In this document: positions 1-46,758 of the stretch, piece by piece | Numbering within the stretch: position 1 is the stretch's first letter | How the letters are laid out: the number at the start of each line of letters is the position of its first letter | DNA from: Candidatus Jorgensenbacteria bacterium | GTDB taxonomy: Bacteria; Patescibacteriota; Minisyncoccia; UBA6257; GWB1-50-10 | Direction of reading: 5' to 3' | Length of the DNA: 46,758 bases | NCBI GenBank assembly: GCA_011050075.1 | Contig: DRGK01000003.1 | Span: 1 to 46,758, forward strand | Notes under the pieces: generated by a model | Database searches by the model: none | What the model was told of the DNA's origin: nothing | What the model saw: only the letters and a program-made list of their open reading frames with translations | Translations under genes and position numbers: made by a program

Positions 1-135
1 AAGCGGCATATGAAAAAAAGATGCGTGATTTGAATCTTGGAAGTCGTGAAGTGTTAAGCTCGTTGAAAAATAAGTTTGACGCGTTGAAAAAGGAAGCCTT
101 TTATAAAGAAAACCATAATGAGCGTGCTATTGAGA
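1..135. repeat. Exact 135-bp direct copy of 552-686
   Basis: 1-135 is identical to 552-686 (offset 551); the identity stops after ...gctattgaga. Confidence 0.95.
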
Positions 136-136
136 T

Positions 137-1573
137 GCCGTAGAGTACAAGGACCAAAAGAATTTTTTTGAACAGTATAAAGAACTTCAGCATAATGTTC
201 CCCGACATAATTTGTATGTTGATGGCACAAGCGTCAACTGTGATTATACGAACGGCGCGAGACGGTCGAAGAATTGTTATTTTGTGTTTGGCGCATGGCA
301 GGCAGAAGACAGCGCGTATAGTATTGAACTTAGATATTCACGAAATTGTTACGATTGTTTCACGCTTGATAATTCGGATACCTGCTACGACTGTTTTGAA
401 AGTTCTGATCTGTACCACTGTTTCTTTGTTGAGTACTCAAAACATTGCCTGAATTCTTATCTCCTTTTTGACTGCAGGAACTGTGACCATTGTTTTGGAT
501 GTACCAATTTGAGAAATAAAAAGTACTATTTTTTCAATAAACCACTTACAAAAGCGGCATATGAAAAAAAGATGCGTGATTTGAATCTTGGAAGTCGTGA
601 AGTGTTAAGCTCGTTGAAAAATAAGTTTGACGCGTTGAAAAAGGAAGCCTTTTATAAAGAAAACCATAATGAGCGTGCTATTGAGAGCTACGGCGAGTAT
701 CTAAAGGGCACTAAGCATTGCTATGCTTGTTTTTATAGTATTGAAGGACAGAATCTTTCGTACTGTACGGGTGGTATAAAAACCAGAGATTCATATGATC
801 TCGTTGGCGGCGCTGGTTCAGAGTCCTGTTATGATTCGTATGGTAGTATTCAGAGTCAGGGGATTAAGTTCTCTCAGACAGTTGATGCTTGTCGTGACAT
901 GGAGTACTGCGACCTCTGTACCAATTGTCATGATTGTTTTGGCTGCATTGGTTTGCGGAATAAATCATTTTGTATTTTCAATAAACAGTATTCTGAAGAA
1001 GAATACTGGAAGATAATTGACAATATTAAAACAAAGATGCTTCGGGATGGAATATATGGCGAGTTTTTTCCTCCTTCTCTTTCTCCTTTTCCATACAATA
1101 TTTCTATAGCCACATCTTATAGTGGATATGATGATATAGATGTGGCAGAACGGTATGGGTATAGAATTGAGAACATAGAACAGGATTTAACTGAAGTTGA
1201 GGGTGAAGTAATTGACGCTCAGTCTTTACCGGATGATATTCGTGATGTTAGTGACGATATTTTAGGCATACATATTTTTGACCGTGCGCATGACAGGAAA
1301 TTCCTGATCATAAAGAAAGAACTGGAGTTCTATCGGAGATACCATATTCCTTTACCTTACCATCATCCGAGTGAGCGTCTTACTGAGAAACGTAAAAAAA
1401 TCGGTCCTCTTCTTTTTGAGTTGCATGAACGGTCTTGCGCGAAGTGCAATAAGGCAATACAAACACCATATCCGCCTCGACTCGCCGTAGACGAAGTCGA
1501 AGGCGAGGCTGGTGCCGCTGACGGTCCGAAAAATGTGTATTGCGAAGCGTGTTATCAGGCAGAAGTGGTATGA
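137..1573 (+). CDS. Cysteine-rich repeat / Zn-ribbon protein, paralogue 1 (5' end missing)
   Basis: Frame is open from 137 (AVEYKDQKNFFEQYKELQ, matching FFEQF in the other paralogues). Has CxxCxxC/CFGCxxL repeats, YGEFFP and a C-terminal CxxC...CxxC-YQAEVV. N-terminus is replaced by the 1-135 duplicate. Confidence 0.8.
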   Translation, partial: AVEYKDQKNFFEQYKELQHNVPRHNLYVDGTSVNCDYTNGARRSKNCYFVFGAWQAEDSAYSIELRYSRNCYDCFTLDNSDTCYDCFESSDLYHCFFVEYSKHCLNSYLLFDCRNCDHCFGCTNLRNKKYYFFNKPLTKAAYEKKMRDLNLGSREVLSSLKNKFDALKKEAFYKENHNERAIESYGEYLKGTKHCYACFYSIEGQNLSYCTGGIKTRDSYDLVGGAGSESCYDSYGSIQSQGIKFSQTVDACRDMEYCDLCTNCHDCFGCIGLRNKSFCIFNKQYSEEEYWKIIDNIKTKMLRDGIYGEFFPPSLSPFPYNISIATSYSGYDDIDVAERYGYRIENIEQDLTEVEGEVIDAQSLPDDIRDVSDDILGIHIFDRAHDRKFLIIKKELEFYRRYHIPLPYHHPSERLTEKRKKIGPLLFELHERSCAKCNKAIQTPYPPRLAVDEVEGEAGAADGPKNVYCEACYQAEVV

Positions 1574-3315
1574 ACGGGAAAACTCCCCAATTTGATAGAG
1601 CACTTGATGAGTATTTGTCCGGCCTAGAATTGGATGAAAAAGGAGGGCAGTGGCGAACGTGCAGATTTTCTAAAGAAAAGTTTTACGTTCGACCTGAAGA
1701 TATCAATTTCTATAAGAAGGTTTGTGTGCCCCTCCCGACGCTCAAACCGAATGAACGTCGCCGGAGGCGAGTAGCTTCACAGAATAGCTACAATCTGTTC
1801 AAGAACACTTCGGCATTTTCGGGAAAACGAATTATTACGGTGTATCAGCCGGGAAGTCCGTACAAAGTTTACGAACATGAGATTTGGCGTTCGGATGAGT
1901 GGGATCCGATGGACTACGGCAGTGAATACACTACCTCTAGCTCGTTCTTCGAGCAGTTTCATAAGCTGCAACTCGAAGTACCCCGCACGAGCTTAATCGG
2001 AGATCCATCGAACGTGGATAGTGAGTACACCAATGTCTCAAAGAATCTCAAGAACTGCTATATTGTCTTTGATCAGAATGGTGGCGAAGACCTCTACTAC
2101 CACCAGTGCTGTGCGGATGATAAGAACTGTCTCAACTGCTGGGCACTTGATTACTCGGACACCTGCTACGAGTGCAAGCTGAGCAAGCGCCTCTACAAGT
2201 GTTTCTTCTGTGAACAGTGCAGAAACTGTATGGAGGATTACTTTCTTTGGGACTGCCGGAACTGCGAATACTGCTTTATGTCTTCAAACCTGCGCAACAA
2301 GAAATACTATTTCCGGAACGAGTATGTTGGTAAAGAAAAGTATGAAAAGCGGATGAAAGATATTTACCTAGGGGATTACACAAAATTACAACTACTCATC
2401 CGTGAATTTGAAGAATTGAAGACGAAAGCGCCGAGGAAACCATTCTGGAATGAGAAAGTTGAGAATGTGTACGGTGATTTTATCTATAATTCAAAGAACG
2501 TTTATATGGGACTCTACGTTGAAAATAGTGAGAATATAGCGTACGCGGAAGGTGGTGATGATTCTGCTGATTGTTACGATATAAATGGCGGCACAGGGAA
2601 CGAGCTCTGCTACGAATTCTCAAACATATGGACCGGAAATAGCTATAACTGCAAATTCTCTTTAAACATTGAAAATTGTAGTGATGTTGAGTACTCAGAT
2701 TTTTGCAGGGACTGTGAGCACTGCTTTGGCTGCGTCGGGCTCAAGAACAAAGAATTTTGTATTTTCAATAAGCAGTATTCAGAGGAAGAGTACTGGAACA
2801 AGGTAGATGAGGTAAAAACGAAGATGTTAGCTGATGGTGAGTATGGAGAGTTTTTCCCACCGGAGTATGCCGTATTTCCGTATCGACTGACCGTCGCAAC
2901 TTCATTTCTCGGTTTTAGAGACTATGGAACAGCTGCAAAGTATGGATACGATACTGCTCTGGTAGAGGAGTCAGTGGAAGAAACTGGTGGTGAGAAAGTA
3001 AACGTGAGTGAATTACCATCAGACATTAGAGACGTAAAAGATGATATCCTTGAAAAGGTTATCTTTGATGAAAAAAATAGTAAGAGCTTCCGTATCATTA
3101 AACCGGAACTGGAGTTTTGTCGAAGGTACGGCTTACCGCTCTCGCGGGAACATCCGAGCATCCGCATGCAGAAATGGCGGGAAGGATTTGAAATAAATCT
3201 CATGTTCTATAAACGAACCTGTGATAGGTGTAATAAAGATATTGAGACCTCATACGCGCCAGAGCGAAAAGAGACCGTGTACTGCGAACAGTGCTATCAA
3301 GCAGAAGTTGTCTAA
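1570..3315 (+). CDS. Cysteine-rich repeat / Zn-ribbon protein, paralogue 2
   Basis: ATG 1570 overlaps the upstream stop (ATGA). Same motifs (WxSDxW, CFGCVGL, YGEFFP) and a C-terminal CxxC-x17-CxxC. Confidence 0.85.
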   Translation: MNGKTPQFDRALDEYLSGLELDEKGGQWRTCRFSKEKFYVRPEDINFYKKVCVPLPTLKPNERRRRRVASQNSYNLFKNTSAFSGKRIITVYQPGSPYKVYEHEIWRSDEWDPMDYGSEYTTSSSFFEQFHKLQLEVPRTSLIGDPSNVDSEYTNVSKNLKNCYIVFDQNGGEDLYYHQCCADDKNCLNCWALDYSDTCYECKLSKRLYKCFFCEQCRNCMEDYFLWDCRNCEYCFMSSNLRNKKYYFRNEYVGKEKYEKRMKDIYLGDYTKLQLLIREFEELKTKAPRKPFWNEKVENVYGDFIYNSKNVYMGLYVENSENIAYAEGGDDSADCYDINGGTGNELCYEFSNIWTGNSYNCKFSLNIENCSDVEYSDFCRDCEHCFGCVGLKNKEFCIFNKQYSEEEYWNKVDEVKTKMLADGEYGEFFPPEYAVFPYRLTVATSFLGFRDYGTAAKYGYDTALVEESVEETGGEKVNVSELPSDIRDVKDDILEKVIFDEKNSKSFRIIKPELEFCRRYGLPLSREHPSIRMQKWREGFEINLMFYKRTCDRCNKDIETSYAPERKETVYCEQCYQAEVV

Positions 3316-3323
3316 CTAAGCAC

Positions 3324-3341
3324 GCTATGACGCGTCATAGC
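3324..3341. repeat. 18-bp perfect palindrome gctatgacgcgtcatagc
   Basis: Self-reverse-complementary and intergenic. Confidence 0.85.
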
Positions 3342-3352
3342 ACTTCACTACA

Positions 3353-5080
3353 ATGACTAACGAAAAAAAGATCACTTCGACAAACTCAGTGCAAGCCTGC
3401 CAAAACTGCAAGCGTGAGTTCATAATTGAGCCGGATGACTTTGATTTCTATAGAAAGATTAAAGTACCGCCGCCGACGTTCTGTCCACAGTGTCGTTTGC
3501 AGAGGCGGCTTGCGTTCTTTAATATTTTTAGTTTGTACAAGCGCCCGTGCGATTTCTGTAAAAAGGAGTTTATTTCAACTTTCAAAGCTGGTGCTCCGTA
3601 CGTCGTTTACTGTCCTAAATGTTGGTGGTCGGACGATTGGGATGTTTTTGAGTACGGACGTGACTATGATTTTTCAAGGCCGTTCTTTGAACAGTTCAAA
3701 GAACTGTGGCAAGCGACTCCTGTACTTGGTATTTCGCTCGACATTCCGGCAATGCAAACGTCTCCGTACTCGAGCCACGCCGGTCACCTCAAGAACTGCT
3801 ACCTCCTCTTCCATGCCGATTACATGGAAGACTCTGCCTACGGCTTCTATTTGAACAGCTGCAAGTCGGTATTTGATTCATCGCTCATTATTTCATCTGA
3901 GCGATGCTACGACATGATGCACTCGTGGCGCAACAACGGGTGTATCGGAGGACGGAGCCAAGTTACCGAATCTATCAACTGCGCGTTCCTCAAGGACTCT
4001 ATGAACTGCCAGAACTGCTTCGCTTCTGCGAACCTGCGGAACAAAAAGTATCACATATTCAATAAACCCTATTCTAAGGAAGCGTATGAGGAAAAGATGA
4101 AGCAGTGGGACCTCGGGAGCTACCGCACGTACCAAGAGGTACAGCGGAGAGCGGAAGAGCACTGGGCGACGCTCCCGCCGAAGCCGACTAAAGATGAGTT
4201 CGCCACGAATTGTACGGGGACCCATGTGTTTCAGTCCAAGAACTGCAAAGAATGCTTCGAGACTATCGGTGCTGAAGATTCAAAATATTTGCTTATGGTT
4301 CAGAATCCGCCGATCAGGGACTCATACGACATCTCGAGCTGGGGAAACAACATGTCGCGTTGCTACGAGTGCTGCAACGTGGGAGAAGATGTTTCGGACG
4401 TCAGATTCTGCAACGAATCCGGTCTCGGGCTCATGGACGCGGACTATTGCAAGCTCTCCACGGGCGCTCACCACTTCGGGTGCGTGTCAGTGAAAAAGGG
4501 CGACTATGTAATCATGAACAAGCGGTACCCGAAGGACGAGTACGAGAAGCTGCGGGAGCAGATCATCGCGCACATGAACGAAATGTCGTATGCCGACAAG
4601 AGCGGACGCGTGTATCGGTACGGAGAGTTCTTTCCGACAGAGCTTTCGCCGTTTGCGTACAATGAAACGATCGCGTCCAACTTTTTCCCGCTCTCGCGTG
4701 ATGCAGCAGAGGCGGCGGGGTACCGGTATGCTGAGTCGGAAGAGCGCAGCTACACAATTACGAAACAGGTGAGCGAACTTCCCGACCACATCGGGGACGT
4801 CGAGGACAATATTCTCAAGGAAACCATTGCGTGCGAAGCGTGCGGGAAAGGGTACCGCATTGCTGGAATGGAGCTGTCGTTCCTGCGAAGCATGAATGTG
4901 CCGCTTCCGCGCGAGTGCCCGTTCTGCCGTATCAATGAAAAATTTGAGCAGTGGGTGAAGAATTTGCGTGTGTTCCAGCGAACGTGCTCTAAATGCGGGA
5001 CCGAGTTTGAGACTAATTATCCGAAAGAGGAAGTGAAGCATATATTGTGCAAAAAATGTTATCAATCAGAAGTTTTGTGA
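3353..5080 (+). CDS. Cysteine-rich repeat / Zn-ribbon protein, paralogue 3
   Basis: N-terminal CQNC...CPQC and CDFC...CPKC ribbons, WWSDDW, YGEFFP, CEAC...CPFC and a C-terminal CxxC-x17-CxxC. Confidence 0.85.
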   Translation: MTNEKKITSTNSVQACQNCKREFIIEPDDFDFYRKIKVPPPTFCPQCRLQRRLAFFNIFSLYKRPCDFCKKEFISTFKAGAPYVVYCPKCWWSDDWDVFEYGRDYDFSRPFFEQFKELWQATPVLGISLDIPAMQTSPYSSHAGHLKNCYLLFHADYMEDSAYGFYLNSCKSVFDSSLIISSERCYDMMHSWRNNGCIGGRSQVTESINCAFLKDSMNCQNCFASANLRNKKYHIFNKPYSKEAYEEKMKQWDLGSYRTYQEVQRRAEEHWATLPPKPTKDEFATNCTGTHVFQSKNCKECFETIGAEDSKYLLMVQNPPIRDSYDISSWGNNMSRCYECCNVGEDVSDVRFCNESGLGLMDADYCKLSTGAHHFGCVSVKKGDYVIMNKRYPKDEYEKLREQIIAHMNEMSYADKSGRVYRYGEFFPTELSPFAYNETIASNFFPLSRDAAEAAGYRYAESEERSYTITKQVSELPDHIGDVEDNILKETIACEACGKGYRIAGMELSFLRSMNVPLPRECPFCRINEKFEQWVKNLRVFQRTCSKCGTEFETNYPKEEVKHILCKKCYQSEVL

Positions 5081-5101
5081 GCAGATTGATGAGTATAATG
5101 G

Positions 5102-5110
5102 TGTTATAAT
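5102..5110 (+). promoter_or_regulatory. Extended -10 (TGtTATAAT) for pepA
   Basis: TG-n-TATAAT 32 nt upstream of ATG 5143. Confidence 0.55.
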
Positions 5111-5142
5111 GCAGAAGTAGCATAATCAGGTAGCGAGAATGT

Positions 5143-6606
5143 ATGAAAATTGTTTGTACTAAAAAACTTTTGAAAAGTGTGACACCGGTTTTTATACTGA
5201 GAGAAAAAGAAAAACCAGAGAAGCATCTATTTTTTCAGCAGTTGTCCAAGAGTGATCAAGAGCAACTTCACTTATTTGGTAAGCATACCCACTTGGAAGG
5301 TATCTACACGCACACAGTTTTCCTCTTGAGTGGCAGGCGAGCGCTTGTAATGGGGATAGGTAAGGAATATAACCACCGAAAGGCAATTCGTACGATGCGC
5401 CGTATTATTTCAGTTGCCCGGAAAGAGAGAATGAGCAGTCTTGTAGTTAACCTTGGAGACTTTCGAGCAGGAAAGAAAGTTGATGTAAACACGCTTGCTG
5501 AGATACTGGCAACACAGCTTGAACTCGCTAATTTTGAGTTTGTTATGTATAAAACGAAGCCGAAAGAAGGATGGTTTTTTGTAAAAGAGGTTCATGTTTT
5601 TACTCCTCATGTACGGAATGTACAAGCGAATTTGAATACGGGGAAGATTATTGGCGAAGAAATCAATGATGCGCGGGCACTTTCTAATACGCCGGGAGGT
5701 GATATGACACCGCAGAAACTTGCCGAAGCGGCACAAGGTATAGGTCACAGAACCGGATGTAAGGTGCGCATATTGACCGAGTCGGCAATTAAAAAACTCA
5801 AAATGGGAGGTATATTGGGGGTTTCCAGAGGTTCGTCAGAACAACCACGATTTATTGTAATGGAGTACCTGAAGGGGAAAAAGAGTGAGAAACCAATAGT
5901 GCTCGTTGGAAAAGGGGTAACGTTTGATACCGGAGGCCTGAATCTTAAACAGGGTAACGGAATTTATGAAATGCATATGGATATGTCCGGAGGCGCGGCG
6001 GTAATCCATACACTCGCCGCACTTGTACGGTTGAAGGTAAAGAAAAATATTATTTGCCTGATTCCTGCGGTTGAGAATATGCCTTCCGGCTCAAGTTACC
6101 ATCCCGGTGATCTTTTGAAGACGATGTCGGGAAAAACCATTGAGGTGCTAAACACCGATGCGGAGGGACGGGTGATACTGGCAGACGCTTTAACGTACGC
6201 AGAACGGTATGCACCGCGGCTCGTTATTGATGTGGCGACATTAACCGGCGCTGCAATGGTTGCGTTGGGACAGCGCGCGTCAGCATTATTTACAACAAAT
6301 ACAGTAGTAGAAAAAAAGTTGCGGCAAGCTGGAGAAGTCGTTGGAGACCTTCTTTGGCCGTTACCCCTTTGGGAAGAATATGAAGAAGAAGTGAAGGGTA
6401 CGTTTGGTGACGTGGCAAATATGGGAAAGACAAAATACGGTGGCGCAATTACCGGTGCAGTATTTCTCTGGCAGTTTGCGAAGCAATATCCATGGGTGCA
6501 TATAGATATTGCGCCGCGCATGACGACCATTGAAGGTGAGTACCTTGCAAAAGGCGCTGCGGGTGCATCAATAGGACTTCTTGTCTCGTTCGTGCGTGAT
6601 TTTTGA
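5143..6606 (+). CDS. pepA: Leucyl aminopeptidase (M17)
   Basis: VGKGVTFDTGGLNLK, DMSGGA, NTDAEGR, DVATLTGA and WVHIDIA motifs. Confidence 0.95.
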   Translation: MKIVCTKKLLKSVTPVFILREKEKPEKHLFFQQLSKSDQEQLHLFGKHTHLEGIYTHTVFLLSGRRALVMGIGKEYNHRKAIRTMRRIISVARKERMSSLVVNLGDFRAGKKVDVNTLAEILATQLELANFEFVMYKTKPKEGWFFVKEVHVFTPHVRNVQANLNTGKIIGEEINDARALSNTPGGDMTPQKLAEAAQGIGHRTGCKVRILTESAIKKLKMGGILGVSRGSSEQPRFIVMEYLKGKKSEKPIVLVGKGVTFDTGGLNLKQGNGIYEMHMDMSGGAAVIHTLAALVRLKVKKNIICLIPAVENMPSGSSYHPGDLLKTMSGKTIEVLNTDAEGRVILADALTYAERYAPRLVIDVATLTGAAMVALGQRASALFTTNTVVEKKLRQAGEVVGDLLWPLPLWEEYEEEVKGTFGDVANMGKTKYGGAITGAVFLWQFAKQYPWVHIDIAPRMTTIEGEYLAKGAAGASIGLLVSFVRDF

Positions 6607-6639
6607 ACAGGACTTAGTAATGAACTACAATTACCAGTA

Positions 6640-8442
6640 ATGATTGACATAAAACCAAGTAAAGACGTTATCTATTTCGGAAAAACCGACTTCCGTGGAA
6701 CAAACCGGCTATTTGGCATTAAGCGTGCCGACCGACGCCAGCATATGTATGTGATCGGAAAGACCGGCACGGGCAAAACTACATTCCTGCATAATATGGC
6801 GGTGCAGGACATTGTGAACGGTGAGGGCATCTGTGTGGTAGATCCGCACGGTGAGTTTGTTGAGAGTTTGCTTGAAAAGGTACCAAGAGAACGTATTGAG
6901 GACGTCGTGTATTTCAATCCAGCCGATCCGGATAATCACGTGGGTTTTAACATACTCGAAATTCCAGACCCTAAATATAAGCACCTCGTTGCATCCGGAT
7001 TAATGGGTATTTTCACCAAGATATGGGCAAATGTATGGTCAGCGCGGATGGAGTACATTATGAATAATGCGGTGCTTGCGTTACTTGATACGCCCGGTTC
7101 AACACTTTTGGGAGTGACACGGTTGTTGACTGACAAAGATTATCGGCAAAAAATTATTGCTAATCTGAAAGACCCGGTGGTCAAAGCATTCTGGGTTCAC
7201 GAATATGAACAGTGGCAGGACAGATTTAGAAATGAAGCAATTGCTCCTATTCAGAACAAGGTTGGCCAGTTTCTATCAACATCACTCATCAGAAACATTG
7301 TTGGTCAGTCAGAGAGCACGATTAGCATCTTTGATATCATGAATACGAGGAAGATATTCCTTATTAATGTATCAAAGGGAAGGATCGGCGAGGATAACTC
7401 TGCGCTTTTAGGAGCAATGCTCATTACCAAAATTCAACTTTCAGCGATGGAGCGCGTGCGCATTCCAGAGAGCGAGCGGAAGGATTTTTTCCTATACATT
7501 GACGAGTTTCAGAACTTTGCCACCGAGTCATTTGCAGGTATTCTTTCGGAGGCGCGCAAATACCGTCTTGACCTTATATTGACGCATCAATATATTGGTC
7601 AATTGGTTACCGATGTGTCCACAAAAGTGCGAGATGCTGTGTTTGGTAACGTGGGTACGTTGATTACGTTTCGTGTTGGTGCTGCTGATGCGGAGTTTCT
7701 TGAGAAAGAATTTGATCCTGAATTTACTATGCAGGATATCGTGAACCTGCCAAACTACCGTATTTATCTCAAGCTTATGGTGGAGGGAGTTACCAGCCGC
7801 CCCTTTTCTGCAATCACATTACCTTCACTTAGAGTACAAGAATCATTGTCTATGCGTGATGAAGTTATTAAAGAGTCCAATAAACGCTATGCGCGGCCTC
7901 GTGAGAAAGTAGAAAAGGAAATTAGCAACTGGAGTGGTATTATGGAGGATAGTGAAGATATTAAGGGGCAGTATGACGTTGTATGTGCATCGTGCAGCAA
8001 AGATACGACGGTGAACTTCAAACCGGATGAATCACGTCCGGTGTACTGTAGAGACTGTCTCGCAAAGATCAAATCAGGGGAAATGAAGCCGGTCATTACC
8101 TCTCGCGATTTTACCGGACACAAGCGCGCTGAGTACATGACTGACCTTTCAGCATTAGGGATTGAGTTTGAAGGTAAGAAACCAAAACCGAAGAAAAAAA
8201 CATATACTACAACACCGAAACCCTCTGTAGTAAAAGGAGGTATGTCGACATTCAGCATGCCAAAGAAAGAGATGTCTTTGAGTGAGCTTAAAGTTAAGAC
8301 ATCAGAAGAACAATCAGAAAAATCAAACAAAGAAAAGAAACACAGCAAAGGACCAAGCATTACCGGACTGCGCAGTGCGTTGCAAGATGCGCTCAATGAA
8401 ATGCAGCAGACGAATGACGAGGATACGTCAGTTCCTACATAG
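6640..8442 (+). CDS. TraD/VirD4/HerA-like P-loop ATPase with a C-terminal CxxC-x17-CxxC domain
   Basis: Walker A GKTGTGKT, VVDPHGE, Walker B YIDEFQNF, EARKY and HQ motifs; CASC-x17-CRDC; low-complexity K-rich tail. Confidence 0.85.
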   Translation: MIDIKPSKDVIYFGKTDFRGTNRLFGIKRADRRQHMYVIGKTGTGKTTFLHNMAVQDIVNGEGICVVDPHGEFVESLLEKVPRERIEDVVYFNPADPDNHVGFNILEIPDPKYKHLVASGLMGIFTKIWANVWSARMEYIMNNAVLALLDTPGSTLLGVTRLLTDKDYRQKIIANLKDPVVKAFWVHEYEQWQDRFRNEAIAPIQNKVGQFLSTSLIRNIVGQSESTISIFDIMNTRKIFLINVSKGRIGEDNSALLGAMLITKIQLSAMERVRIPESERKDFFLYIDEFQNFATESFAGILSEARKYRLDLILTHQYIGQLVTDVSTKVRDAVFGNVGTLITFRVGAADAEFLEKEFDPEFTMQDIVNLPNYRIYLKLMVEGVTSRPFSAITLPSLRVQESLSMRDEVIKESNKRYARPREKVEKEISNWSGIMEDSEDIKGQYDVVCASCSKDTTVNFKPDESRPVYCRDCLAKIKSGEMKPVITSRDFTGHKRAEYMTDLSALGIEFEGKKPKPKKKTYTTTPKPSVVKGGMSTFSMPKKEMSLSELKVKTSEEQSEKSNKEKKHSKGPSITGLRSALQDALNEMQQTNDEDTSVPT

Positions 8443-9010
8443 CACTCTTCTCAGTTCGTTCGGTATATGTTCCGTTTTGGGTATTGACCCGAATGGTGTC
8501 ACCTCGCTCGATAAAGAGGGGAGTATTCACCTTTAGGCCGGTTTCCGTAATAACAGGCTTTGTTCCTCCATCTGCGGTATTGCCCTTAATGTTTGGTGGA
8601 GCCTCTGTTACTTTAATGTCCACTTTAATAGGGAGCTCAATATTAATTATTTGCTCTTTGAATGTGAGAACCTGCACTTCAAGTTCGGGAATGAGATAAT
8701 AGCGGCTTTCACCGAGTATCGTTTCATTAAGCGAGAAACGATCACGGGGATTATCAGGATTACGAAACCAATATATGCCTTTGTTGTCGTATATAAAGAT
8801 TACCGGTGATTTTGTAATAATTGCCTCCTCAAATGAATCGTTTTGGTGCGCTGTCACATCTGAAAGCTTTCCGGATATTAGGTTTCTGGTCTTGAGTTGT
8901 ACAATTGGTTTACCGCGCTGTTTTTTTACATGACTATATTCAATGACGATATGCGGCTCACCATCTTTAATAAATTGAACACCAGGTTTTAAATCGTTGT
9001 AGTGTAACAT
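8435..9010 (-). CDS. efp: Elongation factor P
   Basis: DLKPG start, IELP..VDIKVTEAPPNIKGNTA..KPVITETGL..PLFI..GDTIRVNT..Y.ER. Likely start is ATG 9010. Confidence 0.92.
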   Translation of the reverse strand: MLHYNDLKPGVQFIKDGEPHIVIEYSHVKKQRGKPIVQLKTRNLISGKLSDVTAHQNDSFEEAIITKSPVIFIYDNKGIYWFRNPDNPRDRFSLNETILGESRYYLIPELEVQVLTFKEQIINIELPIKVDIKVTEAPPNIKGNTADGGTKPVITETGLKVNTPLFIERGDTIRVNTQNGTYTERTEKSAM

Positions 9011-9047
9011 TTGACTTCTCTTCAATACTAAAAAATAATACACCCGT

Positions 9048-10115
9048 ATGTCAAAGAAAGATATTAAAAAAGTATTTGTTGGTCTATCGGGTGGCGTGGA
9101 TAGTTCCGTCGCGGCGCTTTTGTTGCAAAAAGAAGGGTATGATGTTACCGGTATTTTTATACATTCCTATAATGTGGATGGTTGTGCTGAGCGTGATGCG
9201 GACGATGCACGTCGCGTAGCCGCGCAGCTTGATATTCCATTCTACACATTTGATTTTGAGAAAGAGTACTGGGAACGTGTCGTGCAGTATATGATTGACG
9301 GGTACGCACGGGGCATTACGCCAAATCCTGACATAATGTGCAACAAGGAGATAAAGTTTGGGCTGTTCTTGAAGAAAGCACTTGAAATGGGAGTGGACTA
9401 TATTGCTACTGGACACTACATACGCTTACAAAATAAACGGTTATATATTGCTAAAGATAAGAATAAGGATCAAAGCTATTTCCTCTGGACGCTCACACAA
9501 GAACAATTGCAGTACTGTCTCTTTCCAGTAGGGGACTATTTGAAGTCAGAGGTGCGTGATATTGCACGTGAAGCAAGGTTACTGACCGCAGAAAAGAAAG
9601 ATTCTCAAGGTATTTGTTTTTTAGGACAGATACATCTGCGCAACTTTCTGCAAAAATATATTCCGTTGCGTAGTGGTAGTGTGGTGAATGAGAATGGAGA
9701 AAATATAGGCACACATGAGGGTGTCCAATTTTATACCATTGGACAGAGGCACATAGGTGTTGGTAATTTAGCGCACGGTAGCAGTTCTCAACCCCACTAT
9801 GTGGTGGGGAAAGATATACATACAAACACGCTTACGGTTGCCGAAGGCCGTGATAGTGTAATAGCGTCTAAAAAAGAAATTGAACTCCGTGATGTGAGTT
9901 TTGTGAATCGGGAATTTGAAATTGAGAATAAAGAAATTCCCATTATGGCACGAATACGATATAGACAACCACTTGCGAAAGCGGTTATCTATAGCTCAAC
10001 ACCTGGCACCTATAATCTAACCTTTGAAGAGTCTCAAAAGTTTGTCGCTCCCGGCCAGTCAGCAGTGTTTTACTCAAGAGAGGGAGAGTTGCTCGGCGGT
10101 GGTATCATCGTCTAG
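9048..10115 (+). CDS. mnmA: tRNA 2-thiouridylase MnmA
   Basis: SGGVDSSV PP-loop, TPNPDIMCN, ATGHY, KDQSYFL, DSQGICF, YTIGQR, APGQSAV. Confidence 0.96.
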   Translation: MSKKDIKKVFVGLSGGVDSSVAALLLQKEGYDVTGIFIHSYNVDGCAERDADDARRVAAQLDIPFYTFDFEKEYWERVVQYMIDGYARGITPNPDIMCNKEIKFGLFLKKALEMGVDYIATGHYIRLQNKRLYIAKDKNKDQSYFLWTLTQEQLQYCLFPVGDYLKSEVRDIAREARLLTAEKKDSQGICFLGQIHLRNFLQKYIPLRSGSVVNENGENIGTHEGVQFYTIGQRHIGVGNLAHGSSSQPHYVVGKDIHTNTLTVAEGRDSVIASKKEIELRDVSFVNREFEIENKEIPIMARIRYRQPLAKAVIYSSTPGTYNLTFEESQKFVAPGQSAVFYSREGELLGGGIIV

Positions 10116-10139
10116 TACGGCATATGGTAGAGTAACATA

Positions 10140-11570
10140 GTGCAGCCGTACCAGATCTTTTTCTTTGCATCATTGTCCTTTCTTGTCGGGGTACTTTTCA
10201 AGAGTATTGGACTCGGTGCCGGTATTGTATACGGTACCCTCTTGCTCGCTGCCGTTTTTCTACTTACATACTTCATAAACCACAGAAGGCAGTTTCTGTG
10301 GTTCTGTGCGTTAACGGTACTCGTGCCCGTTGGCGCTGTGTATTTTGAAGCATATGATGTTGCGGTACGTACGCAACATATAGTATTTGACACACCGGAA
10401 AAGTTTCTTGCGACTGTGGTTTCTAATCCAGTAATCCGCGATGCGGTTCAAGAGTTTGCCGTGCAGCTGCGACCGCCATATGAAGGGGGTGTATTAATAA
10501 AATCTGCACGTTATCCGCAGGTAGCATATGGAGATGTGTTAGAAATAACCGGTACCATTACACGTCCTGCGTACGAACGCTATGCAGGATATCTCGCATC
10601 AAAGAAGATATCCGGAATAGCACGTTTCCCAAGGATTGAGGTTACTGAAGATAACGTCGGTTTACCGCTAAAGACGCAGTTATATGAGATACGGAATAGA
10701 GCCCAATATACCTTTGAACGAATACTTGCACCGCGTGAAGCGGCGTTTTTGAATGGTATAACGTTTGGCGGGTACGGTGGATTCAGTAAAGATTTCCGGG
10801 AAGCAATGAGCAGGAGCGGCACGACGCATTTAGTTGCGCTCTCCGGATACAATATTAGCATCATTATTTGGGCTGCAATGGGAGTGTTTCTCACCATCTT
10901 TTCACGCCGCGCCTCGTGGATACTGACAGTACTGTTAATTATTGGATTTGTAGTGATGACCGGAGCTGAAGCGTCGGTGGTACGCGCCGCAATTATGGGT
11001 TCGTTGGTCATTGTGGCTCGGGGTATTGGTAGGACGTACGATATGCGGAACGCGGTGATATTAGCAGCACTCCTCATGGTGCTCGTCAACCCGCACGTGT
11101 TGGTATTTGATGTTGGGTTTCAGCTCTCGTTCTTGGCATTATTAGGTATCGTGTATCTTAAACCGGCATTACAAAAAGTTATGCATGCACGAGAGGAAGA
11201 AGGATTTTTGTCTTGGCGTGATAATTTGTACACCACAACGTCTGCACAACTAGCGGTGGCACCACTTCTCATTACCCAGTTTGGCCAGTTTTCACTGACC
11301 GCGCTTTTAGCAAACGTTGCGATATTAGAACTCATTCCGGTGACTATGGCAGTAGGTTTTGTGATGGCGGCCGTCGCACTCGTTTCGATCACTCTTGCGA
11401 CCGTAATTGGTTGGTTTGTGTATGTTCTCGTCCATATAGAAGTTTTGTTGATACAGTTTTTCAGTATGCTCTACGTACCGCTGCGACCATCTTTAAGTTT
11501 AGGTAGTGTCATAATGTACTATATATTCATTGTAGGTATTTTATGGTGGGTTAACCGTAAAAGAATTTAG
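10140..11570 (+). CDS. comEC: ComEC/Rec2 competence membrane domain protein
   Basis: GTTHLVALSGYNI, ASVVRAAIM and GFQLSF motifs; many TM segments. Confidence 0.9.
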   Translation: MQPYQIFFFASLSFLVGVLFKSIGLGAGIVYGTLLLAAVFLLTYFINHRRQFLWFCALTVLVPVGAVYFEAYDVAVRTQHIVFDTPEKFLATVVSNPVIRDAVQEFAVQLRPPYEGGVLIKSARYPQVAYGDVLEITGTITRPAYERYAGYLASKKISGIARFPRIEVTEDNVGLPLKTQLYEIRNRAQYTFERILAPREAAFLNGITFGGYGGFSKDFREAMSRSGTTHLVALSGYNISIIIWAAMGVFLTIFSRRASWILTVLLIIGFVVMTGAEASVVRAAIMGSLVIVARGIGRTYDMRNAVILAALLMVLVNPHVLVFDVGFQLSFLALLGIVYLKPALQKVMHAREEEGFLSWRDNLYTTTSAQLAVAPLLITQFGQFSLTALLANVAILELIPVTMAVGFVMAAVALVSITLATVIGWFVYVLVHIEVLLIQFFSMLYVPLRPSLSLGSVIMYYIFIVGILWWVNRKRI

Positions 11571-11576
11571 AGCACC

Positions 11577-12446
11577 ATGTTTGATAGATTGCTGGAAAAG
11601 GTAGGAAAGAATAAAGTTATCGTTGTCGTCGCGGCACTAGCGATATTGGACGTGTTGGTGTATATTCACCTCCTTGCTCGCAATCCAAATATTACTACGT
11701 ACTTTCTGGATGTAGGGCAAGGAGATAGTGCACTCGTTCGATTAGAAGGTACTGTAGATGTGTTGATAGATGGTGGACCGCCAAATAATCGCGTGGTTCG
11801 CGCTCTGGGAGATGTGTTGCCGTTTATTGACCGATACATTGATGTCGTACTCATTACGCATGTACAGTCGGACCATATAGGAGGATTGGTAGAGGTGTTG
11901 CGCAGATATAATGTTGGTGTAGTGCTTTGGAACGGAGTAGGAGCGGAGACAGCAGTATTTCAGGAACTGTATCGTATCATACAAGAACGCGACATACCGT
12001 TTATTGTTGTCGGAGTGGGGGACACGCTTTGTTACCGATCTTCGTGTTTTATAGTTCTTGCTCCAAGTGAAATGCTCAAGAGCGCATCTGATATCAATAA
12101 TACATCGGTTGTGGTGCTGCTCAAAAATCAAGATATTTCATTTCTTTTTACGGGCGATATCAGTACTCGTGTTGAGCGATTATTGCGTGAACAATATTAC
12201 TTGAGTGTTGATGTGCTCAAGGTGGCACATCACGGTTCTCGGTATAGTTCCTCAGAAGCATTTCTCTCTGCCATTCGACCAAAAGTAGCGGTTATTAGTG
12301 TTGGTAGAAACAGTTATGGACACCCTACATCGGAAACGCTCAAGCGGTTGGCAAACGTAGGTGCGCAGGTACTGAGGACTGATATGCACGGTACGGTGCG
12401 TATCGTGCTGGATAAACAAACACTACATATTTCAAAAGGTAGATGA
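11577..12446 (+). CDS. ComEC-associated metallo-beta-lactamase-fold protein
   Basis: FLDVGQGD, THVQSDHIGG, FTGD, KVAHHGS and NSYGHP motifs; N-terminal TM. Confidence 0.9.
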   Translation: MFDRLLEKVGKNKVIVVVAALAILDVLVYIHLLARNPNITTYFLDVGQGDSALVRLEGTVDVLIDGGPPNNRVVRALGDVLPFIDRYIDVVLITHVQSDHIGGLVEVLRRYNVGVVLWNGVGAETAVFQELYRIIQERDIPFIVVGVGDTLCYRSSCFIVLAPSEMLKSASDINNTSVVVLLKNQDISFLFTGDISTRVERLLREQYYLSVDVLKVAHHGSRYSSSEAFLSAIRPKVAVISVGRNSYGHPTSETLKRLANVGAQVLRTDMHGTVRIVLDKQTLHISKGR

Positions 12447-12465
12447 AGTAATATAGAATAGGAGT

Positions 12466-13875
12466 ATGAGAACTCTTTCTAAGGAAATTCTTGAATGGGA
12501 AGGAAAGGAGGTTGAGATGGCCGGTTGGGTTGCGGGTCGTCGTGACCACGGCAAGATTATTTTTGTCGACCTGCGTGATCGCAGCGGTATTACGCAGCTT
12601 GTATTTACACCAAAAGACAAAGATATATATGAGACTGGAAACACACTTCGTTCTGAGTGGGTGATTCGTGTAAAAGGCTTGGTGCAGCGGCGTCCATCCG
12701 GTATGGAAAATAATGACCTACCAACCGGTAAGCACGAGATACAAGTCACGCGTTTGGAGGTACTGGCACAGTCGGAAACACCGCCCTTTTCTCTCGATAC
12801 CGATGGAAATGATGCAGGTGAGGAAATGAGGATGCAGTACCGTTACCTTGATATTCGGAGGCCGCGTCTCACAAATAATCTACGGATGCGTCATTTAGTA
12901 CAGCAGTATGTGCGTGAGTTTCTTTCTGCTCGGGACTTTGTGGAGGTTGAAACGCCGATTCTGGGAAAATCAACACCTGAAGGTGCTCGTGATTATTTAG
13001 TTCCCTCGCGACTGCGGCCGGGCGCATTCTATGCATTACCGCAGTCGCCGCAACAGTACAAACAACTACTGATGGTTGCTGGGATTGAGCGGTACTTTCA
13101 GATAGTACGGTGTTTTCGCGATGAAGATACGCGTGGAGATCGCCAACCTGAATTTACGCAACTCGATATTGAGATGAGTTTTATTGAACAGCAGGACATA
13201 CTAGACCTTGCTGAAGAAATGCTTATCGGATTGGTGCGCGCGTTGTACCCAGACGTAATACTTACTCTGGACAAAAATGGACGTATGCCGCGCCTAACGT
13301 ACCGGGAAGCTATGGATACATATAAAACTGATCGTCCTGATCTTCGAAAAAATACCGAAGACCCAAAAGAACTTGCGTTCGGTATCATTGTAGACTTCCC
13401 TGCGTTTGAGTGGAAAGAACAGGAAAAACGGTGGGATGCGGTGCATCATCCATTCACCATGCCACAGGTGTCGGATGTAGGAGAATTTAATGAGCAGTTT
13501 GAAAAAGATCCGGGTCAGATAATGGCATACCAGTATGACATTGTATTGAACGGATATGAGATTGCTGGCGGTTCCATTCGTATTCACGAATCGGAACTAC
13601 TCACTCGTATTTTTGAGGTGATGGGGAATAAGCGAAAAGATATTGAGGAAAAATTTGGTCACCTCTTGAAAGCATTTCAGTACGGTGTTCCACCGCATGG
13701 TGGTATTGCGTTTGGATTTGACCGTTTGATGATGGTGTTGCAGAATGAACCGAGTATACGAGAAGTTATTGCGTTTCCGAAAACGGGAGACGGGAGAGAT
13801 CTTATGATGGGAGCGCCGAGTGAAGTAGATGCAGAACAGTTGAAGGAACTACACATAAAAGTTGATAAGGAGTAA
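12466..13875 (+). CDS. aspS: Aspartyl-tRNA synthetase (short, no GAD insert; probably non-discriminating)
   Basis: RRDHG, STPEGARDY, LPQSPQ, CFRDED.R.DRQPEFTQLD, PPHGGIAFGFDR, IAFPKT. Confidence 0.95.
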   Translation: MRTLSKEILEWEGKEVEMAGWVAGRRDHGKIIFVDLRDRSGITQLVFTPKDKDIYETGNTLRSEWVIRVKGLVQRRPSGMENNDLPTGKHEIQVTRLEVLAQSETPPFSLDTDGNDAGEEMRMQYRYLDIRRPRLTNNLRMRHLVQQYVREFLSARDFVEVETPILGKSTPEGARDYLVPSRLRPGAFYALPQSPQQYKQLLMVAGIERYFQIVRCFRDEDTRGDRQPEFTQLDIEMSFIEQQDILDLAEEMLIGLVRALYPDVILTLDKNGRMPRLTYREAMDTYKTDRPDLRKNTEDPKELAFGIIVDFPAFEWKEQEKRWDAVHHPFTMPQVSDVGEFNEQFEKDPGQIMAYQYDIVLNGYEIAGGSIRIHESELLTRIFEVMGNKRKDIEEKFGHLLKAFQYGVPPHGGIAFGFDRLMMVLQNEPSIREVIAFPKTGDGRDLMMGAPSEVDAEQLKELHIKVDKE

Positions 13876-13891
13876 CTGGTTATAAAAACAT

Positions 13892-14473
13892 ATGCATCCA
13901 AAAGAAGAAAGAACGTTTTTAATGGTTAAGCCGGACGGTGTTCGGAAGGGGCTTATTGGTGAGATTATCAAGCGCGTTGAGCAGCGTGACCTTAAAGTGA
14001 TTGCACTGAAAATGTTTCAGCCGACGCGTGAAGATATTGATAATCACTATCCAAAAGACGAAAAGTGGATTACGCGCCTTGGAGAAAAGACATTGGATAC
14101 GTACCGAACGTATGGGTATGACCCGGTTGAAGAAGTAGGTACGGACGATCCAATGAAAATCGGCAAGCAAGTGCGCGGTTGGGTGATTGATTACATGACC
14201 TCTGCTCCGCTGGTGAAGATGGTCATACAGGGACTGCACGCTGTGGATATGGTGCGTAAGATTGTGGGACCAACTATGCCAGCAAAAGCAGAAATGGGTA
14301 CGATTCGTGGTGATTTTTCCGTTGACTCAGCAATACTAGGTAACACCGAAAAACGGGCGATCATGAATCTAGTACACGCCTCGGAAACACCTAAAGAGGC
14401 AGAGCACGAGATTGCGTACTGGTTTAAGAAAGATGAGATGCATAAATATAAACGGTTTGGTGTAGACGAATAG
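13892..14473 (+). CDS. ndk: Nucleoside diphosphate kinase
   Basis: ERTFLMVKPDGV, GTIRGDF and NLVHASE motifs. Confidence 0.94.
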   Translation: MHPKEERTFLMVKPDGVRKGLIGEIIKRVEQRDLKVIALKMFQPTREDIDNHYPKDEKWITRLGEKTLDTYRTYGYDPVEEVGTDDPMKIGKQVRGWVIDYMTSAPLVKMVIQGLHAVDMVRKIVGPTMPAKAEMGTIRGDFSVDSAILGNTEKRAIMNLVHASETPKEAEHEIAYWFKKDEMHKYKRFGVDE

Positions 14474-14485
14474 GGGTTGGTAATA

Positions 14486-14494
14486 TGTTATACT
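14486..14494 (+). promoter_or_regulatory. Extended -10 (TGtTATACT) for the candidate ncRNA
   Basis: Places +1 at about 14501, the first base of the long hairpin. Confidence 0.65.
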
Positions 14495-14500
14495 GTATGC

Positions 14501-14641
14501 AGATCCCGCTTTTTTAGATTCCGGGTCGAATGAATTACAAAGGGATTTCAATAGTACACTAGTTTGCTGATTCGTTCGGGAACTAGTCGTTGAGAAAACC
14601 CACTTGACTCTCAGCCGGAATCCTTGGAGGCGGGATTTTTT
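14501..14641 (+). ncRNA. Candidate 6S RNA (compact, ~140 nt rod with central bubble)
   Basis: Nested pairings atcccgc/gcgggat, gattccgg/ccggaatc, ggg..tcaa/ttga..ccc and actagtt/aactagt; central bubble; own promoter; 3' T-tract. Confidence 0.6.
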
Positions 14642-14674
14642 ATTTTTTATGGGTCGCGGTGTACAATAGAATCA

Positions 14675-16342
14675 ATGCCTAAGAAAATTTTCATTGGTGT
14701 TGCATGGCCGTACGTAAATGGAGATATCCATATCGGTCATCTGGCAGGGTATTTATTGCCGGCCGATATTTTTGCGCGCTTTCATCGGTATATTGGCAAT
14801 GACGTACTCATGGCTTCGGGTTCTGATTGTTTTGGCACTCCCATTACACTTGAGGCGGAAAAGCGTGGTGTTGCTCCGGAGGCAATAGTTGAGGAATATC
14901 ATAAAAAGCATGTTGAGTTATTCAAAAAGCTCCATATTAGTTTTGACATCTTTACAAAGACCACTACGGACAATCATATTCGTATTGCACAAGATTTTTT
15001 TCTCAAATTTTTAGAAAAAGGATATATATTTAAAAAAACTGTTGAGCAATATTACGATTCCAAAAGTGATAGATTTCTTCCCGACAGGTATATTGAGGGA
15101 GAATGTCCTTATTGCGGATACAAAGAGGCGCGTAGTGACCAATGTGACAACTGCAGCAAAGTGCTTGACCAGGGTGAACTTAAGAACCCAAAGAGCAAGG
15201 TAACGGGAAGCGCTCTTCAGATGAAGGAGAGCGAACATTACTTTTTTGACCTTGCAAAGATTGAGCCATTTTTGAAAAGCTATGTTAAGAGTAAGAAAAG
15301 CGAATGGAAAGACTGGGTGTATAAAGAGACGGAGGGCTGGTTAACACATGGGTTAAAGCCACGGGCGTTCACAAGAGATCTTGAGTGGGGCGTGCCCTTG
15401 CCTATAGATCAAATACCGGAAGATGACCGCATAGAAGGAATTGAGAAGAAGAGATTTTATGTCTGGTGGGAGGCGGTTATGGGATATTATTCTGCATCCA
15501 TTGAGTGGTCTGAGCGTACTGGTAAGGACTGGAAAGAGTTTTGGCTTAATGATGATGCGTTACATGCCTATTTTATGGGAAAGGATAATCTGCCGTTTCA
15601 TACTATGTTCTGGCCCGGAGAACTGAATGTGTTTAATGAGAAACTACATGTACCGGACCTGCCTGTCATAAATCAATACCTCACCTTTAAGGGCAAGCAA
15701 TTCTCAAAAAGCAGGGGAGTCACCGTTGATTCGGCATATATTGTAGATACGTATGGTCTTGACACGGTTCGGTTTTATCTTTCGCTTGTTATGCCAGAGT
15801 ATGCCGATACGAGTTTCAACTGGGACGACTTTAGAGAACGGCATAATGGAGTTCTCATTGGTAATCTTGGGAATTTTATTAACCGTACGTTAGTTTTGTC
15901 AGAAAACCTGGATTTTGGAGATAGTTGGGAAATTAAAGAAAACATCGTTTCCGATGTTGCGCATATCGTAGGGGAGGCGAAGCAGAATCTTGCAAAACCG
16001 GAGTTCAAAAAATATGTGGAATCGATCTTGGAACTCTCTGATTTTGGGAACAAGTATCTCAGCAATGAGAAACCGTGGATGGTGGAGGATGAAGAACAGA
16101 AGAAAGAAATTTTACGCAATGCCTTGTTTATAATAGTTGCGATATTACTTGTTATGAAACCGTTATTTATTGATGCGACAGAAAAACTTGAGAATATGTT
16201 GGGAATCTCGTTTGATGAATGGTCAAAAGAAGAAGCGGACGCAATAAAAAAAGCTTTGCTAAATATAAAGATAAAAAACCCAAAGCCACTCTTTATAAAG
16301 ATTGAAGAGGAGAGTATCAAGAAAGAGAATGGGCGGGATTAG
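14675..16342 (+). CDS. metG: Methionyl-tRNA synthetase
   Basis: AWPYVNGDIHIGH, Zn knuckle CPYC..CDNC, FMGKDN..FH and FSKS; no C-terminal OB domain. Start is ATG 14675. Confidence 0.95.
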   Translation: MPKKIFIGVAWPYVNGDIHIGHLAGYLLPADIFARFHRYIGNDVLMASGSDCFGTPITLEAEKRGVAPEAIVEEYHKKHVELFKKLHISFDIFTKTTTDNHIRIAQDFFLKFLEKGYIFKKTVEQYYDSKSDRFLPDRYIEGECPYCGYKEARSDQCDNCSKVLDQGELKNPKSKVTGSALQMKESEHYFFDLAKIEPFLKSYVKSKKSEWKDWVYKETEGWLTHGLKPRAFTRDLEWGVPLPIDQIPEDDRIEGIEKKRFYVWWEAVMGYYSASIEWSERTGKDWKEFWLNDDALHAYFMGKDNLPFHTMFWPGELNVFNEKLHVPDLPVINQYLTFKGKQFSKSRGVTVDSAYIVDTYGLDTVRFYLSLVMPEYADTSFNWDDFRERHNGVLIGNLGNFINRTLVLSENLDFGDSWEIKENIVSDVAHIVGEAKQNLAKPEFKKYVESILELSDFGNKYLSNEKPWMVEDEEQKKEILRNALFIIVAILLVMKPLFIDATEKLENMLGISFDEWSKEEADAIKKALLNIKIKNPKPLFIKIEEESIKKENGRD

Positions 16343-16403
16343 TATAGTGGCAGCACACTTGCTTCCCAAGCAAGAAACACGGGTTCGATTCCCGTATCCC
16401 GCA
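16333..16403 (+). tRNA. tRNA-Gly (anticodon CCC)
   Basis: Acceptor GCGGGAT/ATCCCGC, anticodon arm CTTGC-TTCCCAA-GCAAG, T-arm ACGGG-TTCGATT-CCCGT. CCA is not encoded. Confidence 0.93.
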
Positions 16404-16430
16404 CAGAAAAACAGCAAAATTTTTATGGGT

Positions 16431-16495
16431 CCAAGTTTGAAACGGGGGTTCCCTGCCTGCCGGCAGGCAGGGATTTCCGTATCCTGCACAGAAAA
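16431..16495 (+). repeat. Degenerate copy of the tRNA-Gly 3' half, interrupted by a 20-bp palindrome
   Basis: 38/45 identity to 16366-16410 once cctgcctgccggcaggcagg (16452-16471) is removed. Confidence 0.85.
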
Positions 16496-16569
16496 CTTAA
16501 GTGTTTGTGTTTGTTGTCATGTGAAGTCATACAAGTATCTATTGCTACCAAAACTGGATAAATTGACTG

Positions 16570-16599
16570 TTGCGAAGGATACCCCAATAGGGTATCCTT
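16570..16599 (+). promoter_or_regulatory. Sigma70-type promoter overlapped by a CsoR-like operator
   Basis: TTGCGA-17-TATCCT overlapping the inverted repeat aaggataccc-caata-gggtatcctt; ATG at 16605. Confidence 0.5.
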
Positions 16600-16752
16600 T
16601 TTGTATGATAAAAAAGATAGTGAGTTGAGTATAAGAAACTGTGGGTCGATAAGAAATCAAAAAACTTTTTTAAAAAAATTCTACAAAAGAAAATAAAAAA
16701 AGCTCTAATTGGAAAAAAGAGGAGAAAAATTAAAAAGGCTTCTCCTTTAGTA

Positions 16753-17748
16753 TTGTCCAAACTATTAGAAAATCCGGTAATTTCGCCGGACATAAAAAAT
16801 GACTGGGAGTCCTGGCAAACTTTTAATCCAGGAGCTATTTTACTTGAAGATAAAGTTCATTTTATCTATCGAGCTATTGGAGAAGAGGGTATTTCGCGAT
16901 TAGGATATGCTGTTTCGGATGATGGATTTAAAATTGATGAGCGGTTATCTTATTCTGTGTATGAACATCACATTGCGCACCCGTCATTTAACTACTATTC
17001 TTTTGCTTCAGGAGGGAGTTATGGAGGAAGTGAAGATCCGCGTGTAGTTCGGGTAGGTGAAGAAGATGTTCTTTATATGATCTATACCGCCTGTGATGAG
17101 GGATTAAGAGTAGCATTAACCTCAATAAAAATTAAAGATTTCTTGGAGAAGAAATGGAAATGGAAGCCCGTGACATTAATTTCGCCACCGGGTGAAGTTC
17201 ATAAAAATTGGGTCATTTTTCCAGAAAAGATACGTGGTCAGTATGTTATTCTTCATAGTATCACACCCAAAGTAACCGTATCTTATGTTGATAATTTAGA
17301 GTTTGGTGATGGTGAGTATATTAGTAGCTTTCATGATTCACAAACACGGAAGAGTTGCTGGGACACCTGGGTAAGAGGTGTGGGGCCTCCACCTATCAAA
17401 ACGGAGAAAGGTTGGCTGTTATTTTATCATGCCATTGATAAGCGTGATCCCGGAAAATATAAAGTTGGCGCGATGCTTCTGGATATTAACGATCCAACCA
17501 AAGTACTACACAGATCGAAAGAACCCATTTTAGAACCGAAAGAGCAGTATGAAAACAATGGTTTTAAAGCAGGTATTGTGTATGCTTCGGGAGCAGTAGT
17601 AAAAGACGGGAAGATATTTGTCTATTATGGGAGTGCCGACAATTTTGTTTCTGTGGCTTATGCTGATTTGAAAAAATTTCTGGACGCACTGGAGAAAGAA
17701 ATTAAACCAGAACTTAAACGAAAGGTTATAAAAAAGAAAGTTAAATGA
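16753..17748 (+). CDS. GH130-like glycosidase/phosphorylase (single domain; start uncertain)
   Basis: NPVISP, FNPGA, GSEDPRV, HKNW, GPPPIKT..GWLLFYH and YYGSAD. Frame is open back to 16624 without an ATG. Confidence 0.85.
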   Translation: MSKLLENPVISPDIKNDWESWQTFNPGAILLEDKVHFIYRAIGEEGISRLGYAVSDDGFKIDERLSYSVYEHHIAHPSFNYYSFASGGSYGGSEDPRVVRVGEEDVLYMIYTACDEGLRVALTSIKIKDFLEKKWKWKPVTLISPPGEVHKNWVIFPEKIRGQYVILHSITPKVTVSYVDNLEFGDGEYISSFHDSQTRKSCWDTWVRGVGPPPIKTEKGWLLFYHAIDKRDPGKYKVGAMLLDINDPTKVLHRSKEPILEPKEQYENNGFKAGIVYASGAVVKDGKIFVYYGSADNFVSVAYADLKKFLDALEKEIKPELKRKVIKKKVK

Positions 17749-19664
17749 TAATTAAAAGATCAAACGACAATCCGATATTAAAACCAAACAGAGAGCAGTC
17801 ATGGGAAGCAGAGGCGGTTTTTAATGGGTGTCCGGTCAAAAAAGGCAATCGTATATATCTTCTTTATCGGGCATTATCTTTACCTCACTACCACACTTCT
17901 GCACAAACAAAGATGATGATTTCTGATATTGGTATTGCAGATAGTAAAGATGGAGTTCATTTTGAAAACAGGAAACGATTTATTGTTCCGGAACATTCTT
18001 GGGAAAGGTTCGGCTGTGAAGATCCAAGAGTGACCCACCTGAATGGTACATACTACATTTTTTATACGGCGCTTTCCGAGTATCCTTTTACGGCTGATGG
18101 AATTAAAGTTGGATTGGCAGTAAGCAAAAATTTAAAGAAAGTTGATGAAAAGCATCTCGTTACTCCTTTTAATGCCAAAGGAATGGCTCTTTTCCCGGAG
18201 AAAATAAACGGGAAAATGTGGGCGATACTTACGGTTCATACCGATAAACCTCCGGCAAAAATATGCCTAACTTCTTTTGATAAAGAAGAAGATATGTGGT
18301 CTGAACGTTATTGGAAGAAATGGTATAAAAATTTTGAGAAACATTCTTTACCGCTGGCACGCAATCCCGAGGATCATGTTGAGGTTGGTGCCCCGCCTAT
18401 AAAAACAAAATATGGCTGGCTCCTCATTTATTCTTATATTAGGGGTTACTTTTCTCCACGGAGACTTTTCACTGCAGAGGCGGTACTTCTTGATTTAAAG
18501 AACCCTTCTAAGATTATTGCCAGAACCGAGGCGCCGATTTTAATCCCTGAGGAATATTACGAGAGAATTGGTCTTGTACCGAATATGATTTTTCCATCGG
18601 GCGTATTAATTGAAGGGGATTGCCTCAGCCTCTATTATGGCGCTGCTGATACTACGTGCTGCTTGGCCACCATTGAACTTTCTTCGCTATTGGGTCAGAT
18701 ACTAGAGAGAGGTAAGAATTCTGCAAAACTTAAACGTGCCAAAGAGAATCCTATTATTACTCCAGAAAAAAAACATGCTTGGGAAAGCAAAGCTACGTTC
18801 AATCCGGGAGCACTATACCTTAAAGATAAGGTTCATCTTGTGTATCGTGCAATGTCCGAAAACAATACTTCAGTATTTGGTTACGCGACAAGTCAAGATG
18901 GAATTCATATTGACTATCGTCTGTCACAGCCAATCTATACTCCCCGCGAATCATTTGAGCAAAAACTTCAACCCGGGGGAAACTCAGGCTGCGAGGATCC
19001 GCGACTGACTAAAATCGGAAACAAAATCTATATGTGCTATACAGCCTTTGATGGCAAACACCCTCCCCGTGTAGCCTTAACATGGATACGTTCTAATGAT
19101 TTTTTAAATCAGCAATGGCATTGGTCAAAGCCGGTTCTCATTTCGCCCCCGGACCTGGATGATAAGGACGCGTTCATTTTTCCGGAAAAATTTAATGGAA
19201 AGTATGTGATTATACACCGAAGCGGAGATGACATTGATCTTGCTTTTAGTTCAACCTTGAATTTTAAGGGTGATACGTGGCTTGAAGAATACCGCTGGAT
19301 AATACCAAGAAAGGGATGGTGGGACAGTAAAAAAGTGGGAGCTGCCGCTCCGCCTATTAAAACTAAAGAGGGATGGGTTTTTCTTTATCACGGTGTTTCT
19401 GATAAAGGAGTTTATCGGGTGGGAGCGGTGCTTTTGAGTCTGAAAAATCCCGTTAAGATAATCGGACGTACCGATAACCCTATTTTTGAACCTGAAACTT
19501 CTTATGAGAAAGAGGGGCAAGTACCGAATGTTGTTTTTCCGTGCGGTATGGTGCTTTTGGAAGAAACCTTATTTGTATACTACGGGGGAGCTGATCAGGT
19601 AGTAGGAGTTGCTACTATTGAGATGAAAAAACTTTTGAAGGTTCTTAAGCAATGCAAGTGCTGA
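17745..19664 (+). CDS. Tandem two-domain GH130-like glycosidase/phosphorylase
   Basis: Two copies of NPI..P, FNxx, GCEDPR, PPIKT..GW and YYGxAD. Confidence 0.88.
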   Translation: MIIKRSNDNPILKPNREQSWEAEAVFNGCPVKKGNRIYLLYRALSLPHYHTSAQTKMMISDIGIADSKDGVHFENRKRFIVPEHSWERFGCEDPRVTHLNGTYYIFYTALSEYPFTADGIKVGLAVSKNLKKVDEKHLVTPFNAKGMALFPEKINGKMWAILTVHTDKPPAKICLTSFDKEEDMWSERYWKKWYKNFEKHSLPLARNPEDHVEVGAPPIKTKYGWLLIYSYIRGYFSPRRLFTAEAVLLDLKNPSKIIARTEAPILIPEEYYERIGLVPNMIFPSGVLIEGDCLSLYYGAADTTCCLATIELSSLLGQILERGKNSAKLKRAKENPIITPEKKHAWESKATFNPGALYLKDKVHLVYRAMSENNTSVFGYATSQDGIHIDYRLSQPIYTPRESFEQKLQPGGNSGCEDPRLTKIGNKIYMCYTAFDGKHPPRVALTWIRSNDFLNQQWHWSKPVLISPPDLDDKDAFIFPEKFNGKYVIIHRSGDDIDLAFSSTLNFKGDTWLEEYRWIIPRKGWWDSKKVGAAAPPIKTKEGWVFLYHGVSDKGVYRVGAVLLSLKNPVKIIGRTDNPIFEPETSYEKEGQVPNVVFPCGMVLLEETLFVYYGGADQVVGVATIEMKKLLKVLKQCKC

Positions 19665-19673
19665 AAACATTGT

Positions 19674-19703
19674 AAAAAAATAGGCGAAATCGCCTATTTT
19701 TTT
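19674..19703. terminator. Bidirectional intrinsic terminator
   Basis: A7-taggcg-aaat-cgccta-T7. Confidence 0.8.
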
Positions 19704-19748
19704 CTTGGAGAGTGTTTTCAAGCATTGAGTGCAGATGAGTGCTCGTTT
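19697..19748 (-). repeat. Duplicate of the rpmB 3' end (att-like remnant)
   Basis: 47/52 identical to 21515-21566. All 5 differences are synonymous (KRALICTQCLKTLSKKK). Confidence 0.9.
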
Positions 19749-19826
19749 ATCCCATGAAATTTGAAAAATAAAGAAAATGCGGTATAAAGAAGCCAGAACT
19801 TAAACAATAAAACACAGGAGGTGTGT

Positions 19827-21437
19827 ATGGAAAAGAATAAAAAGAATGCAATACTCTCGGTCTTTGATAAGACTGGTATTGTTGAATTCGCGCAGGAATT
19901 GGTGAGTCTTGACTGGAAGATATTTTCTTCAAGCGGTACTGCACGAGTGCTTCATGAAGGGGGAATTCCGGTGACAGATGTTTCTAAAATTACCGGACTC
20001 GCACCAATTCTTGATCATCGTGTTGCAACGCTGGCTCCGCAGATACACGGTGGTCTACTTGCTATGGAGAAACATTTGCAAGAGCTCAAGAAGCTGGGCT
20101 ATCCATGGATTGATCTTGTTTGCGTGGATCTCTACCCGCTTAAGGAAGAAATTTGTCGGCCCGGTGCAACACTGGAATCAGTCCTTGAAAAGACCGATAT
20201 TGGCGGCCCAACACTCCTTAGGTCGGGTGCGAAAGGTCGGCGTATTGTTGTGATAGGATCCAGTGATCGCGAGCGTGTTATAGAGTGGCTTAAAAATGGT
20301 GAGCCGAATGCGGAGGAATTCAGGAATGCATTAGCGGCTAAGGCAGAAGCAATTGCCGCTGATTATTCTCTGGAATCGGCGCGTTTCCGTGGAAATGGTA
20401 ACTATGACGGTATAATTGGTCATAGGGTGGTGTCTTGCAAATACGGAGAGAATCCTTGGCAGACACCAGCCGCATTGTTCGCACAAGAAACGAATGATAG
20501 TCTCGCACTTCAAAACTTCAAATTGGTAGAAGGAAGTGATCCGAGCTACATAAACTGGTGTGACATTGACCGGCTACTTCAAACTATCACTCATATCGCT
20601 GCGGTATTTGAACAAAATCACAATAACATCCCGTTCATTGCTGTAGGAGCCAAACATGGGAATGCATGCGGTGCTTCAGTTGCTACAGATGCGGGTGATG
20701 CGCTTCGTGGCATGATTGATGGTGATCCCTTGGCGTTATTTGGTGGGTTGGTGATGACGAATTTTCCAATCAGTGGGCAAGAAGCGAAGCTTCTACGAGA
20801 ATGGAACACATCGGATGGAACAAAACGAATTCTTGATGGTGTTCTTGCTCCGTCGTTCAGTAAAGAAGCAAGACTGAACCTAAGCAGAAAAGGTGGTAAG
20901 TGCCGCCTACTGGAGAACTCAGCCCTTGAAAACCTTGGTATGGATTCACTGGACGTTGCACCGCGATTTCGTTATGTGCGCGGTGGATTTCTCCGTCAAC
21001 CAAACTACACTTATGTGCTTGATCTCAAAGATCCTGATCTTGAGATTGTTGGACATACGTGTTCAGAATCTCAAAAGACTGATTTACTTCTCGCTTGTGC
21101 AGTTGGTAGCACAAGTAATTCTAATACGATTACGCTCGTGAAGAACGGAGCGGTAATAGGGAACGGAGTCGGTCAAAAAGATCGTGTCGGTGCGGCAACA
21201 CTCGCTATAGCTGGTGCTAAGCGAAGCGGGCATGACATCAGAGGTGCAGTCGCTTACTCAGATAGTTTCTTTCCATTCCCGGACGGACCACAGATTCTCA
21301 TTGAGGCCGGAGTGCAAGTCATTTTTACTTCAAAGGGATCCGTGAAAGACGAAGCTACTCGAGAAGTTTGTAGGGAAGCAGAGATATCTTTGTATTTCCT
21401 TCCAGACTCAAGGTGTCGAGGTTTTTTCGGACACTAA
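19827..21437 (+). CDS. purH: Bifunctional AICAR transformylase / IMP cyclohydrolase
   Basis: AILSVFDKTGI, IHGGLLA, DIGGPTLLRSGAK, KYGENPWQ, KHGNACG, SDSFFPFPDG and terminal RGFFGH. SD AGGAGGTG precedes ATG 19827. Confidence 0.92.
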   Translation: MEKNKKNAILSVFDKTGIVEFAQELVSLDWKIFSSSGTARVLHEGGIPVTDVSKITGLAPILDHRVATLAPQIHGGLLAMEKHLQELKKLGYPWIDLVCVDLYPLKEEICRPGATLESVLEKTDIGGPTLLRSGAKGRRIVVIGSSDRERVIEWLKNGEPNAEEFRNALAAKAEAIAADYSLESARFRGNGNYDGIIGHRVVSCKYGENPWQTPAALFAQETNDSLALQNFKLVEGSDPSYINWCDIDRLLQTITHIAAVFEQNHNNIPFIAVGAKHGNACGASVATDAGDALRGMIDGDPLALFGGLVMTNFPISGQEAKLLREWNTSDGTKRILDGVLAPSFSKEARLNLSRKGGKCRLLENSALENLGMDSLDVAPRFRYVRGGFLRQPNYTYVLDLKDPDLEIVGHTCSESQKTDLLLACAVGSTSNSNTITLVKNGAVIGNGVGQKDRVGAATLAIAGAKRSGHDIRGAVAYSDSFFPFPDGPQILIEAGVQVIFTSKGSVKDEATREVCREAEISLYFLPDSRCRGFFGH

Positions 21438-21455
21438 CGTTAGCTAACTATCCTT

Positions 21456-21491
21456 AGGCACTGTTGGTTGAATACCAACAGTGCCTTTTTT
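21456..21491 (+). terminator. Intrinsic terminator of purH
   Basis: 13-bp stem aggcactgttggt/accaacagtgcct followed by a T-tract. Confidence 0.85.
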
Positions 21492-21509
21492 ATATTAAAA
21501 ATACGGGTG

Positions 21510-21701
21510 TTACTTTTTTTTCTTGGAGAGTGTTTTTAGACACTGCGTGCAGATGAGTGCTCGTTTGCCCGAAGGAAGAATTGTTCTTTGCAGGTTTGCC
21601 TTGCGTTTGTAGTGCTTGTTCACAGGGTTGTAATGTCCACGCAATAGTTTGCGTTTGCCGCCCATCGTATGTGATTTTTCACAGAGTTCGCATTTGCGCA
21701 T
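21510..21701 (-). CDS. rpmB: 50S ribosomal protein L28 (Zn-binding type)
   Basis: CELC...KRKANLQ...ICTQCLK; promoter TTGACG-17-TACGCT upstream on the minus strand. Confidence 0.88.
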   Translation of the reverse strand: MRKCELCEKSHTMGGKRKLLRGHYNPVNKHYKRKANLQRTILPSGKRALICTQCLKTLSKKKK

Positions 21702-21742
21702 AGTTCGTACAGCGTACTTATATTATTGTGCTCCGTCAATAG

Positions 21743-22372
21743 CTACCCAAGTATTGCTTCCTTGTAGGTGCCGTTGGTAAAGTCAAATTCGTAGTATGTG
21801 CCGCCGTCTCCACTGTCAACTTTGAGTACTGCCTCAGTCCGTCCTGAGTCTATTTTAAAGACCACTTCACCCTCAACAGCACTTTGAGGCGGCATAGAGT
21901 CAAACGCACCGCGTACGTGCACCGGTTTTTGGTTTGAACGGGAAGGTTCTACGAGTTCAAAAAAGTTACCGGGATCAAAGGCGCTGTATGAAGTTGCTCT
22001 ATTGGTAAAGGTTTTGATATGTAAGGTAAGGAAACCATCTTTCGCCTTGGATACCTTTTCAACTGAAACGGTCAGTTGCGTGGTTGGAGAAAGAAGCGGG
22101 CTTGATTCTATTTGAAATAGGATCGCAGTGGGAATCACGACACTGCCTTCATATGTCCGGCGTGGTTCAGCGAGCGTCGTTGTGGCTTCATCGGATGCCG
22201 GCGTTACCGTTTCGGGAACGCTAGTTATCCCGCTTGAGAAGATATCAAGATTGAGAGCTACGTTGCGCACCTCATCTTGTATGACTTGAAGCTTACTGAG
22301 CACGAAGAAAAACCCGACGATACATACGAGTATGAGTACGGAAAACATAATCCCCACATTCGTTCGTTTCAT
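21743..22372 (-). CDS. Hypothetical membrane-anchored protein
   Basis: 209-aa ORF: N-terminal TM, T/P-rich linker, beta-rich C-terminal domain; TGaTATAAT just upstream. Confidence 0.75.
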   Translation of the reverse strand: MKRTNVGIMFSVLILVCIVGFFFVLSKLQVIQDEVRNVALNLDIFSSGITSVPETVTPASDEATTTLAEPRRTYEGSVVIPTAILFQIESSPLLSPTTQLTVSVEKVSKAKDGFLTLHIKTFTNRATSYSAFDPGNFFELVEPSRSNQKPVHVRGAFDSMPPQSAVEGEVVFKIDSGRTEAVLKVDSGDGGTYYEFDFTNGTYKEAILG

Positions 22373-22416
22373 ACTGCCATTATATCATCTTTCCACAATA
22401 CGGTTATAATGGGGAC

Positions 22417-23064
22417 ATGGAATTTATTATATTCCAGATTTTAATATTACTATTCTCTATTGTCGTACATGAAGTTGCGCATGGCTTTATGGCGGAACAC
22501 TTAGGAGACCCTACGGCACGTATGGCGGGGAGATTAACTCTCAATCCATTGAAACACATTGATGCGTTTGGGTCTGTGCTATTACCACTCCTACTTATTG
22601 TTACTCGTTCGCCAATTGTGCTTGGTTGGGCAAAGCCGGTCCCGTACAATCCGCATCTACTGACCAAAGATCTGAAGTATGGACCGCTCAAGGTTGCACT
22701 CGCAGGACCGGGAGCAAACATCACTATTGCAGTTCTCTTTGGAATATTACTGCGTTTCACTTACATGTACTCGGTACCATTTACCTTTCTCGTTGGTATT
22801 ATCGTGTTTCTGAATCTTCTGCTCGCGGTATTCAATCTTATGCCGATTCCGCCGCTTGATGGCTCTAAAATTTTGACTGTGCTGCTGCCACGGAAGTATT
22901 CGCTCATGGTACAGCAGATCGGTATGGTCGGTATTATGCTTGTACTACTGTTCGTATTTTATTTTGGTAATGTTATTTTTGGGCTGACTTCAGTTATGTT
23001 TCAGGTTATTGCGGGTGCAGATGCGTTCCATGTGTTTATGATGGTCATGAACAAAGGGATTTGA
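22417..23064 (+). CDS. Site-2 protease (peptidase M50)
   Basis: HEVAH, GDPTAR..GRLTLNP, ALAGP and FNLMPIPPLDG motifs. Confidence 0.92.
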   Translation: MEFIIFQILILLFSIVVHEVAHGFMAEHLGDPTARMAGRLTLNPLKHIDAFGSVLLPLLLIVTRSPIVLGWAKPVPYNPHLLTKDLKYGPLKVALAGPGANITIAVLFGILLRFTYMYSVPFTFLVGIIVFLNLLLAVFNLMPIPPLDGSKILTVLLPRKYSLMVQQIGMVGIMLVLLFVFYFGNVIFGLTSVMFQVIAGADAFHVFMMVMNKGI

Positions 23065-23090
23065 CAACCACCTTTATTTATATGTACACT
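23061..23090 (+). promoter_or_regulatory. Sigma70 promoter of rpsL-rpsG-fusA
   Basis: TTGACA-18-TACACT ending 10 nt before the rpsL ATG. Confidence 0.7.
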
Positions 23091-23100
23091 CTACAACACT

Positions 23101-23529
23101 ATGCCGACTATTAATCAGTTATTAAAAAAAGGCAGGGAGCGGGCGCCTAAGAAACCAAAGACGCCGGCTTTGGATTACTATTTTAATTCATTACAGAATA
23201 AGCCGGTGAAGTCATCTTCGCCATTCAAGCGTGGTGTGTGCGTAAAAGTGTTTACGACAACTCCTAAGAAACCTAACTCGGCACTCAGGAAAGTTGCTCG
23301 TGTGCGGTTGACTAATGGAATGGAAGTGACTGCATATATTCCGGGCGAAGGTCACAATTTACAGGAGCACTCAATAGTACTTCTACGCGGCGGCAGGGTT
23401 AAGGATTTGCCTGGTGTCCGGTATCACATAGTACGCGGCGTACTTGACACGGGAAGCGTTGAAGGCAGGAATCAGAAGCGGTCAAAGTACGGTACAAAAA
23501 AGAAGAAAGTTAGCGAATCAGCGTCATAG
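23101..23529 (+). CDS. rpsL: 30S ribosomal protein S12
   Basis: [30 protein letters not shown]. Confidence 0.98.
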
Positions 23530-23532
23530 TGT

Positions 23533-24006
23533 ATGCGAAAAAGAACGTATTACAAAAAGAAAGAACGTGTTCCGGATCATAAGTATGACCGGATAGATGT
23601 TGGGCTGTTTATTAACTATCTTATGTGGGACGGCAAGCGCACGGTTGCCGAGCACGTATTTTACGGCGCACTTGATGAGATACGGAAGCGCACGAAAGAT
23701 GATGGTGTAGAGACCTTTGAACATGCAATTGAGAATGTAACTCCGCTCCTTGAATTAGTATCACGTCGTGTTGGTGGTGCGAACTACCAGATTCCTCGAG
23801 AGGTTCGTCCGGAACGAAAGTTTTTTCTCGCATCACGTTGGATTATTACGGCAGCGCGCAAAAAGAAAGGGAAGCCTATGTATGAGCGTCTTGCTGATGA
23901 ACTGATAGCAGCATCTAAAAACGAAGGAGAAGCTATTAAAAAGAAACAGGATACGCACCGCATGGCGGAAGCGAACCGCGCTTTTGCAAGCCTCTTGCGG
24001 CGCTAA
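23533..24006 (+). CDS. rpsG: 30S ribosomal protein S7
   Basis: SRRVGGANYQIP, HRMAEANRAF. Confidence 0.97.
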   Translation: MRKRTYYKKKERVPDHKYDRIDVGLFINYLMWDGKRTVAEHVFYGALDEIRKRTKDDGVETFEHAIENVTPLLELVSRRVGGANYQIPREVRPERKFFLASRWIITAARKKKGKPMYERLADELIAASKNEGEAIKKKQDTHRMAEANRAFASLLRR

Positions 24007-24058
24007 TCACATTTATCTATTTTTATTAACTAGTTACTAATCACTAGCTGCTTTTCAA

Positions 24059-26197
24059 ATGGCAAGAAAATATCCAATAGAAAGAGTACGAAACATCGGC
24101 ATTATTGCTCATATTGATGCCGGTAAAACAACCGTAAGTGAACGGGCACTTTTCTATACCGGTGTTTCGCACAAAATTGGTGAAGTACATGAGGGAGAAG
24201 CGATCATGGACTGGATGGAGCAGGAGCGTGAACGCGGCATTACTATCACCTCTGCAACTACTACCTGTTTTTGGCTGCCATCATACTACACTATCGGTGG
24301 GGTTGATGAGAAAAAACTTGAGGAGTTGAAAGGATTATATGAGCACCGTATTAATATCATTGATACACCGGGACATATTGACTTTACAGTAGAAGTGAAG
24401 CGATCGCTCCGTGTGCTTGATGGTGCCGTCGTTGTGTTTGATGGTGTTGCAGGAGTTGAGCCGCAGTCAGAGACAAACTGGCACTATGCCGATGAGTATA
24501 AGGTGCCGCGCATATGTTTTATTAATAAACTGGACCGTACCGGCGCAAGTTTTGAAAAGAGTCTGCAGTCCATTTATGACCAGCTTACTACTAAAGCGGT
24601 TGCAATTCAGCTCCCCATTGGCATTGAGAGCAATTTCGTTGGCGTTGTTGATTTACTTACAGAAAAAGCATATGGGTTTGAAGGTGAGTTGGGTAAAGAT
24701 GTGAAGGAAATACCGATACCGGATAATATCAAAGATGAGGTGAGTGAACGAAGACATGAACTTATAGAGAAAATTGCTGAAACAGACGAGGCATTGCTTG
24801 AAAAATACCTGGAGGATGAAGCCAGTCTACCAATTGCAGAATTGAAAACCGTACTGCGTAAAGCAACCATTCGTCTTGATATCATACCGGTGCTATGCGG
24901 TTCTGCACTGAAAAATAAAGGCGTACAGCTTATGCTTGATGCTGTTGTTGATTACCTTCCCGCACCGACAGATCTTCCACCAGTAACAGGTATAGATCCA
25001 AGAACTAATAAAGAACTCCAGCGTAAGCCAAGTGATGATGAACCGGTAGCGGCACTCGCATTCAAGATAGCTACCGACCCGTATGTTGGCGTACTGACGT
25101 ACTTTCGCTTGTATTCGGGAATATTGAAGCGCGGTAGTTATGTACTGAATGCAACACAGGACAAGCAAGAGCGCATCGGGCGTATTCTGCGCATGCACGC
25201 CAACCATCGGGAAGAAGTTGATGAAATCTATGCAGGTGATTTAGGTGCTATTGTTGGACTCAAAAATACTACAACTGGTGATACCCTAACTGATCCCAAT
25301 CACCCGATCGTGTTAGAGACGATTACGTTCCCTGAACCGGTTATTTCGGTGCGCATTGAGCCGAAAACAAAAGCTGACCAGGAAAAAATGAGTACTGCAC
25401 TCCATAAATTGGGTAATGAAGACCCAACATTTAAGATGGGAGCTGATCAGGATACCGGTGAGACCATTATTTCCGGCATGGGTGAACTGCATCTTGAAAT
25501 TATTATTGACCGCCTAAAACGTGAGTTTGGTGTTGAGACTGATATGGGACGGCCGCGGGTGGCATACAAAGAGACAATTTCAAAAGAAGCGGAGGCGGAA
25601 GGTAAGTTCATTCGTCAGTCCGGCGGTCGTGGGCAGTACGGTCACGTGCGCTTGCGAATAGAACCGCTTGAGCGGGGGGGTGGGTTTGAGTTTGTTAATG
25701 CGATTAAGGGCGGCAGCATTCCGTCAGAATTTATCCCTTCGGTGGAGAAAGGTGTTAAAGAAGCAATGGGAAGGGGTATTGTTGCCGGATATCCCATTAC
25801 CGATTTGAAGGTAATATTATATGATGGTTCATACCACGAAGTGGACTCGTCAGACATAGCATTTAAGGTAGCAGGGTCAATGGCGTTTCAGGAGGCTGCA
25901 AAGCACGCGGGACTGAAACTGGTAGAACCGATTATGAATATTCAAGTAATTGTTCCGGAGAAGTTTCTCGGTGACGTGACCGGTGATGTGAGCTCAAAGC
26001 GTGGCAGAATATCTTCAATGGATGAACGAGACAATGTTCGCGTGGTCAATGCACACATACCGCTTTCGGAGATGTTTGGATACTCAACCACACTTCGTTC
26101 TATGACACAGGGCAGAGGCTCATTCAATATGGAATTTTCGCACTACGATGTAGTGCCGCAGAGCGTATCTCAAGAAATTGTAGAGGGTAGGAAGTAG
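24059..26197 (+). CDS. fusA: Elongation factor G
   Basis: [39 protein letters not shown]. Confidence 0.98.
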
Positions 26198-26221
26198 GAG
26201 TCGTCAGCATATTCCTTTGGG

Positions 26222-26282
26222 TTGAAGAGTTAAAGAAATTTACGTAAAATAATACGTAAAGGTTTACGTATTATTTTACGTA
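26222..26282 (+). promoter_or_regulatory. Promoter plus a 42-bp inverted-repeat operator (4x TACGTA, 12-bp period)
   Basis: TTGAAG(26222)-17-TAAAAT(26245); tacgtaaaataatacgtaaa-gg-tttacgtattattttacgta at 26241-26282. Confidence 0.8.
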
Positions 26283-26283
26283 C

Positions 26284-26460
26284 ATGTCCACACGCAAAAC
26301 AGGAAAACGAAATATTAGGAAGCTCACCAAGCTCGGCGGCCACTCAATCGGCCTCACCATCCCTATTTCCATTGTCCGCAAACTCAAATGGCGCAATAAA
26401 CAAAAGGTAACGGTCAAACAAGTCGGGAAGCGGGTGATAATAGAGGATTGGGAGAAGTAA
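26284..26460 (+). CDS. AbrB/MazE/SpoVT-like DNA-binding protein (58 aa, below the ORF-track cutoff)
   Basis: MSTRKTGKRNIRKLTKLGGHSIGLTIPISIVRKLKWRNKQKVTVKQVGKRVIIEDWEK fits the swapped-hairpin pattern; stop lies 2 nt before the radC ATG. Confidence 0.82.
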   Translation: MSTRKTGKRNIRKLTKLGGHSIGLTIPISIVRKLKWRNKQKVTVKQVGKRVIIEDWEK

Positions 26461-26462
26461 CT

Positions 26463-27134
26463 ATGCCAAAAATAAAGGATTTACCGAAAGTTGAACGACC
26501 GCGGGAAAAGCTTATTGCCAAAGGTGCCGAGAACCTCAAGGATTCGGATCTTTTGGCCATTCTGCTTCGAACAGGAAAAACCGGGAAAAATGTTATCGAA
26601 ATTGCTTCTCAAATTTTAGCCAAGCATTCCAAGAAACGGATTCTACAGATGACCTATCAAGACATGCTGAAAATAAGCGGCATTGACTCCGCCAAGGCCA
26701 CAACACTTCTTGCCGCTTTTGAGCTTTCAAAACGTGCGTTGGAAGTTAATGACACCAATTTGACGACTATTTCTACAGCTAAAGATGTTGTGGCTCAATT
26801 GACCGAGCTGCGCAATAGTAAAAAAGAGCATTTCGTTGCTCTGTATCTCAATGCCAGAGATCAACTAGTACACAAAGAAACGATTTCAATAGGAACCTTG
26901 AATGCCAATCTGGTTCATCCTCGGGAAATTTTCGAACCAGCTCTTAAATATTTGGCAGCTAACATCACTGTTGCGCATAATCATCCCTCCGGAGATCCAA
27001 AGCCGTCAGAAGACGATCTGGAGATTACGAAGAGATTGGTGAAAGCCGGCAAAATGATGGGCATTGAACTTTTGGATCATGTCATTGTTTCGAAAAATAG
27101 CCACTTTAGTTTTAAAGAGAAACAGTTAATTTAA
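26463..27134 (+). CDS. radC: RadC family JAB/MPN domain protein
   Basis: RPREKL, LLAILLRTG, VHPREIF, AHNHPSGDPKPSEDD, LLDHVIV. Confidence 0.95.
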   Translation: MPKIKDLPKVERPREKLIAKGAENLKDSDLLAILLRTGKTGKNVIEIASQILAKHSKKRILQMTYQDMLKISGIDSAKATTLLAAFELSKRALEVNDTNLTTISTAKDVVAQLTELRNSKKEHFVALYLNARDQLVHKETISIGTLNANLVHPREIFEPALKYLAANITVAHNHPSGDPKPSEDDLEITKRLVKAGKMMGIELLDHVIVSKNSHFSFKEKQLI

Positions 27135-27139
27135 ATAAC

Positions 27140-28885
27140 ATGAAGGAGCTAAGAAAACATGATTTTAATGATCCTATATCGATCAGAGAGACACTAAACT
27201 CTATTAGTACACGGCGGTATATTTTGCCTGCAATTCAGCGCGAGTTTATTTGGAGCACCGATCAAATCATCTGTTTATTCGAATCTATTATGGATAGACT
27301 CATAATAGGTTCGTTTTTGTTTTGGACAACAAATGATGATACGCTACAAAATTTTCATTTTTATCATTTTATTGAAAATTATCATAAAAAAGACAATAGG
27401 CATAATCAGCGCGCTGATGTCACTGGAGAAAAAAATTTAGTAGCGGTTCTTGATGGTCAACAACGATTAACCGCCTTGTATATTGGTTTAAAAGGGTCAT
27501 ACGCCGAAAAAATCAAACATAAGCGACGAAATAACCCGGGTGCTTATCCTGTCAAAAAGTTATACCTTAACTTATTGGACGAAGGAGCAAAGGAATCTTC
27601 TTACGAGTTCGCCTTCTTAGGGCAGCGAGAGATGACCGACAACGCCTCTCAAAAAGCTTATTGGTTTCGAGTTGGAGATATTTTAAACTTTGATAATAAG
27701 GAAGATATAAAACAATATTTGATTGAAAGAAACCTTTTTGATAATAAGTTTGCTCGTCAGGCACTGCAACGATTATGGGAAGCCGTTAACGAAGAAAAAT
27801 ACATTCATTATTTTTTGGAATCGTCCGATGATATTGAAAGGGTCCTTAAATTATTTATACGAGTAAATAGCGCTGGCACGGATCTGACTTATTCTGATAT
27901 GTTGCTTTCCGTAGCCACGGCGCAATGGAAAGGAGATGCTCGTGAAGAAATAACGCAATTCGTTGATAGTATAAATGATATTAAAGATGGATTTGATTTT
28001 AAAAAAGATTTTGTTTTAAAAAGCGCTGCAACATTAGCGGATCTCGACGTGGCGTTCCGAGTTAAAAACTTTAATAGAGAAAATGTAGAAAAAATAGAAA
28101 GCGAGTGGAGTGATATAAAATACTCTGTAGAGTTGGCAATACGTCTTATTGCTAGCTTTGGGTACTGTGAGGAAAATCTTCCTTCTGCTAACGCAGTCAT
28201 TCCAATAGCATACTACTTGAAGAAAATAGGGCATCCCGAAAGATTTATAGACTCAGGACATTTTGAAGAAGAACGGAAGCGCATTAAAAAATGGTTCACC
28301 CTTACTCTCTTAAAGAGGGTATTTAGCGGCCAGTCCGATGCTACACTTAGCTCTATTAGAAAAATATTGCAAGAAAGCGAAGAAACTTTTCCTCTTGAGA
28401 AGATAATTGAGGAGTTCAGGGGTACTAATAAAGGTCTCGAAATTACTGGGCAGGAGTTGGAGAGGATTCTGGAAACAAAGTATGGAAATGCCCTATCTTT
28501 TTCGATTCTTTCTTTAGTTTATCCGTATCTTGACTTAAGAAATAATAAATTTCACAAAGATCATATTTTTCCAAAAAAGTTTTTTAAAAAAGGAGATTTA
28601 TGGAAACTGAGATTTTCTGACGAAGATGTTGAGTTTTATATGGAAAATTATGACAAAATTGCTAACCTACAATTATTGCTTGGACCTGTGAATAACGAAA
28701 AAGGTGGTAAAGATTTTCAGGAGTGGCTTGAGGATTATAATTCTGGCGACCAAAAGAAAAAAGAGCAATTTAAGCGCGATCATCTCATTCCGCTAGATAC
28801 AGATTTAAGTTTCGAAAACTTTAGAGATTTTTTTGGAAAGCGGAGAAAACTTGTTTTTGAAAAAATATTCTCCATTCTTAATTAA
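27140..28885 (+). CDS. GmrSD-like (DUF262 + HNH/DUF1524) modification-dependent restriction protein
   Basis: PAIQREFIW, DGQQRLT and FIRVNSAG (DUF262); DHIFPK and NLQLL...N..K (HNH-like). Confidence 0.85.
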   Translation: MKELRKHDFNDPISIRETLNSISTRRYILPAIQREFIWSTDQIICLFESIMDRLIIGSFLFWTTNDDTLQNFHFYHFIENYHKKDNRHNQRADVTGEKNLVAVLDGQQRLTALYIGLKGSYAEKIKHKRRNNPGAYPVKKLYLNLLDEGAKESSYEFAFLGQREMTDNASQKAYWFRVGDILNFDNKEDIKQYLIERNLFDNKFARQALQRLWEAVNEEKYIHYFLESSDDIERVLKLFIRVNSAGTDLTYSDMLLSVATAQWKGDAREEITQFVDSINDIKDGFDFKKDFVLKSAATLADLDVAFRVKNFNRENVEKIESEWSDIKYSVELAIRLIASFGYCEENLPSANAVIPIAYYLKKIGHPERFIDSGHFEEERKRIKKWFTLTLLKRVFSGQSDATLSSIRKILQESEETFPLEKIIEEFRGTNKGLEITGQELERILETKYGNALSFSILSLVYPYLDLRNNKFHKDHIFPKKFFKKGDLWKLRFSDEDVEFYMENYDKIANLQLLLGPVNNEKGGKDFQEWLEDYNSGDQKKKEQFKRDHLIPLDTDLSFENFRDFFGKRRKLVFEKIFSILN

Positions 28886-28895
28886 GCCAAAAGTC

Positions 28896-30446
28896 ATGAG
28901 TGCTAATATAAAAAATTTAGAAAATAGATTGTGGGAGGCGGCGGATCATATGCGCGCCAATTCTCCGTTGCGTCTTAATGAATTCGCTGAGCCGGTTTTG
29001 GGTTTGATTTTTCTCAAATTTGCAGGCGTAAAACATTCGAAAACCGAAAAAGAGTTAGCCGAAAAGAGAAAAAATAAAGCTAAAAAACTTGGTGGTGCTT
29101 CGGTTTCGCGTGAGCGGCCAGTTTCTTCCGCGGATTATCATGCGCGCGGCACACTCTTTATTCCCGAAAAAGCTCGGTTTTCATATCTTATAGAACTACC
29201 GGAGGGAACGGATATGGGGAGAGCTGTAAATGATGCAATGAAAGGAATCGAAGCCGAAAATAAAGAGCTTGCCGGCATTCTCCCTAAGACATTTCAAAAG
29301 CTGGACAATCGATCCATCATTACGCTTCTCAAAAACTTTAATCAGATTCCAGACGACATTGAAGGGGACGCGTTCGGTAAAATTTATGAATACTTCCTTG
29401 GTAAGTTTGCGCTTGCGGATGGCACTCGCGGAGGCGAGTTTTTCACACCGACAAGCATTGTTAAACTTATCGTGGAAATTATCGAGCCGTATCAAGGCAG
29501 GATTTATGACCCTGCCTGCGGTTCCGGCGGAATGTTTGTGCAGTCGCACGAATTCGTAAAACGGCATCTTGAAAATGGGCAAAAGACAAGAGCTTCGCGT
29601 GAGATCGCTATTTATGGACAAGAAAAAACAGATCAAACTGTTCGCATCGCAAAAATGAACCTTGCAATCCACGGTCTTTCAGGAGATATCCGCGAAGGGA
29701 ATACCTATTATGAGGATAGCCATAAGAGTATTGGAAAATTTGACTTCACTATGGCTAATCCTCCTTTTAATGTGAAAGGAATTGATAAGGAACGTATTAA
29801 GGACGATCCACGGTTTTCGTACGGTATACCCAGAGCGGATAACGGTAATTATCTTTGGATTCAAATCTTTTTAAATTCGCTCAATGAAAAAGGGCGCACA
29901 GGATTTGTTATGTCAAACGCGGCTGGCGACGCCGGTCATAGTGAAAAAGAAATTCGCCAAAAGCTCATTGAAGATGGTTTTGTAGATGTAATGATCGCAG
30001 TGGGTCCGAATATGTTTTATAATGTTGCGCTCTCGGTAACGCTTTGGTTTTTGGATAGGGGTAAGAAGAGGACAAACCGTAAGAACAAGATTCTTTTTAT
30101 TGACGCACGCAATATTTATACGCAGATTGACCGCGCCCATCGCGACTGGACCGACGAGCAGATAGAGCAGATTACAAGCATTGTGAGGAGCTACCGTAGT
30201 GAGAACGGAAAGAAGTACAAAGACATAAAAGGCCTATGCAAGGTAGCGACAATTGATGAAGTAAAGAAGTCCGGCTATTCACTCAACCCCGGCCGATATA
30301 TTGGCGTTGCTGACAATGGAAATGGAGACGACGGTAATTTTGGAGAGAAAGTTAAAAATCTTCACAGCGAATTTAAAGATCTGACTGACGAGGCGCATAA
30401 ATTAGAAAAGAAGGTTTTTGAGAATTTAAAGAAGTTGGATTTTTAA
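28896..30446 (+). CDS. hsdM: Type I RM methyltransferase subunit
   Basis: LWEAADHMR, GEFFTP, YDPACGSGGM and NPPF motifs. Start is ATG 28896. Confidence 0.95.
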   Translation: MSANIKNLENRLWEAADHMRANSPLRLNEFAEPVLGLIFLKFAGVKHSKTEKELAEKRKNKAKKLGGASVSRERPVSSADYHARGTLFIPEKARFSYLIELPEGTDMGRAVNDAMKGIEAENKELAGILPKTFQKLDNRSIITLLKNFNQIPDDIEGDAFGKIYEYFLGKFALADGTRGGEFFTPTSIVKLIVEIIEPYQGRIYDPACGSGGMFVQSHEFVKRHLENGQKTRASREIAIYGQEKTDQTVRIAKMNLAIHGLSGDIREGNTYYEDSHKSIGKFDFTMANPPFNVKGIDKERIKDDPRFSYGIPRADNGNYLWIQIFLNSLNEKGRTGFVMSNAAGDAGHSEKEIRQKLIEDGFVDVMIAVGPNMFYNVALSVTLWFLDRGKKRTNRKNKILFIDARNIYTQIDRAHRDWTDEQIEQITSIVRSYRSENGKKYKDIKGLCKVATIDEVKKSGYSLNPGRYIGVADNGNGDDGNFGEKVKNLHSEFKDLTDEAHKLEKKVFENLKKLDF

Positions 30447-30448
30447 TT

Positions 30449-30892
30449 ATGGATTATCTAAAGCGACAATTTAAATTATGGAAATTTGTCCAAATCTTAA
30501 AGGAAATTTTGAATGATTTAACCCTGGCAACTTATAAACTGCAGCGCCGGTCTTTTTATACGAGAATTAAGGATTATTATTTTTCTAGAGAAAATCCTCT
30601 TGAAGATAAAGAAAATAAAATGACTTTCCCTGTCGCCACAAAGCAATTTAAAGACGCCATTCCTAATGGACATAACCTGGACTCAATGAAACGCAACCTC
30701 GACTTTTTACAAAGAGAATTTGGAGATTATTTTGATCAACTTGTACAAGAGGGTGTGTTAGTGTCGGATAATGACTATCCACCGAGTTATTCCTTGAATC
30801 ATAATTCTCCAAAAGTGTATTGGGTTTTAGGCGTAATGAGTACAGCTGCTTTAATCTGGGGTATTGTGAAAATTTTTGTAAGTACAGAATAA
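30449..30892 (+). CDS. Hypothetical 147-aa protein with a C-terminal TM helix
   Basis: Starts 2 nt after the hsdM stop; TAATG overlap with hsdS; hydrophobic tail VYWVLGVMSTAALIWGIVKIF. Confidence 0.7.
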   Translation: MDYLKRQFKLWKFVQILKEILNDLTLATYKLQRRSFYTRIKDYYFSRENPLEDKENKMTFPVATKQFKDAIPNGHNLDSMKRNLDFLQREFGDYFDQLVQEGVLVSDNDYPPSYSLNHNSPKVYWVLGVMSTAALIWGIVKIFVSTE

Positions 30893-32136
30893 TGCCAAAA
30901 ACAAAATCACAACCGGAAAATTGGCGGAGGGTAAGGTTGGGAGAAGTTATTTTTATCAACCCTGATTCTATTGGTAAAGATTTTTCTTTCCAACAGATTT
31001 TGTATACAGATATATCCTCCGTGGGGGAAGGAACTGCAGAGGATCCGGTAGAGTTACATCTTTCCGAAGCCCCTAGCCGTGCTCGTAGATTGATTAAGAG
31101 TGAAGATACGATTTTATCAACAGTTCGTCCAAATCGTCGCTCATTTCTATACATTAAAAATCCCGAGAAAAATCGTTTAGTTTCTACTGGTTTTGCCGTG
31201 CTTCGAGCTAGTGATCAGATTGATTCAAGGTTTTTGTATTATTTCATTTCGAATCAATCATTTACGGACTACTTATCATTACACGCAAAAGGAGCCACTT
31301 ATCCGGCTGTTGACGCAGATATAATTACTGGCGCTGATATTTCTCTTCCGGAATTAAATGAACAAAAAAAGATTAGCTATGTTCTCTCAACCTACGACAA
31401 TCTTATAGAAAATAACACGAAGCGGATTAAGATTTTGGAAAAAATGGCGCAGGCGATGTATAAGGAGTGGTTTGTATACTTCCGTTTTCCCGGCCATGAA
31501 AAAGTAAAAATGGTTGATAGCAAAACGGATTTAGGCGAGATTCCGGAAGGGTGGGAAGTGAAAAAGCTACCGGAAGTTTTTGATTTTCTTGAGGGTCCGG
31601 GTATTAGAAATTGGCAATATACCCCTACCGGCTGTCCATTTATAAATATTCGGCTTATTCAAAATAATGACATAAATATAAACTCAGCAAACTTTATTTC
31701 CGAGGAAGAGGCGAATGGGAAATACAAACACTTTCAACTGCAAGAACGAGATATGGTTGTATCAACATCGGGAACACTTGGCCGATCTGCGATTGTCAGA
31801 AAAGAACACTTGCCGCTTATACTCAATACATCGGTGATAAGATTTAGGCCGATAGATGGGCGGAGCTATGCTTTTATGTACCAATTTTTAAACGCAGATT
31901 ATTTTCAAAACAAGATATTAAGTATGGCTTCTGGAAGCGCGCAGCCAAATTTTGGCCCTATGCATTTAAAACAGATCGAATTACTTGTACCAAGTCGGAA
32001 TGTATTGAATGCATTTAATAATTTAGTTGGTCCAATATATGGCGGAATGATAGTTTATTTTGCGGAGAATCAAAGATTACGCCAAGCCCGAGATTTGCTT
32101 TTGCCAAAATTAGTAGGTGGAGAAATTAGAATATAG
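30892..32136 (+). CDS. hsdS: Type I RM specificity subunit
   Basis: Two TRDs; LPELNEQKKI, YKEWFVYFRFPG, LGEIPEGW, RDLLLPKL..GEI. Confidence 0.93.
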   Translation: MPKTKSQPENWRRVRLGEVIFINPDSIGKDFSFQQILYTDISSVGEGTAEDPVELHLSEAPSRARRLIKSEDTILSTVRPNRRSFLYIKNPEKNRLVSTGFAVLRASDQIDSRFLYYFISNQSFTDYLSLHAKGATYPAVDADIITGADISLPELNEQKKISYVLSTYDNLIENNTKRIKILEKMAQAMYKEWFVYFRFPGHEKVKMVDSKTDLGEIPEGWEVKKLPEVFDFLEGPGIRNWQYTPTGCPFINIRLIQNNDININSANFISEEEANGKYKHFQLQERDMVVSTSGTLGRSAIVRKEHLPLILNTSVIRFRPIDGRSYAFMYQFLNADYFQNKILSMASGSAQPNFGPMHLKQIELLVPSRNVLNAFNNLVGPIYGGMIVYFAENQRLRQARDLLLPKLVGGEIRI

Positions 32137-32141
32137 TTTTT

Positions 32142-33494
32142 ATGGATAACGAATATTATATCAAATATATCGAGTCTAACTTATACAAAGTAAGTGCATT
32201 TATTGCCGGTATTGTTTTTATCCTCGTGTTGTCTGCTAGTATTGATTCGTGGTTAGAGAAGTTAATTATAAATACACAAATAAGATTTTCTATATACGGT
32301 GCGACTCTTCTTATTTGGACCTGTTTTTGGCTATTTTATAAATATAGATTGCCAAGAAATAAAAAAGGTAAGGTTGGTATTGTTGTGGCTATCCACGCAG
32401 AGACAAACAACGAAGAAATCAGGCTAAAAAATGATTTTATTTCAAAACTAAAAGAGAATATTAATAAAGAGAAATGCGGCGAAGTTATAAATATTATCGT
32501 TCTGAAAAATCATTTTTCGGAGAAACTCGACGATATAGGCAAGGGTTTAAGATTACACAAAAATATAAAGGGACATTTTTATGTTTATGGCCAAGTGAAA
32601 AGAAGAAGTGACGGCGAGAAGAAATACTTTCTAAAACTAGAGGGGTTGGTTGCACATCGCCCTATTAATATCCGCACCCAAGACTTTTTGAAGAAGGAGT
32701 TCGTAAGCATCCTACCGAAACAGATATCGTTTTTTGAAACTTTTGAGTTTAAGGGTTTTGAATTTACTGCTGATATTGTTTATCTTGCGGCACGATACAT
32801 CACAGGAATCGCTGCTTATTTATCGGGGGATCCGATTTTAGCTCATGAATTTCATTCTAATCTTCAGGGAGAATTTAATAAATTCCAGCCACTCCCTCCC
32901 CACTTACAGGTGATAAAGAATAAAATACCCGCACTATTATCTGACGAAGAATTAATTATTGCCCGGCATTATTATTTCAGAAATGAAGCTGGAAACTTAA
33001 AAGAATGGCTTGATAAATCTTTAAAATCTAATCCGAATAATTACGGTGGATGGGTGCTCAAGGCAATAGTAGATTTTCTGCCGACGCTTGACAACAATCC
33101 GGACACTGCTCTGGAAAGCATCAAGAGGGCTCGGAGGTATGCCAGCGCTACTCATGAATGGAGATATAGCCGAGCGTTTTTGTATTTCTGGGTAGAAAAT
33201 TATATAGAAGCTCTTCGTGATTGCGAGAATCTTAAAAACAAATCTTATCATAGTGAAGACATTACTATTAAAGAGGTGGAAGATTTTAATCTACAATTGC
33301 TAAAAGAAAATCCTGGTAAAATCCAGTTATATTTTTGGCTTGGTTACATTAACCTTATCAAAAAGAGAAATTTACCACTGGCTTATAAATACTTTAGTAA
33401 ATTTGAAGAAAAAGCAGATCAAACAATGGATTTACTAAAACAAAAGTCAAACGTTTATCTCTCGCAGATAAAAAGTGAGATGAAATTAAAGTAA
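32142..33494 (+). CDS. Hypothetical membrane protein with 2 N-terminal TMs and TPR-like C-terminal helices
   Basis: 450-aa AT-rich ORF with 5-nt and 7-nt gaps to hsdS and hsdR; NPxN/YFWLGYI-type TPR-like repeats. Confidence 0.72.
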   Translation: MDNEYYIKYIESNLYKVSAFIAGIVFILVLSASIDSWLEKLIINTQIRFSIYGATLLIWTCFWLFYKYRLPRNKKGKVGIVVAIHAETNNEEIRLKNDFISKLKENINKEKCGEVINIIVLKNHFSEKLDDIGKGLRLHKNIKGHFYVYGQVKRRSDGEKKYFLKLEGLVAHRPINIRTQDFLKKEFVSILPKQISFFETFEFKGFEFTADIVYLAARYITGIAAYLSGDPILAHEFHSNLQGEFNKFQPLPPHLQVIKNKIPALLSDEELIIARHYYFRNEAGNLKEWLDKSLKSNPNNYGGWVLKAIVDFLPTLDNNPDTALESIKRARRYASATHEWRYSRAFLYFWVENYIEALRDCENLKNKSYHSEDITIKEVEDFNLQLLKENPGKIQLYFWLGYINLIKKRNLPLAYKYFSKFEEKADQTMDLLKQKSNVYLSQIKSEMKLK

Positions 33495-33501
33495 GATTTT
33501 C

Positions 33502-36500
33502 ATGAACCCATTTTCGGAAGACAAGTTAATTGAGCAAACTGCCGTCAAGATTTTTGGCGGGCTTTGGGGCGCCGAAAATTTTGCCAATGCATATTCAGGC
33601 GAAATGGACGTAGAATTTGGGCGTGAGAATCCGGGAGAAGTGGTGCTGATGAATTATCTCAAAATTGCCTTGGTGAAACTCAATCCTGATGTATCTACCG
33701 AAGCGTTGAATCTTGCGATTGACGAGATTATCAAAGACCGCTCGGCAATGAGTATGGTGAATGCAAACCACGAGGTATGGCAACTGCTTAAAGATGGCGT
33801 AAAGGTTGAGACGGAAAATGAAAAAGGTGAACAGCAAACTGAGACGGTAAAAGTTATTGATTTTGAAAATCCGAAAGAAAATCACTTTATGCTTGTTTCC
33901 CAGTTTTGGATAACAGGCGAGCTGCATAAACGCCGCCCCGATCTGATCGGATTTGTGAATGGTATCCCGCTTGTATTGGTGGAACTGAAGGCATCACACA
34001 AAAATCTTCGTAATGCCTACAGCCAGAATATCCGGGATTACAAAGACACGATTCCACAGCTCTTTTGGTATAACGCCTTCATTATTATTTCCAACGGCAT
34101 TGAAAGCAAAGTTGGTACTATTACTAGCGCGTACGAACATTTCAACGAGTGGAAGAAAATAGATGATGAAAAAGAAGTTGGAAAAGTGAGCTTGGAAACG
34201 GTAATTAAAGGCACCTGCGAGCCGACGCGGCTATTGGATATTGTTGAAAATTTTATTCTTTTTGATGACTCCCGCGGCGAGCGCACTAAAGCGATTTCTC
34301 GATATTTTCAATATTTTGGAGTGAACCGCGCCTTTGAACAAGTGCAAAATCGAGATAAAAATAAGGGCCGGCTTGGTGTTTTTTGGCACACACAAGGATC
34401 CGGCAAATCATATTCAATGGTCTTTTTGTCTCAAAAAGTGTTCCGCAAATTAACCGGGAACTTCACTTTTGTCGTGGTTACAGACCGCAAAGAGCTTGAT
34501 AGGCAGATATACAAGACATTCGCCGCTTGTGGCGCAGTGTATGAGGACGAAGTGCATGCCGATTCTGTAGAGCATCTTCAGCAGTTGCTTAAAGAAGATC
34601 ACCGCCATGTTTTTACGCTTATCCATAAATTTGCCGAGCCGAAAGAGCTATCTAACAGAAATAATGTGATTGTAATGGCTGACGAAGCGCATCGTACGCA
34701 ATATGACCGCATGGCGTCCAATATGCGCATTGCCCTACCAAAAGCGTCATTTATCGGTTTTACCGGTACGCCCTTAATGGTTGGTGGAGAAGAGAAAACT
34801 CGAGAAGCTTTCGGTGATTATATCTCAACATACAACTTCGCACAGTCAGTAAAGGACGGAGCTACAGTTCCACTTTATTACGAAAATCGTGTTCCAAAAC
34901 TTAAGAACGTCAATCCTGATATTCAGAAAGATTTGGAGCGGGTAATGAATTTTTACGATCTTGCGCCGGAAGAAGAGGAAAAACTGGAACAAGAATTTTC
35001 AACTTTTTACCACCTGATCACTCGCGAAGATCGCTTGAATAAAGTCGCGGAGGATATCGTCACACACTTCACTGCTCGGGGGTATAACGGAAAAGCAATG
35101 GTTGTTTCTATTGATAAGAAAACGACCATTCGAATGCATGCCAAAGTCAAAGAACAAATGCAACGCCATTTGGCAAAGTTGAACATCACTCTATCTAAAG
35201 CAGCAGACGAACATGAGAAAGAAAAGATTCAACAAACAATAGAGCAATACGAAGGAATTGACATGGCAGTAGTGGTAAGCCAAGGCCAGAATGAAATCGC
35301 CGACATGGAAGAGTTTGAAATTGATATGCGGCCGCTTAGAGCTCGTATGCAAAATGAAGATTTGGAAACGAAATTTAAAGACCCAGACAGCAACCTGCGC
35401 ATTGTCTTTGTTTGCGCAATGTGGATTACCGGTTTTGATGTTCTTAATCTTTCAACGTTATATCTTGATAAACCGCTTAAGAACCACACGCTCATGCAGA
35501 CCATCGCCCGCGCCAATCGAGTATATCCGGGCAAAACAAACGGCCTTATTGTTGACTACATCGGCGTATTTAGAAACATTCAAAGAGCTCTCGCGATTTA
35601 CGCTACTCCGGAAAGCGGCGCGTCAATTGACGACATTATTAAAGAAAAAGAAGAACTTGTTGAGTTGTTGGTTTCAACTACCACACAGACGAGAGGATTC
35701 TTAAAAAAGCTTGATCTTGATGTTGATGAATTACTGAAAGCAAAGGACACAGAAAAGATACGCCTTGTTGATGTATTTACGAATCGTATTTTGCAGGATG
35801 AACAGACGAAAATGAGATATCTAGATCTTGCATCAGATGCTTATCAACTTTATAAAGCCGTACTACCCGCGCCCAAAGCGGAAGATTATTACCAAGAAGT
35901 TACGGCTTTTAAAGTTATTGCCTCTCGCATCAAAGAGGTTATTGAGGAAGAGGCCGATGTTAGTCAAGTGAAAAAAGACCTTGAAGACTTACTTGATCGT
36001 TCTATCAAGGCGGGTGAATTTGTCATTAAAGCGCCAAAACTAAAAGATCTAAGTCAGATTGATTTTGAGGCGTTGCGAAAGTTTTTTGATGATACGGATA
36101 ATAAAAATATTGCCGCTGAAAGTTTAAGCGCCGAACTTGAAGAAAAAATCAAAGAAATGGCGCGGAAAAATAAACTGCGCAAACATTTTCTTGATCGCCT
36201 TAATTCATTGATTCGAGAATATAATTCAGGGTCTCGCGACCTCGACTCATTTTTTGACGAGCTTCTCGTTCTAGCAAAAGAATTAAGCGAGGAGGACGTA
36301 CGAGCGATAAAAGAAAATCTCACGGAGGAGGAGTTGGCGATCTTTGACCTTCTCGTGAAAGAAAATCTTAACCCTAATGAAGTGGAGAAAGTGAAAAAAG
36401 TCGCGCATGAGCTGATAACCAAACTGAAAAAGGAAAAGTTTGTCTTGGATTGGAAGCGCAAAGAAGAAACACGCGCTGATGTGAAAATAACAATTCGTGA

Positions 36501-36627
36501 TACATTGTACGACAACTTACCCGAGCCGGCATACTCTAAAAAGGACTGCGAAGACCGAACTCAAAAGGTTTATTTCCATATCTACGACAGTTATGTGGAT
36601 GCGGAAATAAATGTTTATACGCGATAA
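33502..36627 (+). CDS. hsdR: Type I RM restriction subunit
   Basis: RPDLIGFVNGIPLVLVELK nuclease motif, HTQGSGKS, DEAHR, FTGTP, QTIARANR. Confidence 0.96.
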   Translation: MNPFSEDKLIEQTAVKIFGGLWGAENFANAYSGEMDVEFGRENPGEVVLMNYLKIALVKLNPDVSTEALNLAIDEIIKDRSAMSMVNANHEVWQLLKDGVKVETENEKGEQQTETVKVIDFENPKENHFMLVSQFWITGELHKRRPDLIGFVNGIPLVLVELKASHKNLRNAYSQNIRDYKDTIPQLFWYNAFIIISNGIESKVGTITSAYEHFNEWKKIDDEKEVGKVSLETVIKGTCEPTRLLDIVENFILFDDSRGERTKAISRYFQYFGVNRAFEQVQNRDKNKGRLGVFWHTQGSGKSYSMVFLSQKVFRKLTGNFTFVVVTDRKELDRQIYKTFAACGAVYEDEVHADSVEHLQQLLKEDHRHVFTLIHKFAEPKELSNRNNVIVMADEAHRTQYDRMASNMRIALPKASFIGFTGTPLMVGGEEKTREAFGDYISTYNFAQSVKDGATVPLYYENRVPKLKNVNPDIQKDLERVMNFYDLAPEEEEKLEQEFSTFYHLITREDRLNKVAEDIVTHFTARGYNGKAMVVSIDKKTTIRMHAKVKEQMQRHLAKLNITLSKAADEHEKEKIQQTIEQYEGIDMAVVVSQGQNEIADMEEFEIDMRPLRARMQNEDLETKFKDPDSNLRIVFVCAMWITGFDVLNLSTLYLDKPLKNHTLMQTIARANRVYPGKTNGLIVDYIGVFRNIQRALAIYATPESGASIDDIIKEKEELVELLVSTTTQTRGFLKKLDLDVDELLKAKDTEKIRLVDVFTNRILQDEQTKMRYLDLASDAYQLYKAVLPAPKAEDYYQEVTAFKVIASRIKEVIEEEADVSQVKKDLEDLLDRSIKAGEFVIKAPKLKDLSQIDFEALRKFFDDTDNKNIAAESLSAELEEKIKEMARKNKLRKHFLDRLNSLIREYNSGSRDLDSFFDELLVLAKELSEEDVRAIKENLTEEELAIFDLLVKENLNPNEVEKVKKVAHELITKLKKEKFVLDWKRKEETRADVKITIRDTLYDNLPEPAYSKKDCEDRTQKVYFHIYDSYVDAEINVYTR

Positions 36628-36628
36628 C

Positions 36629-36670
36629 ACCCCGGAGGAGATCAAAATTATTGAAGGTGAGAGAAATTGA
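36629..36670 (+). pseudogene. Orphan C-terminal fragment resembling a Type IIG/TaqI-C-type RM protein (TPEEIKIIEGERN*)
   Basis: Matches the typical LYGLTxEEIxIIE terminus; begins 1 nt after the hsdR stop. Confidence 0.6.
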
Positions 36671-36787
36671 TAAAGAAGGAATGAAAAAGTACTCCGTGGT
36701 GGTCTAAAAATAGGCTCTAACGTAGTCCAGCTGCTGCCATCGAAAATAATCTTTACAGTCTTAATTCGACGAGATACACTGAACTGT

Positions 36788-37444
36788 ATGAAGAGGAAAT
36801 TGCTCATATATCTCTTGTTTTTCTCTGCTATAACACTAGTCGGAATTGTTTTATTCAGACTCTTTCAGCTTGAGCAGATAATATTTATTAAAGGATTTAC
36901 GCTTGGCGAAACAATTACCGTTGTAATCTTAATCATTGGTCTGTTGATAGGAATGGAAGAAGCAGAAAATGCTTTAAGGCCGTATGTTGATGTTGGTGTT
37001 ATATTCCACAAAGGAGTCAAGAAAACTCGCTTTCAATTTCTCCAAAAATCTAAGATACCAGCTCTTGTTTGGTTAGATATAAGATTGAGAATAAATGGGC
37101 GTGATATAGATTCAAATGAAAGAAAATGGTGGTTGGAAGATAAGCGATTATGGGGTGTAAAACCATGGGTTGTTCGATTTGATAATCGTGCAACATCTGC
37201 TTATGCTCTAAAAAAGGTAACAAACGCTATTATGGAAACAGAAAGCGGTGAGGCTGATTTATTTATTAAAATTTCCGTTGCCCCCATTTTTAGAAAAAAG
37301 GCGCGTTTTTATTACGAAGAAAAACATTATGAATTTAATAAAGACAAAGACAATCCTAGGTGGATAGAGACTAGTTGGGGTATAGAAGATAGATTACATC
37401 CTGGATTTAAGTTTTCAAAAGAAGACAGTTCTCACGATGAGTAG
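36788..37444 (+). CDS. Hypothetical membrane protein (2 N-terminal TMs + soluble domain)
   Basis: 218-aa ORF; TACACT -10 lies 7 nt before the ATG. Confidence 0.72.
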   Translation: MKRKLLIYLLFFSAITLVGIVLFRLFQLEQIIFIKGFTLGETITVVILIIGLLIGMEEAENALRPYVDVGVIFHKGVKKTRFQFLQKSKIPALVWLDIRLRINGRDIDSNERKWWLEDKRLWGVKPWVVRFDNRATSAYALKKVTNAIMETESGEADLFIKISVAPIFRKKARFYYEEKHYEFNKDKDNPRWIETSWGIEDRLHPGFKFSKEDSSHDE

Positions 37445-37493
37445 AAAATATACAAGTTCACTTGTACTCGACGACTTATTTGATAAAATAAAA

Positions 37494-37571
37494 CCAACAT
37501 CGTCCCATAGCCCCAGAAAAATAAACGGCTCAATCCCATTGAGCCGTTTATTTTCGCATTGTTGTGATATT
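37494..37571 (+). repeat. 78-bp direct repeat, copy A (contains a 16-bp-stem hairpin)
   Basis: 76/78 identical to 42642-42719; aaaataaacggctcaa-tccca-ttgagccgtttatttt. Confidence 0.95.
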
Positions 37572-37605
37572 ATTGGGATATAGAGACAAAATCGTCTGGC
37601 AACTA

Positions 37606-37629
37606 GTTCAAATCCCTGTCCGGCAGCCA
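37606..37629 (+). other. Isolated tRNA 3' fragment (T-loop, acceptor strand, CCA; tRNA-Gln-like), att remnant
   Basis: GTTCAAAT-CCCTG-TCCGGCA-G-CCA, with no 5' half upstream. Confidence 0.6.
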
Positions 37630-37663
37630 GTTTGATATAGGTTAGGATTCCGAAGAGTATATT

Positions 37664-38275
37664 ATGAAAAACTTTTTAAACACAAAAACAATCATAGGAA
37701 GCCTAGTAGTAGGTCTCATAGGAAGTGCGTTATGGGAAAATCTATTTAGAGACCTCCTAAATCTTGGAGGAAAAACGTTGTTAACTATATCTACTCTTGG
37801 ACTCGATAAGTACAAGGACAATATATATATGAGTATTGCCCAAGGTTTTTATGAGCGAGTGAGTATCCAAATACTGTCCCTAGGGTTAGGGGTACTTTTT
37901 GGAATTGCACTTGGGACTATAATAATCACATTCAAGATTAATAAAAAAGATGAGAAATCCAAGGATTTAAAAATAAAGAAATGGTTAAGAGGTCACAAAC
38001 GTTTTGTTAAAATCGGATTTCTTATCTATACGATTTTTGTAATGGGTATCACAGTTCTTAGTCTTGCTGAAATCACTTATATAAACAAATCAATAGCTTA
38101 TTATAGACAACTTGAGAGTATTGCGGCTCCATATATTACGTCCGACCAGGAAAAGATATTCAACTCTAGATTTTCCCAGATTAAGAATCGAGAAGGTTAT
38201 ACTAAATTGATCAATGAACTTTCTGTGATTATTGACGAAGCAGGACAGACGGTGGTGCCAGCATTCATTTTCTAA
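37664..38275 (+). CDS. Hypothetical membrane protein (about 3 TMs)
   Basis: 203-aa AT-rich ORF with three hydrophobic segments. Confidence 0.72.
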   Translation: MKNFLNTKTIIGSLVVGLIGSALWENLFRDLLNLGGKTLLTISTLGLDKYKDNIYMSIAQGFYERVSIQILSLGLGVLFGIALGTIIITFKINKKDEKSKDLKIKKWLRGHKRFVKIGFLIYTIFVMGITVLSLAEITYINKSIAYYRQLESIAAPYITSDQEKIFNSRFSQIKNREGYTKLINELSVIIDEAGQTVVPAFIF

Positions 38276-38329
38276 CAGTTCAAATGAATCAAGGAACCGC
38301 TTACGACCCTTTGATTAGAGACATAGAAT

Positions 38330-38349
38330 GGTTCCAACATCATCCCATA
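38330..38349 (+). repeat. Short copy of the repeat core ggttccaacatcrtcccata
   Basis: 19/20 identical to 42638-42657. Confidence 0.85.
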
Positions 38350-38450
38350 AGCCCAATCAGCTTGAGATGGGTTCAGAGTCCGAGAAGCATAATTTTGGTC
38401 CTTGGCACTTGGTGCTCGCATCTTCCTCGTGGCAAGTGTAATATAAATCC

Positions 38451-40433
38451 ATGTATATAGAAAAGGTCAGAATATCAAATTTTCGCTGTTTCGGTCCTAC
38501 GCCGGAAACGATTGCTTTTGATCCTAGTATTACAGCTTTTATTGGAACCAACGGCACTGGGAAAACGGCAGTTATGCAGGCACTTTTACGTCTTTTTGGC
38601 GTGACGTATGAACAACGTCGTCTCAGGCGGCAGGATTTTCACGTACCTCTTGATGAGACAACTTCTCCGAGTGAGCGGATGCTTTTTATTGAAGTAGTTC
38701 TTGCTTTTCCTGAGTTAGATGCAAACGATCCTGTAGCAAAGGCCACGGTCCCTGAGTTTTTCAACCACATGGCGACAGACGATCGTGGTCATCTTAAATG
38801 CAGGCTGCATTTGAAATCAACGTGGACTGATGACGGCTCGATAGAGGGGGCAACTGAGCAAAGGCTGTGGGCGGTTACGACACTATCAGATGATTTTGAC
38901 GAAGAAAAAGATTGCCATGAAGTGAGTATATCGAACCGTAGTCAAGTTCAAATAATTTATGTACCTGCTGTCCGAGACGGTATCTCACAAGTGACTGCGT
39001 TTCTGAAGGGGCGTCTCTGGAAAGCCATCACCTGGTCAAATGAACTACGGGAGATGCTTGGTGATACAGGAGAAATACTCAACAAAAAGTTTCGTTCCGA
39101 GCCAGGAGTCGCCTCGATCACTGCGACGCTTAAGACACGCTGGCAGGAAATCCATTTTGCTGGTACAGACGCCGAACCGCTCTTTAGACCGATCGATTTG
39201 CAACTCGAAGAATTCATAAAAAAGGTTGATGTAGTGTTTCGCTCTGATGAGGCGGGAAAAGATCGAAATATGGATGACCTTAGTGATGGTCAGAGGTCGT
39301 TGTTCCATCTCGCAATGACTGCTGCAACATTGGATGTTGAAGACAAAATAGTATCCGGATCTGTAGGAGATGGCTTTCAAACCGATGGGATTGTATTGCC
39401 AGCGCTTACGGTAATTGCAGTTGAAGAACCTGAGAACAATCTAGCCCCGTTTTACCTGTCAAGAATCATTCGTCAAATCAAAGACGTTACAAAAAGTTCT
39501 CGTGCACAAGCATTGATCGCCAGTCACTCATCGAGTATTTTGGCACGAATTGATCCTTCAATGATTCGACATTTTCAGCTCTTGCGAAAAGACAGGACAG
39601 CCAAAATCAAAGGAATCCTAATTCCGGATGGTGAAGATGATGCAGCAAAATTTATCCGGGAAGCTGTACGAACTTATCCTGAGATATACTTTGCACGATT
39701 TGTAATACTTGGAGAGGGAAGCTCAGAGGAGGTCATAATTCCTCGTTTGGCAGAAGCAATGAATATGCATATCGACAGATCCTTCGTTGCAGTCGTACCT
39801 TTAGGCGGACGTCACGTTAACCACTTGTGGCGATTGCTTTCTGATTTGAAAATTCCCTATGCGACGTTATTGGATCTCGACACCGGACGTGCTGGTGGTG
39901 GTTGGGGAAGGATAAAAACAGTATGTTCTGAGTTGATAAAAAATGGCGCTGATCCTAAAGCAATTTTTGGTGATGAATTATTGCCCGCTGGAGCCGATGC
40001 AAGCCTCGACTCTTTTGTAGGGAGGAAGATTGATGAATCCTTGTCCGAGTGGGTCAAGAACTTGAGAAAATTTAATGTCTTTTTCTGTGCGCCACTAGAT
40101 ATTGATTGGACCATGCTTTCTGCTTTCCCAGAGGCATACCAACATCTTGAAACGGGCAATAGAGGACCCGTTATGACGATTGATGGCAAAATGGCTGTTC
40201 TCGGTGACGCTGGCGATCCATTACCATACGGCGCTGACGATGAAGATATGTTTCGTTGGTATCGCTATTTATTTCTCGGACGTAGCAAACCGAATGCACA
40301 CTTGCGTATACTAAGCCGCTTAGATAACAAAGCGATTACGGCGAACGCACCAGAAGAACTTATAGCATTGCTCGAACACGTAAATGCGAATATTTTCCCA
40401 AAAATTGCTGAAGTTAAAACACCGTCCGCATGA
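38451..40433 (+). CDS. OLD-family ABC-ATPase/TOPRIM nuclease (GajA-like)
   Basis: GTNGTGKT, LSDGQRS, VEEPENNL, ASHS, TOPRIM GEGSSE and DLD. Confidence 0.9.
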   Translation: MYIEKVRISNFRCFGPTPETIAFDPSITAFIGTNGTGKTAVMQALLRLFGVTYEQRRLRRQDFHVPLDETTSPSERMLFIEVVLAFPELDANDPVAKATVPEFFNHMATDDRGHLKCRLHLKSTWTDDGSIEGATEQRLWAVTTLSDDFDEEKDCHEVSISNRSQVQIIYVPAVRDGISQVTAFLKGRLWKAITWSNELREMLGDTGEILNKKFRSEPGVASITATLKTRWQEIHFAGTDAEPLFRPIDLQLEEFIKKVDVVFRSDEAGKDRNMDDLSDGQRSLFHLAMTAATLDVEDKIVSGSVGDGFQTDGIVLPALTVIAVEEPENNLAPFYLSRIIRQIKDVTKSSRAQALIASHSSSILARIDPSMIRHFQLLRKDRTAKIKGILIPDGEDDAAKFIREAVRTYPEIYFARFVILGEGSSEEVIIPRLAEAMNMHIDRSFVAVVPLGGRHVNHLWRLLSDLKIPYATLLDLDTGRAGGGWGRIKTVCSELIKNGADPKAIFGDELLPAGADASLDSFVGRKIDESLSEWVKNLRKFNVFFCAPLDIDWTMLSAFPEAYQHLETGNRGPVMTIDGKMAVLGDAGDPLPYGADDEDMFRWYRYLFLGRSKPNAHLRILSRLDNKAITANAPEELIALLEHVNANIFPKIAEVKTPSA

Positions 40434-42328
40434 AATATACCTTGTCTGAAGCATGGCGACCGCAGGGGGTCGACAATCTTGAGGATGCAGCATGGGCCGC
40501 CCTTCGAGAGACGGGTTGCACGAGTATTATAGCGGGGCCGGGCGCCGGAAAAACGGAATTTCTTGCACAACGTGCAGCCTATTTGTTGCAGACTGGGGTT
40601 TGCCGCAAACCATCTCGAATTTTGGCAATATCTTTCAAAAAGGATGCTGCTCAAAATCTAGCAGATCGTGTACGAAAAAGATGTTCACCAGAGCTAGCGT
40701 CTCGGTTTGAATCTTTGACATTTGATGCGCTTACAAAAAGCCTTGTAGACCGATTCCTCACAGTTCTACCTCAAGAATTGCAACCGACAAAACCATATAA
40801 CGTGATATTTCCCACAAAGCCGGAGGTCCAAAGCTTTTTGGCGACGGCGCGGACTATAGCTGATAGTGCGTGGCATACTGATATCGCTCGTGTTGCTCCG
40901 TCTGGTTTTGAGTCAAATTATATCGGAGCCAAGAAGTTGGGCGTAGAATTTACGGATGCGACAAATGCAGGCGACTTTCTAGTTCATCTGTGGTTGAAAC
41001 AACACTTATCGAGACGACCCTCAGACGTATCATTCGTTATGTTTAACCGCCTTGCTGAACTACTGTTACGCGTAAGTCCTGAAATATTGCGATCACTACG
41101 CCTAACGTACCCATTTGTATTTGTCGATGAGTTTCAAGATACAACTTATGCTCAATATGATTTCCTACTTTCTGCTTTCGGAGGCGGTCAAACAATCGTT
41201 ACTGCGGTCGGAGATAATAAACAGAAAATTATGGGATGGGCCGGCGCTTTACCCGATTCGTTCCAGCAGTTTCGATCGGACTTTGCCGCTCTAGAGATAC
41301 CATTGCGATCAAATTACCGATCCTCTCCAGATCTTGTAAGGATCCAGCAAATCGTAGCACGTGCAATAGACGCGGGGGTAGCTGAAGCTGAAGCGTGCAC
41401 AGAGCAGGCAATTGAAGGGGAAGTGGCGCAAATTTGGAATTTTCCAAATAACATCACTGAAGCACAACAGATCGCTTCTTGGTTAGTTGGTGATATACAA
41501 CGTCGTGGAACATCTACGCGTGATTATGCACTACTTGTGAAGCAAACCACAAATCTCTTTGAGGATCAGCTATCCGTAGCATTGAACAAGAAAAACCTTC
41601 AGTTACGTAATGAGGATAAGCGTATAGGGAAAATAACCCTTCAGGATCTCTTAGTGGATGAATTGGTTCAAATTTCTATAGCTATTCTAAAAGTGGCAAC
41701 CCTACCTCGTGCACCCGAAGCTTGGAGTATTGCGTCTCAGGCAGTTTTACGTTTGCGCGGAATAGACCCTGATAATGATGTTGGGTGTCAAAAAACTGAA
41801 AGACAGTTGAAAGCATTTATTGATCGACTACGCGTATTTACACAAAAGACAGTTCCACACCCGAAATATGTTGGAGTAATACTTGATAATCTCATTAAGT
41901 TTCTCGATCCTCCGGCGCTTTCGCGTGCATACCTGCAATACAGTACAGGAGATAACCTCGCAATTGCAATTGAAGGACTACGTTTACACCTCACCGATTC
42001 CACAAGAAGCACATCAACGTGGACAGCTTGCCTCGATGCTTTTGAAGGTGAAAATTGTATTTCCCTGATGACGGTGCATAAAAGCAAGGGGCTCGAATAC
42101 GACACAATCATATTTGTTGGCTTAGACGATAAAACATGGTGGAGTCACACTAAGGGTAATACTGAAGGAACCGCTATATTTTTTGTTGCACTTTCCAGAG
42201 CAAAACAGCGCATTGTTTTCACATTTTGTTCCACACGTGGTCCGAGGGATTTAGTTGATGATCTGTACACACTCTTGAGAGAGGCTGGTGTTCCGGAAGT
42301 TGAATATAGTATTACACCAGATACATAA
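40430..42328 (+). CDS. UvrD/PcrA-like SF1 helicase (GajB-like)
   Basis: AGPGAGKT, VDEFQD, VGD..Q.I, NYRS, TVHKSKGLEYD and VALSRA; ATGA overlap with the OLD gene. Confidence 0.9.
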   Translation: MKYTLSEAWRPQGVDNLEDAAWAALRETGCTSIIAGPGAGKTEFLAQRAAYLLQTGVCRKPSRILAISFKKDAAQNLADRVRKRCSPELASRFESLTFDALTKSLVDRFLTVLPQELQPTKPYNVIFPTKPEVQSFLATARTIADSAWHTDIARVAPSGFESNYIGAKKLGVEFTDATNAGDFLVHLWLKQHLSRRPSDVSFVMFNRLAELLLRVSPEILRSLRLTYPFVFVDEFQDTTYAQYDFLLSAFGGGQTIVTAVGDNKQKIMGWAGALPDSFQQFRSDFAALEIPLRSNYRSSPDLVRIQQIVARAIDAGVAEAEACTEQAIEGEVAQIWNFPNNITEAQQIASWLVGDIQRRGTSTRDYALLVKQTTNLFEDQLSVALNKKNLQLRNEDKRIGKITLQDLLVDELVQISIAILKVATLPRAPEAWSIASQAVLRLRGIDPDNDVGCQKTERQLKAFIDRLRVFTQKTVPHPKYVGVILDNLIKFLDPPALSRAYLQYSTGDNLAIAIEGLRLHLTDSTRSTSTWTACLDAFEGENCISLMTVHKSKGLEYDTIIFVGLDDKTWWSHTKGNTEGTAIFFVALSRAKQRIVFTFCSTRGPRDLVDDLYTLLREAGVPEVEYSITPDT

Positions 42329-42351
42329 CGTTCTAAGATGTTTAAGATTGA

Positions 42352-42582
42352 ATGGTTACCGTTCCTTTAGTAACCAATGAATTGTTATCAAAATATTTTA
42401 CTTATCAAAAACCAATTCGTAAGACACTAGATCCAAAATATAAAGTTTTAACCAAAGATGGTTTGGTAATAAGGTTGCAGAAAGATCATAAAAGATTATT
42501 GGCAGAATCAGAAGAGCGTATTAGAAAAGCAAAAGAAAAGGTTTCCGAGGAGCATAAAAATCAAGAACAAAAAATAAGCTAA
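42352..42582 (+). CDS. Small hypothetical protein or gene fragment (76 aa, coiled-coil tail)
   Basis: AT-rich ORF; no recognised motif. Confidence 0.4.
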   Translation: MVTVPLVTNELLSKYFTYQKPIRKTLDPKYKVLTKDGLVIRLQKDHKRLLAESEERIRKAKEKVSEEHKNQEQKIS

Positions 42583-42641
42583 AAATCCTTATAGGGCTTG
42601 GTGAGGGATTATCCGAGACCGAGGAGTCAAGCATTGCGGTT

Positions 42642-42719
42642 CCAACATCGTCCCATAGCCCCAGCAAAATAAACGGCTCAACCCCATTGAGCCGTTTATT
42701 TTCGCATTGTTGTGATATT
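42642..42719 (+). repeat. 78-bp direct repeat, copy B
   Basis: 76/78 identical to 37494-37571. Confidence 0.95.
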
Positions 42720-42727
42720 GTGGAGAG

Positions 42728-42766
42728 ATGAATTCAGAAGTAAAGCAGTGTAAGAACTGTAAACAA
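42728..42766 (+). pseudogene. N-terminal remnant of a Cys-rich paralogue (MNSEVKQCKNCKQ)
   Basis: Resembles MTNEKKI-CQNCKR of the 3353 gene; TGaTATTGT -10 lies 6 nt before the ATG. Confidence 0.55.
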
Positions 42767-42818
42767 GTTAAAATCTTAAAGTTGATTTTGCTACGTGGCG
42801 TCAGTACACTGATGAATA

Positions 42819-44516
42819 ATGCCAACCGATGCAGAGCGTATCAAGCAGAAGCTTGATATCGTTGAATTTTTAAAATCCGCGATGACACTTTCCCCAGCGG
42901 GAAAAAACTTTAAGGGGTTATGTCCGTTCCACCAGGAAAAGAACCCTTCCTTTATGGTGTCTTCAGAGCGGCAAAGTTGGCATTGTTTTGGGTGCGGAGA
43001 AGGTGGAGACGTTATAAAATTTGCCATGCTGTATGAAAATCTGGATTTTCCCGAAGCATTGCGTGTATTAGCAGAGAAGGCAGGCATTGATATTGCGGTT
43101 ATGAACCAACGTGACCAACGTCAGTTTACGGTCTTGTACGATATTAACACGGAGGCTCAGAAGTCATTTGCTCATGCATTATGGAAAAATAATGCAGCGC
43201 TTGTATACTTGCGTGATAGAGGATTAAAGGATGAAACGATACGCGAGTTTGGTCTTGGTTTTTCTCCGGGTGGTGATGCGCTGGTGGTGCATCTAATTAA
43301 AAAAGGATATGCCATAGAGGATATACACAAAGCCGGCATTGCGTACCGTTACCGTGGACTCAATAAAGACAGATTTGATGGACGCATCGTATTTCCGATA
43401 ACGAACGATATTGGGAATGTAGTTGGCTTTACGGGACGCATTTTTAACAAGGAAGAAACCGATGAGGTGCCGAAGTACATGAATAGTCCTGAGACACTTA
43501 TTTTTATAAAATCAAAATTACTGTATGGGTTGCATAAGAGCAAGCCGGCTATTGTTAAATCACGGACCGTATTTTTAGTTGAGGGGCAGATGGATGTGCT
43601 TATGGTATGGCAGGCAGGTGTGCATAATGTGGTTGCAGTTTCCGGAACCGGCCTGACGGGGAAGCACCTCATGAAATTGCGTCGCATAGCGGACACGGTA
43701 ATAGTGAGCTTTGATAACGATGCATCAGGACTGAAAGCACTTGAGCGAAGTTTGGATATATTCAGTACCTTTGATTTTCATATCAAGGCAGCTTCACTTG
43801 GTACGTATAAAGATCCTGCAGAGATGGCAGAAGCAGATCCACAGGCGCTAAAAAAAGCTATTACAGACGCCCAACCGGTATTTACTTATCTGTTTGAAAC
43901 GTACTTCCGCACGCAGAATATTACGGACATCATGGAGCGTAAAAATAAGGTGCGTCATTTATTAGGTAAAATTCAAAATCTTGCCAGTACTATTGAGCGG
44001 GATATGTGGATCAAGGAACTATCACGGTATTCCGGTATTGCAGAAACAGCACTTACTGAGGAGCTTGGCGAGATGAAAAGTATGAAGCGTGAGCATATGA
44101 CTGGTGACAGAGAGACACTTGAACAGCTTCCACCCCGAGAACGTATAGAACACATAGTGCGTCGGCTGCTCCTCGTCGCATGTACCGTAAAAGAGCTTTG
44201 GCAGATATTAGAGAAACATGAAGCCTGGTTTCCGGAGCAGTATCGTGAGATACTCAAGAATCCAGAAGACGAAAAGACAAACTTATTGGAGATGGAATCA
44301 AGTTACCTAACCGGAGATATTGATCCCGAACTATTAAAGACAGAGTTTCAGGAATTAATGTGTCAGCTCGAAATAGAGTTTCTGAAAAAGAAACAATCCG
44401 TACTAAAAGAGAAGATGCGCACATTATTAGAAGACGATACAGAGGTGGAAGTGTTAGCAGAAAAGTTCTATAACATTGCAGGTAAAATTGATACACTAAT
44501 AAAGAAAAATACGTAA
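42819..44516 (+). CDS. dnaG: DNA primase
   Basis: [34 protein letters not shown]. Confidence 0.96.
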
Positions 44517-44518
44517 CT

Positions 44519-45832
44519 ATGACTGTAAAAAAACAACCAAAGGGGAAGAGAAAAAGTACTGCTAAGACGCGCACAAAAACAGCACAGCGAAGCACAAAAC
44601 GTGTACCAAGGAAGAAAGGTGCTAAACATACAACAGGAAAGAAAACAATCTCTAAAAAGGAATCACCGAAGAAACTTGTAGCGCGTAGCAGAAAACCTAA
44701 GGTGGCAGTGCGCAAGAAAACTACCCCAAAGCGTATTTCCAAAAAACAGGAGAAGCAGCTTGAGGAATACCGAACACTTCTTAAAGAATTAACAGATCGT
44801 GGCCGCAGTCGTAGCTTTGTGACTGATGCTGAGGTTTTGAATTATTTTCCATTTATTGAAAAACATCTTCCATTCTTGGAAGAGGTGTATAACATATTAG
44901 ATAAGGAAGGTATTAAAGTACTTCAATCATCACCACTCATTGATGGTTCGGATGAGGAAATTAATGTTAAAGAACTTAAAGCCGCGACGTCAGTAGGTCG
45001 GCATATGCCCGACGTGGTGCAGATGTATCTCAAAGAAATTGGTAGAACTTCACTCCTTACTTCTAAAGAGGAGAAAGAGCTGGCAAAACGTATTGAACGG
45101 GATGATGAAGAAGCGCGTAAAAAGCTCGTTCAAGCAAACTTGCGATTAGTTGTTTCGATTGCGAAACGGTATGTGAATCGCAGCCCACACTTGAACATTT
45201 TAGATTTAATACAAGAAGGAAACATTGGGTTAACGCGTGCTGTGGAAAAATTTGATTATCGCAAGGGATTTAAGTTTTCAACCTATGCTACGTGGTGGAT
45301 TCGGCAGGCAGTAACACGTGCACTCGCAGACTACTCTCGTACTATCCGCATTCCGGTACATATGGTTGAAACGATTACGAAGTATACACAGAAGAAGCGA
45401 GAGCTGATGCAGCAACTGGGACGCGAACCGCTTTCTGAAGAAGTAGCGCTTGAAATGAACATAACTGTGGATAAGGTTCGGTACATTCAAAAAATCTCAC
45501 AGGAGGTGATATCACTTGAAAAACCAATCGGCGACAGTGATGAAGACTCAACACTATCGGATCTCATCCGTGATGAGCAAACCCCCTCTCCGGACCAAAT
45601 GGCAAATATCGCGTTGCTCAAGGAGCAAATTCAAGATGTATTGCAGGATCTCACGCCGCGTGAGCAGAAAATTTTATCAATGCGATTTGGACTTGAAGAT
45701 AATATTACACACACGCTGGAAGAAGTAGGAAAAGTGTTTGGTGTAACGCGCGAGCGCATTCGACAGATTGAGGCGAAAGCACTCGAGAAAATACGAGGGC
45801 ACGAAAAAGCATTGAAGCTGGAAGGGTACTAA
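44519..45832 (+). CDS. rpoD: Primary sigma-70 factor with a K/R-rich N-terminal extension
   Basis: [47 protein letters not shown]. Confidence 0.95.
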
Positions 45833-45836
45833 CGTT

Positions 45837-46758
45837 ATGACATCTAAAGAGATACGACAGAAGTTTTTAGAATACTTTGAGAAACATGGCCACGCGGTGG
45901 TGCCTTCATCCTCTCTGGTTCCAGATGATCCGTCGGTGCTTTTGACAACTGCAGGTATGCAGCAGTTCAAGCAGTATTTTACCGGAGAGCTTGATGCTGA
46001 GAAAGATTTTGGAAGTAAGAATACCGTATCGGTTCAGAAATCGTTTCGGACATCAGATATTGATGAAGTAGGGGACGAAAACCACCTTACGTTCTTTGAG
46101 ATGCTCGGAAATTTTTCCTTCGGCGGATACTTTCAGGAGAAAGCGATCAAGTATGCATACGAGTTTATTACGAAGGAAATGGGGTTTGAGATTGATTATG
46201 TAACCATCTTTGATGGTGCGAAACTCCCTGAAGGCGATTGGCGTAAAACAGGTACCGTACCTGACCAGCAGTCTTATGAAGCGTGGAGGAAAATCTTTTC
46301 CGCCGAGGGGTTTTCTGAAACTGAATTTAGCAAGCACAAGATTCGCAGGGAAGGTGTTGATAATTTTTGGGGACCGACGGGCAGTGAGGGCCCATGCGGT
46401 CCCACAACCGAGATTTATATGAAGAATATAGATGGGAAACCGATAGAAATCTGGAACATTGTTTTTAATCAATATTATTGTGACAAAAACAAAAATCTCA
46501 CATTTCTTGAAACGTTTGGTGAAGACTTGGGACAGGTGGGTATAGATACCGGCATGGGGCTGGAGCGCTTGGTAATGGTTGTGCAGGGAACACCGACTAT
46601 TTTTGAGACGGATCTCTTTGCACCGATTATCGCGTTGCTACCGGACGAAGTTCCGGTTCGGGTAAAGCGTATACTTGCCGACCACGTACGCGGTATCGCG
46701 TTTTTAATTGTTGATGGTGTTGAACCGTCTAATAAAGAAGTGGGATATATCCTGCGCC
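45837..46758 (+). CDS. alaS: Alanyl-tRNA synthetase (runs off the window end)
   Basis: MTSKEIRQKFLEYF..VPSSSLVPDDPSVLLTTAGMQQFK, TFFEMLGNFSFG, GPCGP, IDTGMGLERL, ADH.R. Confidence 0.95.
   Translation, partial: MTSKEIRQKFLEYFEKHGHAVVPSSSLVPDDPSVLLTTAGMQQFKQYFTGELDAEKDFGSKNTVSVQKSFRTSDIDEVGDENHLTFFEMLGNFSFGGYFQEKAIKYAYEFITKEMGFEIDYVTIFDGAKLPEGDWRKTGTVPDQQSYEAWRKIFSAEGFSETEFSKHKIRREGVDNFWGPTGSEGPCGPTTEIYMKNIDGKPIEIWNIVFNQYYCDKNKNLTFLETFGEDLGQVGIDTGMGLERLVMVVQGTPTIFETDLFAPIIALLPDEVPVRVKRILADHVRGIAFLIVDGVEPSNKEVGYILR

Follow-up and report, generated by a model that had tools for sequence, protein, structure and literature searches.

A putative self-repressing AbrB-fold cassette at the head of a RadC-containing type I restriction-modification operon in a patescibacterial defence island

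Controller (C) proteins such as C.AhdI, C.Esp1396I, C.Csp231I and C.Kpn2I are small autoregulators that head restriction-modification (R-M) operons and have repeated boxes in their own promoters. In the reduced genome of Mycoplasma gallisepticum, a type I hsd operon is preceded by direct repeats, (GTGTTAN5)2, to which HsdC binds (PMC5282649). BrxR and CapW are repressors found at the head of defence operons. The AbrB, Abh and SpoVT proteins of Bacillus subtilis (1z0r, 2k1n, 1yfb, 2w1t), of the swapped-hairpin superfamily, bind DNA as dimers or tetramers, and the sites of AbrB are loosely defined and genome-wide. MazE and VapB are small proteins that autoregulate through operator repeats. RadC/YicR (UPF0758) and the RadC proteins of mobile elements combine a helix-hairpin-helix (HhH) domain with a RadC-type JAB domain. 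Because RadC is found fused to ArdC, to a DnaG-like primase and to DinG/RAD3-like helicases, it has been proposed to process nucleic acids, and it has been linked to the conflict in which restriction opposes mobile DNA (Iyer et al., 2011, PMC3239186; 2017, PMC5512222); these main-text passages do not mention RadC at the head of R-M systems or fused to their methyltransferases.

The window, a stretch of 46,758 nucleotides from a Candidatus Jorgensenbacteria bacterium, contains a locus that resembles all of these in part. Genes for a 58-residue AbrB-like protein, RadC, a GmrSD-like protein and a type I R-M system lie one after another in a single direction (Table 1). The original prediction likened a control module of the small protein and RadC to C-proteins in role, and for the small protein the likeness stands, since it heads a defence operon and has repeated boxes over its own promoter-like site. 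C-proteins, however, are of the Xre helix-turn-helix (HTH) type, whereas this protein has a predicted AbrB-like fold and no match to a Pfam HTH family; moreover, its family is not dedicated to R-M and an activation step is not indicated. It shares its role with BrxR and CapW but has no wHTH-WYL-WCX Pfam match, and 58 residues leave no room for a ligand-sensing domain. It shares with AbrB, Abh and SpoVT a predicted beta-beta-alpha-beta-beta core of about 45 residues and differs from them in its basic N-terminal arm, in having no C-terminal multimerisation domain, in scoring below the Pfam cut-off, and in having dedicated, local short boxes in a 12-nt phase. Unlike the mobile-element RadC proteins, RadC is found here on the restriction side, either first in type I, IIG, IIS and III cassettes or fused to a methyltransferase. 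A literature search (open-access papers and preprints) found no description of a 58-residue autorepressor of this kind or of a link between RadC and R-M; the mention of 'AbrB' in a paper on R-M regulation (PMC8053105) proved to be an unrelated entry in its reference list.

Table 1. Features of the cassette and the operon, with positions counted from the first letter of the window.
Feature	Position	Strand	Basis and remarks
Promoter-like site TTGAAG - 17 nt - TAAAAT	26222..26250	+	Promoter scan, 9/12 matches
Operator, perfect 20+2+20 inverted repeat, four TACGTA boxes in 12-nt phase	26241..26282	.	Repeat search, shuffles, comparison
abrB-like, predicted DNA-binding protein of 58 aa, AbrB/MazE/SpoVT fold, proposed autorepressor	26284..26460	+	Pfam, PDB profiles, AF2, Foldseek
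radC, UPF0758 N-terminal HhH and RadC JAB domain, intact JAMM motif	26463..27134	+	Pfam, NCBIfam, alignment
GmrSD-like (DUF262), PADLOC candidate HEC-05	27140..28885	+	Pfam, PADLOC; GC 0.35
hsdM, type I R-M methyltransferase	28896..30446	+	Pfam; PADLOC MTase_I 2.6e-198
147-aa ORF between hsdM and hsdS	30449..30892	+	No family match; GC 0.34
hsdS, specificity subunit, ATG overlaps previous stop by 1 nt	30892..32136	+	Pfam; PADLOC Specificity_I 7e-63
450-aa ORF between hsdS and hsdR	32142..33494	+	No family match; hydrophobic N-terminus by eye; GC 0.34
hsdR, type I restriction subunit	33502..36627	+	Pfam; PADLOC REase_I 8e-186

The gene order, gaps of at most 10 nt and total length of about 10.3 kb that had been predicted all hold. 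The abrB-like gene and radC are separated by 2 nt, radC and the GmrSD-like gene by 5, the latter and hsdM by 10, and hsdM and the 147-residue ORF by 2; hsdS overlaps this ORF by 1 nt and is followed by the 450-residue ORF after 5 nt and, after a further 7 nt, by hsdR, giving a span of 10,344 nt. From the spacing only, we infer that the eight genes form one transcript. The complement of type I genes is full, with hsdM, hsdS and hsdR all identified by Pfam and PADLOC. The GmrSD-like protein matches GmrSD_N above the cut-off (96 bits) and GmrSD_C under it (17.1 bits, cut-off 23), and its match to HEC-05 is full length (E=3.8e-208). No PADLOC model matches RadC or the ORFs of 147, 450, 218 and 203 residues. 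The low GC of the HEC-05 gene and of the 147- and 450-residue ORFs points to a mosaic that may have been built stepwise.

The operon belongs to a block of roughly 16 kb (26.2-42.3 kb, Gabija included, with GajA at 2.5e-241 and GajB at 4e-209) between fusA and dnaG. In the closest relative, fusA is followed by one small ORF and then by dnaG-rpoD-alaS, and in another relative (G015) the same slot holds 3.4 kb of other genes. Judged from its gene content and these comparisons, the block is a defence island in a variable fusA/dnaG slot.

Upstream of the 58-residue ORF, 26241-26260 is the exact reverse complement of 26263-26282, and GG separates the two arms. TACGTA boxes, each itself a dyad, are found at 26241-46, 26253-58, 26265-70 and 26277-82, that is, at a spacing of exactly 12 nt, and the ATG (26284) lies 1 nt past the end of the repeat at 26282. 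The -10 of the promoter-like sequence overlaps box 1, although the promoter scan as a whole did not exceed shuffled sequences (41 vs 33.4 +/- 6.7). The perfect repeat, its four boxes, its coverage of the -10 and its extension to the ATG had all been predicted, and the sequence agrees. A repeat search also gave a longer inverted repeat, of 26 nt at 92%, and, at 75%, a direct repeat of 24 nt. The 20-mer of the operator occurs once per strand, and two matches were seen in 0/100 shuffles. TACGTA alone is not enriched in the window (13 vs 7.7 +/- 2.9 expected, with 8/100 shuffles reaching 13). Two boxes in phase, TACGTA-N6-TACGTA, are rare: exact copies in the 526-kb genome are confined to the operator (three overlapping instances) and C6:122-139. 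A wider TACGTA regulon was considered and rejected, as this sole other pair lies inside rRNA-like sequence with no gene start nearby; no further promoter-type array of TACGTA was found elsewhere in the genome or within the operon. In other genomes, TACGTA arrays with the identical 12-nt phase are present upstream of homologous genes.

If transcribed whole, the operator region also folds as a stable RNA hairpin (-29 kcal/mol, z = -4.9, with 0/200 shuffles folding as well), which lies 44 nt past the fusA stop and has a 3' arm ending 1 nt before the ATG. The palindrome could thus mainly stop or insulate read-through from rpsL-rpsG-fusA and mask the start codon, rather than serve as a protein operator. 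We consider this improbable, since the + strand shows no run of T after the hairpin, and homologues retain phased boxes, often three, with less perfect pairing and whatever the gene upstream. Given the predicted promoter, the left arm would moreover be untranscribed from the cassette's own start. The operator and RNA-hairpin roles could coexist.

Three lines of evidence, each below the usual significance, suggest an AbrB/MazE-type fold for the 58-residue protein. The Pfam match is to PF04014 (E=0.0029, 18 bits, below the gathering score of 24.7). In a PDB profile search, the top six matches were all to the AbrB family, with E-values of 0.023-0.086, all at least 0.02. The AF2 model (pLDDT 71) has the order beta-beta-alpha-beta-beta, and its Foldseek ranks 1-17 are MazE, AbrB, SpoVT, VapB or AbrB-family chains and C56 of pSSVi (MazE and VapB at ranks 1-3, 5, 11, 14 and 16-17), although the best E-value is 0.045, none is at E<=0.001, the probabilities range from 0.14 to 0.99 and TM scores are mostly about 0.4-0.6. 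NCBIfam and PADLOC models gave no match. R12 is invariant across 14 aligned sequences of the family, and the DNA-binding domain extends to residue 58, without a C-terminal toxin-binding tail. The lines are weak but concordant, and the AbrB/MazE assignment made originally is retained at that strength.

In contrast to the B. subtilis AbrB group, the family comes from Patescibacteria and Bacteroidales MAGs. A cut-off of E<=1e-3 gives 700 clusters and the stricter E<=1e-10 gives 264; lengths are mostly 53-65 residues among the 150 clusters listed, and one to three copies are present in 9/41 relatives. The family loci that we compared are the best 80 of 147 relatives, found with a six-row alignment against genome contigs, and are biased to the window's own subfamily because this alignment was the query. 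Phased boxes or a palindrome (at least three copies of a 6-mer, or a perfect inverted-repeat arm of at least 9 nt) were found in the 70 nt before the ATG for 58/88 distinct members, compared to 43/436 other genes of the same loci; 30/88 members lack a clear upstream repeat by these measures. The most frequent box spacing is 12 nt (39 intervals), and that of half-sites is 6 nt (40). Because a repeated-box operator over the own promoter is a family-wide trait, the autoregulation that had been proposed for the window's protein is well grounded by comparison, and the trait supports autorepression as the predicted mode.

Box type follows the beta1-beta2 loop across family members. TACGTA boxes pair with the loop K[LV]-G-x-x-S, ACTGA and TCATGA boxes with a loop that is one residue longer (...A[GSN]GxSF), and GTTGCC palindromes with IQK..RSYY. 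This pattern would fit the covariation of operator and protein that was to be looked for, but it is confounded by common ancestry. A paralogue in the window's genome (59% identical) has its own, different perfect 20+20 palindrome, and no second site for its box was found in the genome.

A co-directional ORF follows within 200 nt for 47/82 copies in the 80 loci. Among these 47, the cargo is a DNA methyltransferase or R-M system in six (L038, L056, L065, L070, L104, L075) and consists of defence or TA-like genes in six more (L032, L040a, L040b, L068, L103, L108), which puts R-M- or defence-like cargo at only about one in four. The remainder is housekeeping or of no assigned function, with examples such as enolase, GlmS, YchF, RNase HII and transporters; Fic or Hypoth_Ymh genes follow some copies, and many copies are solitary or convergent with the next gene. 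We also considered leaderless mRNAs. A TATAAT-like hexamer ending 5-9 nt before the ATG was present for 20/88 members and 62/436 control genes, which was judged too weak to retain; the signal has some suggestive value in just two cases, the GTTGCC subfamily and the paralogue in the window's genome. Shine-Dalgarno motifs (GGAG or GAGG at -18..-5) were found for 3/88 members and 23/436 controls, and their absence is uninformative.

The RadC protein is canonical. Pfam matches both domains (1.1e-42 and 1.1e-24) above the curated cut-offs (PF20582 at 86.8 bits, PF04002 at 145.2 bits), and NCBIfam NF000642 is matched at 234.6 bits (cut-off 180). The JAMM metal-binding motif has the form E ... HxH ... 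S..D, and the corresponding residues E122, H172, H174, S182 and D185 are invariant among 20 aligned sequences. PF04002 is found in only 27/151 genomes of the order, and radC was rejected as a core gene. An R-M system or methyltransferase is linked to RadC in 15/25 loci, either fused (3) or at most four co-directional genes downstream; contig ends cut 3/25 loci, and 7/22 with visible downstream context lack an R-M neighbour. An N6_Mtase match (56 in the 151 genomes) lies within 4 kb downstream of 8/30 RadC matches, where simple arithmetic gives about 0.07 expected by chance. In a tree, 17/23 rows outside one housekeeping-like clade are R-M-linked. All these counts overstate independence, because the RadC loci are interrelated and spread by transfer. 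Fusions to methyltransferases are found in L125, L144 and L147, and the HhH domain alone is fused to Dam in L020/L056, but no fusion to a regulator was seen among the loci examined. In this order, on comparative grounds, RadC is an accessory gene that recurs at the head of R-M systems or fused to them. Because this link recurs in 15/25 loci, we consider RadC to belong with the R-M machinery rather than with the repressor.

The original prediction had instead proposed a dedicated two-gene module, in which the AbrB-like protein and RadC would jointly control defence operons; RadC would possibly be the sensor, or a JAB protease by which the repressor is cleaved or inactivated when DNA is damaged or the cell is infected. 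The adjacency of the two genes at the operon head is in agreement with this, as are the intact metallo-hydrolase motif and the recurrence of the order AbrB-like, RadC, type I R-M in a second locus (L075). However, a full RadC follows only 2 of about 93 family copies, those of the window and L075, with a third copy preceding a fusion of the RadC N-domain to Dam, and the remaining family members would self-regulate without RadC. A search for the pair across relatives thus found it not conserved, with diverse cargo downstream, and the dedicated module did not hold up. The comparison with L075 points in the same direction, as the RadC proteins are 82% identical behind AbrB partners that are only 51% identical. 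At the DNA level, the two loci share radC (79% identity) and the beginning of hsdM (89%), but another gene lies between these two (HEC-05 versus Fic) and the AbrB cassettes are not the same, having no DNA similarity and different boxes. Elsewhere, the small genes before RadC are unrelated and encode HTH_3, MerR-type HTH and DUF7695 proteins (the regulators in L125 and L132 are Xre-type helix-turn-helix) and proteins without assignment, and a single protease would not obviously be able to recognise all of these folds together with AbrB. Since a small regulator-like gene often precedes RadC in relatives, one can conceive of a 'regulator plus RadC' unit in which the regulators are exchangeable; the joint control by AbrB and RadC is a reading to which we give little credence.

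We also regard it as very unlikely that radC is an ordinary DNA-repair gene merely adjoining an inserted R-M system. The canonical equivalog score, the single copy in the genome and a GC content of 0.41, close to the genome's and unlike that of HEC-05, would fit such a gene. Against this are the patchy occurrence and frequent R-M linkage (fusions included) described above, the absence of the entire fusA-dnaG block from the closest relative, and the separate clade formed by the RadC proteins not linked to R-M, which excludes the window's protein. Scarcely credible is a MazE- or VapB-type type II antitoxin with the downstream gene or genes as toxin, as the names of the top Pfam and Foldseek matches, the autoregulation of antitoxins via operators and the occasional Fic or Hypoth_Ymh neighbours might suggest, since the protein ends with its DNA-binding domain, copies are often solitary or convergent with their neighbour, the cargo is diverse, RadC matches no toxin family and, as had been noted at the outset, nothing after the small gene belongs to a Pfam toxin family.

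Taken together, the most probable reading is that a portable, self-repressing AbrB-fold cassette heads the R-M operon in a defence island, with RadC as the 'head' of the R-M system and not the partner of the repressor. The cassette (26222-26460) would consist of a sigma-70-type promoter, four TACGTA boxes that overlie the -10 and continue past it, and the 58-residue protein, dimers of which may bind at the boxes and silence the promoter of their own gene. As seven genes follow at gaps of at most 10 nt with no further internal box, the head promoter probably determines how strongly the entire operon is expressed, from radC through HEC-05 to the type I R-M genes; because of promoter-like sites within radC (26952-26981) and before hsdM (28714-28741), the R-M genes may nevertheless not depend on it. 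In a cell free of repressor, for example after transfer, a burst of expression would be followed by a clamped low level, so that the cassette would work like a C-protein with a different fold. RadC, as the first gene of the R-M cassette, would be an accessory 'head' of type I, IIG, IIS, II and III systems in the order, and its HhH domain may place the JAB metallo-enzyme on DNA next to the methyltransferase while the system is being established or DNA is replicated, which would help against self-restriction. More tentatively, we suggest that RadC is a genuine R-M accessory in ultra-small bacteria that, with the methyltransferase, prevents self-restriction in a new cell or of new DNA, while the AbrB-fold autorepressor supplies the burst and the clamp.

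To our knowledge, few transcription factors can be recognised in Patescibacteria. A widespread 58-residue regulator with binding sites that can be read from sequence would offer a first handle on gene control in this group, and the family could provide compact orthogonal repressor-operator pairs. If the reading is true, the AbrB-fold autorepressor is a structural newcomer to the role of controller protein. What RadC does is a question of decades' standing, and the repeated finding of RadC in front of unrelated R-M types, together with the fusions, makes this question testable at the bench. The comparisons show, as far as sequences can, the autorepressor cassette as a plug-in part before many kinds of gene, and RadC as a regular companion of restriction in ultra-small bacteria.

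The sequence leading to the start of the 58-aa ORF reads ...TTGAAGAGTTAAAGAAATT TACGTA AAATAA TACGTA AAGGTT TACGTA TTATTT TACGTA C ATG. The four-box operator of the original prediction is confirmed, both in its box starts and in its perfect arms (Table); the operator 20-mer occurs once per strand, and two matches were obtained in 0/100 shuffles. TACGTA as such is not enriched in the window (13 copies versus 7.7 ± 2.9 expected). The phased pair is rare, with exact matches in the 526-kb genome only at the operator and at one site on contig C6. The latter (TACGTA-N6-TACGTA, G000:C6:100-420, L169) sits inside rRNA-like sequence, adjoining a region that resembles the 3' part of 23S rRNA, with no gene start close by; its location may be an rRNA insertion or intron. 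Since the promoter scan yielded 41 sites versus 33.4 ± 6.7 in shuffles, the scan alone is no proof of the promoter.

Searching 1.84 billion representatives with a family profile retrieved 700 clusters (E ≤ 1e-3); at the stricter limit of E ≤ 1e-10 there were 264. Most of the 150 clusters listed have a length of 53-65 aa. One 226-aa protein (P0013) matches the profile in four separate stretches, as four tandem AbrB-like domains. The gene is present in 9/41 relatives (own genome counted), with at most three copies each. A scan of species-representative genomes gave 147 relatives, and the best 80 of these 147 loci were used; by record titles, they belong to many Patescibacteria lineages and to Bacteroidales MAGs.

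Upstream repeats were counted for 88 distinct family members with 70 nt upstream, requiring either a 6-mer present three or more times or a perfect inverted-repeat arm no shorter than 9 nt, and genes of at least 150 aa from the same loci served as controls. A repeat array or palindrome of its own was found directly before the ATG in 58/88 family members versus 43/436 control genes. The spacing between successive copies peaks at 12 nt (39 cases) and, for half-sites, at 6 nt (40 cases). Box type correlates with the β1-β2 loop of the protein, as expected of a specificity loop, a pattern that shared ancestry could also yield. The window's repeat might alternatively serve as a stable RNA hairpin; the family-wide repeats, their spacing and the box-loop correlation make autoregulation, as originally proposed, well supported by comparison. 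The genome's own paralogue (contig C4, 59 aa, 59% identical) has a TATAAT 6 nt upstream of its ATG, after the palindrome. It is placed directly 3' of an AlwI-type R-M pair and a 222-aa ORF, and the approximately 500 nt downstream contain no convincing ORF.

Assignment of the 58-aa protein to the AbrB/MazE fold is accepted because three weak lines of evidence agree. Among Pfam models, MazE_antitoxin alone matched (E = 0.0029, 18 bits, under the cut-off of 24.7), and NCBIfam and PADLOC models gave no matches. A 14-sequence profile retrieved AbrB-family chains as the top six PDB sequences (E 0.023-0.086). The AlphaFold2 model (pLDDT 71.3) has strand-strand-helix-strand-strand topology; Foldseek returned nothing at E ≤ 0.001 (best match E = 0.045, probability 0.99), and ranks 1-17 were MazE, AbrB, SpoVT, VapB, AbrB-family 'histone-like' chains and C56 of pSSVi. 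The protein corresponds approximately to the DNA-binding domain alone, plus a basic N-terminal arm; unlike antitoxins, it has no tail that would grip a toxin.

Among the best 80 of 147 loci, 47 of 82 copies are followed within 200 nt by the start of a co-directional ORF, and the other 35 are solitary, meet a convergent gene, have their next co-directional ORF farther away or are cut by a contig end. In the same loci, Pfam identifies a DNA methyltransferase or R-M enzyme among the first two genes in five cases (L038, L056, L065, L070, L104), and genes of defence or toxin-antitoxin type follow six further copies (L032, L040a with Fic, L040b with Hypoth_Ymh, L068 with Z1, L103, L108). In L075, hsdM is reached as the third gene. 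The remaining cargo includes enolase, GlmS, YchF, RNase HII, a P-type ATPase, an ABC transporter, an SDR and unknown small proteins, and copies in the relatives show a similar spread. One member with a GTTGCC palindrome sits between archease and rtcB (L029 7992-8673). Among the copies examined in the relatives and the best 80 of 147 loci, a full RadC follows only in the window and L075; in L020/L056 the copy precedes a RadC N-domain::Dam fusion. The proposed AbrB-RadC control module is thus not supported as a pair, and, judged from gene neighborhoods, the switch is not tied to RadC.

RadC appears to belong with the R-M system, and its recurrence as an R-M head gene is the more interesting result. 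Single-copy in the window's genome, radC does not count among the core genes here; of those searched, 9/41 relatives (protein query) and 27/151 genomes of the order (PF04002) were found to have it. We examined 25 of 30 matches, leaving out fragments and weak ones (G098:C13, G070:C88, G032:C12, G047:C1, G090:C40). In 15/25 loci, a methyltransferase or R-M gene is fused to RadC or found within the next four co-directional genes (Table). Seven loci have no R-M neighbor (L133, L134, L136, L141, L142, L143, L146), and three end at contig ends (L117, L122, L130). As a control, N6_Mtase (PF02384) matched only 56 times across these 151 genomes, and 8 of the matches lie within 4 kb downstream of RadC versus approximately 0.07 expected by random placement, a comparison that overstates independence because the loci share kinship and cassettes move among genomes. 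A tree was built from 27 RadC sequences. One starred clade, made up of longer proteins, gathers four non-R-M loci; among the other 23 rows, 17 are linked to R-M. None of the JAMM residues varies in an alignment of 20 sequences.

The three RadC fusions share a Q-G-[STA]-L-F motif, located in the linker that follows their JAB domain; the window's stand-alone RadC lacks this motif. The hsdM after RadC in L145 (G160:C24:2211-3302) has three in-frame TGA stops and is fragmented in the ORF list; it is probably a decayed copy. Outside the order sample, RadC in L124 stands in convergent orientation to a C5 methylase and to a MutH-like gene, and an HhH-only RadC fragment precedes a type IIG enzyme in L127. 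Fic/DOC genes adjoin RadC in five examined loci (L122, L128, L137, L144, L075), and Phd-type antitoxin genes follow it in four (L123, L131, L136, L139).

The window and L075 present one R-M cassette seen twice, with both the inner slot and the front regulator swappable. Their RadC proteins are 82% identical (DNA 79% over 650 nt), and the first 72 nt of hsdM, at the very end of the L075 contig, are 89% identical. Between radC and hsdM lies HEC-05 (the PADLOC name of the GmrSD-like gene) in the window versus a Fic gene in L075. The AbrB-like proteins are 51% identical, their genes have no DNA match, and the boxes differ. The L075 cassette lies directly 3' of a tRNA-Ile gene.

Downstream gene order and gaps in the window match those originally described. 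GC content is 0.41-0.47 for abrB, radC, hsdM and hsdR versus 0.34-0.38 for HEC-05, hsdS and the 147- and 450-aa ORFs, so the block is a mosaic, assembled stepwise. Like HEC-05, these two ORFs, which have no family match, may be defence genes embedded in the operon. A terminator-like hairpin (14-bp stem, then a T-run; 27280-27313) lies 140 nt into the HEC-05 coding region; such structures show no excess in the region (9 versus 10.2 in shuffles).

The block lies between rpsL-rpsG-fusA and dnaG-rpoD-alaS, with the Gabija pair as the island's last part, directly before dnaG. In G010, the relative whose fusA is most similar, a single small ORF separates fusA from dnaG-rpoD-alaS; in G015 the slot holds unrelated genes over 3.4 kb. 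A tuf-like gene follows fusA in 12 of 18 stretches compared; three stretches end at contig ends (L156, L163, L164), and in one (L165) nothing further matched after fusA. The 218- and 203-aa ORFs had no Pfam, NCBIfam or PADLOC matches.

Coordinates and loci of the features
Feature	Position or loci	Remarks
Promoter-like TTGAAG-17-TAAAAT	26222-26250	-10 overlaps box 1
Four TACGTA boxes	starts 26241, 26253, 26265, 26277	window sequence
Inverted-repeat arms	26241-26260, 26263-26282	perfect complementarity around GG
58-aa ORF	26284-26460	AbrB-like
radC	start 26463	2-nt gap to preceding gene
GmrSD-like	start 27140	5-nt gap
hsdM	start 28896	10-nt gap
147-aa ORF	30449-30892	2-nt gap
hsdS	start 30892	1-nt overlap
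450-aa ORF	32142-33494	5-nt gap
hsdR	33502-36627	7-nt gap
ORFs of 218 and 203 aa	36788-37444, 37664-38275	between hsdR and Gabija; GC 0.34-0.35; hydrophobic by eye, putatively membrane
Gabija pair	38451-42328	PADLOC GajA 2.5e-241, GajB 4e-209; 4-nt overlap
L075 cassette	L075 4863-7198	tRNA-Ile, AbrB-like gene, RadC, Fic, hsdM start
Paralogue	G000:C4:37773-37998 (L003/L031 about 7946-8180)	own perfect 20+20 palindrome
TACGTA, 3-5 boxes, 12-nt spacing	L018/L035, L019/L040 (two copies), L021/L084, L033, L034, L057, L068, L080, L091	
TACGTA, 11-nt spacing	L088	
ACTGAAT-type boxes	L020/L056, L041, L044, L049, own paralogue	
TCATGA boxes	L066, L078, L097	looser form L077, L095
GTTGCC...GGCAAC palindromes	L022, L025, L026, L027, L029	
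Type I downstream of RadC	window, L123, L129, L131, L145	
Type IIG-like downstream	L128, L137, L139	
Type III-like downstream	L135, L138	
N6_N4 methylase downstream	L132, L140	
RadC::C5 methylase, in frame	L125 (7001-8665)	then HpaII endonuclease
RadC::Dam, in frame	L144 (2739-4550), L147 (6695-8515)	each then second Dam and AlwI-family endonuclease
Gene before RadC	window, L075	AbrB-like
Gene before RadC	L125, L132	HTH_3
Gene before RadC	L147	MerR-type HTH
Gene before RadC	L122	DUF7695
Gene before RadC	L128	Fic
Gene before RadC	L137	Bro-N
Gene before RadC	other loci	unknown small ORFs

The analysis demonstrates the anatomy, the presence of boxes across the family and the RadC/R-M link. Beyond this, we propose that dimers of the 58-aa protein on the four dyad boxes would repress the overlapped promoter. 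This head promoter would govern the entire operon, because the gaps are minimal and no further TACGTA box was found inside it; internal promoters are possible and would count against such single control. With head-promoter control, entry into a repressor-free cell would cause a burst of expression, then a low steady level. RadC may use its HhH domain to place the metallo-enzyme on DNA next to the methyltransferase.

In the open-access literature, we found no paper on an AbrB-type module in Patescibacteria or R-M control, nor one linking RadC with methyltransferases, type I restriction or defence islands; the accessible portions of Iyer et al. 2011 (PMC3239186) and 2017 (PMC5512222) mention neither R-M methyltransferase fusions nor R-M operon heads of RadC. 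For comparison, HsdC is reported to be a C-protein; it belongs to a type I operon of a mycoplasma and recognizes direct repeats (PMC5282649). Controller-like regulation and R-M accessory genes are known, and the window adds a variant of both.

Follow-up and report, generated by a model that had tools for sequence, protein, structure and literature searches.

A defence island between fusA and dnaG

The window analysed here is a stretch of 46,758 nt from Candidatus Jorgensenbacteria bacterium (GCA_011050075.1 DRGK01000003.1:1-46758), whose whole genome comprises 526 kb with a completeness of 90.85%. A 16.6-kb defence island lies between the backbone genes fusA and dnaG, and the repeats described below sit inside this island (Table 1). 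By Pfam and PADLOC its first part holds an AbrB-like small ORF, RadC, a HEC-05/GmrSD-type protein and a type I R-M system (hsdM, hsdS and hsdR with two unknown ORFs); the repeat-bounded part follows. dnaG was found in 36 of the 37 family genomes searched. In the relative G026 the genes M50-rpsL-rpsG-fusA-dnaG are contiguous and dnaG comes directly after fusA; the spacer at this empty site has 92 nt and contains a plain terminator hairpin.

Table 1. Features of the island and its flanks (positions in the window)
Feature	Position	Strand	Evidence
fusA, left backbone gene	24059..26197	+	Pfam EF-G domains
Defence island	26198..42818	+	Pfam, PADLOC
Possible decayed variant core, 86 nt past hsdR stop	36713..36730	+	15/18 match to variant arm
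218-aa membrane-type ORF (cassette 1)	36788..37444	+	
Truncated core, AAAA replacing the first 4 bases GGTT	37490..37516	+	Repeat comparison; 29.6 bits
Direct repeat, left copy	37494..37581		88 nt, 93%
Terminator-type hairpin (17-nt arms) and extended -10-like box, left 78-nt repeat copy	37518..37571	+	
tRNA-Gln(CTG) 3'-end fragment (T-loop to acceptor tail)	37605..37627	+	20/21 identity to own tRNA-Gln(CTG), contig C4
203-aa membrane-type ORF (cassette 2)	37664..38275	+	
Core without hairpin module, 55 nt past stop of 203-aa ORF	38330..38355	+	34.6 bits
Gabija system (cassette 3): gajA 38451-40433, gajB 40430-42328	38451..42328	+	PADLOC, Pfam
76-aa ORF downstream of gajB	42352..42582	+	
Full core, 56 nt past stop of 76-aa ORF	42638..42664	+	41.5 bits
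Direct repeat, right copy	42642..42729		88 nt, 93%
Terminator-type hairpin and extended -10-like box before dnaG, right 78-nt repeat copy	42666..42719	+	
dnaG, right backbone gene	42819..44516	+	Pfam

The content between the cores is as a first, sequence-only reading of this DNA had described it: a 218-aa ORF, a 203-aa ORF, and an OLD-type and a UvrD-type gene followed by a 76-aa ORF. The OLD/UvrD pair is a Gabija system, in which a GajA ATPase with TOPRIM domain is adjacent to a GajB UvrD-type helicase. PADLOC matched both proteins over their full length (GajA 801 bits over 1-648, GajB 694.5 bits over 2-625); Pfam found AAA_15/AAA_21/OLD-like TOPRIM and UvrD domains, and the genes overlap by 4 nt. 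The 218-aa, 203-aa and 76-aa ORFs had no match in Pfam, PADLOC or NCBIfam. Language-model look-alikes of the 218-aa ORF include the cluster 'SMODS-associating 2TM beta-strand-rich effector' (score 0.93), which is a lead only.

Both repeat junctions, with unique flanks, were recovered in the separately assembled metagenome contigs L080 and L081 (99.8-99.9% identity; possibly the same sample). The assembled contigs of three runs, which break at the repeats, gave no evidence of excision. Searches that included these two contigs found no second strain of the organism with other cargo.

Repeats and cores in the window

The inner 78 nt of the direct repeat are 97% identical (76/78), and each copy carries a perfect hairpin with 16-17-nt arms and a TGTGATATT extended -10-like box, as reported earlier. 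This hairpin/-10 module occurs also on contig C7 and twice on C17. The C17 copies stand without a core; on C7 a 95-nt insert separates core and module. One could read the 78-nt repeat as nothing but the terminator/promoter region of dnaG, duplicated locally by one homologous insertion, and the short cores as incidental. The identity of the copies, their shared lineage-specific hairpin and -10 box and the lack of another strain with different content fit this. Yet the core at 38330 has no module, the C7 core is set apart from its module, and many other genomes have other hairpins; exact matches to the core in genomes of other GTDB species weaken this explanation further. We hold it to be highly improbable.

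When the window was searched with the core GGTTCCAACATCGTCCCATAG, allowing up to three mismatches, copies were found at 38330 (2 mismatches) and 42638 (0 mismatches), whereas 0.00 were expected in 100 shuffles; these two copies, like the 78-nt repeat, are far above chance. A weight matrix built from 73 core copies in other genomes was run over the whole 526-kb genome and gave four sites at 29.6-41.5 bits, the next best reaching 12.2 bits. Three of the sites are in the window (42631, 38323 and 37483) and one on contig C7 (6867, minus strand). A further copy that had been proposed at 36713 was missed by the profile search and stayed below 8 bits in the matrix scan, but it matches a variant core arm that was located at C4:36987, at C4:37724 and in genome G064. 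About 0.3 such 15/18 matches are expected by chance genome-wide (an estimate). It is plausibly a decayed core copy, no more than that.

Internally, the core has the direct repeat GTTCCA N5 GTYCCA. Neither reading of the core sequence nor repeat and inverted-repeat analysis revealed an inverted partner or inverted arms of attC or dif type, in line with the earlier statement that the sites lack attC ends and do not match dif. The only inverted repeats near cores are terminator-type hairpins, the sequence of which differs between lineages. A Xer/dif-exploiting element (IMEX) was considered as well and rejected, since the core holds a direct repeat instead of dif-like inverted arms and reaches up to 30 copies per genome.

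Core copies in other CPR genomes

The core is not private to this genome. The degenerate 21-mer was found exactly in at least 42 GTDB species-genome stretches among the matches listed, nearly all labelled as lineages of the ultra-small CPR bacteria, with 43 distinct copies. With up to three mismatches, five genomes had 1, 3, 9, 20 and 30 copies (reversed control, 0). The copies lie on both replichore-like halves and are oriented with the genes. A co-oriented ORF ends just upstream of 69 of the 73 cores with flanks, at a median distance of 41 nt; a co-oriented one starts within 250 nt downstream of 68, and a hairpin follows 58 of them. Since the ORFs stop before the core, the peptide 'GSNIVP*' that had been read from it is coincidental, and at the C7 copy no ORF of at least 30 aa ends in that frame.

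At the comFC-pilM slot, which was compared in three genomes, homology begins at the core while the cargo upstream differs. Homology blocks tend to end at the cores: of 93 block ends, 14 fall no farther than 40 nt from a core, whereas 1000 random placements gave 3.0 on average and 9 at most. One cassette is moreover shared among different rows in different genomes. Across these genomes, the core marks the exact junction of conserved backbone and variable cargo. This speaks for the proposal of stacked att scars left by repeated site-specific insertion. Variation in cassette content was found at the same slot between CPR genomes.

Its place between stop codon and hairpin, co-oriented with the genes, would also suit a transcript-level or regulatory element, such as a 3'-UTR motif before a terminator, which spread with genes by homologous recombination after DNA uptake and needed no site-specific enzyme. 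The window encodes comEC, and the 78-nt repeat holds a lineage-specific terminator/promoter module which on C17 occurs without a core. However, no Rfam family matches the core region, and a regulatory motif does not predict that backbone homology starts at the first base of the core. The 21 core bases are identical across CPR classes, yet only 4 of 401 sampled genomes of the phylum carry the core (at most one mismatch, own genome counted). Nor would such a motif explain the link of the cores to tRNA 3' ends and serine recombinases described in the following. We therefore regard a purely regulatory origin as quite improbable.

tRNA 3' ends at the heads of the rows

A pattern of the tRNA-Gln-type 3' end matched 10 sequences in 606 kb, of which nine are co-oriented with a row of cores and lie at most 2.2 kb upstream of its first core. 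The fragment at 37605-37627 is one of these nine row heads; its only other genomic copy is the genome's own tRNA-Gln(CTG) on C4. In G062 all four rows are headed by such an end. For 20 rows the upstream flank extends over at least 2.2 kb; in 11 of these, a co-oriented tRNA gene lies no more than 3 kb away. Head fragments and cores are trailed by the same post-tail modules.

Cores and tRNA-type ends differ in the position of a common motif. Relative to a shared CA or GA, GGTTC.AA starts at 24 nt in cores and at 19 nt in tRNA-type ends; in the window this holds for the core at 42638 (24 nt) and the head fragment at 37605 (19 nt). The same spacing was seen in three contexts, namely with the Gln tail CCCCAGC, an Asn-type tail GGAGC and the Campbellbacteria Gln tail GCCAAC, and in all three the arm is followed by bases similar to the tail of the row-head tRNA. 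Rutherford et al. (2013; PMC3783163) place the zinc-ribbon motif at positions 16-24 of attP half-sites and 5 bp nearer the centre in attB. Judged by its spacing, the pair of core and tRNA end has the 5-bp motif offset between attP and attB of large serine recombinase (LSR) elements. The core tails of the window (CCCCAG) differ from the tails of the genome's own tRNA-Gln genes (CCGGCAGC); hence the scars in the window would not have been made on its present tRNA-Gln sequence.

Recombinases and the elements that carry them

No serine recombinase was found in the window's genome by PF00239 search (completeness as above). Its single PF00589 match, a Xer-like protein of 295 aa on contig C1, lies among rpsO/pnp-type genes and looks like a housekeeping enzyme. 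With this protein as query, tblastn, which has low sensitivity, detected no integron-type tyrosine integrase in about 300 kb around the cores of other genomes. An integron was rejected on the grounds that the only tyrosine recombinase is Xer-like and away from the array and that the core has no inverted repeat. The 'integron-like platform mobilised in trans' of the sequence-only reading was likewise not borne out: an integron integrase and attC-type inverted repeats are both lacking, and every unit apparently has a promoter-like box of its own. Of the six genomes with cores, four gave no PF00239 match, among them the two with 20 and 30 copies and the one analysed here; most rows are therefore orphaned.

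Two CPR genomes do encode the recombinase within the element. In G615 a tRNA-Gln(CTG) (2259-2330) is followed by an LSR gene on the minus strand (2318-3805; Resolvase, Recombinase and Zn_ribbon_recom domains), a Rep-type gene, a SMODS gene and a membrane ORF, and then by cores at ~8170 and 8936. G064 has a tRNA-like end at 3131, an LSR gene on the minus strand (3141-4736) and a methylase-Mrr fusion, after which variant cores follow at 9349, 9971 and 11691. Both layouts correspond to an element of ~6 kb with the LSR at one end, its last codons overlapping the tRNA end, and a core at the other. The two LSRs are 43% identical to each other. At all 12 LSR loci examined, the reading frame runs into the tRNA 3' end (8 tRNA genes called by ARAGORN, 4 tRNA-like fragments). 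The suggested link between cores and serine recombinases thus exists, but in another form than proposed: the cores are not the 3' ends of recombinase genes, as the LSR gene ends at the tRNA side, where it overlaps the site from the opposite strand, and the cores stand at the far end of the element.

Cores were found near two of the 12 LSR loci and at none of the other ten within the 1-8 kb fetched; a tRNA-Gln-targeting LSR in G543 has no core within 47 kb. Ten core-less loci, rows of up to 30 co-oriented cores in genomes without serine recombinase, and exactly one tyrosine recombinase in each of the six core-bearing genomes could mean that CPR bacteria have a distinct integron-like cassette system in which the core is the recombination site and another enzyme, or the single Xer-type one, does the work, and that LSR elements merely share the tRNA neighbourhood. 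Against this, the core has a direct repeat and not the inverted arms needed by tyrosine recombinases or a folded attC, and the tyrosine recombinase is not beside the rows; in the window's genome it stands among rpsO and pnp, as a housekeeping Xer would. Nor would this reading account for the 24/19 spacing relative to tRNA ends or for the tails that follow the tRNA type. Such a system seems unlikely to us.

A possible origin of the rows

The reading that we favour, and consider reasonably probable, is that tRNA-targeting serine-integrase elements, their integrase now gone, left the cores behind as stacked att scars. Each core would represent the outer half-site, of attP type, in a family of small CPR integrative elements that insert by an LSR into the 3' end of tRNA-Gln or, in a variant, into tRNA-Asn-type ends. 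Once inserted, such an element would have its LSR gene on the tRNA side, where the last codons overlap the tRNA end lying on the opposite strand. At the far end, the 24-nt arm (GGTTCCAACATCGTYCCATAGCCC) would be followed by the CA dinucleotide, a tail like that of a tRNA and, in most cases, a terminator. If elements inserted repeatedly and then lost the recombinase and the replication module, co-oriented rows could result, with a tRNA-Gln 3' end or fragment in front and, behind it, cargo genes that each end in a core. In the window, the row would run from the head at 37605-37627 through the 203-aa ORF, the core at 38330 and Gabija with the 76-aa ORF to the core at 42638, which carries the terminator and promoter-like box of dnaG. 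Upstream of it, the 218-aa ORF would be closed by the truncated core at 37490 with the same terminator/promoter module, the two modules making up the 78-nt repeat. We infer that the LSR cuts at the CA, and likewise the order of events and any present-day mobility. As the genome has no serine recombinase, the scars would be fossil, or movable only with an enzyme supplied in trans.

Some points sit less easily with this origin. An LSR element could have landed at a tRNA heading an older row that was made by another enzyme. The inner junctions look like a P arm joined to a P'-type flank, and we know of no canonical serine integrase that yields such junctions by attP x attB alone. Moreover, the core copy at 37490 is without its outer 4 bases. 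Nevertheless, tandem accretion of tRNA-targeting integrative elements with subsequent decay fits the pattern better than an integron.

A bolder version, possible but rather doubtful, is that CPR bacteria of several classes share plasmid-like elements of ~6 kb with LSR, Rep and defence module which dock at tRNA-Gln/Asn ends, and that cassettes left behind stay recombination-competent and are shuffled by the recombinase of any passing element. The rows would then be a serine-integrase-based exchange platform, integron-like, for defence and accessory genes, and the elements would offer ready-made natural attP/attB pairs for CPR genetics.

How the tiny genomes of CPR bacteria gain and lose genes is poorly understood. 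If the cores are LSR scars, the route of Gabija, CBASS-type genes and restriction enzymes into these genomes would be explained, as would the clustering of variable genes behind tRNA-Gln. For 'cassette junction repeats' of this class, the result names a concrete candidate enzyme and gives a rule of spacing. The predicted pairs of enzyme and site are testable in E. coli and might later serve genetics in cultivated Saccharibacteria.

Comparison with known systems

In integrons and in CALINs, which are attC clusters lacking an integrase, small cassettes of one orientation stand in rows; a repeated site closes each cassette, the content varies between genomes, and an adjacent integrase is sometimes missing. 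The CPR rows share co-orientation, closing sites, variable cargo and the missing adjacent integrase. They differ in having no IntI, no attI and no folded attC with inverted R/L boxes, and their cassettes bring their own promoter-like boxes and terminators.

The att sites of the A118/LI integrases offer another parallel. In the model given in PMC3783163, a distal motif of ~9 bp lies 5 bp farther from the crossover in attP-type sites and the central dinucleotide is non-palindromic; in the CPR rows the half-sites measure 24 nt and 19 nt, and CA or GA would be the central dinucleotide, which resembles this arrangement. The phage systems described there have a single attL/attR pair, whereas CPR genomes have rows of putative P-type sites, and their attB would be a tRNA end overlapped by the integrase gene.

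CIMEs of the ICESt1 type in Streptococcus, as summarised in a review (PMC5704250), have lost the genes for integration and transfer but kept the flanking att sites, and adjacent insertions lead to tandem arrays. The CPR cassettes, too, keep flanking att-type sites (the cores and the head fragment) while the integration genes are lost. In contrast to them, the Streptococcus cases covered by the review involve tyrosine integrases of ICEs/IMEs together with conjugation, and mobilisation in cis or trans has been demonstrated.

Similar, too, are the ssrA islands of Dehalococcoides, which according to McMurdie et al. (2011; PMC3146451) stand in tandem downstream of a small RNA gene and are bounded by a direct repeat of its 3' end. 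As described there, a conserved motif that cannot be aligned to ssrA, an element-derived arm, lies just upstream of each repeat, the integrase is a CcrB-like large serine recombinase, some islands without an integration module were proposed to be cis-mobilizable elements, and the genomes are small. The CPR rows depart from this account in several ways. Their target is the 3' end of tRNA-Gln (or Asn-type) instead of ssrA, and at 0.5-5 kb, often with a single gene, the units are far smaller. A serine recombinase is missing from most of the genomes that have rows, the arm does not differ between CPR classes, and the row in the window lies away from any complete tRNA gene. What both have in common are tandem units at the 3' end of an RNA gene, an element-derived arm, an LSR, units without integration module and small genomes.

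The island and its repeats

The source genome is of the CPR type and comprises 526 kb in 18 contigs. All genes of the window lie on the plus strand. In a relative (G026), whose DnaG is 52% identical to that of the window, M50, rpsL, rpsG, fusA and dnaG form an unbroken series, and the fusA-dnaG spacer has 92 nt and contains a terminator hairpin only. Because fusA and dnaG are contiguous there, the 16.6 kb that separate them in the window are regarded as an island. The genes upstream of dnaG differ in the other seven relatives examined.

Features of the window and of related loci
Feature	Sequence	Position	Strand	Remark
Three large ORFs	window	within 212-8442		no Pfam families; among housekeeping genes
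TrwB/VirD4-like coupling ATPase	window	6640-8442		treble-clef zinc finger; among housekeeping genes
rpsL, rpsG, fusA	window	fusA end 26197	+	left of island
Island	window	26198-42818		
TTTACGTA-type palindromes, repeated	window	26230-26283		precede 58-aa ORF at left edge of island; look like an operator
AbrB-like 58-aa ORF, RadC, HEC-05/GmrSD-type protein	window	after fusA	+	
hsdM, hsdS, hsdR	window	next in order	+	type I restriction system, with two unknown ORFs
147-aa ORF	window	30449-30892		in type I restriction operon; no family match
450-aa ORF	window	32142-33494		in type I restriction operon; no family match
218-aa ORF, 203-aa ORF	window	after type I restriction system	+	in this order
Truncated core	window	37490		first four bases lost
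78-nt repeat	window	37494 and 42642		76/78 identical
tRNA-Gln(CTG) 3'-end fragment	window	37605-37627		20/21 copy of the genome's own tRNA 3' end
Core	window	38330		
gajA, gajB, 76-aa ORF	window	after 203-aa ORF	+	Gabija system
Core	window	42638		
dnaG, rpoD, alaS	window	right of 76-aa ORF	+	
tRNA-Gln gene and module	C4	27600-27860		~135-nt module follows
tRNA-Gln gene and module	C17	65450-65710		same ~135-nt module follows
Second mini-row	C4	35220-37800		567-aa ORF, core, 222-aa ORF, core; tails of tRNA-Asn type
Variant core	C4	36987		
Variant core	C4	37724		long hairpin and TATAAT present
End of contig beside core	C7	L004 1-1816		first 18 codons of glycosyltransferase ORF repeated inverted at contig end
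SMODS-type nucleotidyltransferase, then membrane ORF	G615 element	L098 5908-8166		

The 78-nt repeat, its hairpin and the two complete cores of the window, all described in the sequence-only reading, are real and far above chance. A further copy proposed at 36713 fails both the profile and the matrix test; it matches (15/18) a variant arm, of which contig C4 also carries two copies, both preceded by a co-oriented ORF. The fourth canonical core of the genome lies on contig C7, where ~95 nt separate it from the same hairpin/promoter module, and two copies of this module without a core are found on C17. The inverted repeat at the end of C7 looks like a fold-back assembly artefact.

The core had also been read as the end of a gene (GSNIVP*). 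This was rejected, since a co-oriented ORF is located upstream of 69 of the 73 cores with flanks and its stop precedes the core by a median of 41 nt; 68 of the 73 likewise precede such an ORF. A tiny ORF on the opposite strand that begins in the core is not conserved, because by reading it extends over 2 and 9 codons in the copies of the window. Among RNA families only tRNA-Gly reached the gathering score, and around three core copies no relevant match was obtained at E up to 1. A stable hairpin is situated 3' of 58 of the 73 cores, a count without control.

Among the cargo, the description as defence genes is established for Gabija alone. The 218-aa ORF resembles 2TM effector clusters by language model only, and no named relatives of the 203-aa and 76-aa ORFs were found.

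Distribution of the core

The recurrence of the core stands, though not as a private feature of this genome: the exact degenerate 21-mer is present in 42 listed stretches from species-representative genomes, by record title almost all CPR (Saccharibacteria, Wolfe-, Moran-, Campbell- and Nealsonbacteria, Paceibacterota). A few short core-bearing contigs are binned under non-CPR names. L022, L036, L039, L026 and L052, labeled Methanosarcinales or Gammaproteobacteria, are likely mis-binned, because they share their junction modules with Saccharibacteria contigs. With the profile, 84 core copies were detected in the loci examined. Individual genomes carry 1 to 30 copies, all cores of a row share one orientation, and the reversed pattern gave 0 matches. 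When the phylum was sampled evenly, the core was present in only 4 of 401 genomes. Scattered lineages share an identical core sequence, which suggests horizontal spread.

Viral contigs contained no exact core match to two degenerate patterns, plasmids and phages gave no match to an 81-nt junction, and 60 related genomes held no DNA-level relative of the window locus. A metagenome scan returned the organism of the window twice and one other organism carrying the module.

Cores coincide with changes of cargo. In three Saccharibacteria genomes the comFC-pilM neighbourhood differs in gene content, with an SPFH protein, a GIY-YIG protein and a PEP-utiliser in the first, a Panacea-type pair in the second, and an M3 peptidase and an amidohydrolase in the third; in the alignment, homology starts at an A-run and the core. 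An M20 peptidase cassette occurs in different rows of two genomes. Overall, 14 of 93 homology-block ends fall at cores as compared to a mean of 3.0 for random placements, the ends being mutually dependent. On one contig (L024/L035, merged), 6.4 kb of a core row are present as a tandem duplication with 99.3% identity. Contigs assembled from three runs (X1-X3) of the one study that contains the stretch break at the window repeats. A joint that skips 5084 nt was seen in a single contig with a short side of 30-37 nt; as the same contig also goes back 58 nt, the joint is attributed to hairpin/repeat ambiguity.

tRNA genes and recombinases

In other genomes, rows start immediately 3' of a tRNA-Gln gene of the same orientation or with a tRNA-Gln-type 3' fragment, often after a tRNA-Ser gene. 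The same modules follow the head fragment and the core; thus, up to the tail CCCCAGC, one is interchangeable with the other. The region downstream of the genome's own tRNA-Gln(CTG) showed no similarity to the C7 core region. With that of tRNA-Gln(TTG), a 35-nt piece matched at 27 of 35 positions, a score reached in 0 of 500 shuffles. This piece of the ~135-nt tRNA-Gln module lies on C7 between core and hairpin.

Counted from the shared dinucleotide, CA in the Gln types and GA in the Asn type, GGTTC.AA starts at 24 nt in cores and at 19 nt in tRNA-type ends, consistently in three independent tail contexts. For serine integrases, Rutherford et al. 2013 (PMC3783163) describe attP and attB half-sites that differ by a shift of 5 bp, and the difference between 24 and 19 nt would be exactly this shift. 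In the three contexts the sequence beyond the arm is similar to the tail of the head tRNA, as expected for a hybrid site.

The most probable interpretation is that the cores are att scars of tRNA-targeting elements with large serine recombinases. The row of the window would then consist of the head fragment (19 nt + CA), the 203-aa ORF, a core, Gabija with the 76-aa ORF, and a core with terminator and promoter before dnaG. Upstream of it, the 218-aa ORF would be closed by the truncated core with a second copy of the terminator/promoter module, and the 78-nt repeat consists of these two copies; the segment 37572-42719 may have entered by recombination within the module.

The genome of the window encodes a single tyrosine recombinase, which is Xer-like, and lacks serine recombinases; a low-sensitivity tblastn search with the Xer-like protein gave no match in the loci around cores. 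Five other core-bearing genomes likewise contain a single tyrosine recombinase at a distance from the rows, and two of the five have large serine recombinases. In G064 the gene for such a recombinase is situated 1.3 kb beyond a tRNA-Gln gene. Its final codons overlap with a tRNA-like end, and variant cores appear after another 4.6-7 kb. Homologues are present in 62 of the 151 genomes that belong to the order of G064, and in 12 of 12 loci examined the reading frame of the large serine recombinase enters a tRNA 3' end on the opposite strand. As cargo, the G064 element has a methylase-Mrr fusion. In G615 (Campbellbacteria) the order is tRNA-Gln, recombinase, Rep-type gene, SMODS gene and membrane ORF, core, cyclodipeptide-synthase gene, second core; the SMODS gene and the membrane ORF form a CBASS-like pair. 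A far-end site was found neither in the flanks examined of ten other such elements nor over 47 kb in G543.

Five points speak against the att-scar interpretation, so another enzyme may act on the core. Cores are absent from the vicinity of most recombinase loci, and the majority of core-rich genomes lack a serine recombinase. The two recombinases that adjoin cores are only 43% identical. The inner junctions do not match the products expected of a single attP x attB reaction, and the core tails of the window mismatch its own tRNA-Gln tails.

Comparison with known systems

The literature search returned no paper carrying the core string, and the search listings on integrons, cassettes and tRNA islands in CPR or Saccharibacteria had no bearing on cores; within this material we found no published account of the core or of such CPR rows. 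Accretion and CIMEs are defined in PMC5704250. The nearest described system to the CPR core rows is the ssrA island array of Dehalococcoides (PMC3146451), which has a CcrB-like integrase and proposed cis-mobilizable remnants.
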